Under the pieces are notes generated by a model. The model was not told the DNA's origin. It worked only from the letters and a program-made list of their open reading frames with translations, and did not search any database. DNA of 64,000 nucleotides, taken from contig NC_086108.1 of the NCBI RefSeq assembly GCF_963921235.1, forward strand, positions 75,642,001-75,706,000, written 5' to 3'. Made by a program: the position numbers and the translations under genes. The stretch is from Mobula hypostoma (lineage: Eukaryota). Shown here piece after piece: positions 1-64,000 of the stretch (positions within the stretch are counted from its first letter, which is position 1; each line of letters opens with the position of its first letter).

Positions 1-2751
1 TGAAATGTCAAAATGTGCAAGAGCAATGCATCACTGATAATATCTGTACTTCCATGTTCAACTGTGCACATGTAGACAAGAATATGAAAGGATTCTGCAG
101 TTGTATGTAAATCACCAGGCTTGGCAAGAATAGAGCCTGGGCTGTTAAGGGAAGGAGGAAATCGCAGTTTCTGGCTTTTGTTTTCCAATTATTTCTGGCC
201 ACAAAGAAAAGCAGATTAGTTGAAGATTATGACCAATTTACTGATGTTTAAAAAGGATAAGAGAGATAATAATTGCAAGCTTTGGTGGAGGTCAGATTTC
301 TGGGGAACAATATATATTATTAGTTAGAAAGATGCTGATTAATCATTGAGTTTCAGCAAGGGAAGATTGCATTACTGGAGTCACAGAATGACATAGCACT
401 TTGGCCCTCCTGATCTGTCATCTAGACCCATTTACGATAACCCCATTAGATGTTCCCCACATTCTCATCAACTCCAAATCCCTAGATTATAATTCTGACC
501 TATTCACTAGGGGCAACTTAAAATTGTCAATTTGTATCTTCTAACCAGCACCTGAATATGATGCAGGAGGGAAATGGATCATTGGGAGAATTTGAAAACT
601 CCACTCAAATGTATCCAATGCAAGCATTGAACTAAGGACACCAAAGCCATGAGGCAACATACCTGCTGGCTTTGATAACACTCCAGAGGGTTATAGTCAA
701 TGAGTGTTTTGAGACTCATGTGCTACCTAGGTCCCTTCCTTTTTATGCTACACACAGATGCCTTAGACCACCATGTAAATTTTGCAAATAACATAAAAAC
801 TGTGTGGTTAGCATAGAATAGTGAGAAGAGTGGTTATGAGAAAAAAGTTGGTAGACTGCAGAAAGATATCAGTAAGGGCAGAAAACAGAATTCATAGCAG
901 AGGAGCTTAAGGAATTACTTACTTTCCCAAAATGTAAGACAAAACAAACATATTTCATGGCAAGATAAAGACAAGATGCAAATCCACAAATCTCTAATGG
1001 GAGCTAGCATATGGGAATCCTTATTTTCTGGGGAGCAGGGGACAAAGATAGGATTTTTATTTTAGGGTTGTTAGTAATTCTACCATAAATAGACCACAGA
1101 TAGACTGTCGTGTACAGTTCTGGTCTCTAACTTAGACGAACTGTATTAGACTGCGTAAAGAATATATTTACAAGGGTGTAACAATCCAAGAGATCAATAG
1201 TTTTTCCTTGGAACAAAACAGGCTGAAAGAATTGATATAATATGTTAAGGGCCTAGACAAAATAGATTGGAAGGTCCTACTTCTCTAGCAGACAGTTCAA
1301 TGACCAGATAACAGAGATATCTGGAAATTGGGAAAAGAATTAGAGAATTGTTATGGGGTTTGGATATTGCTAACACTAAATATCCTCTAAGTGAATATGC
1401 AGTATATTTGCAATGGAGGGCAGCAAAGCATTGGAGAAAGGACGTTTTCAAAGTCGATCGAACCTTAGTCAGAATCCAAGAACATTTTTCAGAAATCTGT
1501 CATGTGTTTGTTTTACTTGGTGGAACAAAGTGGAAAGAACAAAACAGTTAACCACAATTTCACAATAATTATTGTCCCGAATGCCTCCCACAGCAAAGTC
1601 TTTAATCTAACCAAACTGCAGAGTTCTCAGCTTAGATCATCTTCAGTCATGTGGTGAACTTCACTGGTTTCCAGGTCACAACACACATCCATTTATTTCA
1701 CAACTTGGAAACTCTCCATAAATGTTGCATAAAGTTTGTTATATAACAGTACCATCTAGTGCAAGTGCAGAGAATTGCATCTCAAGAAGCTGTCACCAAG
1801 GAGTTTTATCAAAACATTTTATTCACATATGATAAAGTAGTACAGAATATAATGCTTAACCAGTGAAAATATGTCAGAATCAAATCAAAATTGAGGCATA
1901 AAGTTATGGATTAAAATCCCTCATCACAAAAAATGCCTCATCCCAATTATTCACTTTCTATATCAATGATTTAGCTGAGTGAAACAAATACCTACTTTTA
2001 CCAAATAGAAGTAATTTATTGGTTTATATCACTTTGGTTTCCCTAAAATACTTAAAAGATTATATACAATGCTGTCAGTTTAAAAAAAAACAGAATTTAA
2101 TTAATACAGTCCCACTAAACCTTGGTGGCATTGCAAAATATTGAAACTGAATTTAATATTTTGCAGAGTATTCTTACCATCCTCTGTACCGTGAAAAATA
2201 CTAAACCACACAGAACTCTGCCTATTGCAAAACTTATCCAAGATTTCTTCCAGTTTACAGATATATTAATACAAGCCAATTGACTAGGCTGAGTTTTGCA
2301 AACTGATTCCAACCTGTGCATGAAGTCCCTACAGCTTCTATCACGAGACCAACTTCTGTACAAAGGAAAATTACCGCCAATGCTGCAATATGAATAAAAA
2401 TAGAAAGTAACAAAATTTTTTGACAGGTCAAGCAGCATCTGAGGAGGAGGAATGGGTGTTAATTATTTATGGCAATAACCCTCTATCAGAACTGAAAAGT
2501 TAGAAATTAGCAAATAATAACTAGTGGTGAAAATGGAAAGGGTAAAACAAAGGTAGAACAAAAAGAAAATCTATAAAAGGTCCACTGAAGTGATATATCA
2601 GATGAAGAGACAACAATAAACAAGTGTAGTGAAATGAGTCTGAATCAAACAGTTGTGGAGAGAGGAGGTGCCATTATTTGAAAATATTAAGACTGAAAGG
2701 CTGATATCTGCCTGGCTGGAAGATGAAGTGCTCTTCACTGAATTTGATTGA

Positions 2752-3372
2752 AACATAGAAAACCTACAGCACAATACAGGCCCTACAGCCCACAAAGCTG
2801 TGCCGAACATGTCCCTACCTTAGAACTACCTAGGCTTTACCCACAGCCCTCTACTTTTCTAAGCTCCATGTAGCCATCCTGGAGTCTTTTAAAAGACCCT
2901 ATCATTTCCGCTTCCACCACCACCGCCAGCAGCCCATTCCACGCATTCACCACTCTCTGCGAAAAAAAACTTACCCCTGACATCTCCTCTGTACCTACTT
3001 GCAAGCACCTTAAAACTATGCCCTCTCGTGCTAGCCATTTCAGCCCTGGGGAAAAGCCTCTGATTATCCACATGGTCAATGCCTCTCATTATCTTGTACA
3101 CCTCTATCAGGTCACCTCTCATCCTCCATCGCTCCAAGGAGAAAAGGCCGAGTTCTCATAAGGCATGCTTCCCAATCCAGACAACATCCTTGTAAATCTC
3201 CCCTGCACCCTTTCTATGGTTTCCACGTCCTTCCTGTAGTGAGGCGACCAGAATTGAGCACAGTACTCCAAGTGGGGTCTGACCAGGGTCCTATACAGCT
3301 ACAACTTTACCTCTTGGCTCTTGAACTCAGTCCCACAGCTGATGAAGGCCAATACACCATATGCCTTCTTAA
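2752..3372 (-). mobile_element. CR1 LINE 3' fragment
   Basis: Encodes ...[15 protein letters not shown]..., FFSQRVVNAWN; TCTATGTT-type tail at the left end. Confidence 0.9.
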
Positions 3373-3543
3373 ACGCAAAACAGATGATAAAAGGGAACAT
3401 GGTGGCTAGACAAGAAAGTGGACTTGGTACACAGGGTCTCATGGAATAGCAAGGTAACTTCAGAGCATCTAATGAGCCTACTTAGATTGGTTTCATTATG
3501 CTTGGCACAGACTTTGGGGGCAGAAAGGCAATATTCTATGCTC

Positions 3544-3746
3544 CAAGCAACATACATCAAAGTTGCTGGTGAACGCAGCAGGCCAAGCAGCATCTATAGG
3601 AAGAGGCGCAGTCAACGTTTCAGGCCGAGACCCTTCGTCAGGACTTCTTCCTATAGATGCTGCTTGGCCTGCTGCGTTCACCAGCAACTTTGATGTATGT
3701 TGCTTGAATTTCCAGCATCTGCAGAATTCCTGTTGTTTTTGTTTTT
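3544..3746. mobile_element. 203-bp fold-back mini Penelope-like insertion
   Basis: Perfect 61-bp inverted repeat 3544-3604 / 3646-3706; sequence matches the PLE termini at 58750 and 60660-60750; 14-bp TSD AATATTCTATGCTC at 3530-3543 and 3747-3760. Confidence 0.9.
3610..3645 (-). ncRNA. Minimal type I hammerhead ribozyme motif (PLE-associated)
   Basis: Minus strand reads AGTC-CTGACGA-AGG(GTCTCGG)CCT-GAA-ACGT-T-GACT: stem I AGTC/GACT, CUGANGA box, stem II, GAAA box, palindromic ACGU in place of stem III, GUU cleavage triplet. Confidence 0.8.
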
Positions 3747-5184
3747 AATATTCTATGCTCTATTATTTGAAGAGTAAGTTGGAATTTGGTTCAAATCCCA
3801 AAAGAACCACTAAACTAAAAGACATCTAATAGTTTGACTCCTCCTTTCTCAAAACTATGAATTTTAAGATGGCAATGAGGTATTATTTAAATATAAAATC
3901 CACTTTCTTTCTTGTTTCCTACTGTGCATCCTGCCCAATAATTAATAGGCTTCAGACTGCAAATTTTAAAAATCTACTTCAGAGCATTTATTTAGAAAAC
4001 TGTTAATCATTAAAAAAGATACAAAATATTTGTCATCAGGTAAAACAGGTAAAAAGATGTTCCACACTCAAGTAACGGTACTTAATTTCTCTCAGAAACA
4101 ATGACTGACATCTTACGAGAAGCAATAATTAAAGCAAGATGGCACTACACAGTACAACCAGTAACAAATTGCAGTCTACATATGCACTTGAGGTTACACA
4201 GGCTTTTATAAACACAGAGCTGAAATCTCCAAAATCAATATTAGTATAAAAATTCTCTAAACATTACTTTTATCTTGCCCTAATAGCACAACATATGATG
4301 GTAGGAGCTCCCATTGACACTATAGATTTATTGGATTCACAAAAAATTGAATTTATTAAAAGCCTCTATGAAAATACATTTTCTGTTTGATCAAAACATA
4401 AAAGGAAAATTATAAGCTAAATGAATACCATCTTAAAATATATTGCCAGATTTGGATAACTATTTTTATTTCTTTTTACCAAGTTATCCAGTATCTAAGA
4501 ACTGACAGGGTAGAAGGTGACTTACTACAAGAACCTGGCCATTTTCTCAGAAGGCAGCCATCAGTTGATCACAAGTTACTGTATATAGATTTGGATGGAA
4601 ATAATTCAGCCCGTGATCAAGCCTGCCTTCCTACAAAGTGAATGGGAAGGATATGGTCTTTATTTCACAATTCTTATTAACAGTTCTACTCCGATCATGG
4701 CAAGTTGTAGAGGGGGACACGGTGCCTTGTTCAAACCACCTGGTGATTTTACACACACCTAACTACTGAGACAAATGGAAAATATCAGTACAAAAGTCAA
4801 CAGAATGAGTGAAATAGTGACTGTAGGTTATATATTAATGAAGAATTAAGTTATTAAGTTGTCTGAGACATGATCAATGATTACACAAATTCTTACCTTT
4901 ACGAATTTCTGTTAAAAAATCTTTTTGAAATGCAGTATAAAATGAAAACAATTTATAAAAACTACAGAAATTATGTAAAACTTTGGCATTTGTTCTCCAT
5001 GAGCAGATGAACTCCAATGGGCATAAATTAGTTGCGAATTTTACAAGGCAGTGAAGATATATGATCAAAAGATTGACTTTAACAAAACCAAATCCTTAGC
5101 GATGAAACAAATGTTTGGCCTTGATCTGAATTATCTGTAGATGTCAAAAAGTGAATGGTGAATGATTATCTGACATCAAGCCAA

Positions 5185-5316
5185 CTATGATGGCTTAATC
5201 GGAGCAGGACGTAAAAAATTATCCATTGAGAGCTGTCGTCCACTCAAGTCTTTTGGTGCTCTGTGTTTCCTTCCATTTCGTTCCTTTCCAAGATTTTTCA
5301 TGCCACACTTGCCACC
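5185..5316 (-). CDS. MUTYH: MUTYH last coding exon (GGKCG...[17 protein letters not shown])
   Basis: ctctgcag acceptor; PIP-box-like [11 protein letters not shown] stop at 5187-5185. Confidence 0.9.
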   Translation of the reverse strand, partial: GGKCGMKNLGKERNGRKHRAPKDLSGRQLSMDNFLRPAPIKPS

Positions 5317-8300
5317 CTGCAGAGAGATTAAGGTGCAAGTTGTACATTACATTTGACTGGAGGTGGACATTCTAAATTAGATGGAGATACAAAAGACTGA
5401 GTGTGCTGGAATCTAGAGCAAAAAAAAAACTGCTGAAGGAGCTCAGCTGGTCAGGCAGCAACTATAGAGCGAAGTGGTCAGTTGGCATTTGGGGCCAAGC
5501 CCTCTTACCTGGAGAGGAAGAGCAAAGAGCATAGGGTGATAGGCAGTTTAAAGAGGTGGGGGGGCAGGGGGAAGAGCTAGCCAGTGACAGGCAGATCCAG
5601 GTGAGGAGCAGTTGGTTGATAGATGGAGAATAGCAAAGGCCATCTAGGACTCATATTAATTTCTCCTACACTGACTTGTCTGTCTACCATCTCCTCCACT
5701 GCCAGTCTGAGGCCAAATGCAAACCGGAATGACAGCATCTCATATTTTGCCACAGTAGTCTACAACCCAATGGCCAAACACTGAATTCTTCAATTTCAGG
5801 TAACTCACTCCCCTTCTGTCCACTTCTCTCTCCTTCTGATCTACCCAGATTTTCCCACACACCCTTCTTTCTAAACACTCATCCAATCCACTAAGCCCCC
5901 CACCCGCTGTCTTTCTCCTTCCCCACCTACTCCATCTGCCCTTTACCTACTCACTTCTCCCCTCCTTTCATGACTGTGACCCCAACCCACACTGTTCCCA
6001 CCTTCCTACCATACCCCTCTTATTTGCTGTCTTGAGGAAAATTAAAGTGGATAAATCCCCAGGACCTGACAGGGTGTTCCCTCGGACCTTGAAGGAGACT
6101 AGTGTTGAAATTGCAGGGGCCCTGGCTGAAATATTTAAAATGGCGCTGTCTACAGCTGAGGTGCCAGAGGATTGGAGAGTGGTTCATGTTGTTCCGTTGT
6201 TTAAAAAAGGATCGAAACGTAATCCGGCAAATTATAGGCCGGTAAGTTTAACATCGGTAGTAGGTAAGTTATTGGAGGGAGTACTAACAGACAGAATCTA
6301 CAAGCATTTGGATAGACAGGGACTTATTAGGGAGAGTCAACATGGCTCTGTGCGTGGTAGGTCATGTTTGAGCAATCTATTGGAGTTTTTCGAGGAGGTT
6401 ACCAGGAAAGTGGATGAAGGAAAAGCAGTGGATATTGTCTACATGGACTTCAGTAAGGCCTTTGACAAGGTCCCGCATGGTAGGTTAGTTAGGAAAATTC
6501 AGTCACTAGGTATACATGGAGAGGTGGTAAATTGGATTAGACATTGGCTCAATGGAAGAAGCCAAAGAGTGGTAGTAGAGAATTGCTTCTCCGAGTAGAG
6601 GCCTGTGACTAGTGGTGTGCCACAGGGATCAGTGCTAGGTCCATTGTTATTTGTCATCTATATCAATGATCTGGATGATAATATGGTAAATTGGATCAGC
6701 AAATTTGCTGATGATACAAAGATTGGAGGTGTAGTAGACAGTGAGGAAGGTTTTCAGAGCCTGCAGAGGGACTTGGACCATCTGGAAAAATGGGCTGAAA
6801 AATGGCAGATGGAGTTTAATACAGACAAGTGTGAGGTATTGCATGTTGGAAGGACAAACCAAGGTAGAACATACAGGGTTAATGGTAAGGCACTGAGGAG
6901 TGCAGTAGAAGAGGGATCTGGGAATACAGATACAAAATTCCCTATAAGTGGTGTCACAGGTAGATAGGGTCATAAAGAGAGCTTTTGGTACATTGGCCTT
7001 TATTAATCAAAGTATTGAGTATAAGAGCTGGAATGTTAAGATGAGGTTGTATAAGGCATTGGTGAGGCCGAATCTGGAGTACTGTGTTCAGTTTTGGTCA
7101 CCAAATTACAGGAAGGACATAAATAAGGTTGAAAGAGTGCAGAAAAGGTTTACAAGGATGTTGCTGGGACTTGAGAAATTCAGTTACAGAGAAAGGTTGA
7201 ATAGGTTAGGACTTTATTCCCTGGAGCGTAGAAGAATGAGGGGAGATTTGATATAGGTATATAAAATTATGATGGGTATAGATAGAGTGAATGCAAGCAG
7301 GCTTTTTCCACTGAGGCAAGGGGAGAAAAAAACCAGAGGACATGGGTTAAGGGTGAGAGGGGAAAAGTTTAAAGGGAACATTAGGGGGGGCTTCTTCACA
7401 CAGAGAGTGGTGGGAGTATGGAATGAGCTGCCAGACGAGGTGGTAAATGCGGGTTCTTTTTCAACATTTAAGAATAAATTGGACAGATACATGGATGGGA
7501 GGTGTATAGAGGGATATGGTCCGTGTGCAGGTCAGTGGGACTAGGCAGAAAGTGGTTCGGCACAGCCAAGAAGGGCCAAAAGGCCTGTTTCTGTGCTGTA
7601 GTTTTTCTATGGTTTTCTATGGTCACCTTCCTTTCTAATCAGATTTTATAAACTGCTTCCCTTTACTGCTCCACCTATCACCTCCTGGCCTTTACTGCTA
7701 TGTCCACACCTGATTCTATTTGCCTGTCAATCCCTCCTCACCTGGATCCACTGATCACTTCCCAGCTCTTCCCCACCCAACTCCTCCTTTCATCACCCCC
7801 TGACTCTCCATCCAGATGAACAGTCTCAACCAAAAATGTTAGCTGTCTATGTCCTCTGCAGATGCTGCCTCAGCCACTCGTCTCCTCCAGTAGCTCAGCT
7901 TTTTTTTGCTCTTTTAGCTAAATCAGCTGCTGATGAAAAGCTGAATGGCCATTATGTGTGTGTAAGTCTACCAGGAACAGTTGGACATTTGGCTAAATAG
8001 ATGTCAAATCCAGTATTCATTCAATATCCACACAGAAGGTGCAGATCAGAATAATATTCCTTCTCTCCAGGTTACGTACTGTGCCACAAACCAGACAGTG
8101 AACCACAAATATTCCTGAATTGGATAATTCAGATTATCGTATGACAAACCCAGACAATCAGAATAAAACCTTTTGAAGCCATAGCAACTGACTTAAATAA
8201 TAAACCATGATGGACAGGCAAATCTGCCTGTCTAAAGCTTATATCAAAAGAGTAGAGAGCAAATGCCAATATAATTGCATCACCTACCTTCTCCATCACA

Positions 8301-11300
8301 CTTGAGTGTTTAAACAAACGAAAGACCTGTAAATATTTTGAAAAGAGTTAATACAGTGAATTCCAAGTTCCGATGCAAAAATGTAAATCATTTCATGACA
8401 AGAAATACATTGTGTCAGTGCTCCACTGTGCTGGGCCAAGGCTATAATTGTACAAATAGCTCACTTCTCCCCTCAGCTATGCCAATATACTGAGTAAAAA
8501 TTGGACCCCACTCTTATACCATTCAGGAGAGCTAACAATGGGCCTCCAGCCCATCCTCTCAGATTTACAGTACTGTGCAAAAATCTTAAGCACATATATA
8601 TATATATATATATAACTAGAGTGCCCAACTTAAAACAATTCTGAGCACAAATTAAGAAAGACCACACAGCCTTGTTTGTCCCCACATTCAGTACGTATAC
8701 TGACGAGTTTCAGTTTTCTCTCCTCGCCACCTTGCTTGGTTTCAATAATCACCCTTCCACTGATTCTATAATGCAAAAGAAAGCTTTAACCTCATGGAAT
8801 CTGCAACAACTCTTTCAAAGAACAATATACTTAAACCAAGCAGTTAATTTGACAGAAGCATTGTATCATGATGGTGAAGACTAATGTCACTCAATTTGAA
8901 CTTAGCTGCTCAAGACATTAGCCTGGAGTCTAAAACTGTACAACACCGTAAAACCCAGTACCTCCTGCTTCAGTTTAGTGACTTCGTATCTGAACGACCA
9001 GAATATTCACCTTCTTCATGGAAGTAGGAACAGCTGATTGAAAAAATTCAGCCTCAGTAACCCAACGGCAAGAAGGTTGCTCCAGGTCCTCTTGCTTCAC
9101 AGTATCACCAGTCGTGTCATGAAATAAATTACTGTACACAAGATAGGTTTGATGAATATGAGAAAAGATGTGTACTACCTATATAAAAAAAAAGAAAATC
9201 CTGATTTAAAAGAGTGAACATTGGCTACTTCGTATTACTAGAACACAGTTAAGGCAATGGTGTTATACTTTTACTTAATTTTATTTAAAGTTAAAGCACA
9301 GTTAAAGGCTCTTTAGGCCCAATGAGTCAGTGCCGCCCGCCCAATCACACCAATGTGTCCTACCATCCTGTACACCGTTGGAATGTGGGAGGAAACAAGA
9401 ACATCCGACGAAGCCCACGTGGTCACGGGTAGAACATACAGTGGCAGAATTGAACCCGGGTTGCTGGTGCTGTAATGGCATTACACTACCAAAGTGCTAC
9501 CCTGTTGTCCTTACACAATTCAATCACATTAAACAGCTCACCTCCCCAACGTACTGCACATGTGTACTTGTAACAAGATTTCCTGTTAATTCTGTGAGCC
9601 GATCAGAAATCATTTGCTTCAGCTTCTTTTCTTTCACTTCAGTGTCCAATAGAACACTAGGGAAGTCCCACATTCCAGCCAAGAGTCCTGACAATCAAAA
9701 GGTTACAAGACACTGAATGAATGGATCAAAATCACCAGTTTCTTGGAAATGACAAAGAAAAGGAAAACTGGGTTACAGTTATTCTGGAAAATATAATACC
9801 CCAACACCTTGTAAACTTTCAATGACTCATTTAAGACAACCCATTAAGACCTCAAGACATAGGAGCAGAATTAGGCCATTCGGCCCATCAAGTCTGCTCT
9901 CCAGTCCGTCGTGGTTGATTAGTTTCCTCTCTCAACCCTATTCTCTTGCTTTCTCCTTGTAACCACTGGTGCCCTTATTAATCAAGAACCTATCAATCTG
10001 CTTTAAATATATCCAATGACTTGGCCTCCATAGTCACCTGTGGCAATGAATTCTACAGATTCACCACCGTCTGGCTAAAGAAATGTCTCCTCACCTCTGT
10101 TCTAAAGGGATGCCCTTCTATTCTGAGGCTGTGGCCTCTGATCCAAGACTCCCCCTCATAATGGAAACATCCTCTCCACATCCACTCTTTCCAAGCCCTT
10201 CAATATTTGGTATGTTTCAATGAGATTCCCCCCTCGTTCTTCTGAACTCCAGCGAGTACAGGTCCACAGCACTCCTTAAAGTTAACCCCTTCATTCCTGG
10301 GATTATTCTCGTACAGCTCTTCTAGACCTCCTTTCTTATATATAGGGCCCCAAACTGTACACAATACACCAAGCATAGTTTAAACAATGCTTTAAAATGT
10401 TTCAGCATTACGTCCTTGCTTTTATATTCTAATCCTCTCAAAATGAATACTAGCATTGCATTTGCCTTCCTTGCTACTGACTCAACCTGCAAGTTAACTT
10501 TCAGGACTCCCGACGCCCTTTGCTCCTCCAATTTCTCAATTTGCTCCCTAGTAAGAAAACAGTATATACCTTTATTCCTTTTACCAAAGGACATGAGCAG
10601 ACTGCATTTCCCACTGTAATTCCCACTGCATTACATCTGCTACTTCTTTGCCCATTCTCCTAATCTGCCCAACTCCTTCCTGTTTCCTCAACACTACCTG
10701 CCCCTCCAACTATCTCTGTATTGTTCACAAAACTATCAATTCTGTCATCCAGATCATTAACATTGTAGCACACCCAACACTGACCCCTGCAGAACACCAC
10801 TAGTCAACAGCAGCCAACCAGAAAAGGCCTCCTTTATTCCCACTCTGGGCCTCATGTGAGGCAGCCAATCACCTGTGCACACTAGTATTTCCTGTAATAC
10901 CACAGGCTCCCATATTGTTTAGTAGCCTCATGTGCGGTACCTTGTCAAAGACCTTCTGAAAATCCAGTAAACAACATCCACTGACTCTTCTTTGTCTGTC
11001 CTGCCTGTTGTTTCTTCAAAGAATTCCAGCATATTTGTCGGGCAAGACTTCCCCTTCAGAAAACCATGCTTGACTTCGACCTATTTTATCTTGTGCCTCC
11101 AAGTACCCTGGAGTGAAGCCACAAATTTGCTGTTTTCTAATAAATGTAAGCTTCCTATTCTGGAAAGTTTTATCTGATGAGCTATTCTCTTAGCTAAACA
11201 TTTACTTGCATTCATCTAGCTACATTGCAACATTGGTGAATATTTCTTTTGGAGCTCCAACAGACTCTCAAATATTTTCCCACAACTGGAAAGGGCACTG

Positions 11301-14300
11301 ATCCCAGAAACAGGGTGCATAAGCAATTTCTGTCTTTTATACAACTGTTAGAATGCTCAGGAGAGGTGGACAAGTATCATTGCTTTGAAATGCAACACCA
11401 GACAATAGCTTTAAATAACAGTCCCGCTGGAACCGTATTTTAGAAGCAGTGTACCAGTATAAACACACTAACATATAGAACATCTTGTGTAACTGACTGG
11501 GGATGAATTATAGACAAATAATTTCTCTCTCCTCCATTCCCAGTCCCCAGCTTGCCGAATAATTTTCAGTTGACGATAGATACCAGTGCTGGGTCTCTGA
11601 ACAAGGAAATACTCCTCTGCATCTTTGTTATCCCTCTTCCGTGTCACCACACAGGTCAGTGTGCGCTCTATTCGTGGAGGCTTTTTTGTAGGTTTCCTTG
11701 GATAATTCATAACTCCAAGATCGCTGTCCCAGGGTTCTTTGTCAGGCAAACATAGAGGGCAGTTTCCTCCACCACCTGCAACGTTAGGCAGAAACACTCA
11801 TCTTACTTTATCTGATATTCACAAAAGCCCTGTTTTGCAGCAGTATTGGACACTAATGTCCTCTGACACAAACTTGTAGGACTGAGGGGTGGGAGGGTGG
11901 ATCAAAGTCAACCACATTGCCAGGGCTTGGACCAAGCAACAGAAAGCTGCCTCAGAAAGTGTTTAATTCAAACAATTCCTGCCATCCTTGCTCCCAGAGT
12001 TGTGAAGATTGTGTGCCAATGCTTTCACTCCCACAGAACAACATGGAGGGATCTGCAAGGATAATTTCTTTACAATTCTCCAACTGTTGCATTTTTGATC
12101 TGTGTCTGAATAAAAAACCCACAGGATTTTCCTCTAAGTAGAGAAAAAGAATATTTGAAATTACAATCAGAGGACAAAACAAACACTTCTTATGTCTACA
12201 ATATTTGTGGAGGTGATAAAATATTTATGAAATGCAATAACCTCATCTCCCACAATCCCCAATGCATTGTCAATCTAATAAACTGTACATCATTTCTGGA
12301 CTAATTACTGATAATTCTTACCACACTCTTCAATGTCTGGGGTGGAGGAGGTCTTTGAAGCAGTGATACCTGGCAGTTTCTTTGAGACCATTTCCTGTTC
12401 CTTTATAACCTGAAAAGGGCACATATGCCAATGATAAGGAGACCTAATGCACCCTCAACTTCCCTTTACTGACCAGCTTTCTCAGATTTAGGACATCTTT
12501 CAGCATTTTACAACTATTTTACTACTTCTGAACTTTGGTTACCATTGTAATGCAGGAAATTACAACATAGTGGTAACTACGCTGCAGCAGTCCATGGCAT
12601 TTCCTATTCACTATTAATTATTTTCCACCTCTCCCTGCCTACCTCGTTGTACACTTTTAGAAAACAATAGTTTCCCTGAGGATTTTAAGCAGCTTAGAGT
12701 TTCAAAATTTTGTTTTCACATGGATCACTAACCTGTGCAAACCTAAAGGTCAAAGCTGCTCAAAGCTAGGAAATGGACAGATTTTCAACTTTTTTGTCCA
12801 GGAATAATTTTAATTCAGGGTTGCTGCTTTGTAGAGGTAAACGCCAATGTCCGTCAACTGTACGAATACTGAACCCCACTCTCAGCAATTCATCGACACA
12901 ACACATCAGACTGAGAAACTATTAACACTTAGCTTAGCCACTTGGATAATTGTATCATTCGCAGTTTTTAAGAACCCAAAATAAAGTGGAAGATGGATGT
13001 ATCAAGAAGGCAAGTTGTATCAAGGATAGGAAGCTGGGTCTGCTGTGAGATTTAGCAAGTTTTGAAGGTTATGTACGGCATTGGGAGGAATTATTTCAGA
13101 ATGTGGGAATATTAGAAAGGGCAGGCTGATCCAGAAGGAAATATCAAGCCTGACAGAGATAAACGTCAGCTGCAGTTGAGATGAAGAAACACTGTGAGAT
13201 GGGGCTGGGTAAAGCTGGATGAGAAACTGGTTGAAGGATATGGTGGCAGCATCAACATTTGAATTACGCAGGGATTCTTCAGCTGTATTGAGTTGATATT
13301 AACACTCAAGCTTACAAGTGCCTACAGTTGTCAACCAGCTGATTATATATAATAGTTCTTCACATGCTGTTTATCTACCACTGTCAAACCAACCATCTTT
13401 ATCACATACTCAAAACTTACCTGTTGGTAAGCTCTACAGTAGGTCTGAACAGGGCACTCTGCACAAAGGGGAGCTTTGGGAGTGCAGACAGTCGCTCCCA
13501 GCTCCATCATAGCCTGGTTAAAGTCTCCTGGTCTAACCAAATCCACCAAGGTATTAGCCAATATCCTATAATGCAACAATACAAAGATGAACGCATTTCA
13601 GATATATATATTTTGTGCCTTCTCTACTGTGATACAATCTTTTACAGAGTGGCTAATTTTTCAAAAACTGTTAATTTTTTTTCCAAACACCTAAGATTTG
13701 TGCAGTCTTAGTCTGAATTACTGGCCGAGTGTTTTTCAACCAGTTTCCAAACTAAATAATATGACAGCACTACAGTTGTCGCCACTTCAGTGCTCCGTGG
13801 ACTCCTAACTTCAGGCAGCGTCTGTGCAGAGCCCACTCTCAGTGTAGGATTCCCCTGGCACTGGGTTTCCTGACACGTGCCAAAGATGCACAGGGAGATA
13901 AACTGGCTCCTGAAAATTTCTCCTTAATGGAGCTTAGTGGCAAGGAGAATCAAAAGGGAGTTGATGGGCATGTGTGAGATAGAATAAACTGCAGAAATAA
14001 AAGGAGGAGCACTGAGACTAATAGATAATGCGCACAGGAGGCAGCTTGGGCCCAATGGAACAAATAGTCTTCTAGAGGACAAGTTAAGTTGATTTGAAAC
14101 ATACAAAATGCATAATTGGTTCTGTTAAACTCATGAACCAATTTAGTTTATTCTGACCCTTTTCAAGGGAAGTCAATTGAGAAAATAACTGCAAACACTT
14201 GACCCTAAAGAACTTCTGCGACTGATCTCCAACAACAGCCATTGTGATGAGTTAGGCTCCAGCCGCTATAGATTTTTTTTTCTCTGATCCCAATTAATAT

Positions 14301-17300
14301 TTTACCCATGATGCAATCAACTAGATGCTTTCATGATATTAAGGCTGTGATACCCACCTACCTCTAGAATGCAAGTTTGGATTAAAACTGGAACAGGGAT
14401 ATATTCTGAATAGCCTTTGCAGAACCCAGGCTGAGCAACTAGTGACCGGTTTATGCATGGAGAACTGAGAATTACTAGATAGTAAGCTTTACCACTGCTA
14501 TAAACATTTCACTGCCACATTACCAGAGCTTACCCAAATTTCATGACAATCATAGATAGTATGGAAACTCAGCCTTCACCCAAGAACAGGAACGCTGGTT
14601 GCTCTTAAGTCTTAGAGGAAGTTTTAGGGCAAAAGTTTCAGAGCAAAGTAGTTAAAAAAAAATTAAATGCATCTCAGGTCTCACAGACATACAGACGGCA
14701 CACCAGAGTACCAGATGGAACAAATGATACTGATGGATGTGTGCCCTCTCCAGGATCTCCCTTATCCAGGCTTCACCCCATCTCAATACTTGCCGCCATC
14801 AGTTTTTGAATTAGAGATGCAGCATGGCAACAGGCCCTTCAGCCCAACAAGCCCGTGCCACCCAAGTACACCCACGTGACCAATTAACCAACTAAACCAA
14901 ACATCTTAACAACACAGGAGGAAACTGGAGCACCTAAAGTGAACTCACACGGTCACGGGACAAATGTATGAACTCCTTACAGACAGCAGCGAGAATTGAA
15001 ACCGGGTCACTGGCGCTGAGAAGCATTACATAGAAACATAGAAAACCTACAGCACAGTACAGGCCCTTCAGCCCACAAAGCTGTGCTGAATATGTCCCTA
15101 CCTTAGAACTACCTAGGCTTTACCCACAGCCCTCTATTTTTCTAATGTAGCCAAACAAGTGTCTCGAAAAAGACCCTGTTGTTTCTGCCTCCATCATCGC
15201 CGCCAGTGGCCCTTTGCACGCACTCCCCACTCTCTGTGTAAAAAACTTACCCTTGACATTTACTCTCTACCTACTTCCAAACACCTTAAAACCATGCCCT
15301 CTTGTGCTAGCCATTTCAGCCCTGGGGAAAAGCCTGACTATCGACACGAACAATACCTCTCATTATCTTGTACATCTCTATCAAATCACCTCTCATCCTC
15401 TGTCACTCCAAGGAGAAAAGGCCGAGTTCACTTAACCTATTCTCATACGGCATGCTCCCCAATCCAGGCAATAGCCTAGTAAATCTCCTTTGCACCCTTT
15501 CTATGGTTTCCACGTCCTTCCTGTAGTGAGGCAACCAGAACTGAGCACAGTACTCCAAGTGGGGTCTGACCAGGGTCCTATACAGCTACAACATTACCTC
15601 TCGGCTCTCAATCCCATGATTGATAAAGGCCAATGCACCGCATGCCTTCTTAACCACAGAGTCAACCTGCACAGCAGCTTTGAGTGTTCTATGGGCTCAG
15701 ACCTCAAGATCCCTCCGATTCTCCACACTGCCAAGAGTCTTACCATTAATGCTATATTCTACCATCATATTTGACCTACCAAAATCAACCACTTCACACT
15801 TATCTGGGTTGCACTTCATCTGCCACTTCTCAGCCCAGTTTTGCATCCTATCAATGTCCCGCTGTAACCTCTGACAGCCCGCCACACTATCCACAACACC
15901 CCCAACCTTTGTGTCATCAGCAAATTTACTAACCCATCCCTCTACTTCCTCATCCTGGTCATTTATAAAAATCACAAAGAGTAGGGGTCCCAGAACAGAT
16001 TCCTGAGGCACACCACTGGTCACTGGCCTCCATGCAGAATATGACCCCTCTACAACCACTCTTTGCCTTCTGTGGGCAAGCCAGTTCTAGATCCACAAAG
16101 CAATGTCCCCTTGGATCCCATGCCTTCTTACTTTCTCAATAAGCCTTGCATGGGGTACCTTATCAAATGCTTTGCTAAAGTCCATACGTCTACTGCTCTA
16201 CCTTCATCAATGTGTTTAATCACATCCTCAAAAAATTCAATCAGGCTCGTAAGGCATGACTTGCCTTTGACAAAGCCATGCTGACTATTCCTAATCATAT
16301 TATGCTTCTCCAAATGTTCATAAATCCTGCCTCTCAGGATCTTCTCCATCAACTTACCAACCACTAAAGTAAGACTCACTGGCCTATAATTTCCTGGGCT
16401 AACCTTACTCCCTTTCTTGGATAAGGGAACAACATCCGCAACCCTCCAATCCTCCGGAACCTCTCCCGTCCTCGTTGATGATGCAAAGATCATTGCCAGA
16501 GGCTCAGCAATTTCCTCCCTCGCTTCCCAAATTAGCCTGGGGTACATCCTGTCCTGTCCAGGTGACTTATCCAGGTGACTGATGCTTTCCAAAAGCTCCA
16601 GCACATCCTCTTCCTTAATATCTACATGCTCAAGCTTTTCAGTCCACTGCAAGTCATCCCTACAATCGCCAAGATCATGTTCCGTAGTGAATACTGAAGC
16701 AAAGTATTCATTAAGTACACCGCGATTTCCTCTGGTTCCATACACACTTTTCCACCGTCACACTTGATTAGTCCTATTCTCTCACGTCTTATCCTCTTGC
16801 TTTTCACATACTTGTAGAATGCGTTGGGGTTTTCCTTAATCCTGTCTGCCAAGGCCTTGTCATGTCCCTCCTGGCTCTGCTAATTTCATTCTTAAGCTCG
16901 TTACTGCTAGCCTTAAAATCTTCTAGATTCCTATCATTACCTAGTTTTTTGAACCTTTCGTAAGCTCTTCTTCTTGACTAGATTTACAACAGTCTTTGTA
17001 CACCACGGATCTTGTATCCTACCATCCTTTCCATGTCTCATTGAAACGTACCTACTCAGAACCCTATGCAAATATCCCCTGAACATTTGCCACATTTCTT
17101 CCGTACGTTTCTCTGAGAACATGTTTCCAATTTATGCTTCCAAGTTCCTGCCTGATAACCTCATATTTCCCCTTACTCCAATTAAACGTTTCCCTAACTT
17201 GTCTGTTCCTATCGCTCTCTAATATTATGGTAAAGGAGATAGAATTGTGATCACTATCTCCAAAATGCTCTCCCACTGAGAGACCTGACCCCTGACCAGG

Positions 17301-20300
17301 TTCATTTCCCAATACCAGATCAAGTACAGCCTCTCCTCTTGTAGGCTTATCTACATATTGTGTCAAGAAACCTTCCTGAACACACCTAACAAACTCTACC
17401 CCATCTAAACCACTCGCTCTAGGGAGATGCCAATCAATATTTGGGAAATTAAAATCTCCCACCACAACAACCCTGTTAATATTACACCTTTCCAGAATCT
17501 GTCTCCCTAGCTGCTCCTCGATGTCCCTGTTACTATTGGATGGTCTATAAGAAACACTCAGTTATTGACCCCTTCCTATTCCTAACTTCCACCCACAGAG
17601 ACTCCACAGACAACCCCTCCATGACCTCCTCCTTTTCTGCAGCTGCGACACTATCTCTGATGAACAGTGCCACTCCCCCACCTCTTTTGCCTCCCTCCCT
17701 GTCCTTTCTGAAACATCTAAAGCCTGGCATTTGAAGTAGCCATACCTGCCCCTGCACCATCCAAGTCTCTGTAATGGCCACAACATCATAGCTCTAAGTG
17801 CTGATCCACGCTCTAAGCTCATCCGCTTTATTCATAATGCTCCTCGCATTAAAACAGACTCATCTCAAACTATCAGTCTGAGTGCGTCCCTTCTCTATCA
17901 CCTGCCTATCCTCCCTTTTGCACTGTCTCCAAGCTTTCTCTATTTGTGAGTCAACCTCCCTTTCCTCCGTCACTTCAGTTCGGTTCCCACCCCCCAGCAA
18001 TTCTAGTTTAAACTCTCCCCAATAGCCTTAGCAAACCTTCCTGCCAGGATATTGGTTCCCCTCGGATTCAAGTGCAACCCGTCCTTTTTGTACAGGTCAC
18101 ACCTGCCCCAAAAGAGGATCCAATGATCCAGAAATCTGAATCCCTGCCCCCTGCTTCAATCCCTCAGCCATGCATTAATTCTCCACCTCATCCTATTCCT
18201 ATACTCACTGTCACGTGGCACAGGCAGTAATCTCGAGATTACTATCTTTGAGGTCCTGCTTCTCAACTTCTTTCCTAATACCCTGTAGTCAGTTTTCAAG
18301 ACCTCCTCCTTTTTCCTACCTATATCGTTGGTACCTGTATGTATCACGACCTCTGGCTGTTCTCCTTCGCACTTCAAGATATCGTGGACCCCTGTATCCA
18401 GCTCGGCTGAGAGTCTTTTACGACGAAGGGACAAAAACTTACGCTACGGTGGAGGAGGCAACGTCGGACCTGGCGGACCGGGGACTACCTATTAAAGTTA
18501 TCACCGGAGTCGCTAGTGGAGGGGATTCGGCAGAAGTCGTGGCAGTTAGTGGGGCGAGGACGCTCCACTCGAACCAGAGTGTCAAACTACAAGGAAAAGC
18601 TGCAAATATTCAGACGCGAATGTACAGACAATACAGATTAATTAAGAGAAATGACTGAAAAGAGTAAATCGGACTTAAAAGTAAAATGAAAACTGGTAAC
18701 TGAAAATAATCTAGGCGGAATAACTTGAATGATAGCAATATGGTCGAGACATAAATAGGAGAAAATTCTCTATGATTATTCAAACTGCTGAGGGCCCTCT
18801 AACACAGGGTGAAGATAGAGGTTATCCCTCTGAACTGAGGCGGGTCGGTGCTCAGGCCTCACTGTGGGAAGTCGGGAAAAATTTTCAAATGTTATACGTT
18901 CAGAAATGTCTAGGGTGTGGTTATATGTCTTGGTTTACTGTTGAGAAGGGATTGCTTACTGTTTGGTTAGAAAAGGAGAGTGCTTTTTTTCTACTAGAGA
19001 AAAATGCAAACTGAATTGGTAAAAATAATTTCCTATAATGTTAATGGGGTTTTGAATCCAATTAAAAGAAATAAGATTATGTCTAAATTGAAAAAAGAGA
19101 GGGCACAAATAGCTTTCCTCCAGGAAACACATATGAGCCAATCTGAACATGGAAAATTAAAAAGAATGGTCTTTAAGCATGTATTTTATTCATCATATAA
19201 ATTGAGTCACAAAAGAGGGGTAGCTACTTTAAATCAAGTACTGTTAATTATGAACATATTTCAGAGACTAGAGACAAAGAAGGATGGTTTGTAAAAATCA
19301 CAGGAAGAATAGAAGGTACAGAAATAACATTGCTGAATGTTTATGCTCCTCCAGGTAGTGAATGGTCATTTTATAGACACATTTTTGACCTAATGGTCAG
19401 TTCTCGAGGGGTAGTAATTTGTGGAGGGGATTTTAATATTAGATTAAATCCTATATTAGATTCTTCAAGAATAGTTACTCAGAATAAACCTCTGACTCGG
19501 AAAGTGAATTCATTGATGGAGGAGTTGGGAATTATAGATGTCTGGAGGGAATTACACCCTACTAGTAAAGATTATACATATTACTCTTTCCCTCTTTCAG
19601 CCTATTCAAGGATAGACTATTTCTTTATCTTTAATACAGATAGACTCAGGATAAAAAACTGTAATATTGCAACAATTGATCTGTCGGATCATAGCCCAGT
19701 CTCTATGTCTCTAATCCTGGAAAGGAAAATGAGGAAAACACTATGGAGGCTAAACTCACATATACTTAATAACCCAAAAGTAATGGAGAGATTAAGGGGA
19801 GAAATCAAAGAATATCTAGACCTTAATGACACGGGAGAAACATCACCAGTGATTTTATGGGATACATTGAAAGCTGTACTGAGAGGGAAAATTATTTCCA
19901 TTACTACTCACATGAAAAAAATCAATGCACAAAAATTAGCAGACCTTCAAGGAAAATTAAAACAACTTCAAGTTGTAGATAGCAACAAAAGTAATTCAAA
20001 TCGAAAACAGGAAATTAGGAAATTGCAAAGTGAAATTGATGATATTTATACGTTGGAAACTCAAAGAAATTTTCTTTACCTGAGACAAAAGAATTATGAA
20101 GTAGGAGGTAAATCAGCTAGATTATTAGCATATAAATTACGAAAACAACAAGCAGACAATACAATTCATAAAATAAAGAATCCAAAGACAAAGCTTGTGG
20201 AGAGTACAATAGGGAAAATTCAAGAGAGTTTTGAAACGTATTATCGAGAGCTGTACTCCCAACCCCGGGCCCCCAATGAGCCCTATATAGACAGTGTATT

Positions 20301-23300
20301 GAATTTTTTAGATCTACCTAAACTTACAGATTTACAAAATGAAAGTTTATTAGAACCAGTAACTGTCAAAGAACTGAACGTGACCATCTCTAGGTTAAAG
20401 GCTGGAAAGTCCCCGGGTTCTGATGGGTTTACCTCAGAGTGGTACAAGTCCCTGAAGACACAGTTAGCCCCATTACTACTTAACACCTTTAATTGGAGCT
20501 TGCAGAGAGGAGAAACTCCACCTTCCTGGAGAGAAGCGATTATTTCAGTTATTCCTAAAGAGGGTAAAGATAAACTAGAATGTGGCAATTATCGGCCAAT
20601 TAGTGTTCTTAATTTAGATTACAAACTATTTACATCTATATTAGCGCACAGATTGGAAAAGCTTTTACCTGGCCTAATCCATTTAGACCAGACTGGATTT
20701 ATTCAACAAAGACAAACACAGGACAACATAAGGAGAACTCTGCACATATTAGAACAGGTTAATAAGAACGAGACAGAGACAATGGTAGTAGGATTGGACG
20801 CTGAGAAAGCTTTTGATTCGGTTAGTTGGGCATTCCTATACAGAGTGTTAGGAAGATTCGGCTTTCAAGAAAGGTTTATTAAAGTAATTCAGACTCTGTA
20901 TGACAGCCCAACAGCCCGAATTAAGATAAATGGGGACCTCTCTGACTCCTTCATTATAGAGAGGGGCACTAGACAGGGATGCCCAATTTCTCCTCTCCTT
21001 TTTGCGCTATATATTGAACCACTTGCCCAACTAATAAGACAGAGCGAAATCGTAAAAGGTATCAAGGTGGCAGGGATTGAACAGAAAGTGGCGTTATTCG
21101 CAGATGATGTTTTGGTCTATCTGAGTGAACCAGAAAAATCATTTATAGGATTGGTTACACTGTTGGATGACTTTGGGAAAATATCAGGTTATAAAATAAA
21201 TGTAAAGAAAACGCAGGTTATGTCCCTAAATTATACACCATCCAAAAAATTGCAGGATACATACGATCTTAAGTGGGAAGCTAAATCATTAAAATATTTA
21301 GGAATAACCCTGCCGAAGGATCTTTCAACACTGTCACAGGTAAATTATGGGCCATTAATCTCAGAGATAAAAGCAGATATGCATAGATGGAATCTTATCC
21401 CCTTTTTAAGTTTAAATTCAAGGATAAATACTATAAAAATGAATATTCTTCCTCGGTTATTATATCTTTTCCGTACTTTACCAGTGGAGGTGGATGATAA
21501 TCAATTCAGGGAATGGGACAAATGGATTTCCCGCTTCATTTGGCAAGGAAGGAAATCTAGAATTCGATATAACACCTTACAGTTAGGGAAGGAAAGAGGA
21601 GGTATGGTTCTTCCTTGCCTGAGAAACTATTTTTATGCCTCACAGATAACCCCTCTGTTATATTGGTGTAATAGGGAATATAAGGCTAGATGGAAGGAAA
21701 TAGAATTTGGATTAGTTGACAGTTTTCCTCTTCAGGCCTCAATAGCTGATAAAGGATTGATGGCCCAGTTGGAAAAATTTAATAATGCTTGGATAAATCT
21801 TACATTAAAAGTATGGCAGAAGGTGGTTAATTCATGTGGAATTAATAACATGCTAAAACTCTTTAGATGGTGTGCATATGATACTGAATTCCTTCCCAAC
21901 AGAGGAGTAAAAGATTTGAGCTATGGATAAAGAAAGGTCTTACAACCTACCTCTCATTTATAGATAAAAGAGTATTACAAAGTTTCCAAATCCTGCAGGA
22001 CAAACATGGCCTAGAACATAATGACTTTTTTAGGTACCTTCAAATACGAAACTATGTTAACCAGAGTTGTAGATATACAGACCTATCAACAGTAGAATTA
22101 GAATTTTTCAAGATTCTGAATTCGGCTTGCAGTTCAATACCTAGTAAATCAGTTTCTCGCCTATATAATGCACTCTCCCATGCTAAAAATGTAAATACAC
22201 TGTATATTAAAGAGAAGTGGGAGAAAGAAGCGGAGTTGGTACTTTCAGAGGAGGCTTGGGGGAAAATCTGCAGCTTTCAATGGTCCTCGACTAATTCTTT
22301 GACTTGGAGAGAACATTGTTGGAAAAACATTATAAGATACTTCAAGACCCCATATCAGGAAAAATATAAAGATACAAATGTGATGTGTTGGAGAAGGTGC
22401 GGCTCCAAGGAGGCAAATCATTTTCATATTTTCTGGGATTGCCCTAAATTAAGTCTATTTTGGGAAGGTATTCATAGAACATTAGTTAAGGTATTAAGGT
22501 CCCAGATACCTCTGAACTTTGAGACGCTCTATTTGGGGCATGTATTGTTCCTTGAACAGAAGGAAGATATAAAGTTGCTGCAGGGAAATCAATCACTAGA
22601 AAATGGCTAAATCCAATACCACCTACATTAGAAGATTGGTACGAAATTATCTTGGAAATATTTAAAATGGAAAAGTTGACCTACTCCCTGAGAACTCAAA
22701 AAGAAACATTTTATCAAATCTGGAATAAATGGATTGAATATATAACCCCAATGCGAGCAGACTTTAGATGACTCTCCTAATGATTTATATTGCTCTTCTC
22801 ATCAACACAGTAATATTGCTAACGTAAGCACCCCTAGTCTAAATGTTTGTTGTTTTTTTTTGGAAAATAGAGAATTAACACAAGTAAAGGGAAAGATTTG
22901 GGAAAGGGATAAAAAAAAAATGAAAAAATTAAGTAAATAAGTACATAGGGATTGGATAATTATGTCTGTGGGCAGGAACAAATTGGGATATAAACACCTA
23001 CAATGGTTGGTATATAGGCTTGTATACAACATTTTGGACCAGTGGAAATGGTCCAGAAGGGTTGTATGGAAACTATTATTACCATTTTTCTTAACAACTA
23101 ATTTCATTACTTAGCCTAATAGGTTAGATTTACCACAGTACATAATTATCTATTTAAATGTTTATTTTGCTTTTATATCATCTCAATGTGTACTTAAGAA
23201 TGTATAAATAATTGTAGTTTTATACATATAAAAAAATGGAAAAGGTTATATGTGTGAAAAAAGTACATGATAATTGTGAACTCCTTATCCAAATAAAAAT

Positions 23301-26300
23301 AAAATTAAAAAAAAAAGATATCGTGGACACGATCAGAAACATCCCGCACCCTGGCACCTGGGAGGCAAACTACCATCCACGTTTCTTTCCTGCATCCACA
23401 GAATCGCTTATATGAGCCCCTAACTATAGAGTCCCCTATCACTGCTGCCATCCTCTTCCTTTCTCTACCCTTCTGAGCCACAGGGCCAGACTCTGTGCTA
23501 GCAGCACGACCACTGTTGCTCCCCCCCGGTCGGCCGTCCCCCCCAACAGTACTCAAGCAGGAATACTTATTGTTAAGGGGGACAGCCACTGGGGTACTCT
23601 CTAGTACCTGCTTCTTGCCCTTCCCTCTCTTGACTGTTACCCACTTCTTTGTCTCCTGTGGTCCTGGAGTGACCACCTGCCTATGGCTACTCTCGATCAC
23701 CTCCTCACTCTCCCTGACCAGACAAAGGTCATCGAGCTGCATCTCCAGTTCCCTAATGCGGTCTCTAAGGAGCTGCAGCTCGACACACCAGGTGCAGATG
23801 TGGTCGTCTGGGAGGCCGGGAGGCCAGCAGTCTCCAGGACCTCCCACATTTGACACCGAGCGCAGAAAACCAGCCTCACAAATACTTTCTGTCTTTATTT
23901 TAAACAGATAACCTACCTGGCCTCGACCCCTTATCGCCTAAGCCCCGTTGAACCAAAGCCTTCCTACTCTGTCTCCCACTACTCCGTCACCCACTCCTCC
24001 AATGCCCGCTCTGTAAATCTGTCTCCCTTTTAAACTCTTCCTGCTGTTCTCACTGGCTGACCTCCAGGCGCTTGCGCAGTCATGCCCCGTTCAAACCGCT
24101 GAAGAAATAACCTACCATGCCACATCAAGATCCATGCTGCAGGACTGAAGGACCCACCGTACTCCAAGAACAGGTTGAACAAGGGAGCTACAGCACAAAG
24201 TTTAGCAGTGAGGTCTATAAACAGATAATGAACACTGACGGAAGCACCAGTGATATAGATACGAATACCTGTCTGTTGAAAATTCAAGGCTGAGTCCAAG
24301 ACATCATTATTCCTTTATCTCGTTGTGTGATCTACTTGTAGATTTTCAGTGACAGATCAACAAACATTGTAGTTTGCCTCTCAAAAGATCCTTCTAATGC
24401 CAGCAATGGAGTAAATATGATCCACGCTGAAACAATGTATTCATCATGTTAAGTGTCCCGGTCAGTTTTCTGATGGGCATGATTTTACCCCAAAATGATC
24501 GCTACTGCAATTTGGCACAAGTAAAATAACTGCTACACATAATCTGTGCAAGTAGATCCAATTTTTAGACTTTTGCCCTTTAACCCCCTTACTATGCTAC
24601 ATGAATAGCTGAAAGAAAAGTGCACTTCTTACCAAAGGGATTCAATCACTGATGGGCTGGTGCAGTCTGCTCCAATTGCTCTCATACGACACAGAACTCG
24701 TGTTACATTCCCGTCAACCACACCAGTTACCTATAAGCAGCAAAAAGCTAGTCATGACTAAAACAATCATATTTCAATCTATTAAAAGAATACATAATAT
24801 ATAATGATTTGGAATCATTGTCACTGGATTTTCTATTCTCTAAAATGCGATTTCAAAATATAAATTTTCTTCTCAAGCATTTTCAAGGTCTTCTTGTGCA
24901 CATTGTTCTTATATTTAGATAATCTTAAACTTTTGCTCAGTTGACTAGAACTTAAAAAAAAATTCTGGACAATTATTCTCCTGGCCTTATCTTTGAAAAA
25001 AATTAATTTGAAGCATAGCAAATAAGCACCTATGAAACAACAATCATGCCAACTAAAATATTACCCTCATTTCTCTTTTCTTTCCTCTACCATCTCTAGT
25101 TTCATCCTCAACTTTAATTTTGAGGCCCTTAGGGGAAATAAAACAACCAAACAGCTTAATGGTTATTGTCTTCTCGTACTGTGTGAATCAACACAACGTT
25201 CTACAATAATTTACTTAATCAACACAGACTGTGCCCAGATTACAACAGGGTTCCAATCCTGAGAACTGTTCAAAAACTGAACTCTCTGTAAGTTGGAAAT
25301 GAACAAATGCTGGTTATGGGTGGGGGGGGGGGGGGCAGTCATGAAACAATTGTGACAGGAGAGCAACCAGGCTTGAAAAGAGCAGCTGGCAGCCACTAAC
25401 ACAATGAGCGAGCAAGCAAATCCACTCAGCTCTACTCGGCTCAAACCAGCCCCTGACTGTCGTGGCTCAGTGGATGGCTCACAGAAATACCCCATTCTCA
25501 CCCAGCAGAAAATGACAGCAGCCTCACAGCAGCAAGCAAATACATTTTTCCAGTCCCCCAAACATCTGTTGTTTTTCCATAAATAGGATGTTCGGAGCTT
25601 TGGGAGGGCTAGTTATTGAAAATGGAATTGATCACTTCTGATGAGTTCATGGCAGAATATTGCTCCATCTCAGAATTCGGAATATGCCAAGTATGCCCGC
25701 AGGAAAATGAACCTCAGGGTTGCGTACAGAGACATATACGAGGAGTGATTGATAAGTTTGTGGCCTAAGGTAGAAGGAGTCGATCTTAGAAAACTAGCAC
25801 ATTTATTTTTCAACATAGTCCCCTCCTACATTTACATACTCAGTCCAGTGGTCGTGGGGCATACAGATCTTGGACCTCCAGAAAGTGCCCACAGCACGAG
25901 TGATTGATAAGTTTGTGGCCTAAGGTAGAAGGAGATGAGTTATACAGCAAACATGAGGAAATCTGCAGCTGCTGGAAATTCAAGCAACACACACAAAATG
26001 CTGGTGGAAGGCAGTAGGCCAGGCAGCTTCAACAGGAAGAAGCACAGTCGACGTTTCAGGCTGAGACCCTTCATCAAGACTAACTGACGGAAGAGATAGT
26101 ATGAGATTTGAAAGTGGGAAGGGGAGGGGGAGATCTGAAATGATAGAAGACAGGAGGGGGAGGGATAGAGCTAAGAGCTGGAAAGTTGATTGGCAAAAGG
26201 GATACAAGGCTGGAGAAGGGAGAGGATCATGGGACGGGAGGCCTAGCGAGAAGAAAGGGGGAGGGGAGCACCAGAGGAAGATGGAGAGCAGGCAAGGAGT

Positions 26301-29300
26301 AATTGTGAGAGGGACAGAGAGAGAAAAAAAGAGAGAAAAAAAATAAAAAATAATAAATAATAAATAAATAAGGGGTGGGGTGAGAATGGTAGGAGGGGCA
26401 TTAACGGAAATTAGGGAAGTCAATGTTCATGCCATCAGGTTGGAGGCTACCCAGATGGAATATAAGGTGTTGTTCCTCCAACCTGAATGTGGCTTCATCT
26501 TGACAGTAGAGACGGCCATGGATAGACATATCAGAATGGGAATGGGACGTGGAATTAAAATGTGCGGCCACTGGGAGATCCTGCTTTCTCTGGCGGACAG
26601 AGTATAGGTGTTCAGCGAAACGGTCTCCCAGCCTGCGTCAGGTCACGCCAATATATAGAAGGCCGTACCAGGAGCACTGGACATAGTATATCACACCAGC
26701 TGACTCACAGGTGAAGTGTCGTCTCACCTGGAAGGACTATCTGGGGCCCTGAATAGTGGTGAGGGAGGAAGTGTAAGGGCATGTGTAGCACTTGTTCCGC
26801 TTACAAGGATAGGTGCCAGGAGGGAGATCGGTGGGAAGGGATTGGGGGGGAGGGACGAATGGACAAGGGAGTCGCATAGGGAGTGATCCCTGTGGAAAGC
26901 AGAAAGGGGGGGGGAGGGAAAGATATGCTTGGTGGTGGGATCCCATTGGAGATGGCGGAAGTTACGGAGAATAATATGTTGGACCCGGAGGCTGGTGGGG
27001 TGGTAGGTGAAGGCAAGGGGATCCCTATTCCTAGTGGGGTGGCGGGAGGATGGGGTGAGAGCAGATGTGCATGAAATGGGAGAGATGCATTTGAGAGCAG
27101 AGTTAATGGTGGAGGAAGGGAAGCCCCTTTCTTTAAAAAAAGGAAGACATCTCCTTCACCCTGGAATGAAAGGCCTCATCCTGAGAGCAGATGTGGCGGA
27201 GGTGGAATTGCGAGAAGGGGATGGCATTTTTGCAGGAGACAGGGTGGGAAGAGGAATAGTCCAGGTAGCTGTGAGAGTCCGTAGGCTTATAGTAGGCATC
27301 AATAGACAAGCTGCCTCCAGAGACAGAGACAGAAAGATCAAGAAAGGGGAGGGAGGTGTCGGAAATGGACCAGGTAAATTTGAGGAAAAGGTGAAAGTTG
27401 GAGGCAAAGTTAAGTTAATTCAACGAGCTCAGCATGCGTGCAGGAAACAGCGACAATGCAGTCGTCGATGTAGCGAAGGAAATGTGGGGGACGGATACCA
27501 GAATAGGCTTGGAACATGGACTGTTCCACAAAGCCAACAAAAAGGCAGGCATAGCTGGGACCCATACGGGTGCCCATGGCTACACCTTTAGTTTGGAGGA
27601 AGTGGGAGGAACCAAAGGAGGAATTATTGAGAGTAAGGACTAATTCTGCTAGACGGAGCAGAGTGGTGGTAGAGGGGAACTGGTTAGGTCTGGAATCCAA
27701 AAAGAAGTGGAGAGCTTTGAGACCTTCCTGGTGGGGGATGGAGGTATATAGGGACTGGACATCCATGGTGAAAATAAGGCGGTGGGGGCTAGGGAACTTA
27801 GAATCATTGAAAAAATCCAGAGCGTGAGAAGTGTCACGAACATAGGTAGGAAGGGATTGAACAAGGGGGGATAAAACAGTGTCGAGGTATGCAGAAATGA
27901 GTTCGGTGGGGCAGGAGCAAGCTGAGACAATGGGTCTACCTGGACAGGCAGGTTTGTGGATCTTGGGTAGGAGGTAGAAACGGGAAGTGCAGGGAGTGGG
28001 AACTATGAGGTTGGTGGCAGTGGATGAGAGATCCCTAGAGCTGATAAGGTTGGTGATGGTGTGGGAGACAATGGCCTGGTGCTCCTTGGTGGGGTCATGA
28101 TCGAGGGGTAAATAAGAGGAGGTATCCGCTAGTTGTCACTGTGCCTCAGCACGGTAGATGTCAGTACGCCAGACTACAACAGCGCCCCCCTTATCAGCGG
28201 GTTTTATAGTAAGGTTAGGATTAGTGCGGAGGGAGTGGAGAGCAGAGCATTCCGAAGGAGTGAGGTTGGAATGGGAACAAGGTGCGGTGAAGTCGAGACG
28301 GTTGATGTCCAGTTGGCAGTTAGCAATAAATTGATCCAGAGCAGGCAGAAGACCAGAGCGGGGTGTCCATGAAGAGGAGGAGGGTTGAAGACAGGAGAAG
28401 GGATCATCAGTGGGGGTAAGAGAGTCCTTCCCGAAGAAGTAGGCTCGAAGACGGAGCCGCGGAAGAAGAGTTCAGCATCATGGTGTACGCAGAACTTGCT
28501 GAGGTGTGGGCGAAGGGGGACAAAGGTAAGGCCCTTACTGAGGACACAGCGCTCTGCCTCAGAGAGTGGGAGGTCAGAGGGGATAGTAAAGACCCAGTGC
28601 GGGTGAGAGCTGGGAGCAGAAGGGGGAAGGGGGAGGCTGGCGGTGTCAGTGGAGAGTGGAGGGTTGGGGTGAGAGGAAGATAGAGCCTCTGAGGGCCCAG
28701 GAGTTGACGATGGGATCTGAGGGAGACGGGAGTCACAATAGCAGCACGTGAAAACCCAGCCTGGAGTTGCAGTTGGAGGTTGCGCAATTGCTTTGAAAGT
28801 GTCCATGGTTGTTGGAACCCGCATTATCTGAGGGAGATGGGTGTTTGAGGTTAACAACTCATCAGTTAATAACTTATCAGGGGTGATTGATAAGTTTGTG
28901 GCCTAAGGTAGAAGGAGATGAGTTATTAACTTCAAACTTTCTGCATAATCACTCAAAGAGTTGAACTACACGTGCATGTAATGAGAGCTGTATAACTCAT
29001 CTCCTTCCACCTCAGGCCATGAACTTATCAATCACCCCTGCTGTGGGCACTTTCTGGAGATCCAAGATCCGTATGCTCCACGACCGCTGGACTAAGTGTG
29101 TAAATGTAGGAGGGGACTCTGCTGAAAAATAAATGCGCTAGGTTTTCTAAAATTGACTCCTTCCACCTTAGGCCACAACCTTATCAATCAATTCTCCTAT
29201 GTACTTTGATACCAAATTTACTTTAACATTTGAATTAAAATACAAAAAAATTAAACGATTAACAAGGAGATGCATATTTAAAGAATACACTATAATAAAC

Positions 29301-32300
29301 ACTGGAGTCTGGCAACACACTTAGCTTCCTTACCTGCCCAAATGCAATTGAGGCAATAGCAGCAGCTGTGTATCTCCCAACCCCAGGCAGCAGCTTTTGC
29401 AGCTCTTCTGCACTCTTTGGCATGTCACCTTTGAACTCAGACAAAACCTATGAGGAAGGGATGGCACTTAAAGGTTCCATTGCTCTGAGAAAAATCTACA
29501 AATACACTTCTTTCCTCTAGCAAACAAGTACCAAGGATTGCTACAAAGAATGGGACAGACAACACTTAGATATTTCCACAATTCCCTGTACTAAAGTGGT
29601 CCAGTCAGTGGTGCTCCAACTGGAGAAGAGCAGTTTTAATTTTCACCACTTCCTAGTGATGACATGCCTTGTTTTTACAACCAGATAATTATTGATCTGA
29701 AGCTCACTGCACAGGGAACTATTGACAAACTTCCTACATCAGAACTCAGCTGTACATGCGACTGCAAAATTCCTTATTTTTTAATACATTTATAACATCT
29801 ACTTGTGCTCAATTACCATTTTTTACTAAGAATAAAGCACAGATGAAAAGATATCAACTGTGCTATAGCACAGCAATAATGCAAGGTTACCTTTTGTGCT
29901 CCTTCATGCAGTCTTCTTCCCCGGGAGTAATATCCAAGACCAGACCACATTTCATTAACTTCCTACAAGACAACATTAAGGGAACAATTTACTATAATGC
30001 ATTATAAAACATCAGAGTAAATACAGTGGATTGCAGTTAGTTGAACTATCAGTTAATTGGGGCAGCTGCTTATCTGGGGCAACTTGTACAGAACAAAAAC
30101 TAATCAAGAAAATAGCTGGGATTCCCTTCATTTTATTTGGAACACTATGCTGCTTAATTGGGACAGGAGACTCTTGCTGAACAGTTCCTAATTGGTGTTA
30201 GTTGTGTGGCTGTTAGACACTATACCATGCTTAGAGCAAACAGTTTTTAAGTAGTGTCAGTTGTATGTGTTTAGAGTTCAAAAAGCAATGATTTTTCTCA
30301 CTGATAGTTAGCTAGAAAAAAGCTGTAAGACAATTCAAAGCTGTTTTGCTCACTGCAGTTTCAAGCATTCAGAAACAACGGAGTGAAAACGAAATGATTT
30401 CACTACTTCAAGTTAGGAACTACGAAGAATCGACAATCATCTTGAATGTTACAATGAAAATGAAGATTTGGAGGACACAATCATGAAAAGCATTGTATGA
30501 AGGCAGTCCATTATCTACACAAGGTGTCTGCACTGATTTTGTTCATTTACAGTCAATCAAAAGAATGATGAATTCCTCCATTGATACCTATTAGGAACTA
30601 ATACACAGTTTTATAGTAGTATTGATAGTATTCTAATTTTTTTTAGATTTAGATTAGATTTATTTGTTCTATATTTAATTCAAACGCTTAATTTGTTACT
30701 CAGTTAAATGGTAGTTTGTCTTTTTTATACTTTTTAACTAGTTCCATGAAATTTTGGCTAATTGGAGCAGCCACGTAATTGGGCCAAAATGCAGTGGTCC
30801 CCATGTGTCTCAATTAACCAGAATTCTCAGTATTTTGAAAGATCAATCTGAATTTTACAGATGATATCTCAAAGTCACATTATAGAACACAGAACATAGA
30901 ATAGTAAAGCACTGTACAGGCCCTTCGGCCCACAATGTTGTGCCACCCCTCAAACCCTGCCTCCCATATAACCCCCCCACCTTAAATTCCTCCATATACC
31001 TGTCTAGTAGTCTCTTAAATTCCACGACTGACTCAGGCAGTGCATTCCACGCACCAATCACTCTCTGAGTAAAAATCCTTCCTCTAATATCCCCCTTGAA
31101 CTTCCCACCCCTTACCTTAAAGCCATATCTTCTTGTACTGAGCAGTGGTGCCCAAGCGAAGAGGCACTGACTGTCCACTCTATCTATTCCTCCTAATATC
31201 TTGTATACCTCGGTCATGTCTCCTCTCATCCTCCTTCTCTCCAAAGAGTAAAGCCCTAGCTCCCTTAATCTCTGATCTTAATACATACTCTCTAAACCAG
31301 GCAGTATCCTGGTAAATCTCTTCTGTACCCTTTCCAATGCTTCCACATCCTTCCTATAGTGAGGCGACCAGAACTGGACACAGTACTCCAAGTGTGGCCT
31401 AACCAGAGTTTTATAGAGCTGCATCATTACCTCGCAACTCTATCCCACGACTTATGAAAGCTAACACCCCATAAGCTTTCTTAACCACCCTATCTACCTG
31501 TGAGGCAATTTTCAGGGATCTGTGGACATGTACCCCCAGATCCCTCTGCTCCTCCACACTACCAAGTATCCTGCCATTTACTTTGTACTCTGCCTTGGAG
31601 TTTGTCCTTCCAAAGTGTACCACCTCACACTTCTCCGGATTGAACTCCATCTGACACTTCTCAGCCCACTTCTCCATCCTATCAATGTCTCTCTTCGACA
31701 ATCCTCTACACCATCCACAACACCACCAACCTTTGTGTCGTCTGCAAACTTGCCAACCCACCCTTCTACCCCCACATCCAGGTCGTTAATAAAAATCACA
31801 AAAAGTAGAGGTCCCAGAACAGATCCTTGTGGGACACCACTAGTCACAACCGTCCAATCCAAATGTACTCCCTCCACCACCACCCTCTGCTTTCTGCAGG
31901 CAAGCCAATTCTGAATCCACCTGGCCAAAATTCCCTGGATCCCATGCCTTCTGACTTTCTGAATAAGCCTACCGTGTGGAACCTTGTCAAATGCCTTACT
32001 AAAATCCATGTAGATCATGTCCACTACACTACCCTCATCTATATGCCTGATCACCTCCTCAAAGAACTCTATCAGGCTTGTAAGACACGATCTGCCCTTC
32101 ACAAAGCCATGCTGACTATCCCTGATCAGACCACGATTCTCTAAATGGCCATAGATCCTATCTCTAACAATCTTTTCCAACAGCTTTCCCACCACAGACG
32201 TAAGGCTCACTGGTCTGTAATTACCCGGACTATCCCTACTACCTTTATTGAACAAATTATTGTACAGCGTTATTTCTGAAAAGCAGGAGGAAATTTGGAG

Positions 32301-35300
32301 ATGGATTAAACTCCAAGGTTTCAAAATAAAAGATTATTTTACAACAGATTTTCTCTGTTCACATTCCATTTCTTAGCATGAAAATTGGAGTCCAAAAATT
32401 AGGTTACTGCATTTTATTGACCAAAACTCTGTGCTGTGTGTGAAATGAACACAGTTTAATAAAGCTTCATTAGCACTTGGATCTTTATTTGCAAAACAGC
32501 ACTATCTGGGCTCCCTGTGCAGCACTCACATGCTAGCCCTTTGATCCACTGAAAGATCTCACAACTGTCAGCACTTTACAGTAGCACTTTTTGCTGCCAT
32601 CCCTTATAAAGAATATATACAAGTACAATAGTACTCTTCCAATCACTCCATAGCACCAAAACTTAATGAATGCTGCAATAGCAGGAAAGAGTGTGGAAGT
32701 GTTCTTCCAAAGGGTCAGGCAGATCTTGACAGTCTGTGCAAAACGGTTTTAACAAGATGCAGAATCACTAGGTTCTGGAATGGTTCCAGAAGAATGGAAA
32801 ATTGATAATGTCACTCCACTCTTCAAGAAGGGAGAGAGACAGAAGAAAGAAAATTTTAGGCCAGTTAGTCTGACCCCAGTGGTTGGGAAGATGTTGGAGT
32901 AAATTGTTAAGCATGAGGTCTCAGGGTACTTGGAGGCACATGATAAAATAGGCTGTAGTCAGCATGATTTCCTCAAAGGAAAATCTTGCCTCACAAATCT
33001 GCTGGAATTCTTCGAAGAAATAACAAGTAGGGCAGACAAAGGAGAACTGTTAGATGTTGTGTTCTTGGATTTTCAGAAGGTCTTTGACAAGGTGCCACAC
33101 ATGAGGCTGCTTAACAAGCTACAAGCCCATGGTATTACAGGAAAGATTCGAGCTTGGATGAAGCAGTAGCTCATTGGCAGGAAGCAAAGAGTGGGAATAA
33201 AGGGAGCCTTTTCTGGTTGGCTTCTGGTGACCACAGGGTATGTGTTGGGTTATACGTCGATGATTTGGATGATAAAATTGATGGCTTTGTTGCAAAGTTT
33301 GCAGACGATACAAAGATAGGTGGTTTTGAGGAAATAAAGCTACAGAAGGGCTTAGACAGATTAGGAGTATGGGCAAAAAAGTAGAACATGGAACAGTGTC
33401 CGGATGTGTATGGTCATGCACTTTGGTAGAAGAAATGAAAGGGTTGACTATTTTCTAAATGGAGAGGAAATACAAAAAACAGAGGCACAAAGGGACAGGA
33501 GTCCTTGTGCAAGGTCCCCTAAAGGTTAATTTGCAGTTTGAGTCTGTGGTGAGAAAGGCAATTGCGATGTTAGCATTCATTTTAAGAGGACTAGAATACT
33601 GTACAAAAGCAAGGATGTAATGTTGAGACTCTATAAAGCACTGGTGATACCTCACTAAGAGTATTGTCCCTTGTCTTAGAAAGGATGTGCTGAAATTGGA
33701 GAGTGTTCAAAGGAGGTTCCCAAAAATGATTCCAGGATTGGATTGCTTGTCATATGAAAAGCATTTGAAGGCTCTGGGCCTGTATTTACTGGAATTCAGA
33801 AGAATGAGGGGTGAACTCATTGAAACCTATCGAATGGTGAGAGACCTTGAAAGAGTGGATGTGGACAGAATGTTTCCTCTGGTGATAGAGGCTAAGACCA
33901 AAAGACACAACCTCAGAATAGAGGGGCATCCTTTTAGAATGGAGACGAGGAGGAACTTCTTTAGCCAGACAGTGGTGAATCTGTGGAATTCATTGCCACG
34001 GGCAGCTGCGGAGGCCAAGTCTTTATGTATATTTAAGGCAGAAGTTGGTAGATTCTTGATTGGTCAGGGCATGAAGGGATGTGGGTGGCGGGGGGGAGGA
34101 AGGCAGCAGATTGGGGCTGAGAGGAAAAATGGATCAGCCATGGTGAAATGGCAGAGCAGATTCAATGGGCCAATTAGCCTAATTCTGCTCCTATATCTTA
34201 TGGTCTTTGGGCATTGCACTTCTGACAGATGACGCCAGGGGCCCTCTGTAAGAAGTAATACTACACAAGCACCGAATGCTCATTCTTTGTGGAAACCTGC
34301 AAAGCAAATTGCTTTGGGACAGTCTTCTCCCTTTGGACTTTGGGTGACATCGCTAATGCACAGCAGTGAGCAGTGAATTCTTGAGTGATAGCAAAACTCA
34401 TTAGCAATTGCCTGGAATGATCCTTAAAGTTTGTAACCCTGACTTCCATGGAGCAAACAGTGTAGGCACACGTGTGAACCTGCGTTTATTATTTCAGTGA
34501 GGGTTAAAGATTTAGTTTGGCTGCTGTCCCTTTGAATGGCATCAATTCAGGGGAAGCAGTTATGAGAGAGTAAGAGAAAAACTTAAGACTGGAGGGGTTG
34601 AAAAAATACCAGAGATGAATTTTGTTGGCAATATTTAGGACATGTTTTATACCAGAGAAATATTTACAGAATTAACAAAAATCCTGCAGGAAGATGAGGG
34701 ACAAATTTCTAGCCATGGTGCCAAAAGGATCAGAAACAAGATCATAAATGTTTTGCTCTGCATTAAGCCCATTTTCAGACATACAACAGATTTCCCCCAA
34801 CCCACATTATCCTTTCCATAGTCATTTCCCAACTAAACACCAAGTTACATAATAAATTTCCATTTCAAGTTATTTTAAATGTTACAGTTAAAAAGGTTTC
34901 CTGGCTGATGGATGTATGGCTGTACAGAAAGAACCAGTTAATTAATAGGGTGGATTGTCCAGAAACACACATCTGTTGACAAATGGCTACTAAGCAGACC
35001 CATGCACTAGCCTTAATTAAATTACCTTTTAATGAAGCATACCAAGTGAACCAGTCACTACAGGTGGCTATTAGCTGACTGTGGTGTATATTAACCAAAG
35101 TAAGCTAATAGCCACCTGTAGTTCACTGTTGATTACTCACACAAGGAAAAAGACCATGAATGACCATAAATGAATAAACATTCTTCAAGAAGGCATCTGA
35201 TTGACAGGTATTAATGATCTGAGGTGACTTGGTTGAAAACAAAATCCTCTACCTAACTCCAGACAACAAATGGACCCATTGTCCAGCTTGGGCAAGCTAT

Positions 35301-38300
35301 GCCAAATTACTTTCTATAGAAGCTTTAATTTTATAGAAAACAGGAGCCTCAGGAACTGGCCTTTCATGTTAACCAGAAGTAAACAAGGAAGGTGTAATAA
35401 TGCAACGCAATTCATTGTGTCAAGCACTTCTAGCTACGTATTGTACAAAGAATCTATAAAATGCTGTAGAGTACTGAAATTCTACATTCCTTTTAGAACA
35501 CCCACCAAGAATACTCCTATAAAAGGCACACCCCATGCTCAGCAGTCAGACACCACCATAGAAAACGTCAGTAACACCCAAGGCTGAGTCTGTGTGAGAG
35601 GGGGGAGTGGGAGGGGGCCCAAAATATTTCAGCTGGCTGCAAATCACTGCTATATGTGAATTCGGGTGTGCAACGGGTGTGGTAGAATGGAGACACAATC
35701 ATGGAGTTTATGTTATTGAAATATTGAGGTTAGTATCTGGCTGATTGCAGATCATGGGGGTGAAGGTGATGAGGAATCCAGAAGGCTAGATAGTAAATAA
35801 TTAGGATTATTATTATAAGGGGTCGAAGCGCTCGGCAGAGGATGGTGCTCAGAGAGGCTGTGTCGAAGGGGCTGGTTGGAGGCTCGAAGTTTTCGGACGG
35901 ACTCAGAGTCCAATATGGTCGGGTGCTTCCAATGGTGCTGCATTGGCAAGTTGGCGGTGCTTGGAGGTTCATGGCAGGGAGAGTTTCTCCCTTCTGCCGC
36001 CTGCGTAAGATGATGAGTCTATCGGGACTTTGAGACTTTTTTTTAAAGGTGCCCATGGTCTGCTCTTTATCAAATTATGGTATTGCTTTGCACTGTTGTA
36101 ACTATATGTTATAATTATGTGGTTTTGTCAGTTTTAGTCTTGGTTTGTCCTGTGTTTTCTTGTGATATCATTCTGGAGGAACATTGCATCATTTTTTTAA
36201 TGCATGCATTTCTAAATGACAATAAACGAGGACTGAGTGTCCTCATAATCTAATCTAATCTTAGTAAGTCTAAGCCAGAGTAACATTATCAAATCCTGTG
36301 CATCCATTCAAGTGTCCAGTGATAAGACTAATTTTTCTGGCCTCTCTTTGTATGAGAAGTGATATTATGTGAGGCTTACCTAGCAAGCAAATTGCACATA
36401 GAAGTGTTCAATTGAATTTCTGGAGTGAGGCGAAAACTCAAAAACAGTTGTGGCATTTCACTACAGGGTAAGTCCAGGCTTCATTGCATTGAAGTGGTAC
36501 ACAAACAACATCAGTCTACATTAGTGAAGCTCACCAAATTAAAGAAGCATTCTAAACAAGTCAAATTGTAGCATATGGTCAATAAAATACTAAAATGAAA
36601 AAAAATCAGAAGTATTAATGATTTTCAGAGGTTTTACGGAAATTAGTACAAAGTGTGACTCACATGTCTTTTACCTCAAGAGTGGCTTTAGACAGGTCCT
36701 GCAGGTTTGACCACCTCTGAAATTAAAAACAGTAGCAGGATGTGAATCTTGTACCGCCTGCAGTAACTATACTACCTTCAGAATGAAGCCAATTAAAAGC
36801 ACTTTTTTTTACCTGCATCCATTTGTTATAGTAGTTAATCACAGTGGCAACTTGTGTTTGCTGCAACATTATCTCAGATACCCAAACTGTGAAGAAGCAC
36901 AAGGTGAAGAACAATATAAAACATTTTTATTTAAAGGAAAAAGGGTCTGTCAGACAATAAAAATAACACAGTTTATCTAATTTGCCTTCTAATATCCTGG
37001 TACTTCCATCAAACACCGTAAAGTGAACTAAAAACAGCAATCAATTAATTAGAAACTGGTGATGACAAGAGGAAAACCCACTGACGCCTATGATTTCAGA
37101 TGATCTCAGCACCGTTATTAAAAGAGGTGCTGACAGTATGCCTTTCCTTTTCCATAAAAAGAGAAAAATCAAAAGCTCCAATGATTAAGAAATTATAACA
37201 TTTTTTTTGGCAACCAAAATAGCTCTGGCAGTGCCTGGGTAACATAAGCAAAGGGAGAAAATGCATAACGAACTACAAGGTAAACATTTCAGTATTTATG
37301 GTGGAAGATTTGGAGGAGTGGAAACCAGAAAGCGGACTTGCTGCTGGTTAAAATAAGAATTAATTGTTAAATTCAATGGACAAGGAATAATAACTAACCA
37401 AACCTCTCTTACCTTTATAGGAAAAGAACAAGGCAAAAATTATAAAGATAACAATGAGGGGAGCCATAAAAAATTAGTTACCTCAGCATCTGACTATGAG
37501 TTTGTTTAGACATAGAAATATTACCTTGCATCAATATAGGAGTGTGGAGTTAGTTTCATGACAAAGATTTGATCAAAACTCACTTGAGTATGATCAGAAG
37601 TCAGATAACCACTCTCTCTTGATCCTGTTAGAGAAATAATCTCCAAATGTCACCAGCCTGTCTTCCTGATCCGGGAAAGGTGATTTAAAAATAAAGAACA
37701 CGTGCAAAGGGAAGGACTAAAAACATTAACAGACTTCACAATACCTGCATAAGCCCTTTTGTTCAAATTGGATTCTGTCATAGCCTAGGAGGAAAATAGT
37801 ACATTAATCAAATTAAACACTTATGGAGTCACAAATCTTTACTTAATCTTCAAACAATTTAAGTATGGTGGAGAGGGTAAGGCGAGAGAATATGGATCTT
37901 TTGATCTTACCACTGTCCTCCAAGGTAACTCCCTTTTGCTTTTGTCATACCAGGACAGTAGTTTTTCCCTAATGGAGTAAATCTCACCAGGATCCTTAAA
38001 AGAATGATAATCATTTTCCTTTGGAAACTCTGCAAAAATAAGAGTAACAACAAAGCAAATTAGCAAGTAGACAGTGTTGAAACCTACAAATACCAATGTT
38101 ACATGCAGTGAATAAATATAATACTATAGTCAGGAGATATTCGGACTGAGATACACATTCAAACATAGGGATACTGCTTATAATTCCATCCACGCCTCTG
38201 CAAGGCAATTCCACAACTGCCTTCCCACCACCTCCCCCAGTGAGGAGAAATATGTAACAAGAAGACAGAGTACATTAATATCCAATGTGAAGCTAATGAC

Positions 38301-38508
38301 TCTCAAACAAGCAAGTCTTGACTAGTTTATCAAGCAGCTTAAGGTTGGATTTCTTTAACAAGCTATTAACTTTAGTGACTAGTAAACATGGGCCATTCAG
38401 TAAGCAGTATTCTATGTAACTCTCCACCCAAGTTCAACATTATGCACCTCCAAATTTGGTTTTACAAATCCAATCGTCAAAATGGGAACATTTTGTCCAC
38501 TCTGGACA

Positions 38509-38539
<31 letters not shown>

Positions 38540-41500
38540 CGACGATGACGATGATGATGATGACGTCGTCGAATCAGGTCTGAGGCCAGCGTCAGGTATT
38601 TTCATGCCTTACAAGGCGCGGATCGGAAGGCTGTGTGGAGCGCCACTCCTCGCACAGGCATTTCACAGTATTTTTCTTTATTTTACGGGGTCGAGTTGCA
38701 AACTCAACACTCAACCCGGCACGGATGTAAAGCGTTCTTGGGAGCGGCCCGACTGGATTCAAACCCGGGAACCTCCGTTCCGGAGTCCAGCGCTGATGTC
38801 ACTGGACAAGATACAATGTAAAGGCTTTAAAGGTGTAAAGGAAATTTGTCAAAATGATTCCAGGGGAAACTTTATCATGTTGATAGACTCAAGGAGCTGC
38901 AAGATTAAGGAAAAGTGACTTTGAAGAATGTGACCTACAGATCCAGATAAAACTTTTGCTTTACAGAGCAGTCATCCTTCCAACGTTACCGTATGGAGAT
39001 GAACCCATAATGTTGTCCACAACCTAATGTTGTCCCTCTCTTCAAGAAGGGAGGAAGAAGGAAAACTGGGAATTATAGACCGGTTAGCCTGACGTCGGTG
39101 GTGGGAAAGATGCTGGAGTCAATTATAAAAGATGAAATTACGGCACATCTGGATAGCAGTAACAGGATCGGTCCGAGTCAGCATGGATTTACGAAGGGGA
39201 AATCGTGCTTGACTAATCTTCTGGAATTTTTTGAGGATGTAACTATGAAAATGGACAAGGGAGAGCCAGTGGATGTAGTGTACCTGGACTTTCAGAAAGC
39301 CTTTGATAAAGTCCCACATAGGAGATTAGTGGGCAAAATCAGGGCACATAGTATTGGGGGCAGAGTACTGACATGGATTGAAAATTGGCTGGCTGACAGA
39401 AAACAAAGAGTAGCGATTAACGGGTCCCTTTCGGAATGGCAGGCGGTGACCAGTGGGGTACCACAGGGTTCAGTGCTGGGACCGCAGCTGTTTACAATAT
39501 ATATTAATGATTTAGATGAGGGAATTAAAAGTAACTTTAGCAAATTTGCCGATGACACAAAGCTGGGTGGCAGTGTGAAATGTGAGGAAGATGTTACGAG
39601 AATGCAGAGTGACTTGGACAGGCTGGGTGAGTGGGCAGATGCATGGCAGATGCAGTTTAATGTGGATAAATGTGAGGTTATCCACTTTGGTGGTAAGAAC
39701 GGGAAGGCAGATTATCTAAATGGAGTCAAGTTAGGAAAAGGGGAAGAACAACGAGATCTAGGTGTTCTTGTACATCAGTCACTGAAAGCAAGCATGCAAG
39801 TAAAGCAGGCAGTGAAGAAAGCTAATTGCATGATGGCCTTCATAACAAGGGGAATTGAGTATAAGAGCAAAGAGGTCCTTCTGCAGCTGTACAGGGCCCT
39901 GGTGAGACCACACCTGGAGTACTGTGTGCAGTTTTGGTCTCCAAATTTGAGGAAGGACATTCTTGCTATTGAGGGAGTGCAGCGTAGGTTCACAAGGTTA
40001 ATTCCCAGGATGGCGGGAATGTCATATGTTGAAAGATTGGAGTGACTGGGCTTGTATACACTGGAATTTAGAAGGCTGAGAGGGGATCTTATTGAAACAT
40101 ATAAGATTATTAAGGGATTGGACACGCTGGAGGCAGGAAGCATGTTCCCGCTGATGGGTGAGTCCAGAACCAGAGGCCACAGTTCAAGAATTAGGGGTAG
40201 GCCATTTAGAACGGAGTGGAGGAAAAACTTTTTCACCCAGAGAGTGGTGGATGTATGGAATGCTCTACCCCAGAAGGCTGAGGAGGCCAAGTCTCTGGAT
40301 GCTTTCAAAAAAGAGATGGATAGAGCTCTTAAAGATAGCAGAATCAAAGGTTATGGGGATAAGGCAGGAACTGGATACTGATTGTGGATGATCAGCCATG
40401 ATCACAGTGAATGGCGGTGCTGGCTCGAAGGGCCGAATGGCCTACTCCTGCACCTATTGTCTATAACCCTGGACCACCTACAATAGGCACCTGAGAGTCC
40501 TGTAATAATACCACCAAAGACCCTTACTGTAACAAATGGATATAGGTTAAAAAAAAATCCTCTCATTGGTTCATTCTGAAAATACCATAGTTACAAATAT
40601 CACTTCAATACAGTTGGAAACAGCTCTGCTAGAAACAAAGTTGATCTACAAGACCTGCCAATGAATCTAATCTAATGAGTTCATGAAAAGAAGATTAAAG
40701 ATAAAGGCTACCTTTAGTTGTCAGAAGTATATCAAAATATTCAAATATAAAATGACATCGCCTTCTGTGTCAAATTAAATCAGTGAGGATTGTGCTGGGC
40801 AGCCCACAAGTATAGCCATGTTTCTGGTACCAACATAGCATGCCCACAATTTACTTACCCTAACCATATATCTTTGGAATGTAGAAGAAACTGGAGCACC
40901 CAAAGGAAACTCATATGGTCATGTGCAGAATGTACAAATTCCTTACAGGCAACAGTGGGAATTGTATCCCGATTGGTGAAAGCTGGTGCTGAAAAGCGAT
41001 AAGTTAACCTCAACTCTACCATTCCGGCCATAATGGACATAGCTAGCAAAAACAGTACAATTAGAACATAGAACATAGAATAGTACAGCACAGTACAGGC
41101 CTTTTGGCCCACAATGTTGTGCCAACCCTCAAACCCTGCCTCCCATATAAGCCCCCACCTTAAATTCCTCCATATACCTGTCTAGTAGTCTCTTAAACTT
41201 CACTAGTGTATCTGCCTCCACCACTGACTCAGGCAGTGCATTCCACGCACCAACCACTCTCTGAGTAAAAAACCTTCCTCTAATATCCCCCTTGAACTTC
41301 CCACCCCTTACCTTAAAGCCATGTCCTCTTGTATTAAGCAGTGGTGCCCTGGGGAAGAGGCGCTGGCTATCCACTCTATCTATTCCTCTTATTATCTTGT
41401 ACACCTCTATCATGTCTCCTCTCATCCTCCTTCTCTCCAAAGAGTAAAGCCCTAGCTCACTTAATCTCTGATCATAATGCATACTTTCTAAACCAGGCAG

Positions 41501-44500
41501 CATCCTGGTAAATCTCCTCTGTACCCTTTCCAATGCTTCCACATCCTTCCTATAGTGAGGTGACCAGAACTCGACACAGTACTCCAAGTGTGGCCTAACC
41601 AGAGTTTTATAGAGCTGTATCATTACATCGCGACTCTTAAACTCCATCCCTCGACTTATGGAAGCTAACACCCCATAAGCTTTCTTGACTACCCTATCCA
41701 CCTGTGAGGCAACTTTCAGGGATCTGTGGACATGTACCCCGAGATCCTTCTGCTCCTCCACACTACCAAGTATCCTGCCATTTACTTTGTACTCTGCCTT
41801 GGAGTTTGTCCTTCCAAAGTGTACCACCTCACACTTCTCTGGGTTGAACTCCATCTGCCACTTCTCAGCCCACTTCTGCATCCTATCAATGTCTCTCTGC
41901 AATCTTTGACAATCCTCTACACTATCTACAACACCACCAACCTTTGTATCGTCTGCAAACTTGCCAACCCACCCTTCTACCCCCACATCCAGGTCGTTAA
42001 TAAAAATCACGAAAAGTAGAGGTCCCAGAACAGATCCTTGTGGGACACCACTAGTCACAATCCTCCAATCTGAATGTACTCCCTCCACCACCACCCTCTG
42101 TCTTCTGTAGGCAAGCCAATTCTGAATCCACCTGGCCAAACTTCCCTGGATCCCATGCCTTCTAACTTTCGGAATAAGCCTACCATGTGGAACCTTGTCA
42201 AATGCCTTACTAAAATCCATATAGGTCACATCCACTGCACTACCCTCATCTATATGCCTGGTCACCTCCTCAAAGAACTCTATCAGGCTTGTTAGACACG
42301 ATCTGCCCTTCACAAAGCCACGCTGACTGTCCCTGATCAGACCATGATTCTCTAAATGCCTACAGATCCTATCTCTAAGAATTTTTTCCAACAGCTTTCC
42401 CACCACAGACGCAAGGCTCACTGGTCTATAATTACCCAGACTATCTCTACTTCCTTTTTTGAACAAGGGGACAACATTCGCCTCCCTCCAATCCTCCAGT
42501 ACCATTCCCATGGACAACGAGGACATAAAGATCCTAGCCAGAGGCTCAGCAATCTCTTCCCTCGCCTCATGGAGCAGCCTGGGGAATATTCCATCAGGCC
42601 CCAGGGACTTATCTGTCCTAATATATTTTAACAACTCCAACACCTCCTGTCCCTTAATATCAACAAGCTCCAGAACATCAACCTCACTCATATTGTCCTC
42701 ACCATCAGCAAATTCCCTCTCGTTGGTGAATACTGAAGAGAAGTATGCATTGAGGCCCTCGTTCACTTCCACAGCCTCCAGGCACATCTTCCCACCTTTA
42801 TCTCTAATCGGTCCTACCTTCACTCCTGTCATCCTTTTTTTCTTCACATAATTGAAGAATGCCTTGGGGTTTTCCTTTACCCTACTCACCAAGGCCTTCT
42901 CATGCTCCCTTCTTGCTCTCCTCAGCCCCTTCTTAAGCTCCTTTCTTGCTTCCCTATATTCCTCAATAGGCCCATCTGATCCTTGCTTCCTAAACCTCAT
43001 GTATGCTGCCTTCTTTCACCTGACTAGATTTTCCACCTCACTTGTCACCCATGGTTCCTTCACCCTACCATTCTTTATCTTCCTCACCGGGACAAATTTA
43101 TCCCTTACATCCCGCAAGAGATCTCTAAACTTCGACCACATGTCCACAGTACATTTCCCTGCAAAAACATCATCCCAATTCACACCCGCAAGTTCTAGCC
43201 TTATAGCCTCATAATCTGCCTTTCCCCAATTAAAAATGTTCCTGTCCTCCCTGATTCTATCCTTTTCCATGATAATGCTAAAGGCCAGGGAGCGGTGGTC
43301 ACTGTCCCCCAGATGCTCACCCACTGAGAGATCTGTGACCTGACCCGGTTCATTACCTAGTACTAGATCTAGTATGGCATTCCCCCTGGTCGGCCTGTCC
43401 ACATACTGTGACAGGAATCCGTCCTGGACACACTTAACAAATTCTGCCCCATCTAAACCCTTGGAACTAATCAGATGCCAATCAATATTAGGGAAGTTAA
43501 AGTCACCCATGATAACAACCCTGTTATTTTTGCACCTTTCCAAAATCTGCCTCCCAATCTGCTCCTCTGTATCTCTGCTGCTACCAGGGGGCCTATAGAA
43601 TACCCCCAATAGAGTAACTGCTCCCTTCCTGTTCCTGACTTCCACCCATACTGACTCAAAAGAGGATCCTGCTACATTACCCACCCTTTCTGTAGCTGTA
43701 ATAGTATCCCTGACCAGTAATGCCACCCCTCCTCCCCTTTTTCCGCCCTCTCTATCCCTTTTAAAGCACTGAAATCCAGGAATATTGAGAATCCATTCCT
43801 GCCCTGGTGCCAGCCAAGTCTCGGTAATGGCCACTACATCATAATTCCATATATGTATCCAAGCTCTCAGTTCATCACCTTTGTTCCTGATGCTTCTTGC
43901 ATTGAGGTACACACATTTCAGCCCTTATACCTTACTGTCTTTACATCGTTTATTCTGCTTCGCTTTCCTCAAAGCCTCTCTGTATGTTAGATCTGGCTTT
44001 ACTCCATGCACTTCTTTCACTGCTCTATCGCTCTGGGTCCCATCCCCCTCACAAATTAGTTTAAACCCTCCCGAACCATGCTAGCAAACCTACCTGCAAG
44101 GATATTGCTCCCCCTCGAGTTCCGGTGCAACCCATCCAATTTGTACAGGTCCCACCTTCCCCAGAAGAGATCCCAATGATCTAAAAATCGAAAACCCTGC
44201 TCCCTGCATCAACTCCTCAGCCACGCATTCAACTGCCATCTCCTCCAATTCTTACCATCTCTGTCACGTAGCACTGGCAGCAATCCTGAGAACGCCACCC
44301 TTGAGGTCCTGTTCTTCAGCCTTCTGCCTAATTCCCGAAACTCACACTTCAGGACCTCATCCCTCTTCCTGCCTATGTTGTTGATCTCAACATGTATCAC
44401 GACTTCTGGTTGCTTTCCCTCTCGTACCAGGATGTCGTGCACCTGGTCAGAGACATCCCTGACCCTGGCACCCGGGAGGCAACAAACCATGCAGGTGACC

Positions 44501-45901
44501 TTCTCACGTCCACAAAATCTCCTGTCTGCTCCCCTGACTATAGAGTCTCCAATGATGACAACTCTCCTCTTCTCCGTCCCACCCTTCTGCACCACAGAGT
44601 CAGACTCAGTGCCGGAGGCCCTGCCACAGTGGCTCACACCTGGTCGGTCGTCCCCGCCAACAGTATCCAGGACAGTAAACTTATTATTCAGGGGAATGGC
44701 TACAGGGGTGCTCTGCACTACCTGTCTGCTCACCTTCGCTTTCCCCCCTCTGACTGTCACCCAACGACCTGCTTCCGACAGCCTAGGTGTGACTACCTCC
44801 CTGTAGCTCTCAGAACTCCTTGGAATATGACAATAATACAGGTGTGCGCCGCTTAATGTCCATTTGGACAACGTCCAATCGCATATACATCTGTAGTCCC
44901 GATCGGAGAACATGACGTAGCGGACGTAACCAACCTTGTGTATTGTGCGTCTCTTGAGTGCAGTAGCGTTACCTCTCTGTTTAATTTTCTTTTGAAAATA
45001 TTACCGTAAAGTGCATCATGGCTTCCAAACGCAGGTTATTCGACCTGAAACTCTTCCAGTGGAACACAATGAGGAAGTTGAGAACAGTGATATGGATGAT
45101 CCTGAATCATCTTTGATAAATTGTGTTGATATAGGCTAAGAAAGTGTTTACATAAAAGTTTAAAAAGTGAATAAAATTAAAAAGGTTAAAATGAAATAAA
45201 AAATTATAGTGTACATATGTATTATAGTGTACAGTATACAGTTTTAGTGTAAGTTCTTGGCTATTTAGTCAATACAGGTACACTACAGAAGCGGTCGCCA
45301 ACCTCCGGGCCGCAGACCGATACATTGCCACAAAGAATGCAGTGGTGCAGCAGTAGTCGGAACGCGCGTCGCCTCTGATCTGGGCCGACATTTACGTGCT
45401 GGGCGGCACCCAATTAATTAGCTTGTTTATTTCGGCTTTTTTTCTTAAAGATGTGCTGGGTGCATTCCAACTACGGCTGCACCACTGCATTCTTCGCGGC
45501 AATGTATCGGTCCGCGGCCCGAAGGTTGGGGACCAGTACACTACAGCACTCCATATAGGTTTGCTAAGTATATAATATGGCGTTCGCACAACGTCCAAAT
45601 CACATAACGTCCGATTTCACATAACGTATTGTGGACGTTAAGCGACGCATACCTGTAATTGCAATGTCCTTCAATAAACATTTAAAATCAAAGTCTACAA
45701 AAATGAGTTAAATCAAAACCATAAGTGAATAAGATTACAAGGACAATTAAATTATTTTTCAGCAAACAATCTCAAATCTTCTTGCCTACCTTCTTTGATC
45801 TGATTGAAGCATGGTTTCTTCTTTTGAGAAGACATTATGATATTTTCTTTTCTCTTTAGTGACGCTTTCCTGCTTTTCACTGAGGTTTTCATTTTGTTCA
45901 T
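5185..45901 (-). CDS. MUTYH: MUTYH adenine DNA glycosylase, complete spliced CDS (15 coding exons, 1581 nt, 526 aa)
   Basis: Hand-assembled exons 45790-45901, 37911-38029, 37745-37784, 36813-36886, 36675-36716, 29891-29962, 29334-29447, 24633-24730, 13421-13565, 12322-12409, 11584-11775, 9542-9687, 9011-9178, 8288-8326, 5185-5316. All introns are GT-AG and phases match. MutY motifs present: [13 protein letters not shown] (catalytic Glu), GLGYY, Hh[16 protein letters not shown] (catalytic Asp), Fe-S loop [22 protein letters not shown] loop, C-terminal PIP-like box. Confidence 0.97.
5390..7910. mobile_element. Degenerate Penelope-like remnant (inverted terminus plus GIY-YIG end), split by a CR1
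   Basis: PLE-terminus-like sequence in opposite orientations at about 5390-5640 and 7630-7910; remnant QHLIF...LQPNG at 5730-5800. Confidence 0.55.
6024..7623 (+). mobile_element. CR1 LINE, 5'-truncated RT region
   Basis: [40 protein letters not shown] motifs; stop at 6596-6598 and a frameshift; TTCTATGG tail. Confidence 0.95.
8288..8326 (-). CDS. MUTYH: MUTYH 39-nt exon ([13 protein letters not shown])
   Basis: tttacag / gtaggt boundaries; VFR follows MKK as in vertebrate MUTYH. Confidence 0.88.
8594..8614. repeat. (AT)n microsatellite
   Basis: About 10 AT units. Confidence 0.9.
9011..9178 (-). CDS. MUTYH: MUTYH exon ([12 protein letters not shown]...SAVPTSMKK)
   Basis: HxFSH 8-oxoG recognition loop; AG/GT boundaries. 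Confidence 0.96.
9290..9510 (-). mobile_element. tRNA-derived SINE (HE1-like), degenerate
   Basis: B-box-like GGTTCAATTC on the minus strand and a CR1-type GGGCC tail; similar copies at about 370-670, 13770-14060, 14806-15029, 40700-41005 and 63510-64000. Confidence 0.55.
9542..9687 (-). CDS. MUTYH: MUTYH exon ([11 protein letters not shown]...QYVGE)
   Basis: GLLAG-x-W-x-FP NUDIX-like domain motif; gtgagc donor. Confidence 0.95.
9845..11110 (-). mobile_element. CR1 LINE, degenerate 3' part
   Basis: [17 protein letters not shown] and [10 protein letters not shown] remnants; (GTCTT/AAGAC) tail. Confidence 0.85.
11584..11775 (-). CDS. MUTYH: MUTYH exon ([10 protein letters not shown]...GVMNYPRK...LVQRPST)
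   Basis: CxxC zinc ligands, GVxNxPRK and LVQRP motifs; AG/GT boundaries. Confidence 0.96.
12322..12409 (-). CDS. MUTYH: MUTYH exon, interdomain connector ([11 protein letters not shown]...PDIEEC)
   Basis: ttttcag / gtaaga boundaries; ends in PDIEEC. Confidence 0.93.
13421..13565 (-). CDS. MUTYH: MUTYH exon, [4Fe-4S] cluster loop
   Basis: [33 protein letters not shown] = C-x6-C-x2-C-x5-C; gtaagt donor. Confidence 0.98.
15029..24098 (-). mobile_element. Full-length CR1 LINE (ORF1 zinc finger plus GDSL/SGNH esterase; ORF2 APE plus RT), interrupted by an L1
   Basis: ORF1 CARCQMWE...CTWC and VIGDSIVRG at 23330-23880, continuing as [11 protein letters not shown] at 18000-18380; APE AITETW, GDFNFP, SDH; RT motifs at 15700-16750; several frameshifts; TCTATGTT tail. 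Confidence 0.93.
18390..23314 (+). mobile_element. L1-clade non-LTR retrotransposon, 5'-truncated within ORF1
   Basis: ORF1 end (YPARLRVFY); ORF2 19004-22771 with APE (SYNVNG, LQETH, GGDFN, SRIDY, SDH), RT ([20 protein letters not shown]) and C-terminal CWRRC...HIFWDC; about 3 frameshifts; AATAAA at 23292 and poly(A); 14-bp TSD AAGATATCGTGGAC at 18376-18389 and 23315-23328. Confidence 0.96.
24633..24730 (-). CDS. MUTYH: MUTYH exon ([33 protein letters not shown])
   Basis: Catalytic Asp motif VVDGNV; ttatag / gtaaga boundaries. Confidence 0.97.
25949..28857 (-). mobile_element. Penelope-like retroelement (Neptune-type), decayed
   Basis: RT motifs [33 protein letters not shown]; linker [16 protein letters not shown] region with LYIG...[10 protein letters not shown]; hammerhead near the 3' end; frameshifts. 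Confidence 0.93.
26046..26081 (-). ncRNA. Minimal hammerhead motif, C3U variant
   Basis: AGTC-TTGATGA-AGG(GTCTCAG)CCT-GAA-ACGT-C-GACT in the 3' terminal region of the PLE. Confidence 0.65.
29334..29447 (-). CDS. MUTYH: MUTYH exon, helix-hairpin-helix ([38 protein letters not shown])
   Basis: HhH motif [13 protein letters not shown] boundaries. Confidence 0.97.
29891..29962 (-). CDS. MUTYH: MUTYH exon ([24 protein letters not shown])
   Basis: GLGYY motif; ttgtag / gtaacc boundaries. Confidence 0.97.
30024..30830. mobile_element. Tc1/pogo (Tigger-like) MITE, degenerate
   Basis: TA-flanked; degenerate TIRs CAGTGGATT...GTTA(G/A)TTG and repeated TTAATTGGG motifs near both ends. Confidence 0.5.
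30882..32255 (-). mobile_element. CR1 LINE, 5'-truncated
   Basis: RT motifs in ORF 31578-32324; AGAACAT tail; same family as 41062-44811. Confidence 0.95.
32761..34206 (+). mobile_element. CR1 LINE, 5'-truncated and degenerate
   Basis: [29 protein letters not shown]; stops and deletions. Confidence 0.92.
35810..36260 (+). mobile_element. Unclassified non-LTR retroelement 3' end
   Basis: GC-rich block followed by a T-rich 3' UTR, AATAAA and an (AATCT)n tail. Confidence 0.4.
36675..36716 (-). CDS. MUTYH: MUTYH exon ([14 protein letters not shown])
   Basis: 42 nt, tttcag acceptor, gtaaaa donor. Confidence 0.93.
36813..36886 (-). CDS. MUTYH: MUTYH exon ([25 protein letters not shown])
   Basis: Catalytic Glu motif [12 protein letters not shown] boundaries. 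Confidence 0.97.
37745..37784 (-). CDS. MUTYH: MUTYH 40-nt exon ([13 protein letters not shown])
   Basis: ctcctag acceptor, gtattg donor; RAYA motif bridges the neighbouring exon phases. Confidence 0.92.
37911..38029 (-). CDS. MUTYH: MUTYH exon ([10 protein letters not shown]...[17 protein letters not shown])
   Basis: tttgcag acceptor, gtaaga donor; MutY W-Y...R-x-LPWR motif. Confidence 0.95.
38509..38570. repeat. (GAT/GAC)n microsatellite (SINE tail)
   Basis: About 20 triplets. Confidence 0.95.
38510..38801 (-). mobile_element. tRNA-derived SINE with (CAT/CGT)n tail
   Basis: B box GGTTTGAATCC; 3' half matches the SINE at 47384; (GAT/GAC)n at 38509-38570; possible 8-bp TSD CTGGACAA at 38502-38509 and 38802-38809. 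Confidence 0.75.
39024..40464 (+). mobile_element. CR1 LINE, 5'-truncated RT
   Basis: 315-aa RT ORF at 39098-40045 continuing past a single stop; CR1-type 3' UTR. Confidence 0.95.
41062..44811 (-). mobile_element. Young CR1 LINE, near full length (partial ORF1 esterase; ORF2 APE plus RT)
   Basis: ORFs 43016-43912 and 41129-43000 are in the same frame, separated by one TGA; ORF1 has IIGDSIVRG and DGLH; AGAACAT tail. Confidence 0.97.
44839..45655. mobile_element. Tigger/pogo-like MITE
   Basis: 23-bp TIRs CAGGTGTGCGCCGCTTAATGTCC / GGACGTTAAGCGACGCATACCTG; TA on both sides. Confidence 0.8.
45289..45538. mobile_element. hAT (Charlie-like) MITE nested in the Tigger-like MITE
   Basis: Long internal inverted repeats with GGTC(G/C)CCAACC ends; 8-bp TSD CACTACAG at 45281-45288 and 45539-45546; a half copy at 46497-46672. 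Confidence 0.8.
45790..45901 (-). CDS. MUTYH: MUTYH first coding exon ([18 protein letters not shown]...QIKE)
   Basis: Acceptor ttttttag at 45909-45908, 6 nt of UTR, ATG at 45901, donor GAAG|gtaggc. Basic N-terminus; the phase-1 end joins the next exon. Confidence 0.8.
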
Positions 45902-46677
45902 TATATTCTAAAAAATATATAATTAAGAATTGAGTAAAGTAGTTCAGGTATGAAGGAAACAGCATGAGGAGAAAATATAGTCATAATCATACTTTATTGA
46001 TCCCAGGGGAAATTGGTTTTCGTTACAGTTGCACATTAAATAATTAAATAGTAAAAAAACCCATAAATAGTTAAATAGTAATATTTGCTCCTTTGTTTCC
46101 AGAAATAAACTTTATTTGGATAGAAGAGAAAATCAAAAACATTTCAATGTATTTGCAGGCATATTTTTCATAAGTACCAAAACATATCCTTTAAGCCCAA
46201 AATAAGCTACAAAATCAATTCTATGGGAATGGAGGTGGGGCCTTTTATGTCAAAGACTCATCATAGGGACCACCCTCATTTACATCATGGAAGTAGTTCA
46301 AATGCTCTCCTTACACTGACTACATTACAGACAGGAGAATGGGGTTGAGAGGATAATAAATCAATCATGATGAAATAACGGAGCAGACTCGATGGGCCAA
46401 ATGGCCTAATTCTGCTCCCAGGTCTTACGATCTTATGGTTTTCACTGCAATAGTGACCACACATCAAAGGTGGTTTATTATTTAAGTATACTCTCACAGT
46501 GGTCCCCAACCTCCGGGCCGTGGACCGATACATTGTCGTGAAGAATGCAGGGGTGCAGCGGTAGTCGGGACGCACCCAGCACATCTTTAAGGAAAAAGCC
46601 GAAATAAACAAGCTAATTAATTAGGTGCCGCCCGGCACGTAAATGTCGGCCCAGATCCGCCTCTGATCTGGTATACC

Positions 46678-47005
46678 CCATGATAGATGTATACAAGATA
46701 TTAAGAAGAATAGATAGAGTGGACAGCCAGCACCTCTTCCCCAAGGCACCGCTGCTCAGTACAAGAGGACATGGCTTTAAGGTAAGGGGTGGGAAGTTCA
46801 AGGGGGATATTAGAGGAAGGTTTTTTACTCAGAGAGTGATTGGTATGTGGAATGCACTGCCTGAGTCAGTGGTGAAATTTCAGAGACTACTAGACAGGTA
46901 TATGGAGGAATTTAAGGTGGCTGGTTTTATGGGAGGCAGGGTTTAAGGGTCGGCATAACATTGTGGGCCGAAAGGCCTGTACTGTATTGTACTATTCTAC
47001 GTGCT
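46678..47005 (+). mobile_element. CR1 3' end fragment
   Basis: IDVYKILRRIDRVDSQHLFP...FFTQRV. Confidence 0.88.
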
Positions 47006-47164
47006 ATGACATTGGTGTTTCCATACCAGGCTATGGTAGCCAGTCAATATGCTCTCCACTACACATCTATAGAAGTTGGGCAAAGTTTTAGATGCCATGG
47101 CAAATCTTCACAAACTCCTAAGGAAGAGAAAGCACTGCTTTGCTTTCTCCATATTTGCACTTAG

Positions 47165-48105
47165 GTGCTGAGCCCAGGCCAGGTCCTCTGAAATAATGAC
47201 ACCAGGGAATTTAAAGGTGCTCATCTTCTCCACCTCTGATGCCCTGATGAGGACTGGCTCATGGACCTCTGGTTTCCTCCTCCTGAAATTAATAGTCAGC
47301 TCTTTGGTCCTGCTGACATTGAGTAAGAAGTTGTTGTGATACCACTCAGCCAGATTTTCAATCTCCCTCCTGTGTCTGATTCTGGGCACGTGGCCAAGTG
47401 GTTAAGGCGTTCGTCTAGTGATCTCAGGGTCGCTAGTTCGAGCCTCAGCTGTGGCAGCATGTTAGTGTCCTTGAGCAAGGCACTTAACCACACATTGCTC
47501 TAGTATCTGTGCGAGGAGTGGCGCCCCACACAGACTTCCATTCTGCGCCTTGTAAGGCATGAAAATGCCCGACGCAGGCCTCTCATGGTCTGAGTCGACG
47601 TTCCCCTCCCTCCTGTGTCCGATTCATCACCACCTTTGATTTGGCCTACAACAGTGGTGTCGCCCACAAACTTAAACATGGCATTAAAGCAGTGCCTAGC
47701 TACACAATCGCAAGTGTAAAGCAAGTACAGCAGGGGGCTAAGCACACAGCTTTGTCCTGGAGATTGTGGAGATGTTGCTGCCAATCTGAACTGAATGGAA
47801 TCTGCAAATGAGGAAATTGAGGATCCAATTGTGCAAGGAGATACTAAGACCTTAATCTTATTGATAAATTTTGAGGGGATGATGGTATTAAATGCCGACT
47901 TATGTCAATAAAGAGCAACCTAATGTATGCATTTTTGCAGTCCCGGTGTTCCAGGGTTGAGTGAAGAGCCAATGAGCTGGCATTTGCTGTGGACCTGTTG
48001 TGACAGCAGGCAAATTGGAGCATATCCAAGTCGCTTCTCAGGCAGGAATTGATATTTTTCATCACCAGCCTCTCAAAGCACTTCACCATTGTGGATATAA
48101 GTGCT
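47165..48105 (-). mobile_element. Rex1/Babar-type RT fragment, interrupted by a SINE
   Basis: KCFERLV, LQFA, ALHSTLEH, IRLLFID, LSPLLYLLYTCDC, FKFVGDTTVVGQI. Confidence 0.75.
47384..47605 (+). mobile_element. tRNA-derived SINE with CORE-like segment
   Basis: A box TGGCCAAGTGG, B box GTTCGAGCC, TGTCCTTGAGCAAGGCACTTAACC; 20-bp TSD with 1 mismatch at 47363-47382 and 47606-47625. Confidence 0.85.
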
Positions 48106-48377
48106 ACTACCACTCTCCAGCTTCTCCTTAAAGCCACTGTCAAATCAAATTTACTACCTCATCTTGAATGCCAAGTGACTGAAACTCTTGACCAACTTCC
48201 CATGTGGGACCTTGTCAAAGGCCTTGCTAAAGTCCATGTAGACAACATTCACTGCCTTTCCTTCATCAACTTTCCTGGTAATTTCCTCAAAAAACTCTAT
48301 AAGATTGGTTACACATGACCTACCACACACAAAGTCGTGGTGACTATTCACATACTTATATATCCGGTCCCATAGAA

Positions 48378-49145
48378 CAGGGGTCCCAACCTTTTTTGCA
48401 CCACGGACCGGTTTAATATTGACAATATTCTTGCGGACGGGCAGACCGGGGGGGGGGGGCGGCGTTCAAGTAGGTTAAACTCACCTCAACATGTCTTTTA
48501 CAGTTAGGGTTGCCAACTTTCTCACTCCCAAATAAGGAACAAAAGTAGCAGTCAAATCCCGGGACACTTTACCCCAGGAAAGACCACCATGACCATGAAG
48601 CCTTGCGCGGGCACCTGTGTGCGCATGCGTATCGTGCGCATGTAATGTGTGCATGCGCGTACGTGCTGATGTTTTTCCGATTGTTTTGCCTTCATCTTCC
48701 CGACTACACTGTACATACATTATTTCTTCTTTTATAGGTTGTGTAGTTATATCATTCCTGCTTTTACTATATGTTAGTGTTATTTTAGATTTTATGTGTT
48801 ATTTGGTATGATTTGGTAGGTTATTTTTTGGGTCTGGGAATGCCCAAAAATTTTCCCCATATAAATTAATGGTAATTGCTTCTTCGCTTCACGCCATTTC
48901 GGCACGAAAGGCTCCATAGAAACGCTCTACCTTAGCGGGGGAAATACGGGAGAAGAGCGGTCCCGTATGGGACAAATCAATTTAGCCCAATATACGGGAT
49001 GTCCCAGCAAATATGGGACAGTTGGCAACCCTATGTTCAAGTTCAACAGTGCGTGACAGGGAATGAAGAAAGGTGCAGCTGACTCATATCGTTTCCTCAC
49101 GGCCCGGTAGCACATGCTTTGCGACCCTGTGGCTGGGGACCACTG
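48378..49145. mobile_element. Composite hAT non-autonomous element inserted in a CR1 remnant (about 48110-49590)
   Basis: Ends CAGGGGTCCCAACC / GGCTGGGGACCACTG; 8-bp TSD CCATAGAA at 48370-48377 and 49146-49153; internal TIR pair TAGGGTTGCCAAC at 48505 and 49021-49033. Confidence 0.8.
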
Positions 49146-51049
49146 CCATAGAATACCTTCCAATAAATTAACCACTACTGATGTCAGGATCATCAGCCTA
49201 ACCTTATTCTTAGAGCCTCTTTAAACCGCGGAACCCCATTAGCGATCCTCCAATCGTCTGGCACCTCACCCATGGTTAAGGACCTTTTAAATATCTTTGC
49301 TAAGGTCCTGGGTATTTATCCACCCTAATCTGCCTTAAGACTGCAAACACCTCCTCCTCTGAAATCCGTATATAGACCATGACCTCACTCTATATATTCT
49401 GTCCACCTCCCAAGTACAATTGCAAAAAATCAATTTAAGATCGCTCCCATCTCTTTCAGCTCCACACATAGATGATCACTCTGATCTTCCAGACGACCAA
49501 TTCTGTCCCTTTTGCTCTTAATATATCTGGAGAAGCCCTTAGGATTCTCCTTCACTTTGTCTTTTAGAGTAACCTTATGCCTTCTTTTCACCCTTTAAGC
49601 ACTTTAAGAGAAAGTCAGCAGAGGTAAAATGTGTTGAATAATATTCTTTCTTGTTCACACTAGGCACATGTCAGGAAACAATGAAATATGAGTGCAGTTC
49701 CATCAATACTCAGGAGTCTTAACACTATTCCAGACAAAGCAGCCCACTCGATTGGTATCTGATCCACCAACAAAATACTTAAAGCTTTAACAATTACTGC
49801 CCAGTGACTGCTGTGTACATTCTATAAAATATTCCACAGCCACTCGGCGAGGTTAGTCCCAGCCTTGCCAAAACCTGCAACCTCTATCGCTAAGGCCATG
49901 GATACACTTTGCTTTTCCTTTATTCATTTGGCCAAAATCCCAACTCAGCAGTGTTCTGAGTGCATCTACAGTTGTTCAAGTAGGTGGTTTACTCCCACCT
50001 TCCTATGGGCAATCAGGAACGGGCAACAAATCAACAAAAAGAGAAAAAGTCTATTTAATTACACAATATGTTTCCCAATTTGATATTCTCTAATCCAGAA
50101 AATTCTATAATTTTAATCAATATCTTATTAAAGCAAAATCTGCAAATGTTAGAAATCTGAAATTTAAAAGAAACAGAAGCTTTGATTGGGCACCAATCTC
50201 CATTTACAAGGATGACTCTGAACTTCCAGTTACCTCTCACTTTAAATCTCTATCCATTCCATTCTGACTGTAATGGCTTTGGCTATTCCAAGAAAGCCCA
50301 ACATAAAGCTCAGAGAGTAGTACCACATCTGTCTTCTTCCATCTAGACATGTTACAGACCTTGGGACTCAATACTGAATTCAACAATTCCACATAACTAT
50401 GTTTTCGAACAATCTGCTTCACCATCATTGTTGTGCAATATTAAAGAAGCCCCCTCTCCCTTCCCCCCATTCACGGGCAACTTTAACACAGTCCCCTTTC
50501 CACTCCCTCTCCCCACAGATGTAGCCTGATGTGTTGAATACTTCCAGTAATCTGTTGTTTCACCTCTCCATTCACTGGTGTGCTCTGCATCTCATTATTC
50601 TAAGATTGCATTTGTTATCTCTCTACCGTCTTTCGGTTCATCATCTTGTCTTTACTCTCCTCAGGATAACTCTTTTGCATTTAATTAATCTTGGATGACA
50701 TCAAGTGCATTTATTTAACCTGAACAATCTCGGTCTTCATACTTTCATTCACTCATTTTGTTCTCTCCACCAACCCCTCTCTGCAACTTAATTCACATTT
50801 ATTTTCTCACTTTTCCAGTTGGGAGGACCTAGAACAAATAGTTCAGGAGTCCACCATTATACACGTGTTGACTCCTCAGCATCAGGGGTTTATATTGTGT
50901 TTGCAGATGAGCTCCACAACCACATATGTAAATCCAACCTAGGTTCCTGTATTGAAGGATACAGGATACGTGAAATTACTGAGCGTTTGTGTTAAAAGTT
51001 GTCAAATTATTTTATATCTCAGCTGCCATTGAAAATAACGAAGCTAGAG

Positions 51050-51550
51050 AGCCAGTTGTGCAGCACAACGTACCTTGCAGCCGTGCCGAGTGAGAAATGC
51101 TACAAGTGGGTAACACCACCGACTGTATTCAAGGGGGATTTTCGTTAAAGAATGACCCCCAAAGAGCAGTTTATTCGTTCACCAGTAAGAGAGTACTTAC
51201 GGGTTCCGCTACCCTTTTGGTCGGGAGAAAGGAAAGGAAAGGAGAGGTCGTCAATCTTCCACACAAAGCTGCTAGGTTGACTTTAGTTTGCCGTCGCGCC
51301 GAAGGCTGAGCCTGCGCTGTTCCTCATCAGAGCGCGACCGGTGGAGGAAAAGGACCCGAGCGCCGGTAAGCTGTGCGAGGGCTGGTTGTTTCCTGGCGAC
51401 CATGCAGGGTGAAGTGAGGCTGGAAGGGGAGTCCGTTCTTTTTCTCGTATCTCCCACCTGGTAGTTGTTATTGCCAGATCTGAAGAATTCATCATTCGGT
51501 AGTTGTACAGTGCTGACGAGAGAAGGAGGAGCAGCGGAAGGAAAGGTTTG
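51050..51550. promoter_or_regulatory. Probable bidirectional MUTYH/TOE1 promoter with non-coding first exons
   Basis: Non-repeat CpG-rich patch between the two divergent genes. Plus-strand donor CCG|GTAAGC (GT at 51366). Minus-strand donors CCC|GTAAGT (51200), AAG|GTACGT (51073) and CAG|GTGGGA (about 51457). TSS positions cannot be fixed from sequence. Confidence 0.7.
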
Positions 51551-52353
51551 GGAAAAGTGTAAACGGGAAAGAAAGGACAACTGCTAACAGAAAGTTGAAG
51601 GTGAGGAGAAGGGCAGGTGGAGTAAAGTGGGAAGGAGGGGAGGAGATGAGAGTGAAGGGAGAAATAGGGAAAAACTGGAAAATAGGAAGCAGACAGCAGT
51701 GAAGCAAGAGGAGAAGGCATTTAGTCTACGTTTTATGTTAACACACTTGTGCATTTGAGCTACACGCAATGCTAAAAGCGGTTACCTACGTTTGTATTTT
51801 CTGTAATTGTTTAAAGGATAGAATTGTACAGCTAACATAAACTTACTTAATAAACGGGTTTGCTGCAATTGCGGAAGATTATTTTAATTTCAAGTTATTT
51901 TTGAGTTTATATTTAAGGAAAAGTACTTTGATATGAACTGTTTCACCTACAGAGAATAAATGAGGCCTCCTAAAACACTAATCACTGCGTGGTATTGACA
52001 TAAATTTTGAGGTTATTTAGAATAAAAAGGATCATTCACTAAATTTGAATCCTGAGAAAATATACTATGTATGTATTATACTTTGGGGGCCTGAATTGGT
52101 AAAGGGAACAAAGTTGAAGCAGTTTACAGTGACAGTAGTTGCTCTTTGTGTGGAATTAAACAATATAGAATTAAAGTTAGATTTTCTTAAATAAAAATGC
52201 TGTAGTTCTAAAATGGACAAATTGCTTTGTAACAGATTCTAATAGCATAAAAATTAACACTTAACTGTTTATCTTATTTAACAATTTCTAGGTTTCGATC
52301 CATGAGGAAAAGTGCATTTAAGTATAACATTTTTGTCTGAGCATCTGCTAAAG

Positions 52354-52464
52354 ATGTCCTTAATGCAAATTCCTGTCGTTGATGTTCACATTGATAATTT
52401 TAAAGAGATATGGCCATCTATGCTGCTTGCAGTCAGGACAGCGAGTTTCATAGCCCTTGATACT
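52354..52464 (+). CDS. TOE1: TOE1 first coding exon ([12 protein letters not shown]...FIALDT)
   Basis: Acceptor tttctag at 52290-52291, ATG at 52354, donor gtgagt. Confidence 0.92.
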
Positions 52465-55400
52465 GTGAGTGCTGCATTTATTGTTTTAAAGAGTTTTGCA
52501 ATAATATTTAAAATAAAAGTATTTATATTTGTATGTTCTCCACCCAGGAACTTAGTGGACTTGGGGCACGAAAAGCTTTACTGGCACAGTGAGTAGAAAA
52601 TTGAGTTATAATTAATAACTCTGAGCTGTGGTGTTGTGCTGGAGATGTGCTTGAGTGTTATGAAAAAGGTTGGTGGCTGCTGAGAAGAGGATTAAGCCAT
52701 TCCCAATTATTTGCTGTACATCAGGTTACCTGAAAATGGAGCATAACTGATCCAGGGAATTTTATTGGGTGTTGCATCCCTTATTTTCACCAAAATTGTT
52801 CCTTAGTGGTTGTTAATCATCTTAAAAATCCCTCATATTAAAATAAATTATCATAATCAATCAATGTCAAGCCAAATCATTGATTACTACTTCAACCCCT
52901 CACCAAGCTGGATATAATCAAATCTTGCACTCCGTAGCATAAAGGGAGAGGGAAATTCCCCATAACTTGGTTTTTCTCTTGTAGAGGGTGAAGTGTCTAT
53001 TTCTAATGATAGATCGAATGATTTGTGTTCACAGATCAGTTGAAGATCGATATAAAGCAATATGTCAGGCTGCCAGAACTCGTTCCATTCTGTCTCTTGG
53101 GGTTGCAAGTTTCAAAGAGCTTTCAAACAAAGTAAGGGTCTTCTATTTTATGACTTTTGGTTCTTCAGAGAAGCCCTGAAATAAGTTGTTTTACCGGAGG
53201 ATTGGCGTATTGCTCATGTTGTTCCATTGTTTAAAAAGGGTTCTAAGAGTAAACCTAGCGATTGTCGGCCTGTGAGTTTGACATCAGTGGTGGGTAAATT
53301 GATGGAAAGTATTCTTAGAGATGGTATATATAATTATCTGGATAGACAGGGTCTGATTAGGAACAGTCAACATGGATTTGTGCGTGGAAAGTCATGTTTG
53401 ACAAATCTTATTCAATTTTTTGATGAGGTTACTAGGAAAGTTGACGAGGGTAAAGCGTTGGATGTTGTCTATATGGACTTCAGTAAGGCCTTTGACAAGG
53501 TTCTACACGGAAGGTTAGTTAGGAAGGTTCAATCGTTAGGCATTAATATCGAAGCAGTAAAATGGCTGGATGGGAGGTGCCAGAGAGTAGTGGTGGATAA
53601 CTGTGTGTCAAATTGGAGGACAGTGTGTAGCAGTGTGCCTCAGGGATCTGTACTGGGTCCAATGTTGTTTGTCATATATATTAATGATCTGGATGATGGG
53701 GTGGTAAATTGGATGAGTAAGTATGCAGATGATACTAAGATAGGTGGCGTTGTGGATAATGAAGTAGGTTTTCAAAGCTTGCAGAGAGATTTAGGCCATT
53801 TAGAAGAGTGGGCTGAAAGATGGCAGATGGAGTTTAATGCTGAAAAATGTGAGGTGCTACATTTTGGTAGGACTAATCAAAATAGGACATACATGGTAAA
53901 TGGTAGGGCATTGAAGAACGCTGTAGAACAGAGGGATCTAGGAATAATGGTGCATAGTTCCCTAAAGGTGGAATCTCATGTGGATAGGGTGGTAAAGAAA
54001 GCTTTTGGTATGCTGGCCTTTATAAGTCAGAGCATTGAGTATAGGAGTTGGGATGTAATGTTGAAATTGTATAAGGCATTGGAAAGCCCAAATTTGGAGT
54101 ATTGTGTACAGTTCTGGTCACCAAATTACAGGAAAGATGTCAATAAAATTGAGAGAGTACAGAGGAGGTTTACTAAAATGTTGCCTGGGTTTCATCTCCT
54201 AAGTTACAGAGAAAGGTTGAACAAGTTAGGTCTTTATTCTTTGGAGCGTAGTAAGGTTGAGAGGGGACTTGATAGAGGTGTTTAAAATTATGAAGGGGAT
54301 TGATAGAGTTGACGTGGATAGGCTTTTTCCATTGAGAGTGGGGGAGATTCAAACAAGAGGACATGAGTTGAGAGTTAAAGGGCAAAAGTTTAGGGTAACA
54401 TGAGGGGGAACTTTTTTACTCAGAGAGTGGTAGCTGTGTGGAACGAGCTTCCAGCAGAAGAGGCAGGTTCGATGTTGTCGTTTAAAGTTAAATTGGATAG
54501 ATATATGGACAGGAAGGGAATGGAGGGCTATGGACCGAGTGCAGGTTGGTGGGACTAGGTGAGAGTAGGAGTAGAAGGGCCGAGATGGCCTGTTTCCATG
54601 CTGTAATTGTTATATGGTTATATGGTTACTTTTCACCACATCGTGAGATGAGGTCACCTGAAATGTCACTTGTTTGTGTTTGGTCACTGTTGTAACATAT
54701 CTAGATCTTGGCTTTATTGTGTTTTCAAAGCACATTCATTATCTCCTATCCCTTAAAAGACCTGGCATTGATTGGGAGTTTGCCATGACCCCAATGTCTG
54801 CAAAAATAATACAAATTAAAAACCTTAAAAATAGCGATCTGTCTCCATTTTTATAATGTGAGAATTGGTCAATTTGTGGGACATTTATTGGACAGGAAGA
54901 GAAAGCAATGGAAAGGAAGATGGAAAATGCAGGGAGGTCTCCCAGATGTCCATATGAACTTAGGTTATTGTAGAATTGTGCTTCATTTCACCTTGGCCCT
55001 GAATGATGTGAGGGTATCTTTAACAAGTGTTTGTGGGTAACAGTTCTGAGTTAGGTCTGTTTTCTCAATTAGGAAATGGAGAGCAAGGAAGAGAGGATGG
55101 ATGACAAGAGCAACCAAAGCTCAAACTCACCTATTTTTATTTTAAACTTTACCACTCTGGTTTCCATTTTGCTCTCATTAATTGATATGTAAAAGTACCT
55201 CTCCATTCTGGCCAGATTGTGGTGATCCTCACATTTTCCTTTGCAATGTTGTTTTGTTCTTTGGAAATGGCTAAAGGTTTGGAGTTGTGTATTGTCCATA
55301 TGCACAAGACAGCTACAGAATATGGGTCAAGATAGAAGGGTTTGTGAATGGTTGAGGGGAGAATTTGTGAACGAGCCAGTACTGGTGATGGGAGGGAGGG

Positions 55401-58189
55401 GATGGTGGTGGTGCCAGTAGTGGCATGAGACTATGTTCTTGGGGCAACCTTGGTCAAGTGATCAGATGTTTTCTACTGAAGTGACTTGACAGTGGATCAT
55501 ATCAAGTGAAGGATTTATGTTGCACAAAGTAAATTTGTGTTGGAAAGAGGAATTGAAAGAGGGTATTGATCCATGGCTGCTGATTAAGATATTGAGGTTC
55601 ACAATGGTTAGGCTGATCCATCATGGCCAGAGCTGTAAGCAGCTACCATTAACACTCTATGGAGGTAGCTGGTGCTGTTTTACCAGCTGTTATTGGGATT
55701 TGAAAATCACACACTATAGTGTTCTCTTTTGTCCATGGCCTTCTGTCCTCTCCTATTAGATTTCCCCCTTTCCAGCCCTTTATTTCTTTCACCAATTGAC
55801 TTCCCAGCTCTTTACTTCACCCCTCCCCTTCTCCCAGTTACGGGTAACACCTACTACCTTGTACTTATTCCTCTGACTTCTAATTTCTTTTCCCCATCCT
55901 GATGAAGGGTTTCAACCCAAAACATTGACTGTCTGTTCATTTCTGTTGATGCTGTGTGGCCTGCTGAGTTTCTCCAGCGTTTTGTGTATATTATTTTGAT
56001 TTTCAGCACCTGCAGATTTTCTCTTGTTTGTGTCCAAATATAGTGTTGCCAGCACTTGTCAGATATTTCCAAAGTGTCAGGATTTTCATGATTCAGTTTC
56101 CCATTATTTTCTGTAACAGAACTTTACAATGTATTTTAAAATGGAATATTTGCACCAGGGTGATGTTGTAATGTGGTTATGGATATTTATAATCCATATT
56201 GTATGTTAACTAATCGGCTAATTCCCACTATAATTATTTCAGCCAGGTAGTGCATATTTGAGCCAGGTATACAATCTCACGCTGCTATGCATGGATGAAT
56301 ATATAATTGAGCCACAATCTGTTCAGTTCCTGGTCCAGCATGGCTTTGACTTCAATAAACAGTATGCTAAAGGGATTCCATACCAGAGGGGGAATGACAA
56401 GGTAACAGCAGACTTCATTCAACTCTTATTTTTCATCTGTGCAACATTTAATGTTTCAGAATTTGTTTCTCCCACCTTTCTCCTTCCATGCTGTTTCAAT
56501 TGCATTGCAAGTGTAGACTTCACCGATTTCTGTGAAATCTACTTATTGCTGCATTTGATGCTGGTTAGATGGAAGTCTTAAGCAGTCCCTTGGGATCAAG
56601 GATGACATGCTTCGAAGTCTGGTTTTGTAGTTTCTGAGAGGCCAATGAGGTTATTGTAGGAACAAAAGAACTTTTTCATAAATGGAGCAGGTTGATGGGA
56701 GCAAGTAAGTCTGTAATTTGTGACCTGGACTCTGTGTACTCCCAGTGCATGACCTCTGTATTCTCAGTGTCATTCCTAATGCCCCTTCTCCACTTTGAGT
56801 AGTCATGGGCCAGAAATACTCATGAGTAGGTGACAATGTTACATTTCTTCTGCGAGGTTTTGATCGTATCCTTGGATATTTTCCTCTGTCCACCTGATAA
56901 GCTTTTTTATGAACTCAGAACAGTGTGTCTGATTCAAACATTGTGTAGGGCATGCAACGGAGAACGTCGGCTGAACAGAACGTAAGCAGGGCCTCAATAC
57001 TGGGATGTTGCCCTGGCCAAGGGCACTGATTTTGGTTCTGTTATCCTTGTGATGAATTTGGAGGATATTTGCAGAGAGAGCATTGCTGATATGTTTCCAA
57101 TGCCTTAAGCATGCATCTTGCAAGTGATCCCAATCTTAGCAATATAGGAGGGTAGATATCACTGCCTAATAGACCATGAATATTGTGACAAGTCTGTGGT
57201 ATTGATTCTTCAAATGCCCTTCCCCACGACCGAAGAGTATGCTGGGTCACAAGGTGGTAGTGAATTTCACTGACTGCTTTCATCTGATATATGAGGAGAA
57301 GTGGTCTTTGCTTCCCAGGGTTTAACTTTAAATCTTTATTATAGAAGGACAATGTGATATGGCGGAGGCAGATTGACATAGGACTTATGTTTTTTATGCT
57401 TTCACTGAAACATACAATGGTTGGAGCTTGACACAAATACAAATATCATCTACATACTACAGCTTGACCAAAGCTTGGGTAATTATAGGTCTCGAGTGCA
57501 GTTCTGAGGATTAGCTCCATTCTGTAGTACAGTGCAGCTCTATATAATCCCATTGTCATTTACCAGACTTCCTTAGAATGTATCCCACTTCAGATACTGT
57601 TGTCAGTTGTGATCAATCACTAAGCTAAACCATGCTTACGTTCAAAGTTCTGCATTCTTTGGGCTGTGGCATATTGTTGGAATGAAGGATCTCAAAGAAC
57701 GTGTCTGAGACCCATTGACTATTCGTAGTTTTTGAAGGTTTGTGAAGTTATAAACAGACTTGTAACATAACGCTTAGGTCCAGGGTGCTGTCCAAATAAT
57801 ATCTATAAAGGGTCCATTTAACGATAAAAGTAAAGGATCCCTTCATTCCAATAAGTGTGCAGACTTGAAAGTAAATAACTTAACTCAATTGCTTAAACAA
57901 TTGGTTACCTTTTTACATTTCATTTACAGCTTAATGAATGTCGTGGTCAGAACATCAGAGCTCTCTTTCTAGAAATCATTCAGGCAAAGAAGCCTTTAAT
58001 TCTTCATAATGGACTAATTGATTTGGCATTCCTGTACCAGTGTTTTTATGCTCACCTACCAGACCAACTTATGACCTTCACAGCTGACCTATCTGAGATG
58101 TTTCCAGCTGGGATTTATGATACCAAGTATGTCTCAGAATTTGAGACTCGCTTTATGTCGTCCTACTTGGAATATGCCTACAAAAAGTG
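52354..58189 (+). CDS. TOE1: TOE1 (target of EGR1, DEDD/CAF1-family snRNA 3' exonuclease), 5' part; continues beyond the window
   Basis: Exons 52354-52464, 52548-52588, 53035-53131, 56243-56401, 57930-58189 splice in frame. Motifs: VVDVHxxNFKExWP, ALDT|ELSGLG (DEDD Asp/Glu), [39 protein letters not shown]. Confidence 0.96.
52548..52588 (+). CDS. TOE1: TOE1 41-nt exon ([13 protein letters not shown])
   Basis: cccag / gtgagt boundaries. Confidence 0.95.
53035..53131 (+). CDS. TOE1: TOE1 exon ([32 protein letters not shown])
   Basis: tcacag / gtaagg boundaries. Confidence 0.96.
53192..54628 (+). mobile_element. CR1 LINE, 5'-truncated RT
   Basis: 352-aa RT ORF at 53227-54285; (TTATATGG)n tail. 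Confidence 0.95.
55700..56030 (+). mobile_element. Degenerate PLE terminus with eroded hammerhead
   Basis: CTGATGA-AGGG...CCC at 55899 with the GAAA box mutated; followed by GATGCTG...CCTGCTGAGT...TGCAGA as in the other PLE ends. Confidence 0.6.
56243..56401 (+). CDS. TOE1: TOE1 exon ([16 protein letters not shown]...GNDK)
   Basis: tttcag / gtaaca boundaries; 159 nt in frame. Confidence 0.95.
56580..57700 (-). mobile_element. RTE-clade LINE remnant
   Basis: Frame-broken [10 protein letters not shown]...[11 protein letters not shown], resembling the RTE ORF C-terminal region. Confidence 0.5.
57930..58189 (+). CDS. TOE1: TOE1 exon ([15 protein letters not shown]...HNGLIDL...YDTKY...AYKK)
   Basis: tttacag / gtaagt boundaries; 260 nt. 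Confidence 0.96.
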
Positions 58190-58807
58190 GTAAGTAGTAT
58201 GAGATGTTCTTAAAACATAGAACATAGAATAGTACAGGCCCTTTGGCCCACAATGTTGTGCCAACCTTCAAACCCTGCCTCCCATATAACCCCCCCAACT
58301 TAAATTCCTCCATGTACCTGTCTAGTAGTCTCTTAAATTTCACTAATGTATCTGCCTCCACCACTGACTCAGGCAGTGCATTCCACTCACCAACCACTCT
58401 CTGAGTAAAAAACCTTCCTCTTATATCCCTCTTGAACTTCCCACCCCTTACCTTAAAGCCATGTACTGAGCAGTGGTGCCCTGGGGAAGAGGCGCTGGCT
58501 GTCCACTCTGTCTATTCCTCTTAATATCTTGTATACCTCTATCATGTCTCTTCTCATCCTCCTTCTCTCCAAAGAGTAAAGCCCTAGCTCCCTTAATCTC
58601 TGATCATAATCCATACTCTCTAAATCAGGCAGCATTCTGGTAAATTTCTTCTGTACCCTTTCCAATGCTTCCATATCCTTCCTATAGTGAGGCAACCAGA
58701 ATTGGACACAGTACTCCAAGCGTGGCCTAACCAGAGTTTTATAGAGCTGACACATAAAAGTTGCTGGTGAACGCAGCAGGCCAGGCAGCATCTCTAGGAA
58801 GAGGTGC

Positions 58808-58843
58808 AGTCAACGTTTCAGGCCGAGACCCTTCGTCAGGACT
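58808..58843 (-). ncRNA. Minimal hammerhead motif, intact core
   Basis: AGTC-CTGACGA-AGG(GTCTCGG)CCT-GAA-ACGT-T-GACT, identical to 3610-3645. Confidence 0.8.
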
Positions 58844-60615
58844 AACTGAGGGAAGAGTGAGTAAGGGATTTGAAAGTTGGAGGGGGAGGGGGAGATCCAA
58901 AATGATAGGAGAAGACAGGAGGGGGAGGGATGGAGCCAACAGCTGGACAGGTGATAGGCAAAAGGGATACCAGAGGATCATGGGACAGGAGGTCCGGGAA
59001 GAAAGACAAGGAGGTGGGGGTGACCCAGAGGATGGGCAAGGGGTATATTCAGAGGGACAGAGGGAGAAAAAGGAGAGTGAGAGAAAGAATGTGTGTATAA
59101 AAATAACTAACAGATGGGGAACGAGGGTGGGGTGGGGCATTAGTGGAAGTTAGAGAAGTCAATGTTCGTGCCATCAGGTTGGAGGCTATCCAGACGGAAT
59201 ATAAGGTGTTGTTCCTCCAACCTGAGTGTGGCTTCATCTTTACAGTAGAGGAGGCCGTGGATAGACACGTCAGAATGGGAATGGGATGTGGAATTAAAAT
59301 GTGTGGCCACTGGAAGATCCTGCTTTCTCTGGCGGACAGAGCGTAGGTGTTCAGCAAAGTGGTCTCCCAGTCTGCGTCGGGTCTTGCCAATATATGAAAG
59401 GCCACATCAGGAGCACCTGACGCAGTATATCACCCTACTTTCACAGCTATCTGGACTATTCCTCTTCTCACCCTGTCTCTTGCAAAAACGCCATCCCCTT
59501 CTCGCAATTCCTCCGTCTCTGCCGCATCTGCTCTCAGGATGAGGCTTTTCATTCTAGGACAAGGGAGATGTCTTCCTTTTTTAAAGAAAGGGGCTTCCCT
59601 TCCTCCACTATCAACTCTGCTCTTAAATGCATCTCCCCCATTTCACGTACATCTGCTCTCACTCCATCCTCCCACCACCCCACTAGGAATAGGGTTCCCC
59701 TGGTCCTCACCTACCACCCCACCAGCCTCCGGGTCCAACATATTATTATATTATTCTCCGTAACTTCCGCCACCTCCAACGGGATCCCACCACTAAGCAC
59801 ATCTTTCCCTCCCCCCCCCCCGCATTCCGCAGGGATCGCTCCCTATGCAACTCCCTTGTCCATTCGTCCCACCCATCCCTCCACACTGATCGCCCTCCTG
59901 GCACTTATCCGTGTAAGCGGAACAAGTGCTGCACATGCCCTTACACTTCCTCCCTTACCACCATTCAGGGCCCCAAACAGTCCTTCCAGGTGAGGCAACA
60001 CTTCACCTGTGAGTCGGCTGGGGTGATGTACTGCGTCCAGTGCTCCCGATGTGGCCTTTTATATATTGGCGAGACCCGACGCAGACTGGGAGACCGCTTT
60101 GCTGAACTCCTACGCTGTGTCCACCAGAGAAAACAGGATCTCCCAGTGGCCACACATTTTAATTCCACATCCCATTCCCATTCTGACATGTCTATCCACG
60201 GCCTCCTCTACTGTAAAGATGAAGCCACACTCAGGTTGGAGGAACAACACCTTATATTCCGTCTGGGTAGCCTCCAACCTGATGGCATGAACATAGACTT
60301 CTCTAACTTCCGCTAATGCCCCACCTCCCCTTCGTTCCCCATCTGTTACTTATTTTTATACACACATTCTTTCTCTCACTCTCCTTTTTCTCCCTCTGTC
60401 CCTCTGAATATACCCCTTGCCCATCCTCTGGGTCACCCCCCCCCCCCGCTTGCCTTTCTTCCCGGGCCTCCTGTCCCATGATCTTCTGGTATCCCTTTTG
60501 CCAATCACCTGTCTAGCTCTTGGCTCCATCCCTCCCCCTCCTGTCTTCTCCTATCATTTTGGATCTCCCCCTCCCCCTCCAACTTTAAAATCCCTTACTC
60601 ACTCTTCCTTCAGTT

Positions 60616-60651
60616 AGTCCTGACGAGGGGTCTCGGCCTGAAATGTCGACT
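60616..60651 (+). ncRNA. Minimal hammerhead motif
   Basis: AGTC-CTGACGA-GGG(GTCTCGG)CCT-GAA-ATGT-C-GACT; GUC triplet, palindrome changed from ACGT to ATGT. Confidence 0.75.
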
Positions 60652-60944
60652 GCACCTCTTCCTAAAGATGCTGCCTGGCCTGCTGCATTCACCAGCAACT
60701 TTTATGTGTGTGGCTTGAATTTCCAGCATCTGCAGAATTCCTGTTGTTTGCGTTTTATAGAGCTGCATCATTACTTCGCGACTCAAACTCTATCCCTCAA
60801 CTTATGAAAGCTAACACCCCATGAGCTTTCTTAACTATCCTATCTACCTGTGAGGCACCTTTCAGGGATCTGTGGACATGTACCCCCAGATCCCTCTGCT
60901 CCTCCACACTACCAAGTATCCTGCCATTTACTTTGTACTCAATG

Positions 60945-61218
60945 TGGGCACGTGGCCAAGTGGTTAAGGCATTGGACTAGTGACCTGAAGGTCGTGAGTT
61001 CGAGCCCCAGCCAAGGCAGCGTGTTATGTCCTTGAGCAAGGCACTTAATCACACAGTGCTCTGTGACAACACTGGTGTCAAGCTGTATGGGTCCTCATCC
61101 CTTGGACAACATCGGTGTCGTGCAGAGGGGAGACTTGCAGCATGGGCAACTGCCGGTCTTCCATACAACCCTGACCAGGCCTGTGCCCTAGGTACTCGCA
61201 AGACTAACGGATGCCTTA
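60945..61218 (+). mobile_element. tRNA-derived SINE (same head as 47384, different tail)
   Basis: GGGCACGTGGCCAAGTGGTTAAGGC head, B box, TGTCCTTGAGCAAGGCACTTAA; imperfect flanking repeat ACTTTGTACT / ACTTTATACT. Confidence 0.8.
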
Positions 61219-61839
61219 ACTTTATACTTGGAGTTTGTCCTTCCAAAGTGTACCACCTCACACTTCTCTGGGTTGAACACCATCTGCCGCTTCTCAGCCC
61301 ACTTCTGCATCCTATCAATGTCTCTGCAATCCGCAACAATCCTCTACACTGTCTGCAATACCACCAACCTTTGTGTCATCTGCAAACTTGCCAACCCACC
61401 CTTCTACCCCTAGGTCGTTAATAAAAATCACGAAAAGCAGAGGTCCCAGAACCGATCCTTGTGGGACACCACTAGTCACAACCGTCCAATCTGAATGTAC
61501 TCCCTCCACCACTTCTGCAGGCAAGCCAATTCTGAATCCACCTGGCCAAACCTCCCTGGATCCCATGCCTTCTGACTTTCTGAGTAGGCCTACCGTGTGG
61601 AACCTTGTCAAATGCCTTACTAAAACCCATGTAGATCACATCCACTGCACTACCCTCATCTATATGCCTGGTCACCTCCTCAAAGAAATCTATCAGGCTT
61701 GTTAGACACGATCTGCCTTTCACAAAGCCATGCTGACTGTCTCTGATAGACCATGATTCTCTAAATGCCCATAGATCCTATCTCTAAGAATCTTTTCCAA
61801 CAGCTTTCCCACCACAGACTCACTGGTCTATAATTACCC

Positions 61840-62415
61840 GTTGCTTAACGAAGCCTGCCGAATAATCACGGGCACACTGCGCCCCACACCCATTAACATC
61901 ATTTACAGACATGCAGGCATTGCTCCCCCAGAGATCTGAAGACACACTACAACAAAAATTGAAAAAGGTAAACAGAACTCGGATCCATGGCACCCACTAC
62001 ATCATCATGTGCCAGTTTCCAACTGCCTAAAATCAAGGAAAAGTTTTGCTACAGCGGAGGAACTACCGCACGGAACATACAGGATTTACCTCTGGCAACA
62101 AACAGAAGCCAGAACCCCACCAAACAATACAGTGCAAGACCCCACAGAAATGTTACCAGACGGGGCACTGCTTGACAGACGGAACTGGTGCACTCTCAAC
62201 AGAGCGAGAGCGGGAGTTTGTAGGACGGGAGACAATATGGTGAAGTGGGGTTTAAAGACCAGCTAATCCTGTGAGTGTGGCGAAAGGGTGCAGAACATTG
62301 AACACGTTCTGTGCAACTGCCCACTCTCACCTGATTTAGCTGACACTGACCTGCTCAACATCAACCAAACAACACTAGAGTGGCTGGCTGTCTGGTGTGA
62401 CAAGTTATGATGATA
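61840..62415 (+). mobile_element. Ingi/Vingi-like non-LTR element, 3' fragment
   Basis: LNEACRIITGTLRPTP...AGIAPPEI, WCTLNRARAGV, CECG...EHVLCNCP; (ATG)n tail; 8-bp TSD AATTACCC at 61832-61839 and 62416-62423. Confidence 0.7.
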
Positions 62416-64000
62416 AATTACCCAGACTATCCCTACTACCTTTTTTGAACAAGGGGACAACATTCACCTCCCTCCAATCCTCCAGTACCATTCCCATGGA
62501 CAACGAGGGCATGAAGATCCGAGCCAGAGGCTCAGCAATCTCTTCCCTCGCCTCGTGGAGCAGCCTGGGGAATATTCCGTCAGGCCCCAGGGACTTATCC
62601 ATCCTAATATATTTTAACAACTCCAACACCTCCTCTCCCTTAATATCAACATGCTCCAAAACATCAACCTCATTCATATTGTCCTCACTGTCATCAAGTT
62701 CCCTCTCATTGGTGAATACCGAAGAGAAGTATTCATTGAGGACCTCGCTCACTTCCACAGCCTCCAGGCACATGTTCCTACCTTTATCTCTAATCGGTCC
62801 TACCTTTCCTCCTGTCATCCTTTTGTTCTTCACATAATTGAAGAATGCCTTGGGGTTTTCCTTTACCCTACTCACCAAGGCCTTCTCATGCCCCCTTCTT
62901 GCTCTCCTCAGCCCCTTCCTTGCTGCCTTATATTCCTCAATAGACCCATCTGATCCTTGCTTCCTAAACCTCATGTATGCTGCCTTCTTCCACCTGACTA
63001 GATTTTCCACCTCACTTGTCACCTGTGGTTCCTTCACACTACCATTCTTTATCTTCCTCACCGGGATAAACTTATCCCTAACATCCAGCAAGAAATCCCT
63101 AAACATCAACCACATGTCCATAGTACATTTCCCTGCAAAAACATCACTTCAATTCACACCTGCAAGTTCCAGCCTTATAGCCTCATAATTTGCCCTTCCC
63201 CAATTAAAAATGTTCCTGTCCTCTCTGATTCTGTCCTTTTCCATGATAATGCTCTAAAGTCCAGGGAGTGGTGGTCACTGTCCCCCAGATGCTCACCCAC
63301 TGAGAAATCTGTGACCTGACCCAGTTTGTTACCTAATACTAGATCTAGTATGGCAATCCCCCTAGTCGGCCTGTCAACATACTGTGACAGGAATCCGTCC
63401 TGGACACACTTAACAAACTCTGCCCCGTCTAAACCATTGGAACTAATCAGGTGCCAATCAATATTAGGGAAGTTAAAGTTCTCCTGAGTTAAAGGACTAA
63501 AGATAAAGATTTAAAGATTAACTTCGTTTATCGCATGAAAAAATAAATATACAATGAAATATATCGTTTGCATCAAATCATATCAGGGAGGATTGTGCTG
63601 GTGGGAGGAGAGGGGGCAGCTCACAAGTGTCACCACACATCTGGTGCAACAGCATGCCCACAGCTCATTAACCCTGAACTTGTATGTCTTTGGAATGTGG
63701 TACAAGATGGTAGCACTCAGAAGAAGCACATGTTGTCCAGGAACAACATACAAACTCCTCATGGACAACGGTGGAGGTGAACCCCACTCTTACAGCTGGT
63801 CCTGTATTAAGAAGATAAGAAACAGGAGCAGGAGTCAGCCATCTGGCCTATCAAACCTGCTCTGCCATTCAATAAGATCATGGCTGACCTGACCATGGAC
63901 TTATCTCCACATACTTGCCTTTTCCCCATATCTCATAACTCTCCTACTATGCAATAACTATGTAATAATATTACACTAACTGCTATGTTACTGTGCTGGC

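Follow-up and report, generated by a model that had tools for sequence, protein, structure and literature searches.

A 203-bp unit in the window (the whole 64-kb stretch of Mobula hypostoma DNA that was analysed) is very probably a young, head-to-head pair of scraps from the terminus of a Neptune-type Penelope-like element (PLE), made by reverse transcription on both target strands from two start sites, likely along one RNA. The architecture of such insertions, an inverted copy with a tail, is already published (Craig 2021; PMC8557442), and the locus is ordinary as a single case; as a class, the insertions have modest mechanistic value. The strict pairing of start sites and the stop hot spot reported below were not found in print in the main texts of the open-licence literature, in which no published paper on sharks, Neptune elements and inverted copies was found either. 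Citations refer to individual passages of the papers concerned.

Structure and age of the insertion

The two arms (3544-3604 and 3646-3706) measure 61 nt each, are 100% complementary and are spaced by 41 nt, in agreement with the exact hairpin of the original prediction. The unit is bounded by a 14-bp target-site duplication (TSD), which is the sole direct repeat at its ends and is present only twice in the window when both strands are scanned. In a related species with a divergence from the window of about 1.3% (for contig X8, 25 letters out of ~1,940), a DNA-like contig (X8) and an RNA-like contig (X13) join 3529 directly to 3747. The unit is therefore one young insertion, and both the single arrival inferred from the exact duplication and the empty site to be sought in relatives were recovered. 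The coordinates of all features are given in Table 1.

Table 1. Features of the insertion and its surroundings. Negative numbers are arm positions, counted from the 3' end of the natural 3-kb PLE copy L136.
Feature	Position	Strand	Remarks
Left target-site duplication, AATATTCTATGCTC	3530-3543		Single copy at the empty site of the related species
Arm 1: PLE terminus, from internal start -33 back to -134	3544-3645	-	102 nt compared with L136
Minimal type I hammerhead motif	3610-3645	-	Motif call; helix I has its 5' end at 3645, which is also the arm-end hot spot
Arm 2: PLE terminus, -93 to -1 (tail start)	3646-3738	+	93 nt, identical to L136
PLE ORF codons 1-14 (MLLEFPASAEFLLF), ATG at -42	3697-3738	+	Comparison with tandem copies
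Eight extra bases, TTGTTTTT	3739-3746	+	Comparison with L136
Right target-site duplication, AATATTCTATGCTC	3747-3760		Direct repeat
Last coding exon of MUTYH (likely), stop TAG at 5187-5185	5185-5316	-	RNA-like contigs depart from the genomic sequence at 5318

Arm 1 differs from L136 by one mismatch, C>T in the cleavage triplet. Arm 2 is divided into a portion that pairs with arm 1 (3646-3706) and a one-sided tail (3707-3738; 32 nt, plus 8), so that the stem represents the stretch copied twice (61 bp) and the loop the stretch copied once. The eight extra bases are likely a slipped repeat of the final tail bases. The unit had been described as free of coding sequence, which is not entirely accurate, as the end of arm 2 encodes the first 14 codons of the PLE ORF.

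Parent element

Matches to the unit are found at three further positions in the window, and two of these lie next to RT or GIY-YIG coding sequence. Genome-wide, the hammerhead 16-mer has 81,109 exact matches (13,748 + 67,361), several related families included, and a 35-mer of the subfamily has 20,294. Three pieces of the parent ORF were submitted to domain searches, and RVT_1 exceeded the cut-off in one of them (window piece 27410-28132, E 8.2e-9). The 693-aa ORF of locus L149 matched RVT_1 (E 3.9e-5) and, weakly, GIY-YIG (E 0.012), both below the cut-off, and the third piece matched no family in this search. The translation contains a C-x-x-C inside the GIY-YIG core, together with VIYCVRCSRCGLLYIG, and a CKRNKCYTC linker (CX4CX2C) is found in identical or near-identical form in seven ORFs. 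A CX2-5CxxC linker between RT and endonuclease marks Neptune and also occurs in Nematis, and is given as absent from Penelope and Poseidon (PMC8557442, passage on the linker). The linker thus supports, at the level of sequence, a Neptune-type PLE as the parent, the source already named in the original prediction.

The terminus sits directly upstream of a unit, in tandem, in 6 of 29 long copies and hence doubles as the leader of the next unit, whose ORF opens at the ATG at -42; in the tandem copy L287, the frame from this ATG exceeds 600 residues. The features by which EN+ PLE insertions are recognised were all found, namely RT and GIY-YIG with core cysteines, a hammerhead-bearing pLTR, and an inverted copy with a one-sided tail and a TSD.

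Further PLE copies were noted in the window. At 58736-60765, the same PLE has a longer two-armed insertion, with an inverted arm from -726 to -43, a forward arm from -1305 to -1 and a 14-bp duplication, GTTTTATAGAGCTG. A one-armed 2.9-kb copy in a MUTYH intron (25900-28926; 86% to L136) has an unusually long flanking direct repeat of 44 bp (at 25900 and 28883) and sits within another repeat with inverted-looking ends. A related PLE has left a small two-armed stump at 55897-56033 that is old and decayed (73% identity; TSD not recovered). Elsewhere, -929 is joined to -2752 at an identical internal inversion junction in loci L098 and L109, at a distance of 1.4 Mb from each other, which suggests that a rearranged two-armed copy was itself duplicated or retrotransposed.

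Pairing of start sites

To sample insertions regardless of their junction, the 35-mer of the subfamily was used and its first 100 matches were taken, which cover the first 12.9 Mb of contig C1 and one subfamily. They yielded 84 insertions, with the partner rows of one insertion (L104, L114, L124) and a local duplicate (L111) removed; L182 and four cut-off loci were excluded from the two-arm counts. Thirty-four insertions are two-armed, 45 one-armed and 5 cut off or ambiguous, with TSDs mostly of 12-17 bp. Of the one-armed insertions, 23 begin with the tail and 22 at an internal site that lies about 35 nt further in. In two-armed insertions, the tail start is combined with the internal start in 30 cases and two internal starts are combined in one, with three ambiguous; tail-internal pairing thus accounts for 30 of the 31 classifiable cases (p 1.5e-8 against 50:50).

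The 5' ends of paired arms are correlated (rho 0.54, n=30), lying at most 20 nt apart in 18 of 30 pairs as against 10.2 after permutation, and beyond the stop hot spot 4 of 7 pairs end within 13 nt of each other. Five pairs with equal ends rest on overlapping alignments (gaps of -14 to -22), and microhomology blurs junction positions by a few bases. Between the two arms of an insertion the difference is 0.59 letters, compared with 1.66 for arms of different insertions (22 of the 30 loci scored). A lockstep model, in which loop length equals the offset between the start sites, was rejected, since it fits only the window copy and 2 of the 30 pairs.

An inverted, 5'-truncated copy with a one-sided tail of 30-40 bp has been described in PLEs (PMC8557442). 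In vitro, the protein of an anole PLE, a Poseidon element, cleaves and extends both target strands, the tail being bounded by the two internal sites at which copying starts; the substrate is uncleaved RNA, the protein is predicted to dimerise, and in the passages concerned the start site did not differ between strands (PMC11167929). The window copy could accordingly be envisaged as follows. The target would be nicked on both strands and subsequently duplicated over 14 bp, and a dimeric protein would prime both target strands on one RNA, using two start sites about 35 nt apart, the tail (-1) for arm 2 and the internal site (-33) for arm 1. Copying would halt where the RNA begins, at about -133, which may be a transcription start or an end linked to a splice acceptor; alternatively, it may halt at a fixed block to the enzyme. 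Host repair would then join the two cDNA ends head to head.

Stop hot spot at the hammerhead edge

Within the sample, 30 of the 75 arms at risk end at -121 to -150 (1.54 per 100 nt), compared with 9 of 84 at -80 to -120 (0.28 per 100 nt) and 4 of 45 at -151 to -180 (0.31), so that the end rate is about five times that of either flank (p 2e-12). Genome-wide, 6,557 matches leave the consensus at -131 to -146, 2,672 at -140 to -155 and 1,022 of 38,437 anchors at -96 to -111, counts which are only rough because the filters pass different shares. Among the matches listed for -131 to -146, about 68 of 100 end at -130 to -134, with the mode at -133 (by eye), this filter favouring one junction type (~12 rows). 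For the first 29 loci of these matches the peak is weaker, 13 ending at -130 to -134 when determined by script. Of 47 terminating rows from related families, 44 end at -130 to -136 (by eye; the remaining rows belong to another family that passes the filter). A hot spot at the cleavage site (-102), hinted at by a few arms, was discarded, as ends are spread over -96 to -111 and no peak is present at -102 among the matches listed (~7 of 100, by eye). A second peak at -148/-149, considered as a branch point or initiator, was likewise set aside as modest (~20 of 100 among the matches listed, by eye).

The loop of the window copy consists of the hammerhead because an arm that ends at -134, the first base of helix I, is joined to a shorter partner; the motif thus likely came to lie in the loop because copies often stop at its edge. 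In each of the five sequence groups seen, helix I is immediately preceded by a pyrimidine tract and YAG, and the abutting site also matches YYANWYY. As judged from sequence, the 5' edge of the hammerhead is a conserved site resembling a splice acceptor or initiator. In the Drosophila virilis Penelope element, an intron extends as far as the 5' end of helix I (PMC4209133), and an intron and an internal promoter have been described for Penelope (PMC2377424).

About 16 of 100 arms ending at -134 among the matches listed go on with a second copy of the bases in which they end (by eye), as expected at the end of a template. One of six whole-unit copies starts at -134 and the other five extend further upstream, so that -134 is not the sole start of the RNA. 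The 100 rows listed contain no common continuation past the acceptor such as a spliced first exon would leave. In a search-enriched set of 105 arms ending at -130 to -140, no distal antisense continuation was present at the junction: 60 ends are followed by the partner arm, 20 by the TSD, 23 by unassigned flank, one by local sequence and one by a distal match 12 nt away. Copying of a spliced first exon past the acceptor was rejected, no intron-less continuation having been found in these two sets. The stops are probably caused by the 5' end of the RNA, and a block to the enzyme is a possible, less favoured cause.

Short insertions of this kind, an estimated several thousand in the genome, might be frozen products of a reaction in which both strands are primed by a PLE dimer that uses two fixed sites on a single RNA, the 5' end of this RNA commonly lying at the site abutting helix I and not at the ribozyme cut; we regard this proposal as plausible though somewhat short of probable. 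If true, it would account for the inverted arm, for a tail on one side only and perhaps for the fact that PLEs never lose their introns; an RNA end should then be mappable between -132 and -134. As a class, such stumps provide inexpensive statistics on how PLEs make inverted ends and tails, and the in vitro system already established would allow the start pairing, the correlated arm ends and the stop hot spot to be tested one by one.

The same hammerhead core, preceded by a pyrimidine tract and CAG before helix I, was also observed in at least four other PLE groups (L038-L064, L333-L362), which display the same pile-up of arm ends. In runs X7 and X17, contigs with loose ends depart from the hammerhead at helix I (window 3646-3647) and read ...AAG before TCC (sense), which resembles a spliced upstream exon and could equally reflect genomic junctions.

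Hammerhead motif in the loop

Read on the minus strand from 3645 to 3610, the motif comprises AGUC (helix I), CUGACGA, AGGGUCUCGGCCU, GAAA, CG and UU/GACU, with helix III replaced by self-complementary (palindromic) ACGU. The CUGANGA and GAAA boxes, helices I and II, an NUH site and the palindromic positions of the minimal PLE-type motif are all present, and the predicted minimal hammerhead with its intact boxes and GUU site was thereby recovered. The assignment is by motif, since no Rfam family reached its gathering score anywhere in the window. Helix I has a pairing probability of 0.85-0.87 in the folded minus transcript; the predicted monomer fold pairs GACG of the catalytic box with CGUU at the site. 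The GUU site, which constitutes the sole mismatch of the window copy to the young natural copy L136, is in the minority among the family loci examined (14 of 188 motifs, versus 152 of 188 with GUC). Single minimal PLE hammerheads did not cleave in the in vitro experiments of PMC4209133, and the hammerhead of the anole PLE cleaves once the protein has been added (PMC11167929). The lone hammerhead in the window, having no helix III and a GUU site, is predicted to be unlikely to cleave, and we propose that it is a passenger in the insertion.

Recurrence of the unit and alternative origins

The exact 3645/3646 junction occurs four times in the 3.48-Gb genome, which matches neither the unique truncation nor the family between which the original prediction had proposed to decide by this count. 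Diagnostic letters assign the four copies, in either arm, to no fewer than two subfamilies: in two copies both arms are of an older subfamily, and in another both arms depart from the window copy at a diagnostic site, so that the junction arose more than once. Among the best 30 look-alikes, junctions vary and each copy has its own flanks; the best are 88-98% identical across the whole unit. Perfect stems are frequent, the arms being identical over 45 nt in 13 of 22 scored look-alikes, a set chosen by similarity that includes the window copy. An excess of 'AGGACT+TC' and an asymmetry of AAC and GAC between the arms of look-alikes were dropped as artefacts of selection by similarity to the query. 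Small hairpins, with both arms at most 165 nt from the 3' end, make up 24 of the 84 sampled insertions, and 5 of these 24 carry the hammerhead once only, like the window copy. Extrapolation from 24/84 gives an estimated several thousand small hairpins in the subfamily alone. By these comparisons, the unit is a recurrent class of product, neither a one-off nor a clonal family.

Two origins had been offered for the unit, and the extreme truncation of an inverted PLE structure agrees with these data, whereas a small, non-autonomous, retrozyme-like hairpin family copied whole by the PLE is largely refuted by the junctions and highly improbable. Hairpins of similar size are admittedly numerous, their closest members remain alike over the full unit, and animal retrozymes are reportedly derived from PLE pLTRs (bioRxiv 10.64898/2026.07.22.740005). 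The exact junction is, however, confined to four places in at least two subfamilies, the junctions form a continuum, the arms follow the letters of the autonomous subfamily, and the same-strand tandem hammerheads that are the defining mark of active non-LTR retrozymes are lacking. The unit also departs from retrozymes in two defining respects (PMC7229834, PMC6155905), as it has neither direct tandem hammerhead units nor a fixed amplified unit. An origin from the same element by other chemistry, in which a single cDNA gives rise to the inverted arm by fold-back or template switching followed by an endonuclease cut, is unlikely. It would account for the near-identity of the arms of a single insertion, often with the same end position, and the passage of PMC8557442 that ascribes the tail to endonuclease resolution describes a route that could give the same geometry. 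A simple fold-back nevertheless cannot yield the window copy, because each arm holds sequence missing from the other (the tail is absent from arm 1, and -134 to -94 from arm 2), so that neither can be a DNA copy of its partner. Moreover, the longer arm may be of either type (tail arm in 12, internal arm in 13 and equal in 5 of the 30 pairs), 22 of the 45 one-armed insertions start at the internal site, and two start sites have been demonstrated in vitro for a relative (PMC11167929).

Comparison with known systems

The unit shares head-to-head termini, a one-sided tail, a TSD, a pLTR hammerhead and tandem full units with the EN+ PLE insertions of PMC8557442, and differs from them in its arms of only ~100 nt, which form a tight hairpin without an ORF body, and in the accumulation of arm ends at the 5' edge of helix I. 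PAc, the Poseidon element of Anolis carolinensis (PMC11167929), likewise has two starts bounding the tail near the start of the ORF and a hammerhead just upstream, and there is no sign in either case, as far as the cited passages extend, of cleaved RNA serving as template. PAc belongs to another clade, whereas the PLE in the window has the CX2-5CxxC linker; its ORF starts in helix II, as opposed to ~60 nt downstream of the cleavage site here; and the strict tail-internal pairing, obtained here from genomic copies, is unreported in those passages. The conserved boxes, short helix I, absence of helix III and palindromic positions 15.2-16.2 are shared with the minimal type I hammerheads of PLEs (PMC4209133), from which the window differs in having a single copy in a loop, no second same-strand motif and GUU in place of GUC. 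With D. virilis Penelope, in which the intron ends at helix I (PMC4209133), it has in common the pyrimidine tract and YAG at that position, here a putative acceptor. Animal non-LTR retrozymes (PMC7229834; bioRxiv 10.64898/2026.07.22.740005) are also small, non-coding, hammerhead-bearing, PLE-related and flanked by TSDs of >4 bp; they are direct tandem repeats with one hammerhead per unit and a circular RNA, in contrast to the inverted pair in the window with its one motif and no fixed unit.

MUTYH context

MUTYH is encoded on the minus strand, its exon at 13421-13561 matching adenine DNA glycosylases (E 4e-19); the remaining exons are presumed to belong to it from characteristic motifs. From the likely last exon (5316-5185), the distance is 1.43 kb to the element and 1.54 kb to the hammerhead, which confirms the predicted position on the sense strand about 1.5 kb past the stop codon. 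The RNA-like contig X5 (Mobula hypostoma) departs from the genomic sequence at the acceptor of the last exon and extends from 5318 to 3717, without differences, into the tail, and in the related species an RNA-like contig crosses the empty site as far as 3343; 'RNA-like' is a guess by software, none of these contigs being on record as RNA, and they carry neither strand nor level. Three RNA-like or unknown-type runs of Mobula hypostoma give no cover of 3378-3529, and a DNA run gives none either, so that the gap says nothing on read-through beyond the element. The RNA-like contigs support an extension of the MUTYH 3' UTR to the element, and shorter isoforms are likely, since five AATAAA motifs lie between the stop codon and the element.

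Read-through RNA had been expected to carry both the long stem and a cleavage site; the entry of an RNA-like contig into the element is in line with this, whereas functional cleavage is doubtful given the experiments in PMC4209133. An action of the insertion on MUTYH RNA, through editing or dicing of the stem or through cutting of the 3' UTR by the hammerhead with the help of PLE protein or a motif in trans, is distinctly unlikely. It would fit the contigs running from the last exon into the tail, the stability of the stem (fold of about -133 kcal/mol), the orientation of the hammerhead on the sense strand and the protein-assisted cleavage known for the anole PLE (PMC11167929). Against it stand the youth of the insertion, which is missing in the related species, the five preceding AATAAA motifs, a predicted fold that ties the catalytic box to the cleavage strand, the lack of helix III, the minority GUU site and the inertness of single minimal motifs in vitro (PMC4209133). 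Most likely, the insertion is neutral in a long MUTYH 3' UTR; an incidental effect of the stem, such as editing or a lower stability of the long isoform, is possible, and a selected role at MUTYH has no support. The locus also provides a dated, species-restricted 61-bp dsRNA stem in the long 3' UTR of a DNA-repair gene, with the empty-site relative as a control.

Two unrelated features of the window were also recorded. A MUTYH intron contains a 909-aa open frame for an endonuclease-RT followed by a frameshifted C-terminal part (19201-22610), which we take to be L1/Tx1-like. At ~38430-38480, a (GAT)n microsatellite is read as a long aspartate run in the ORF listing.
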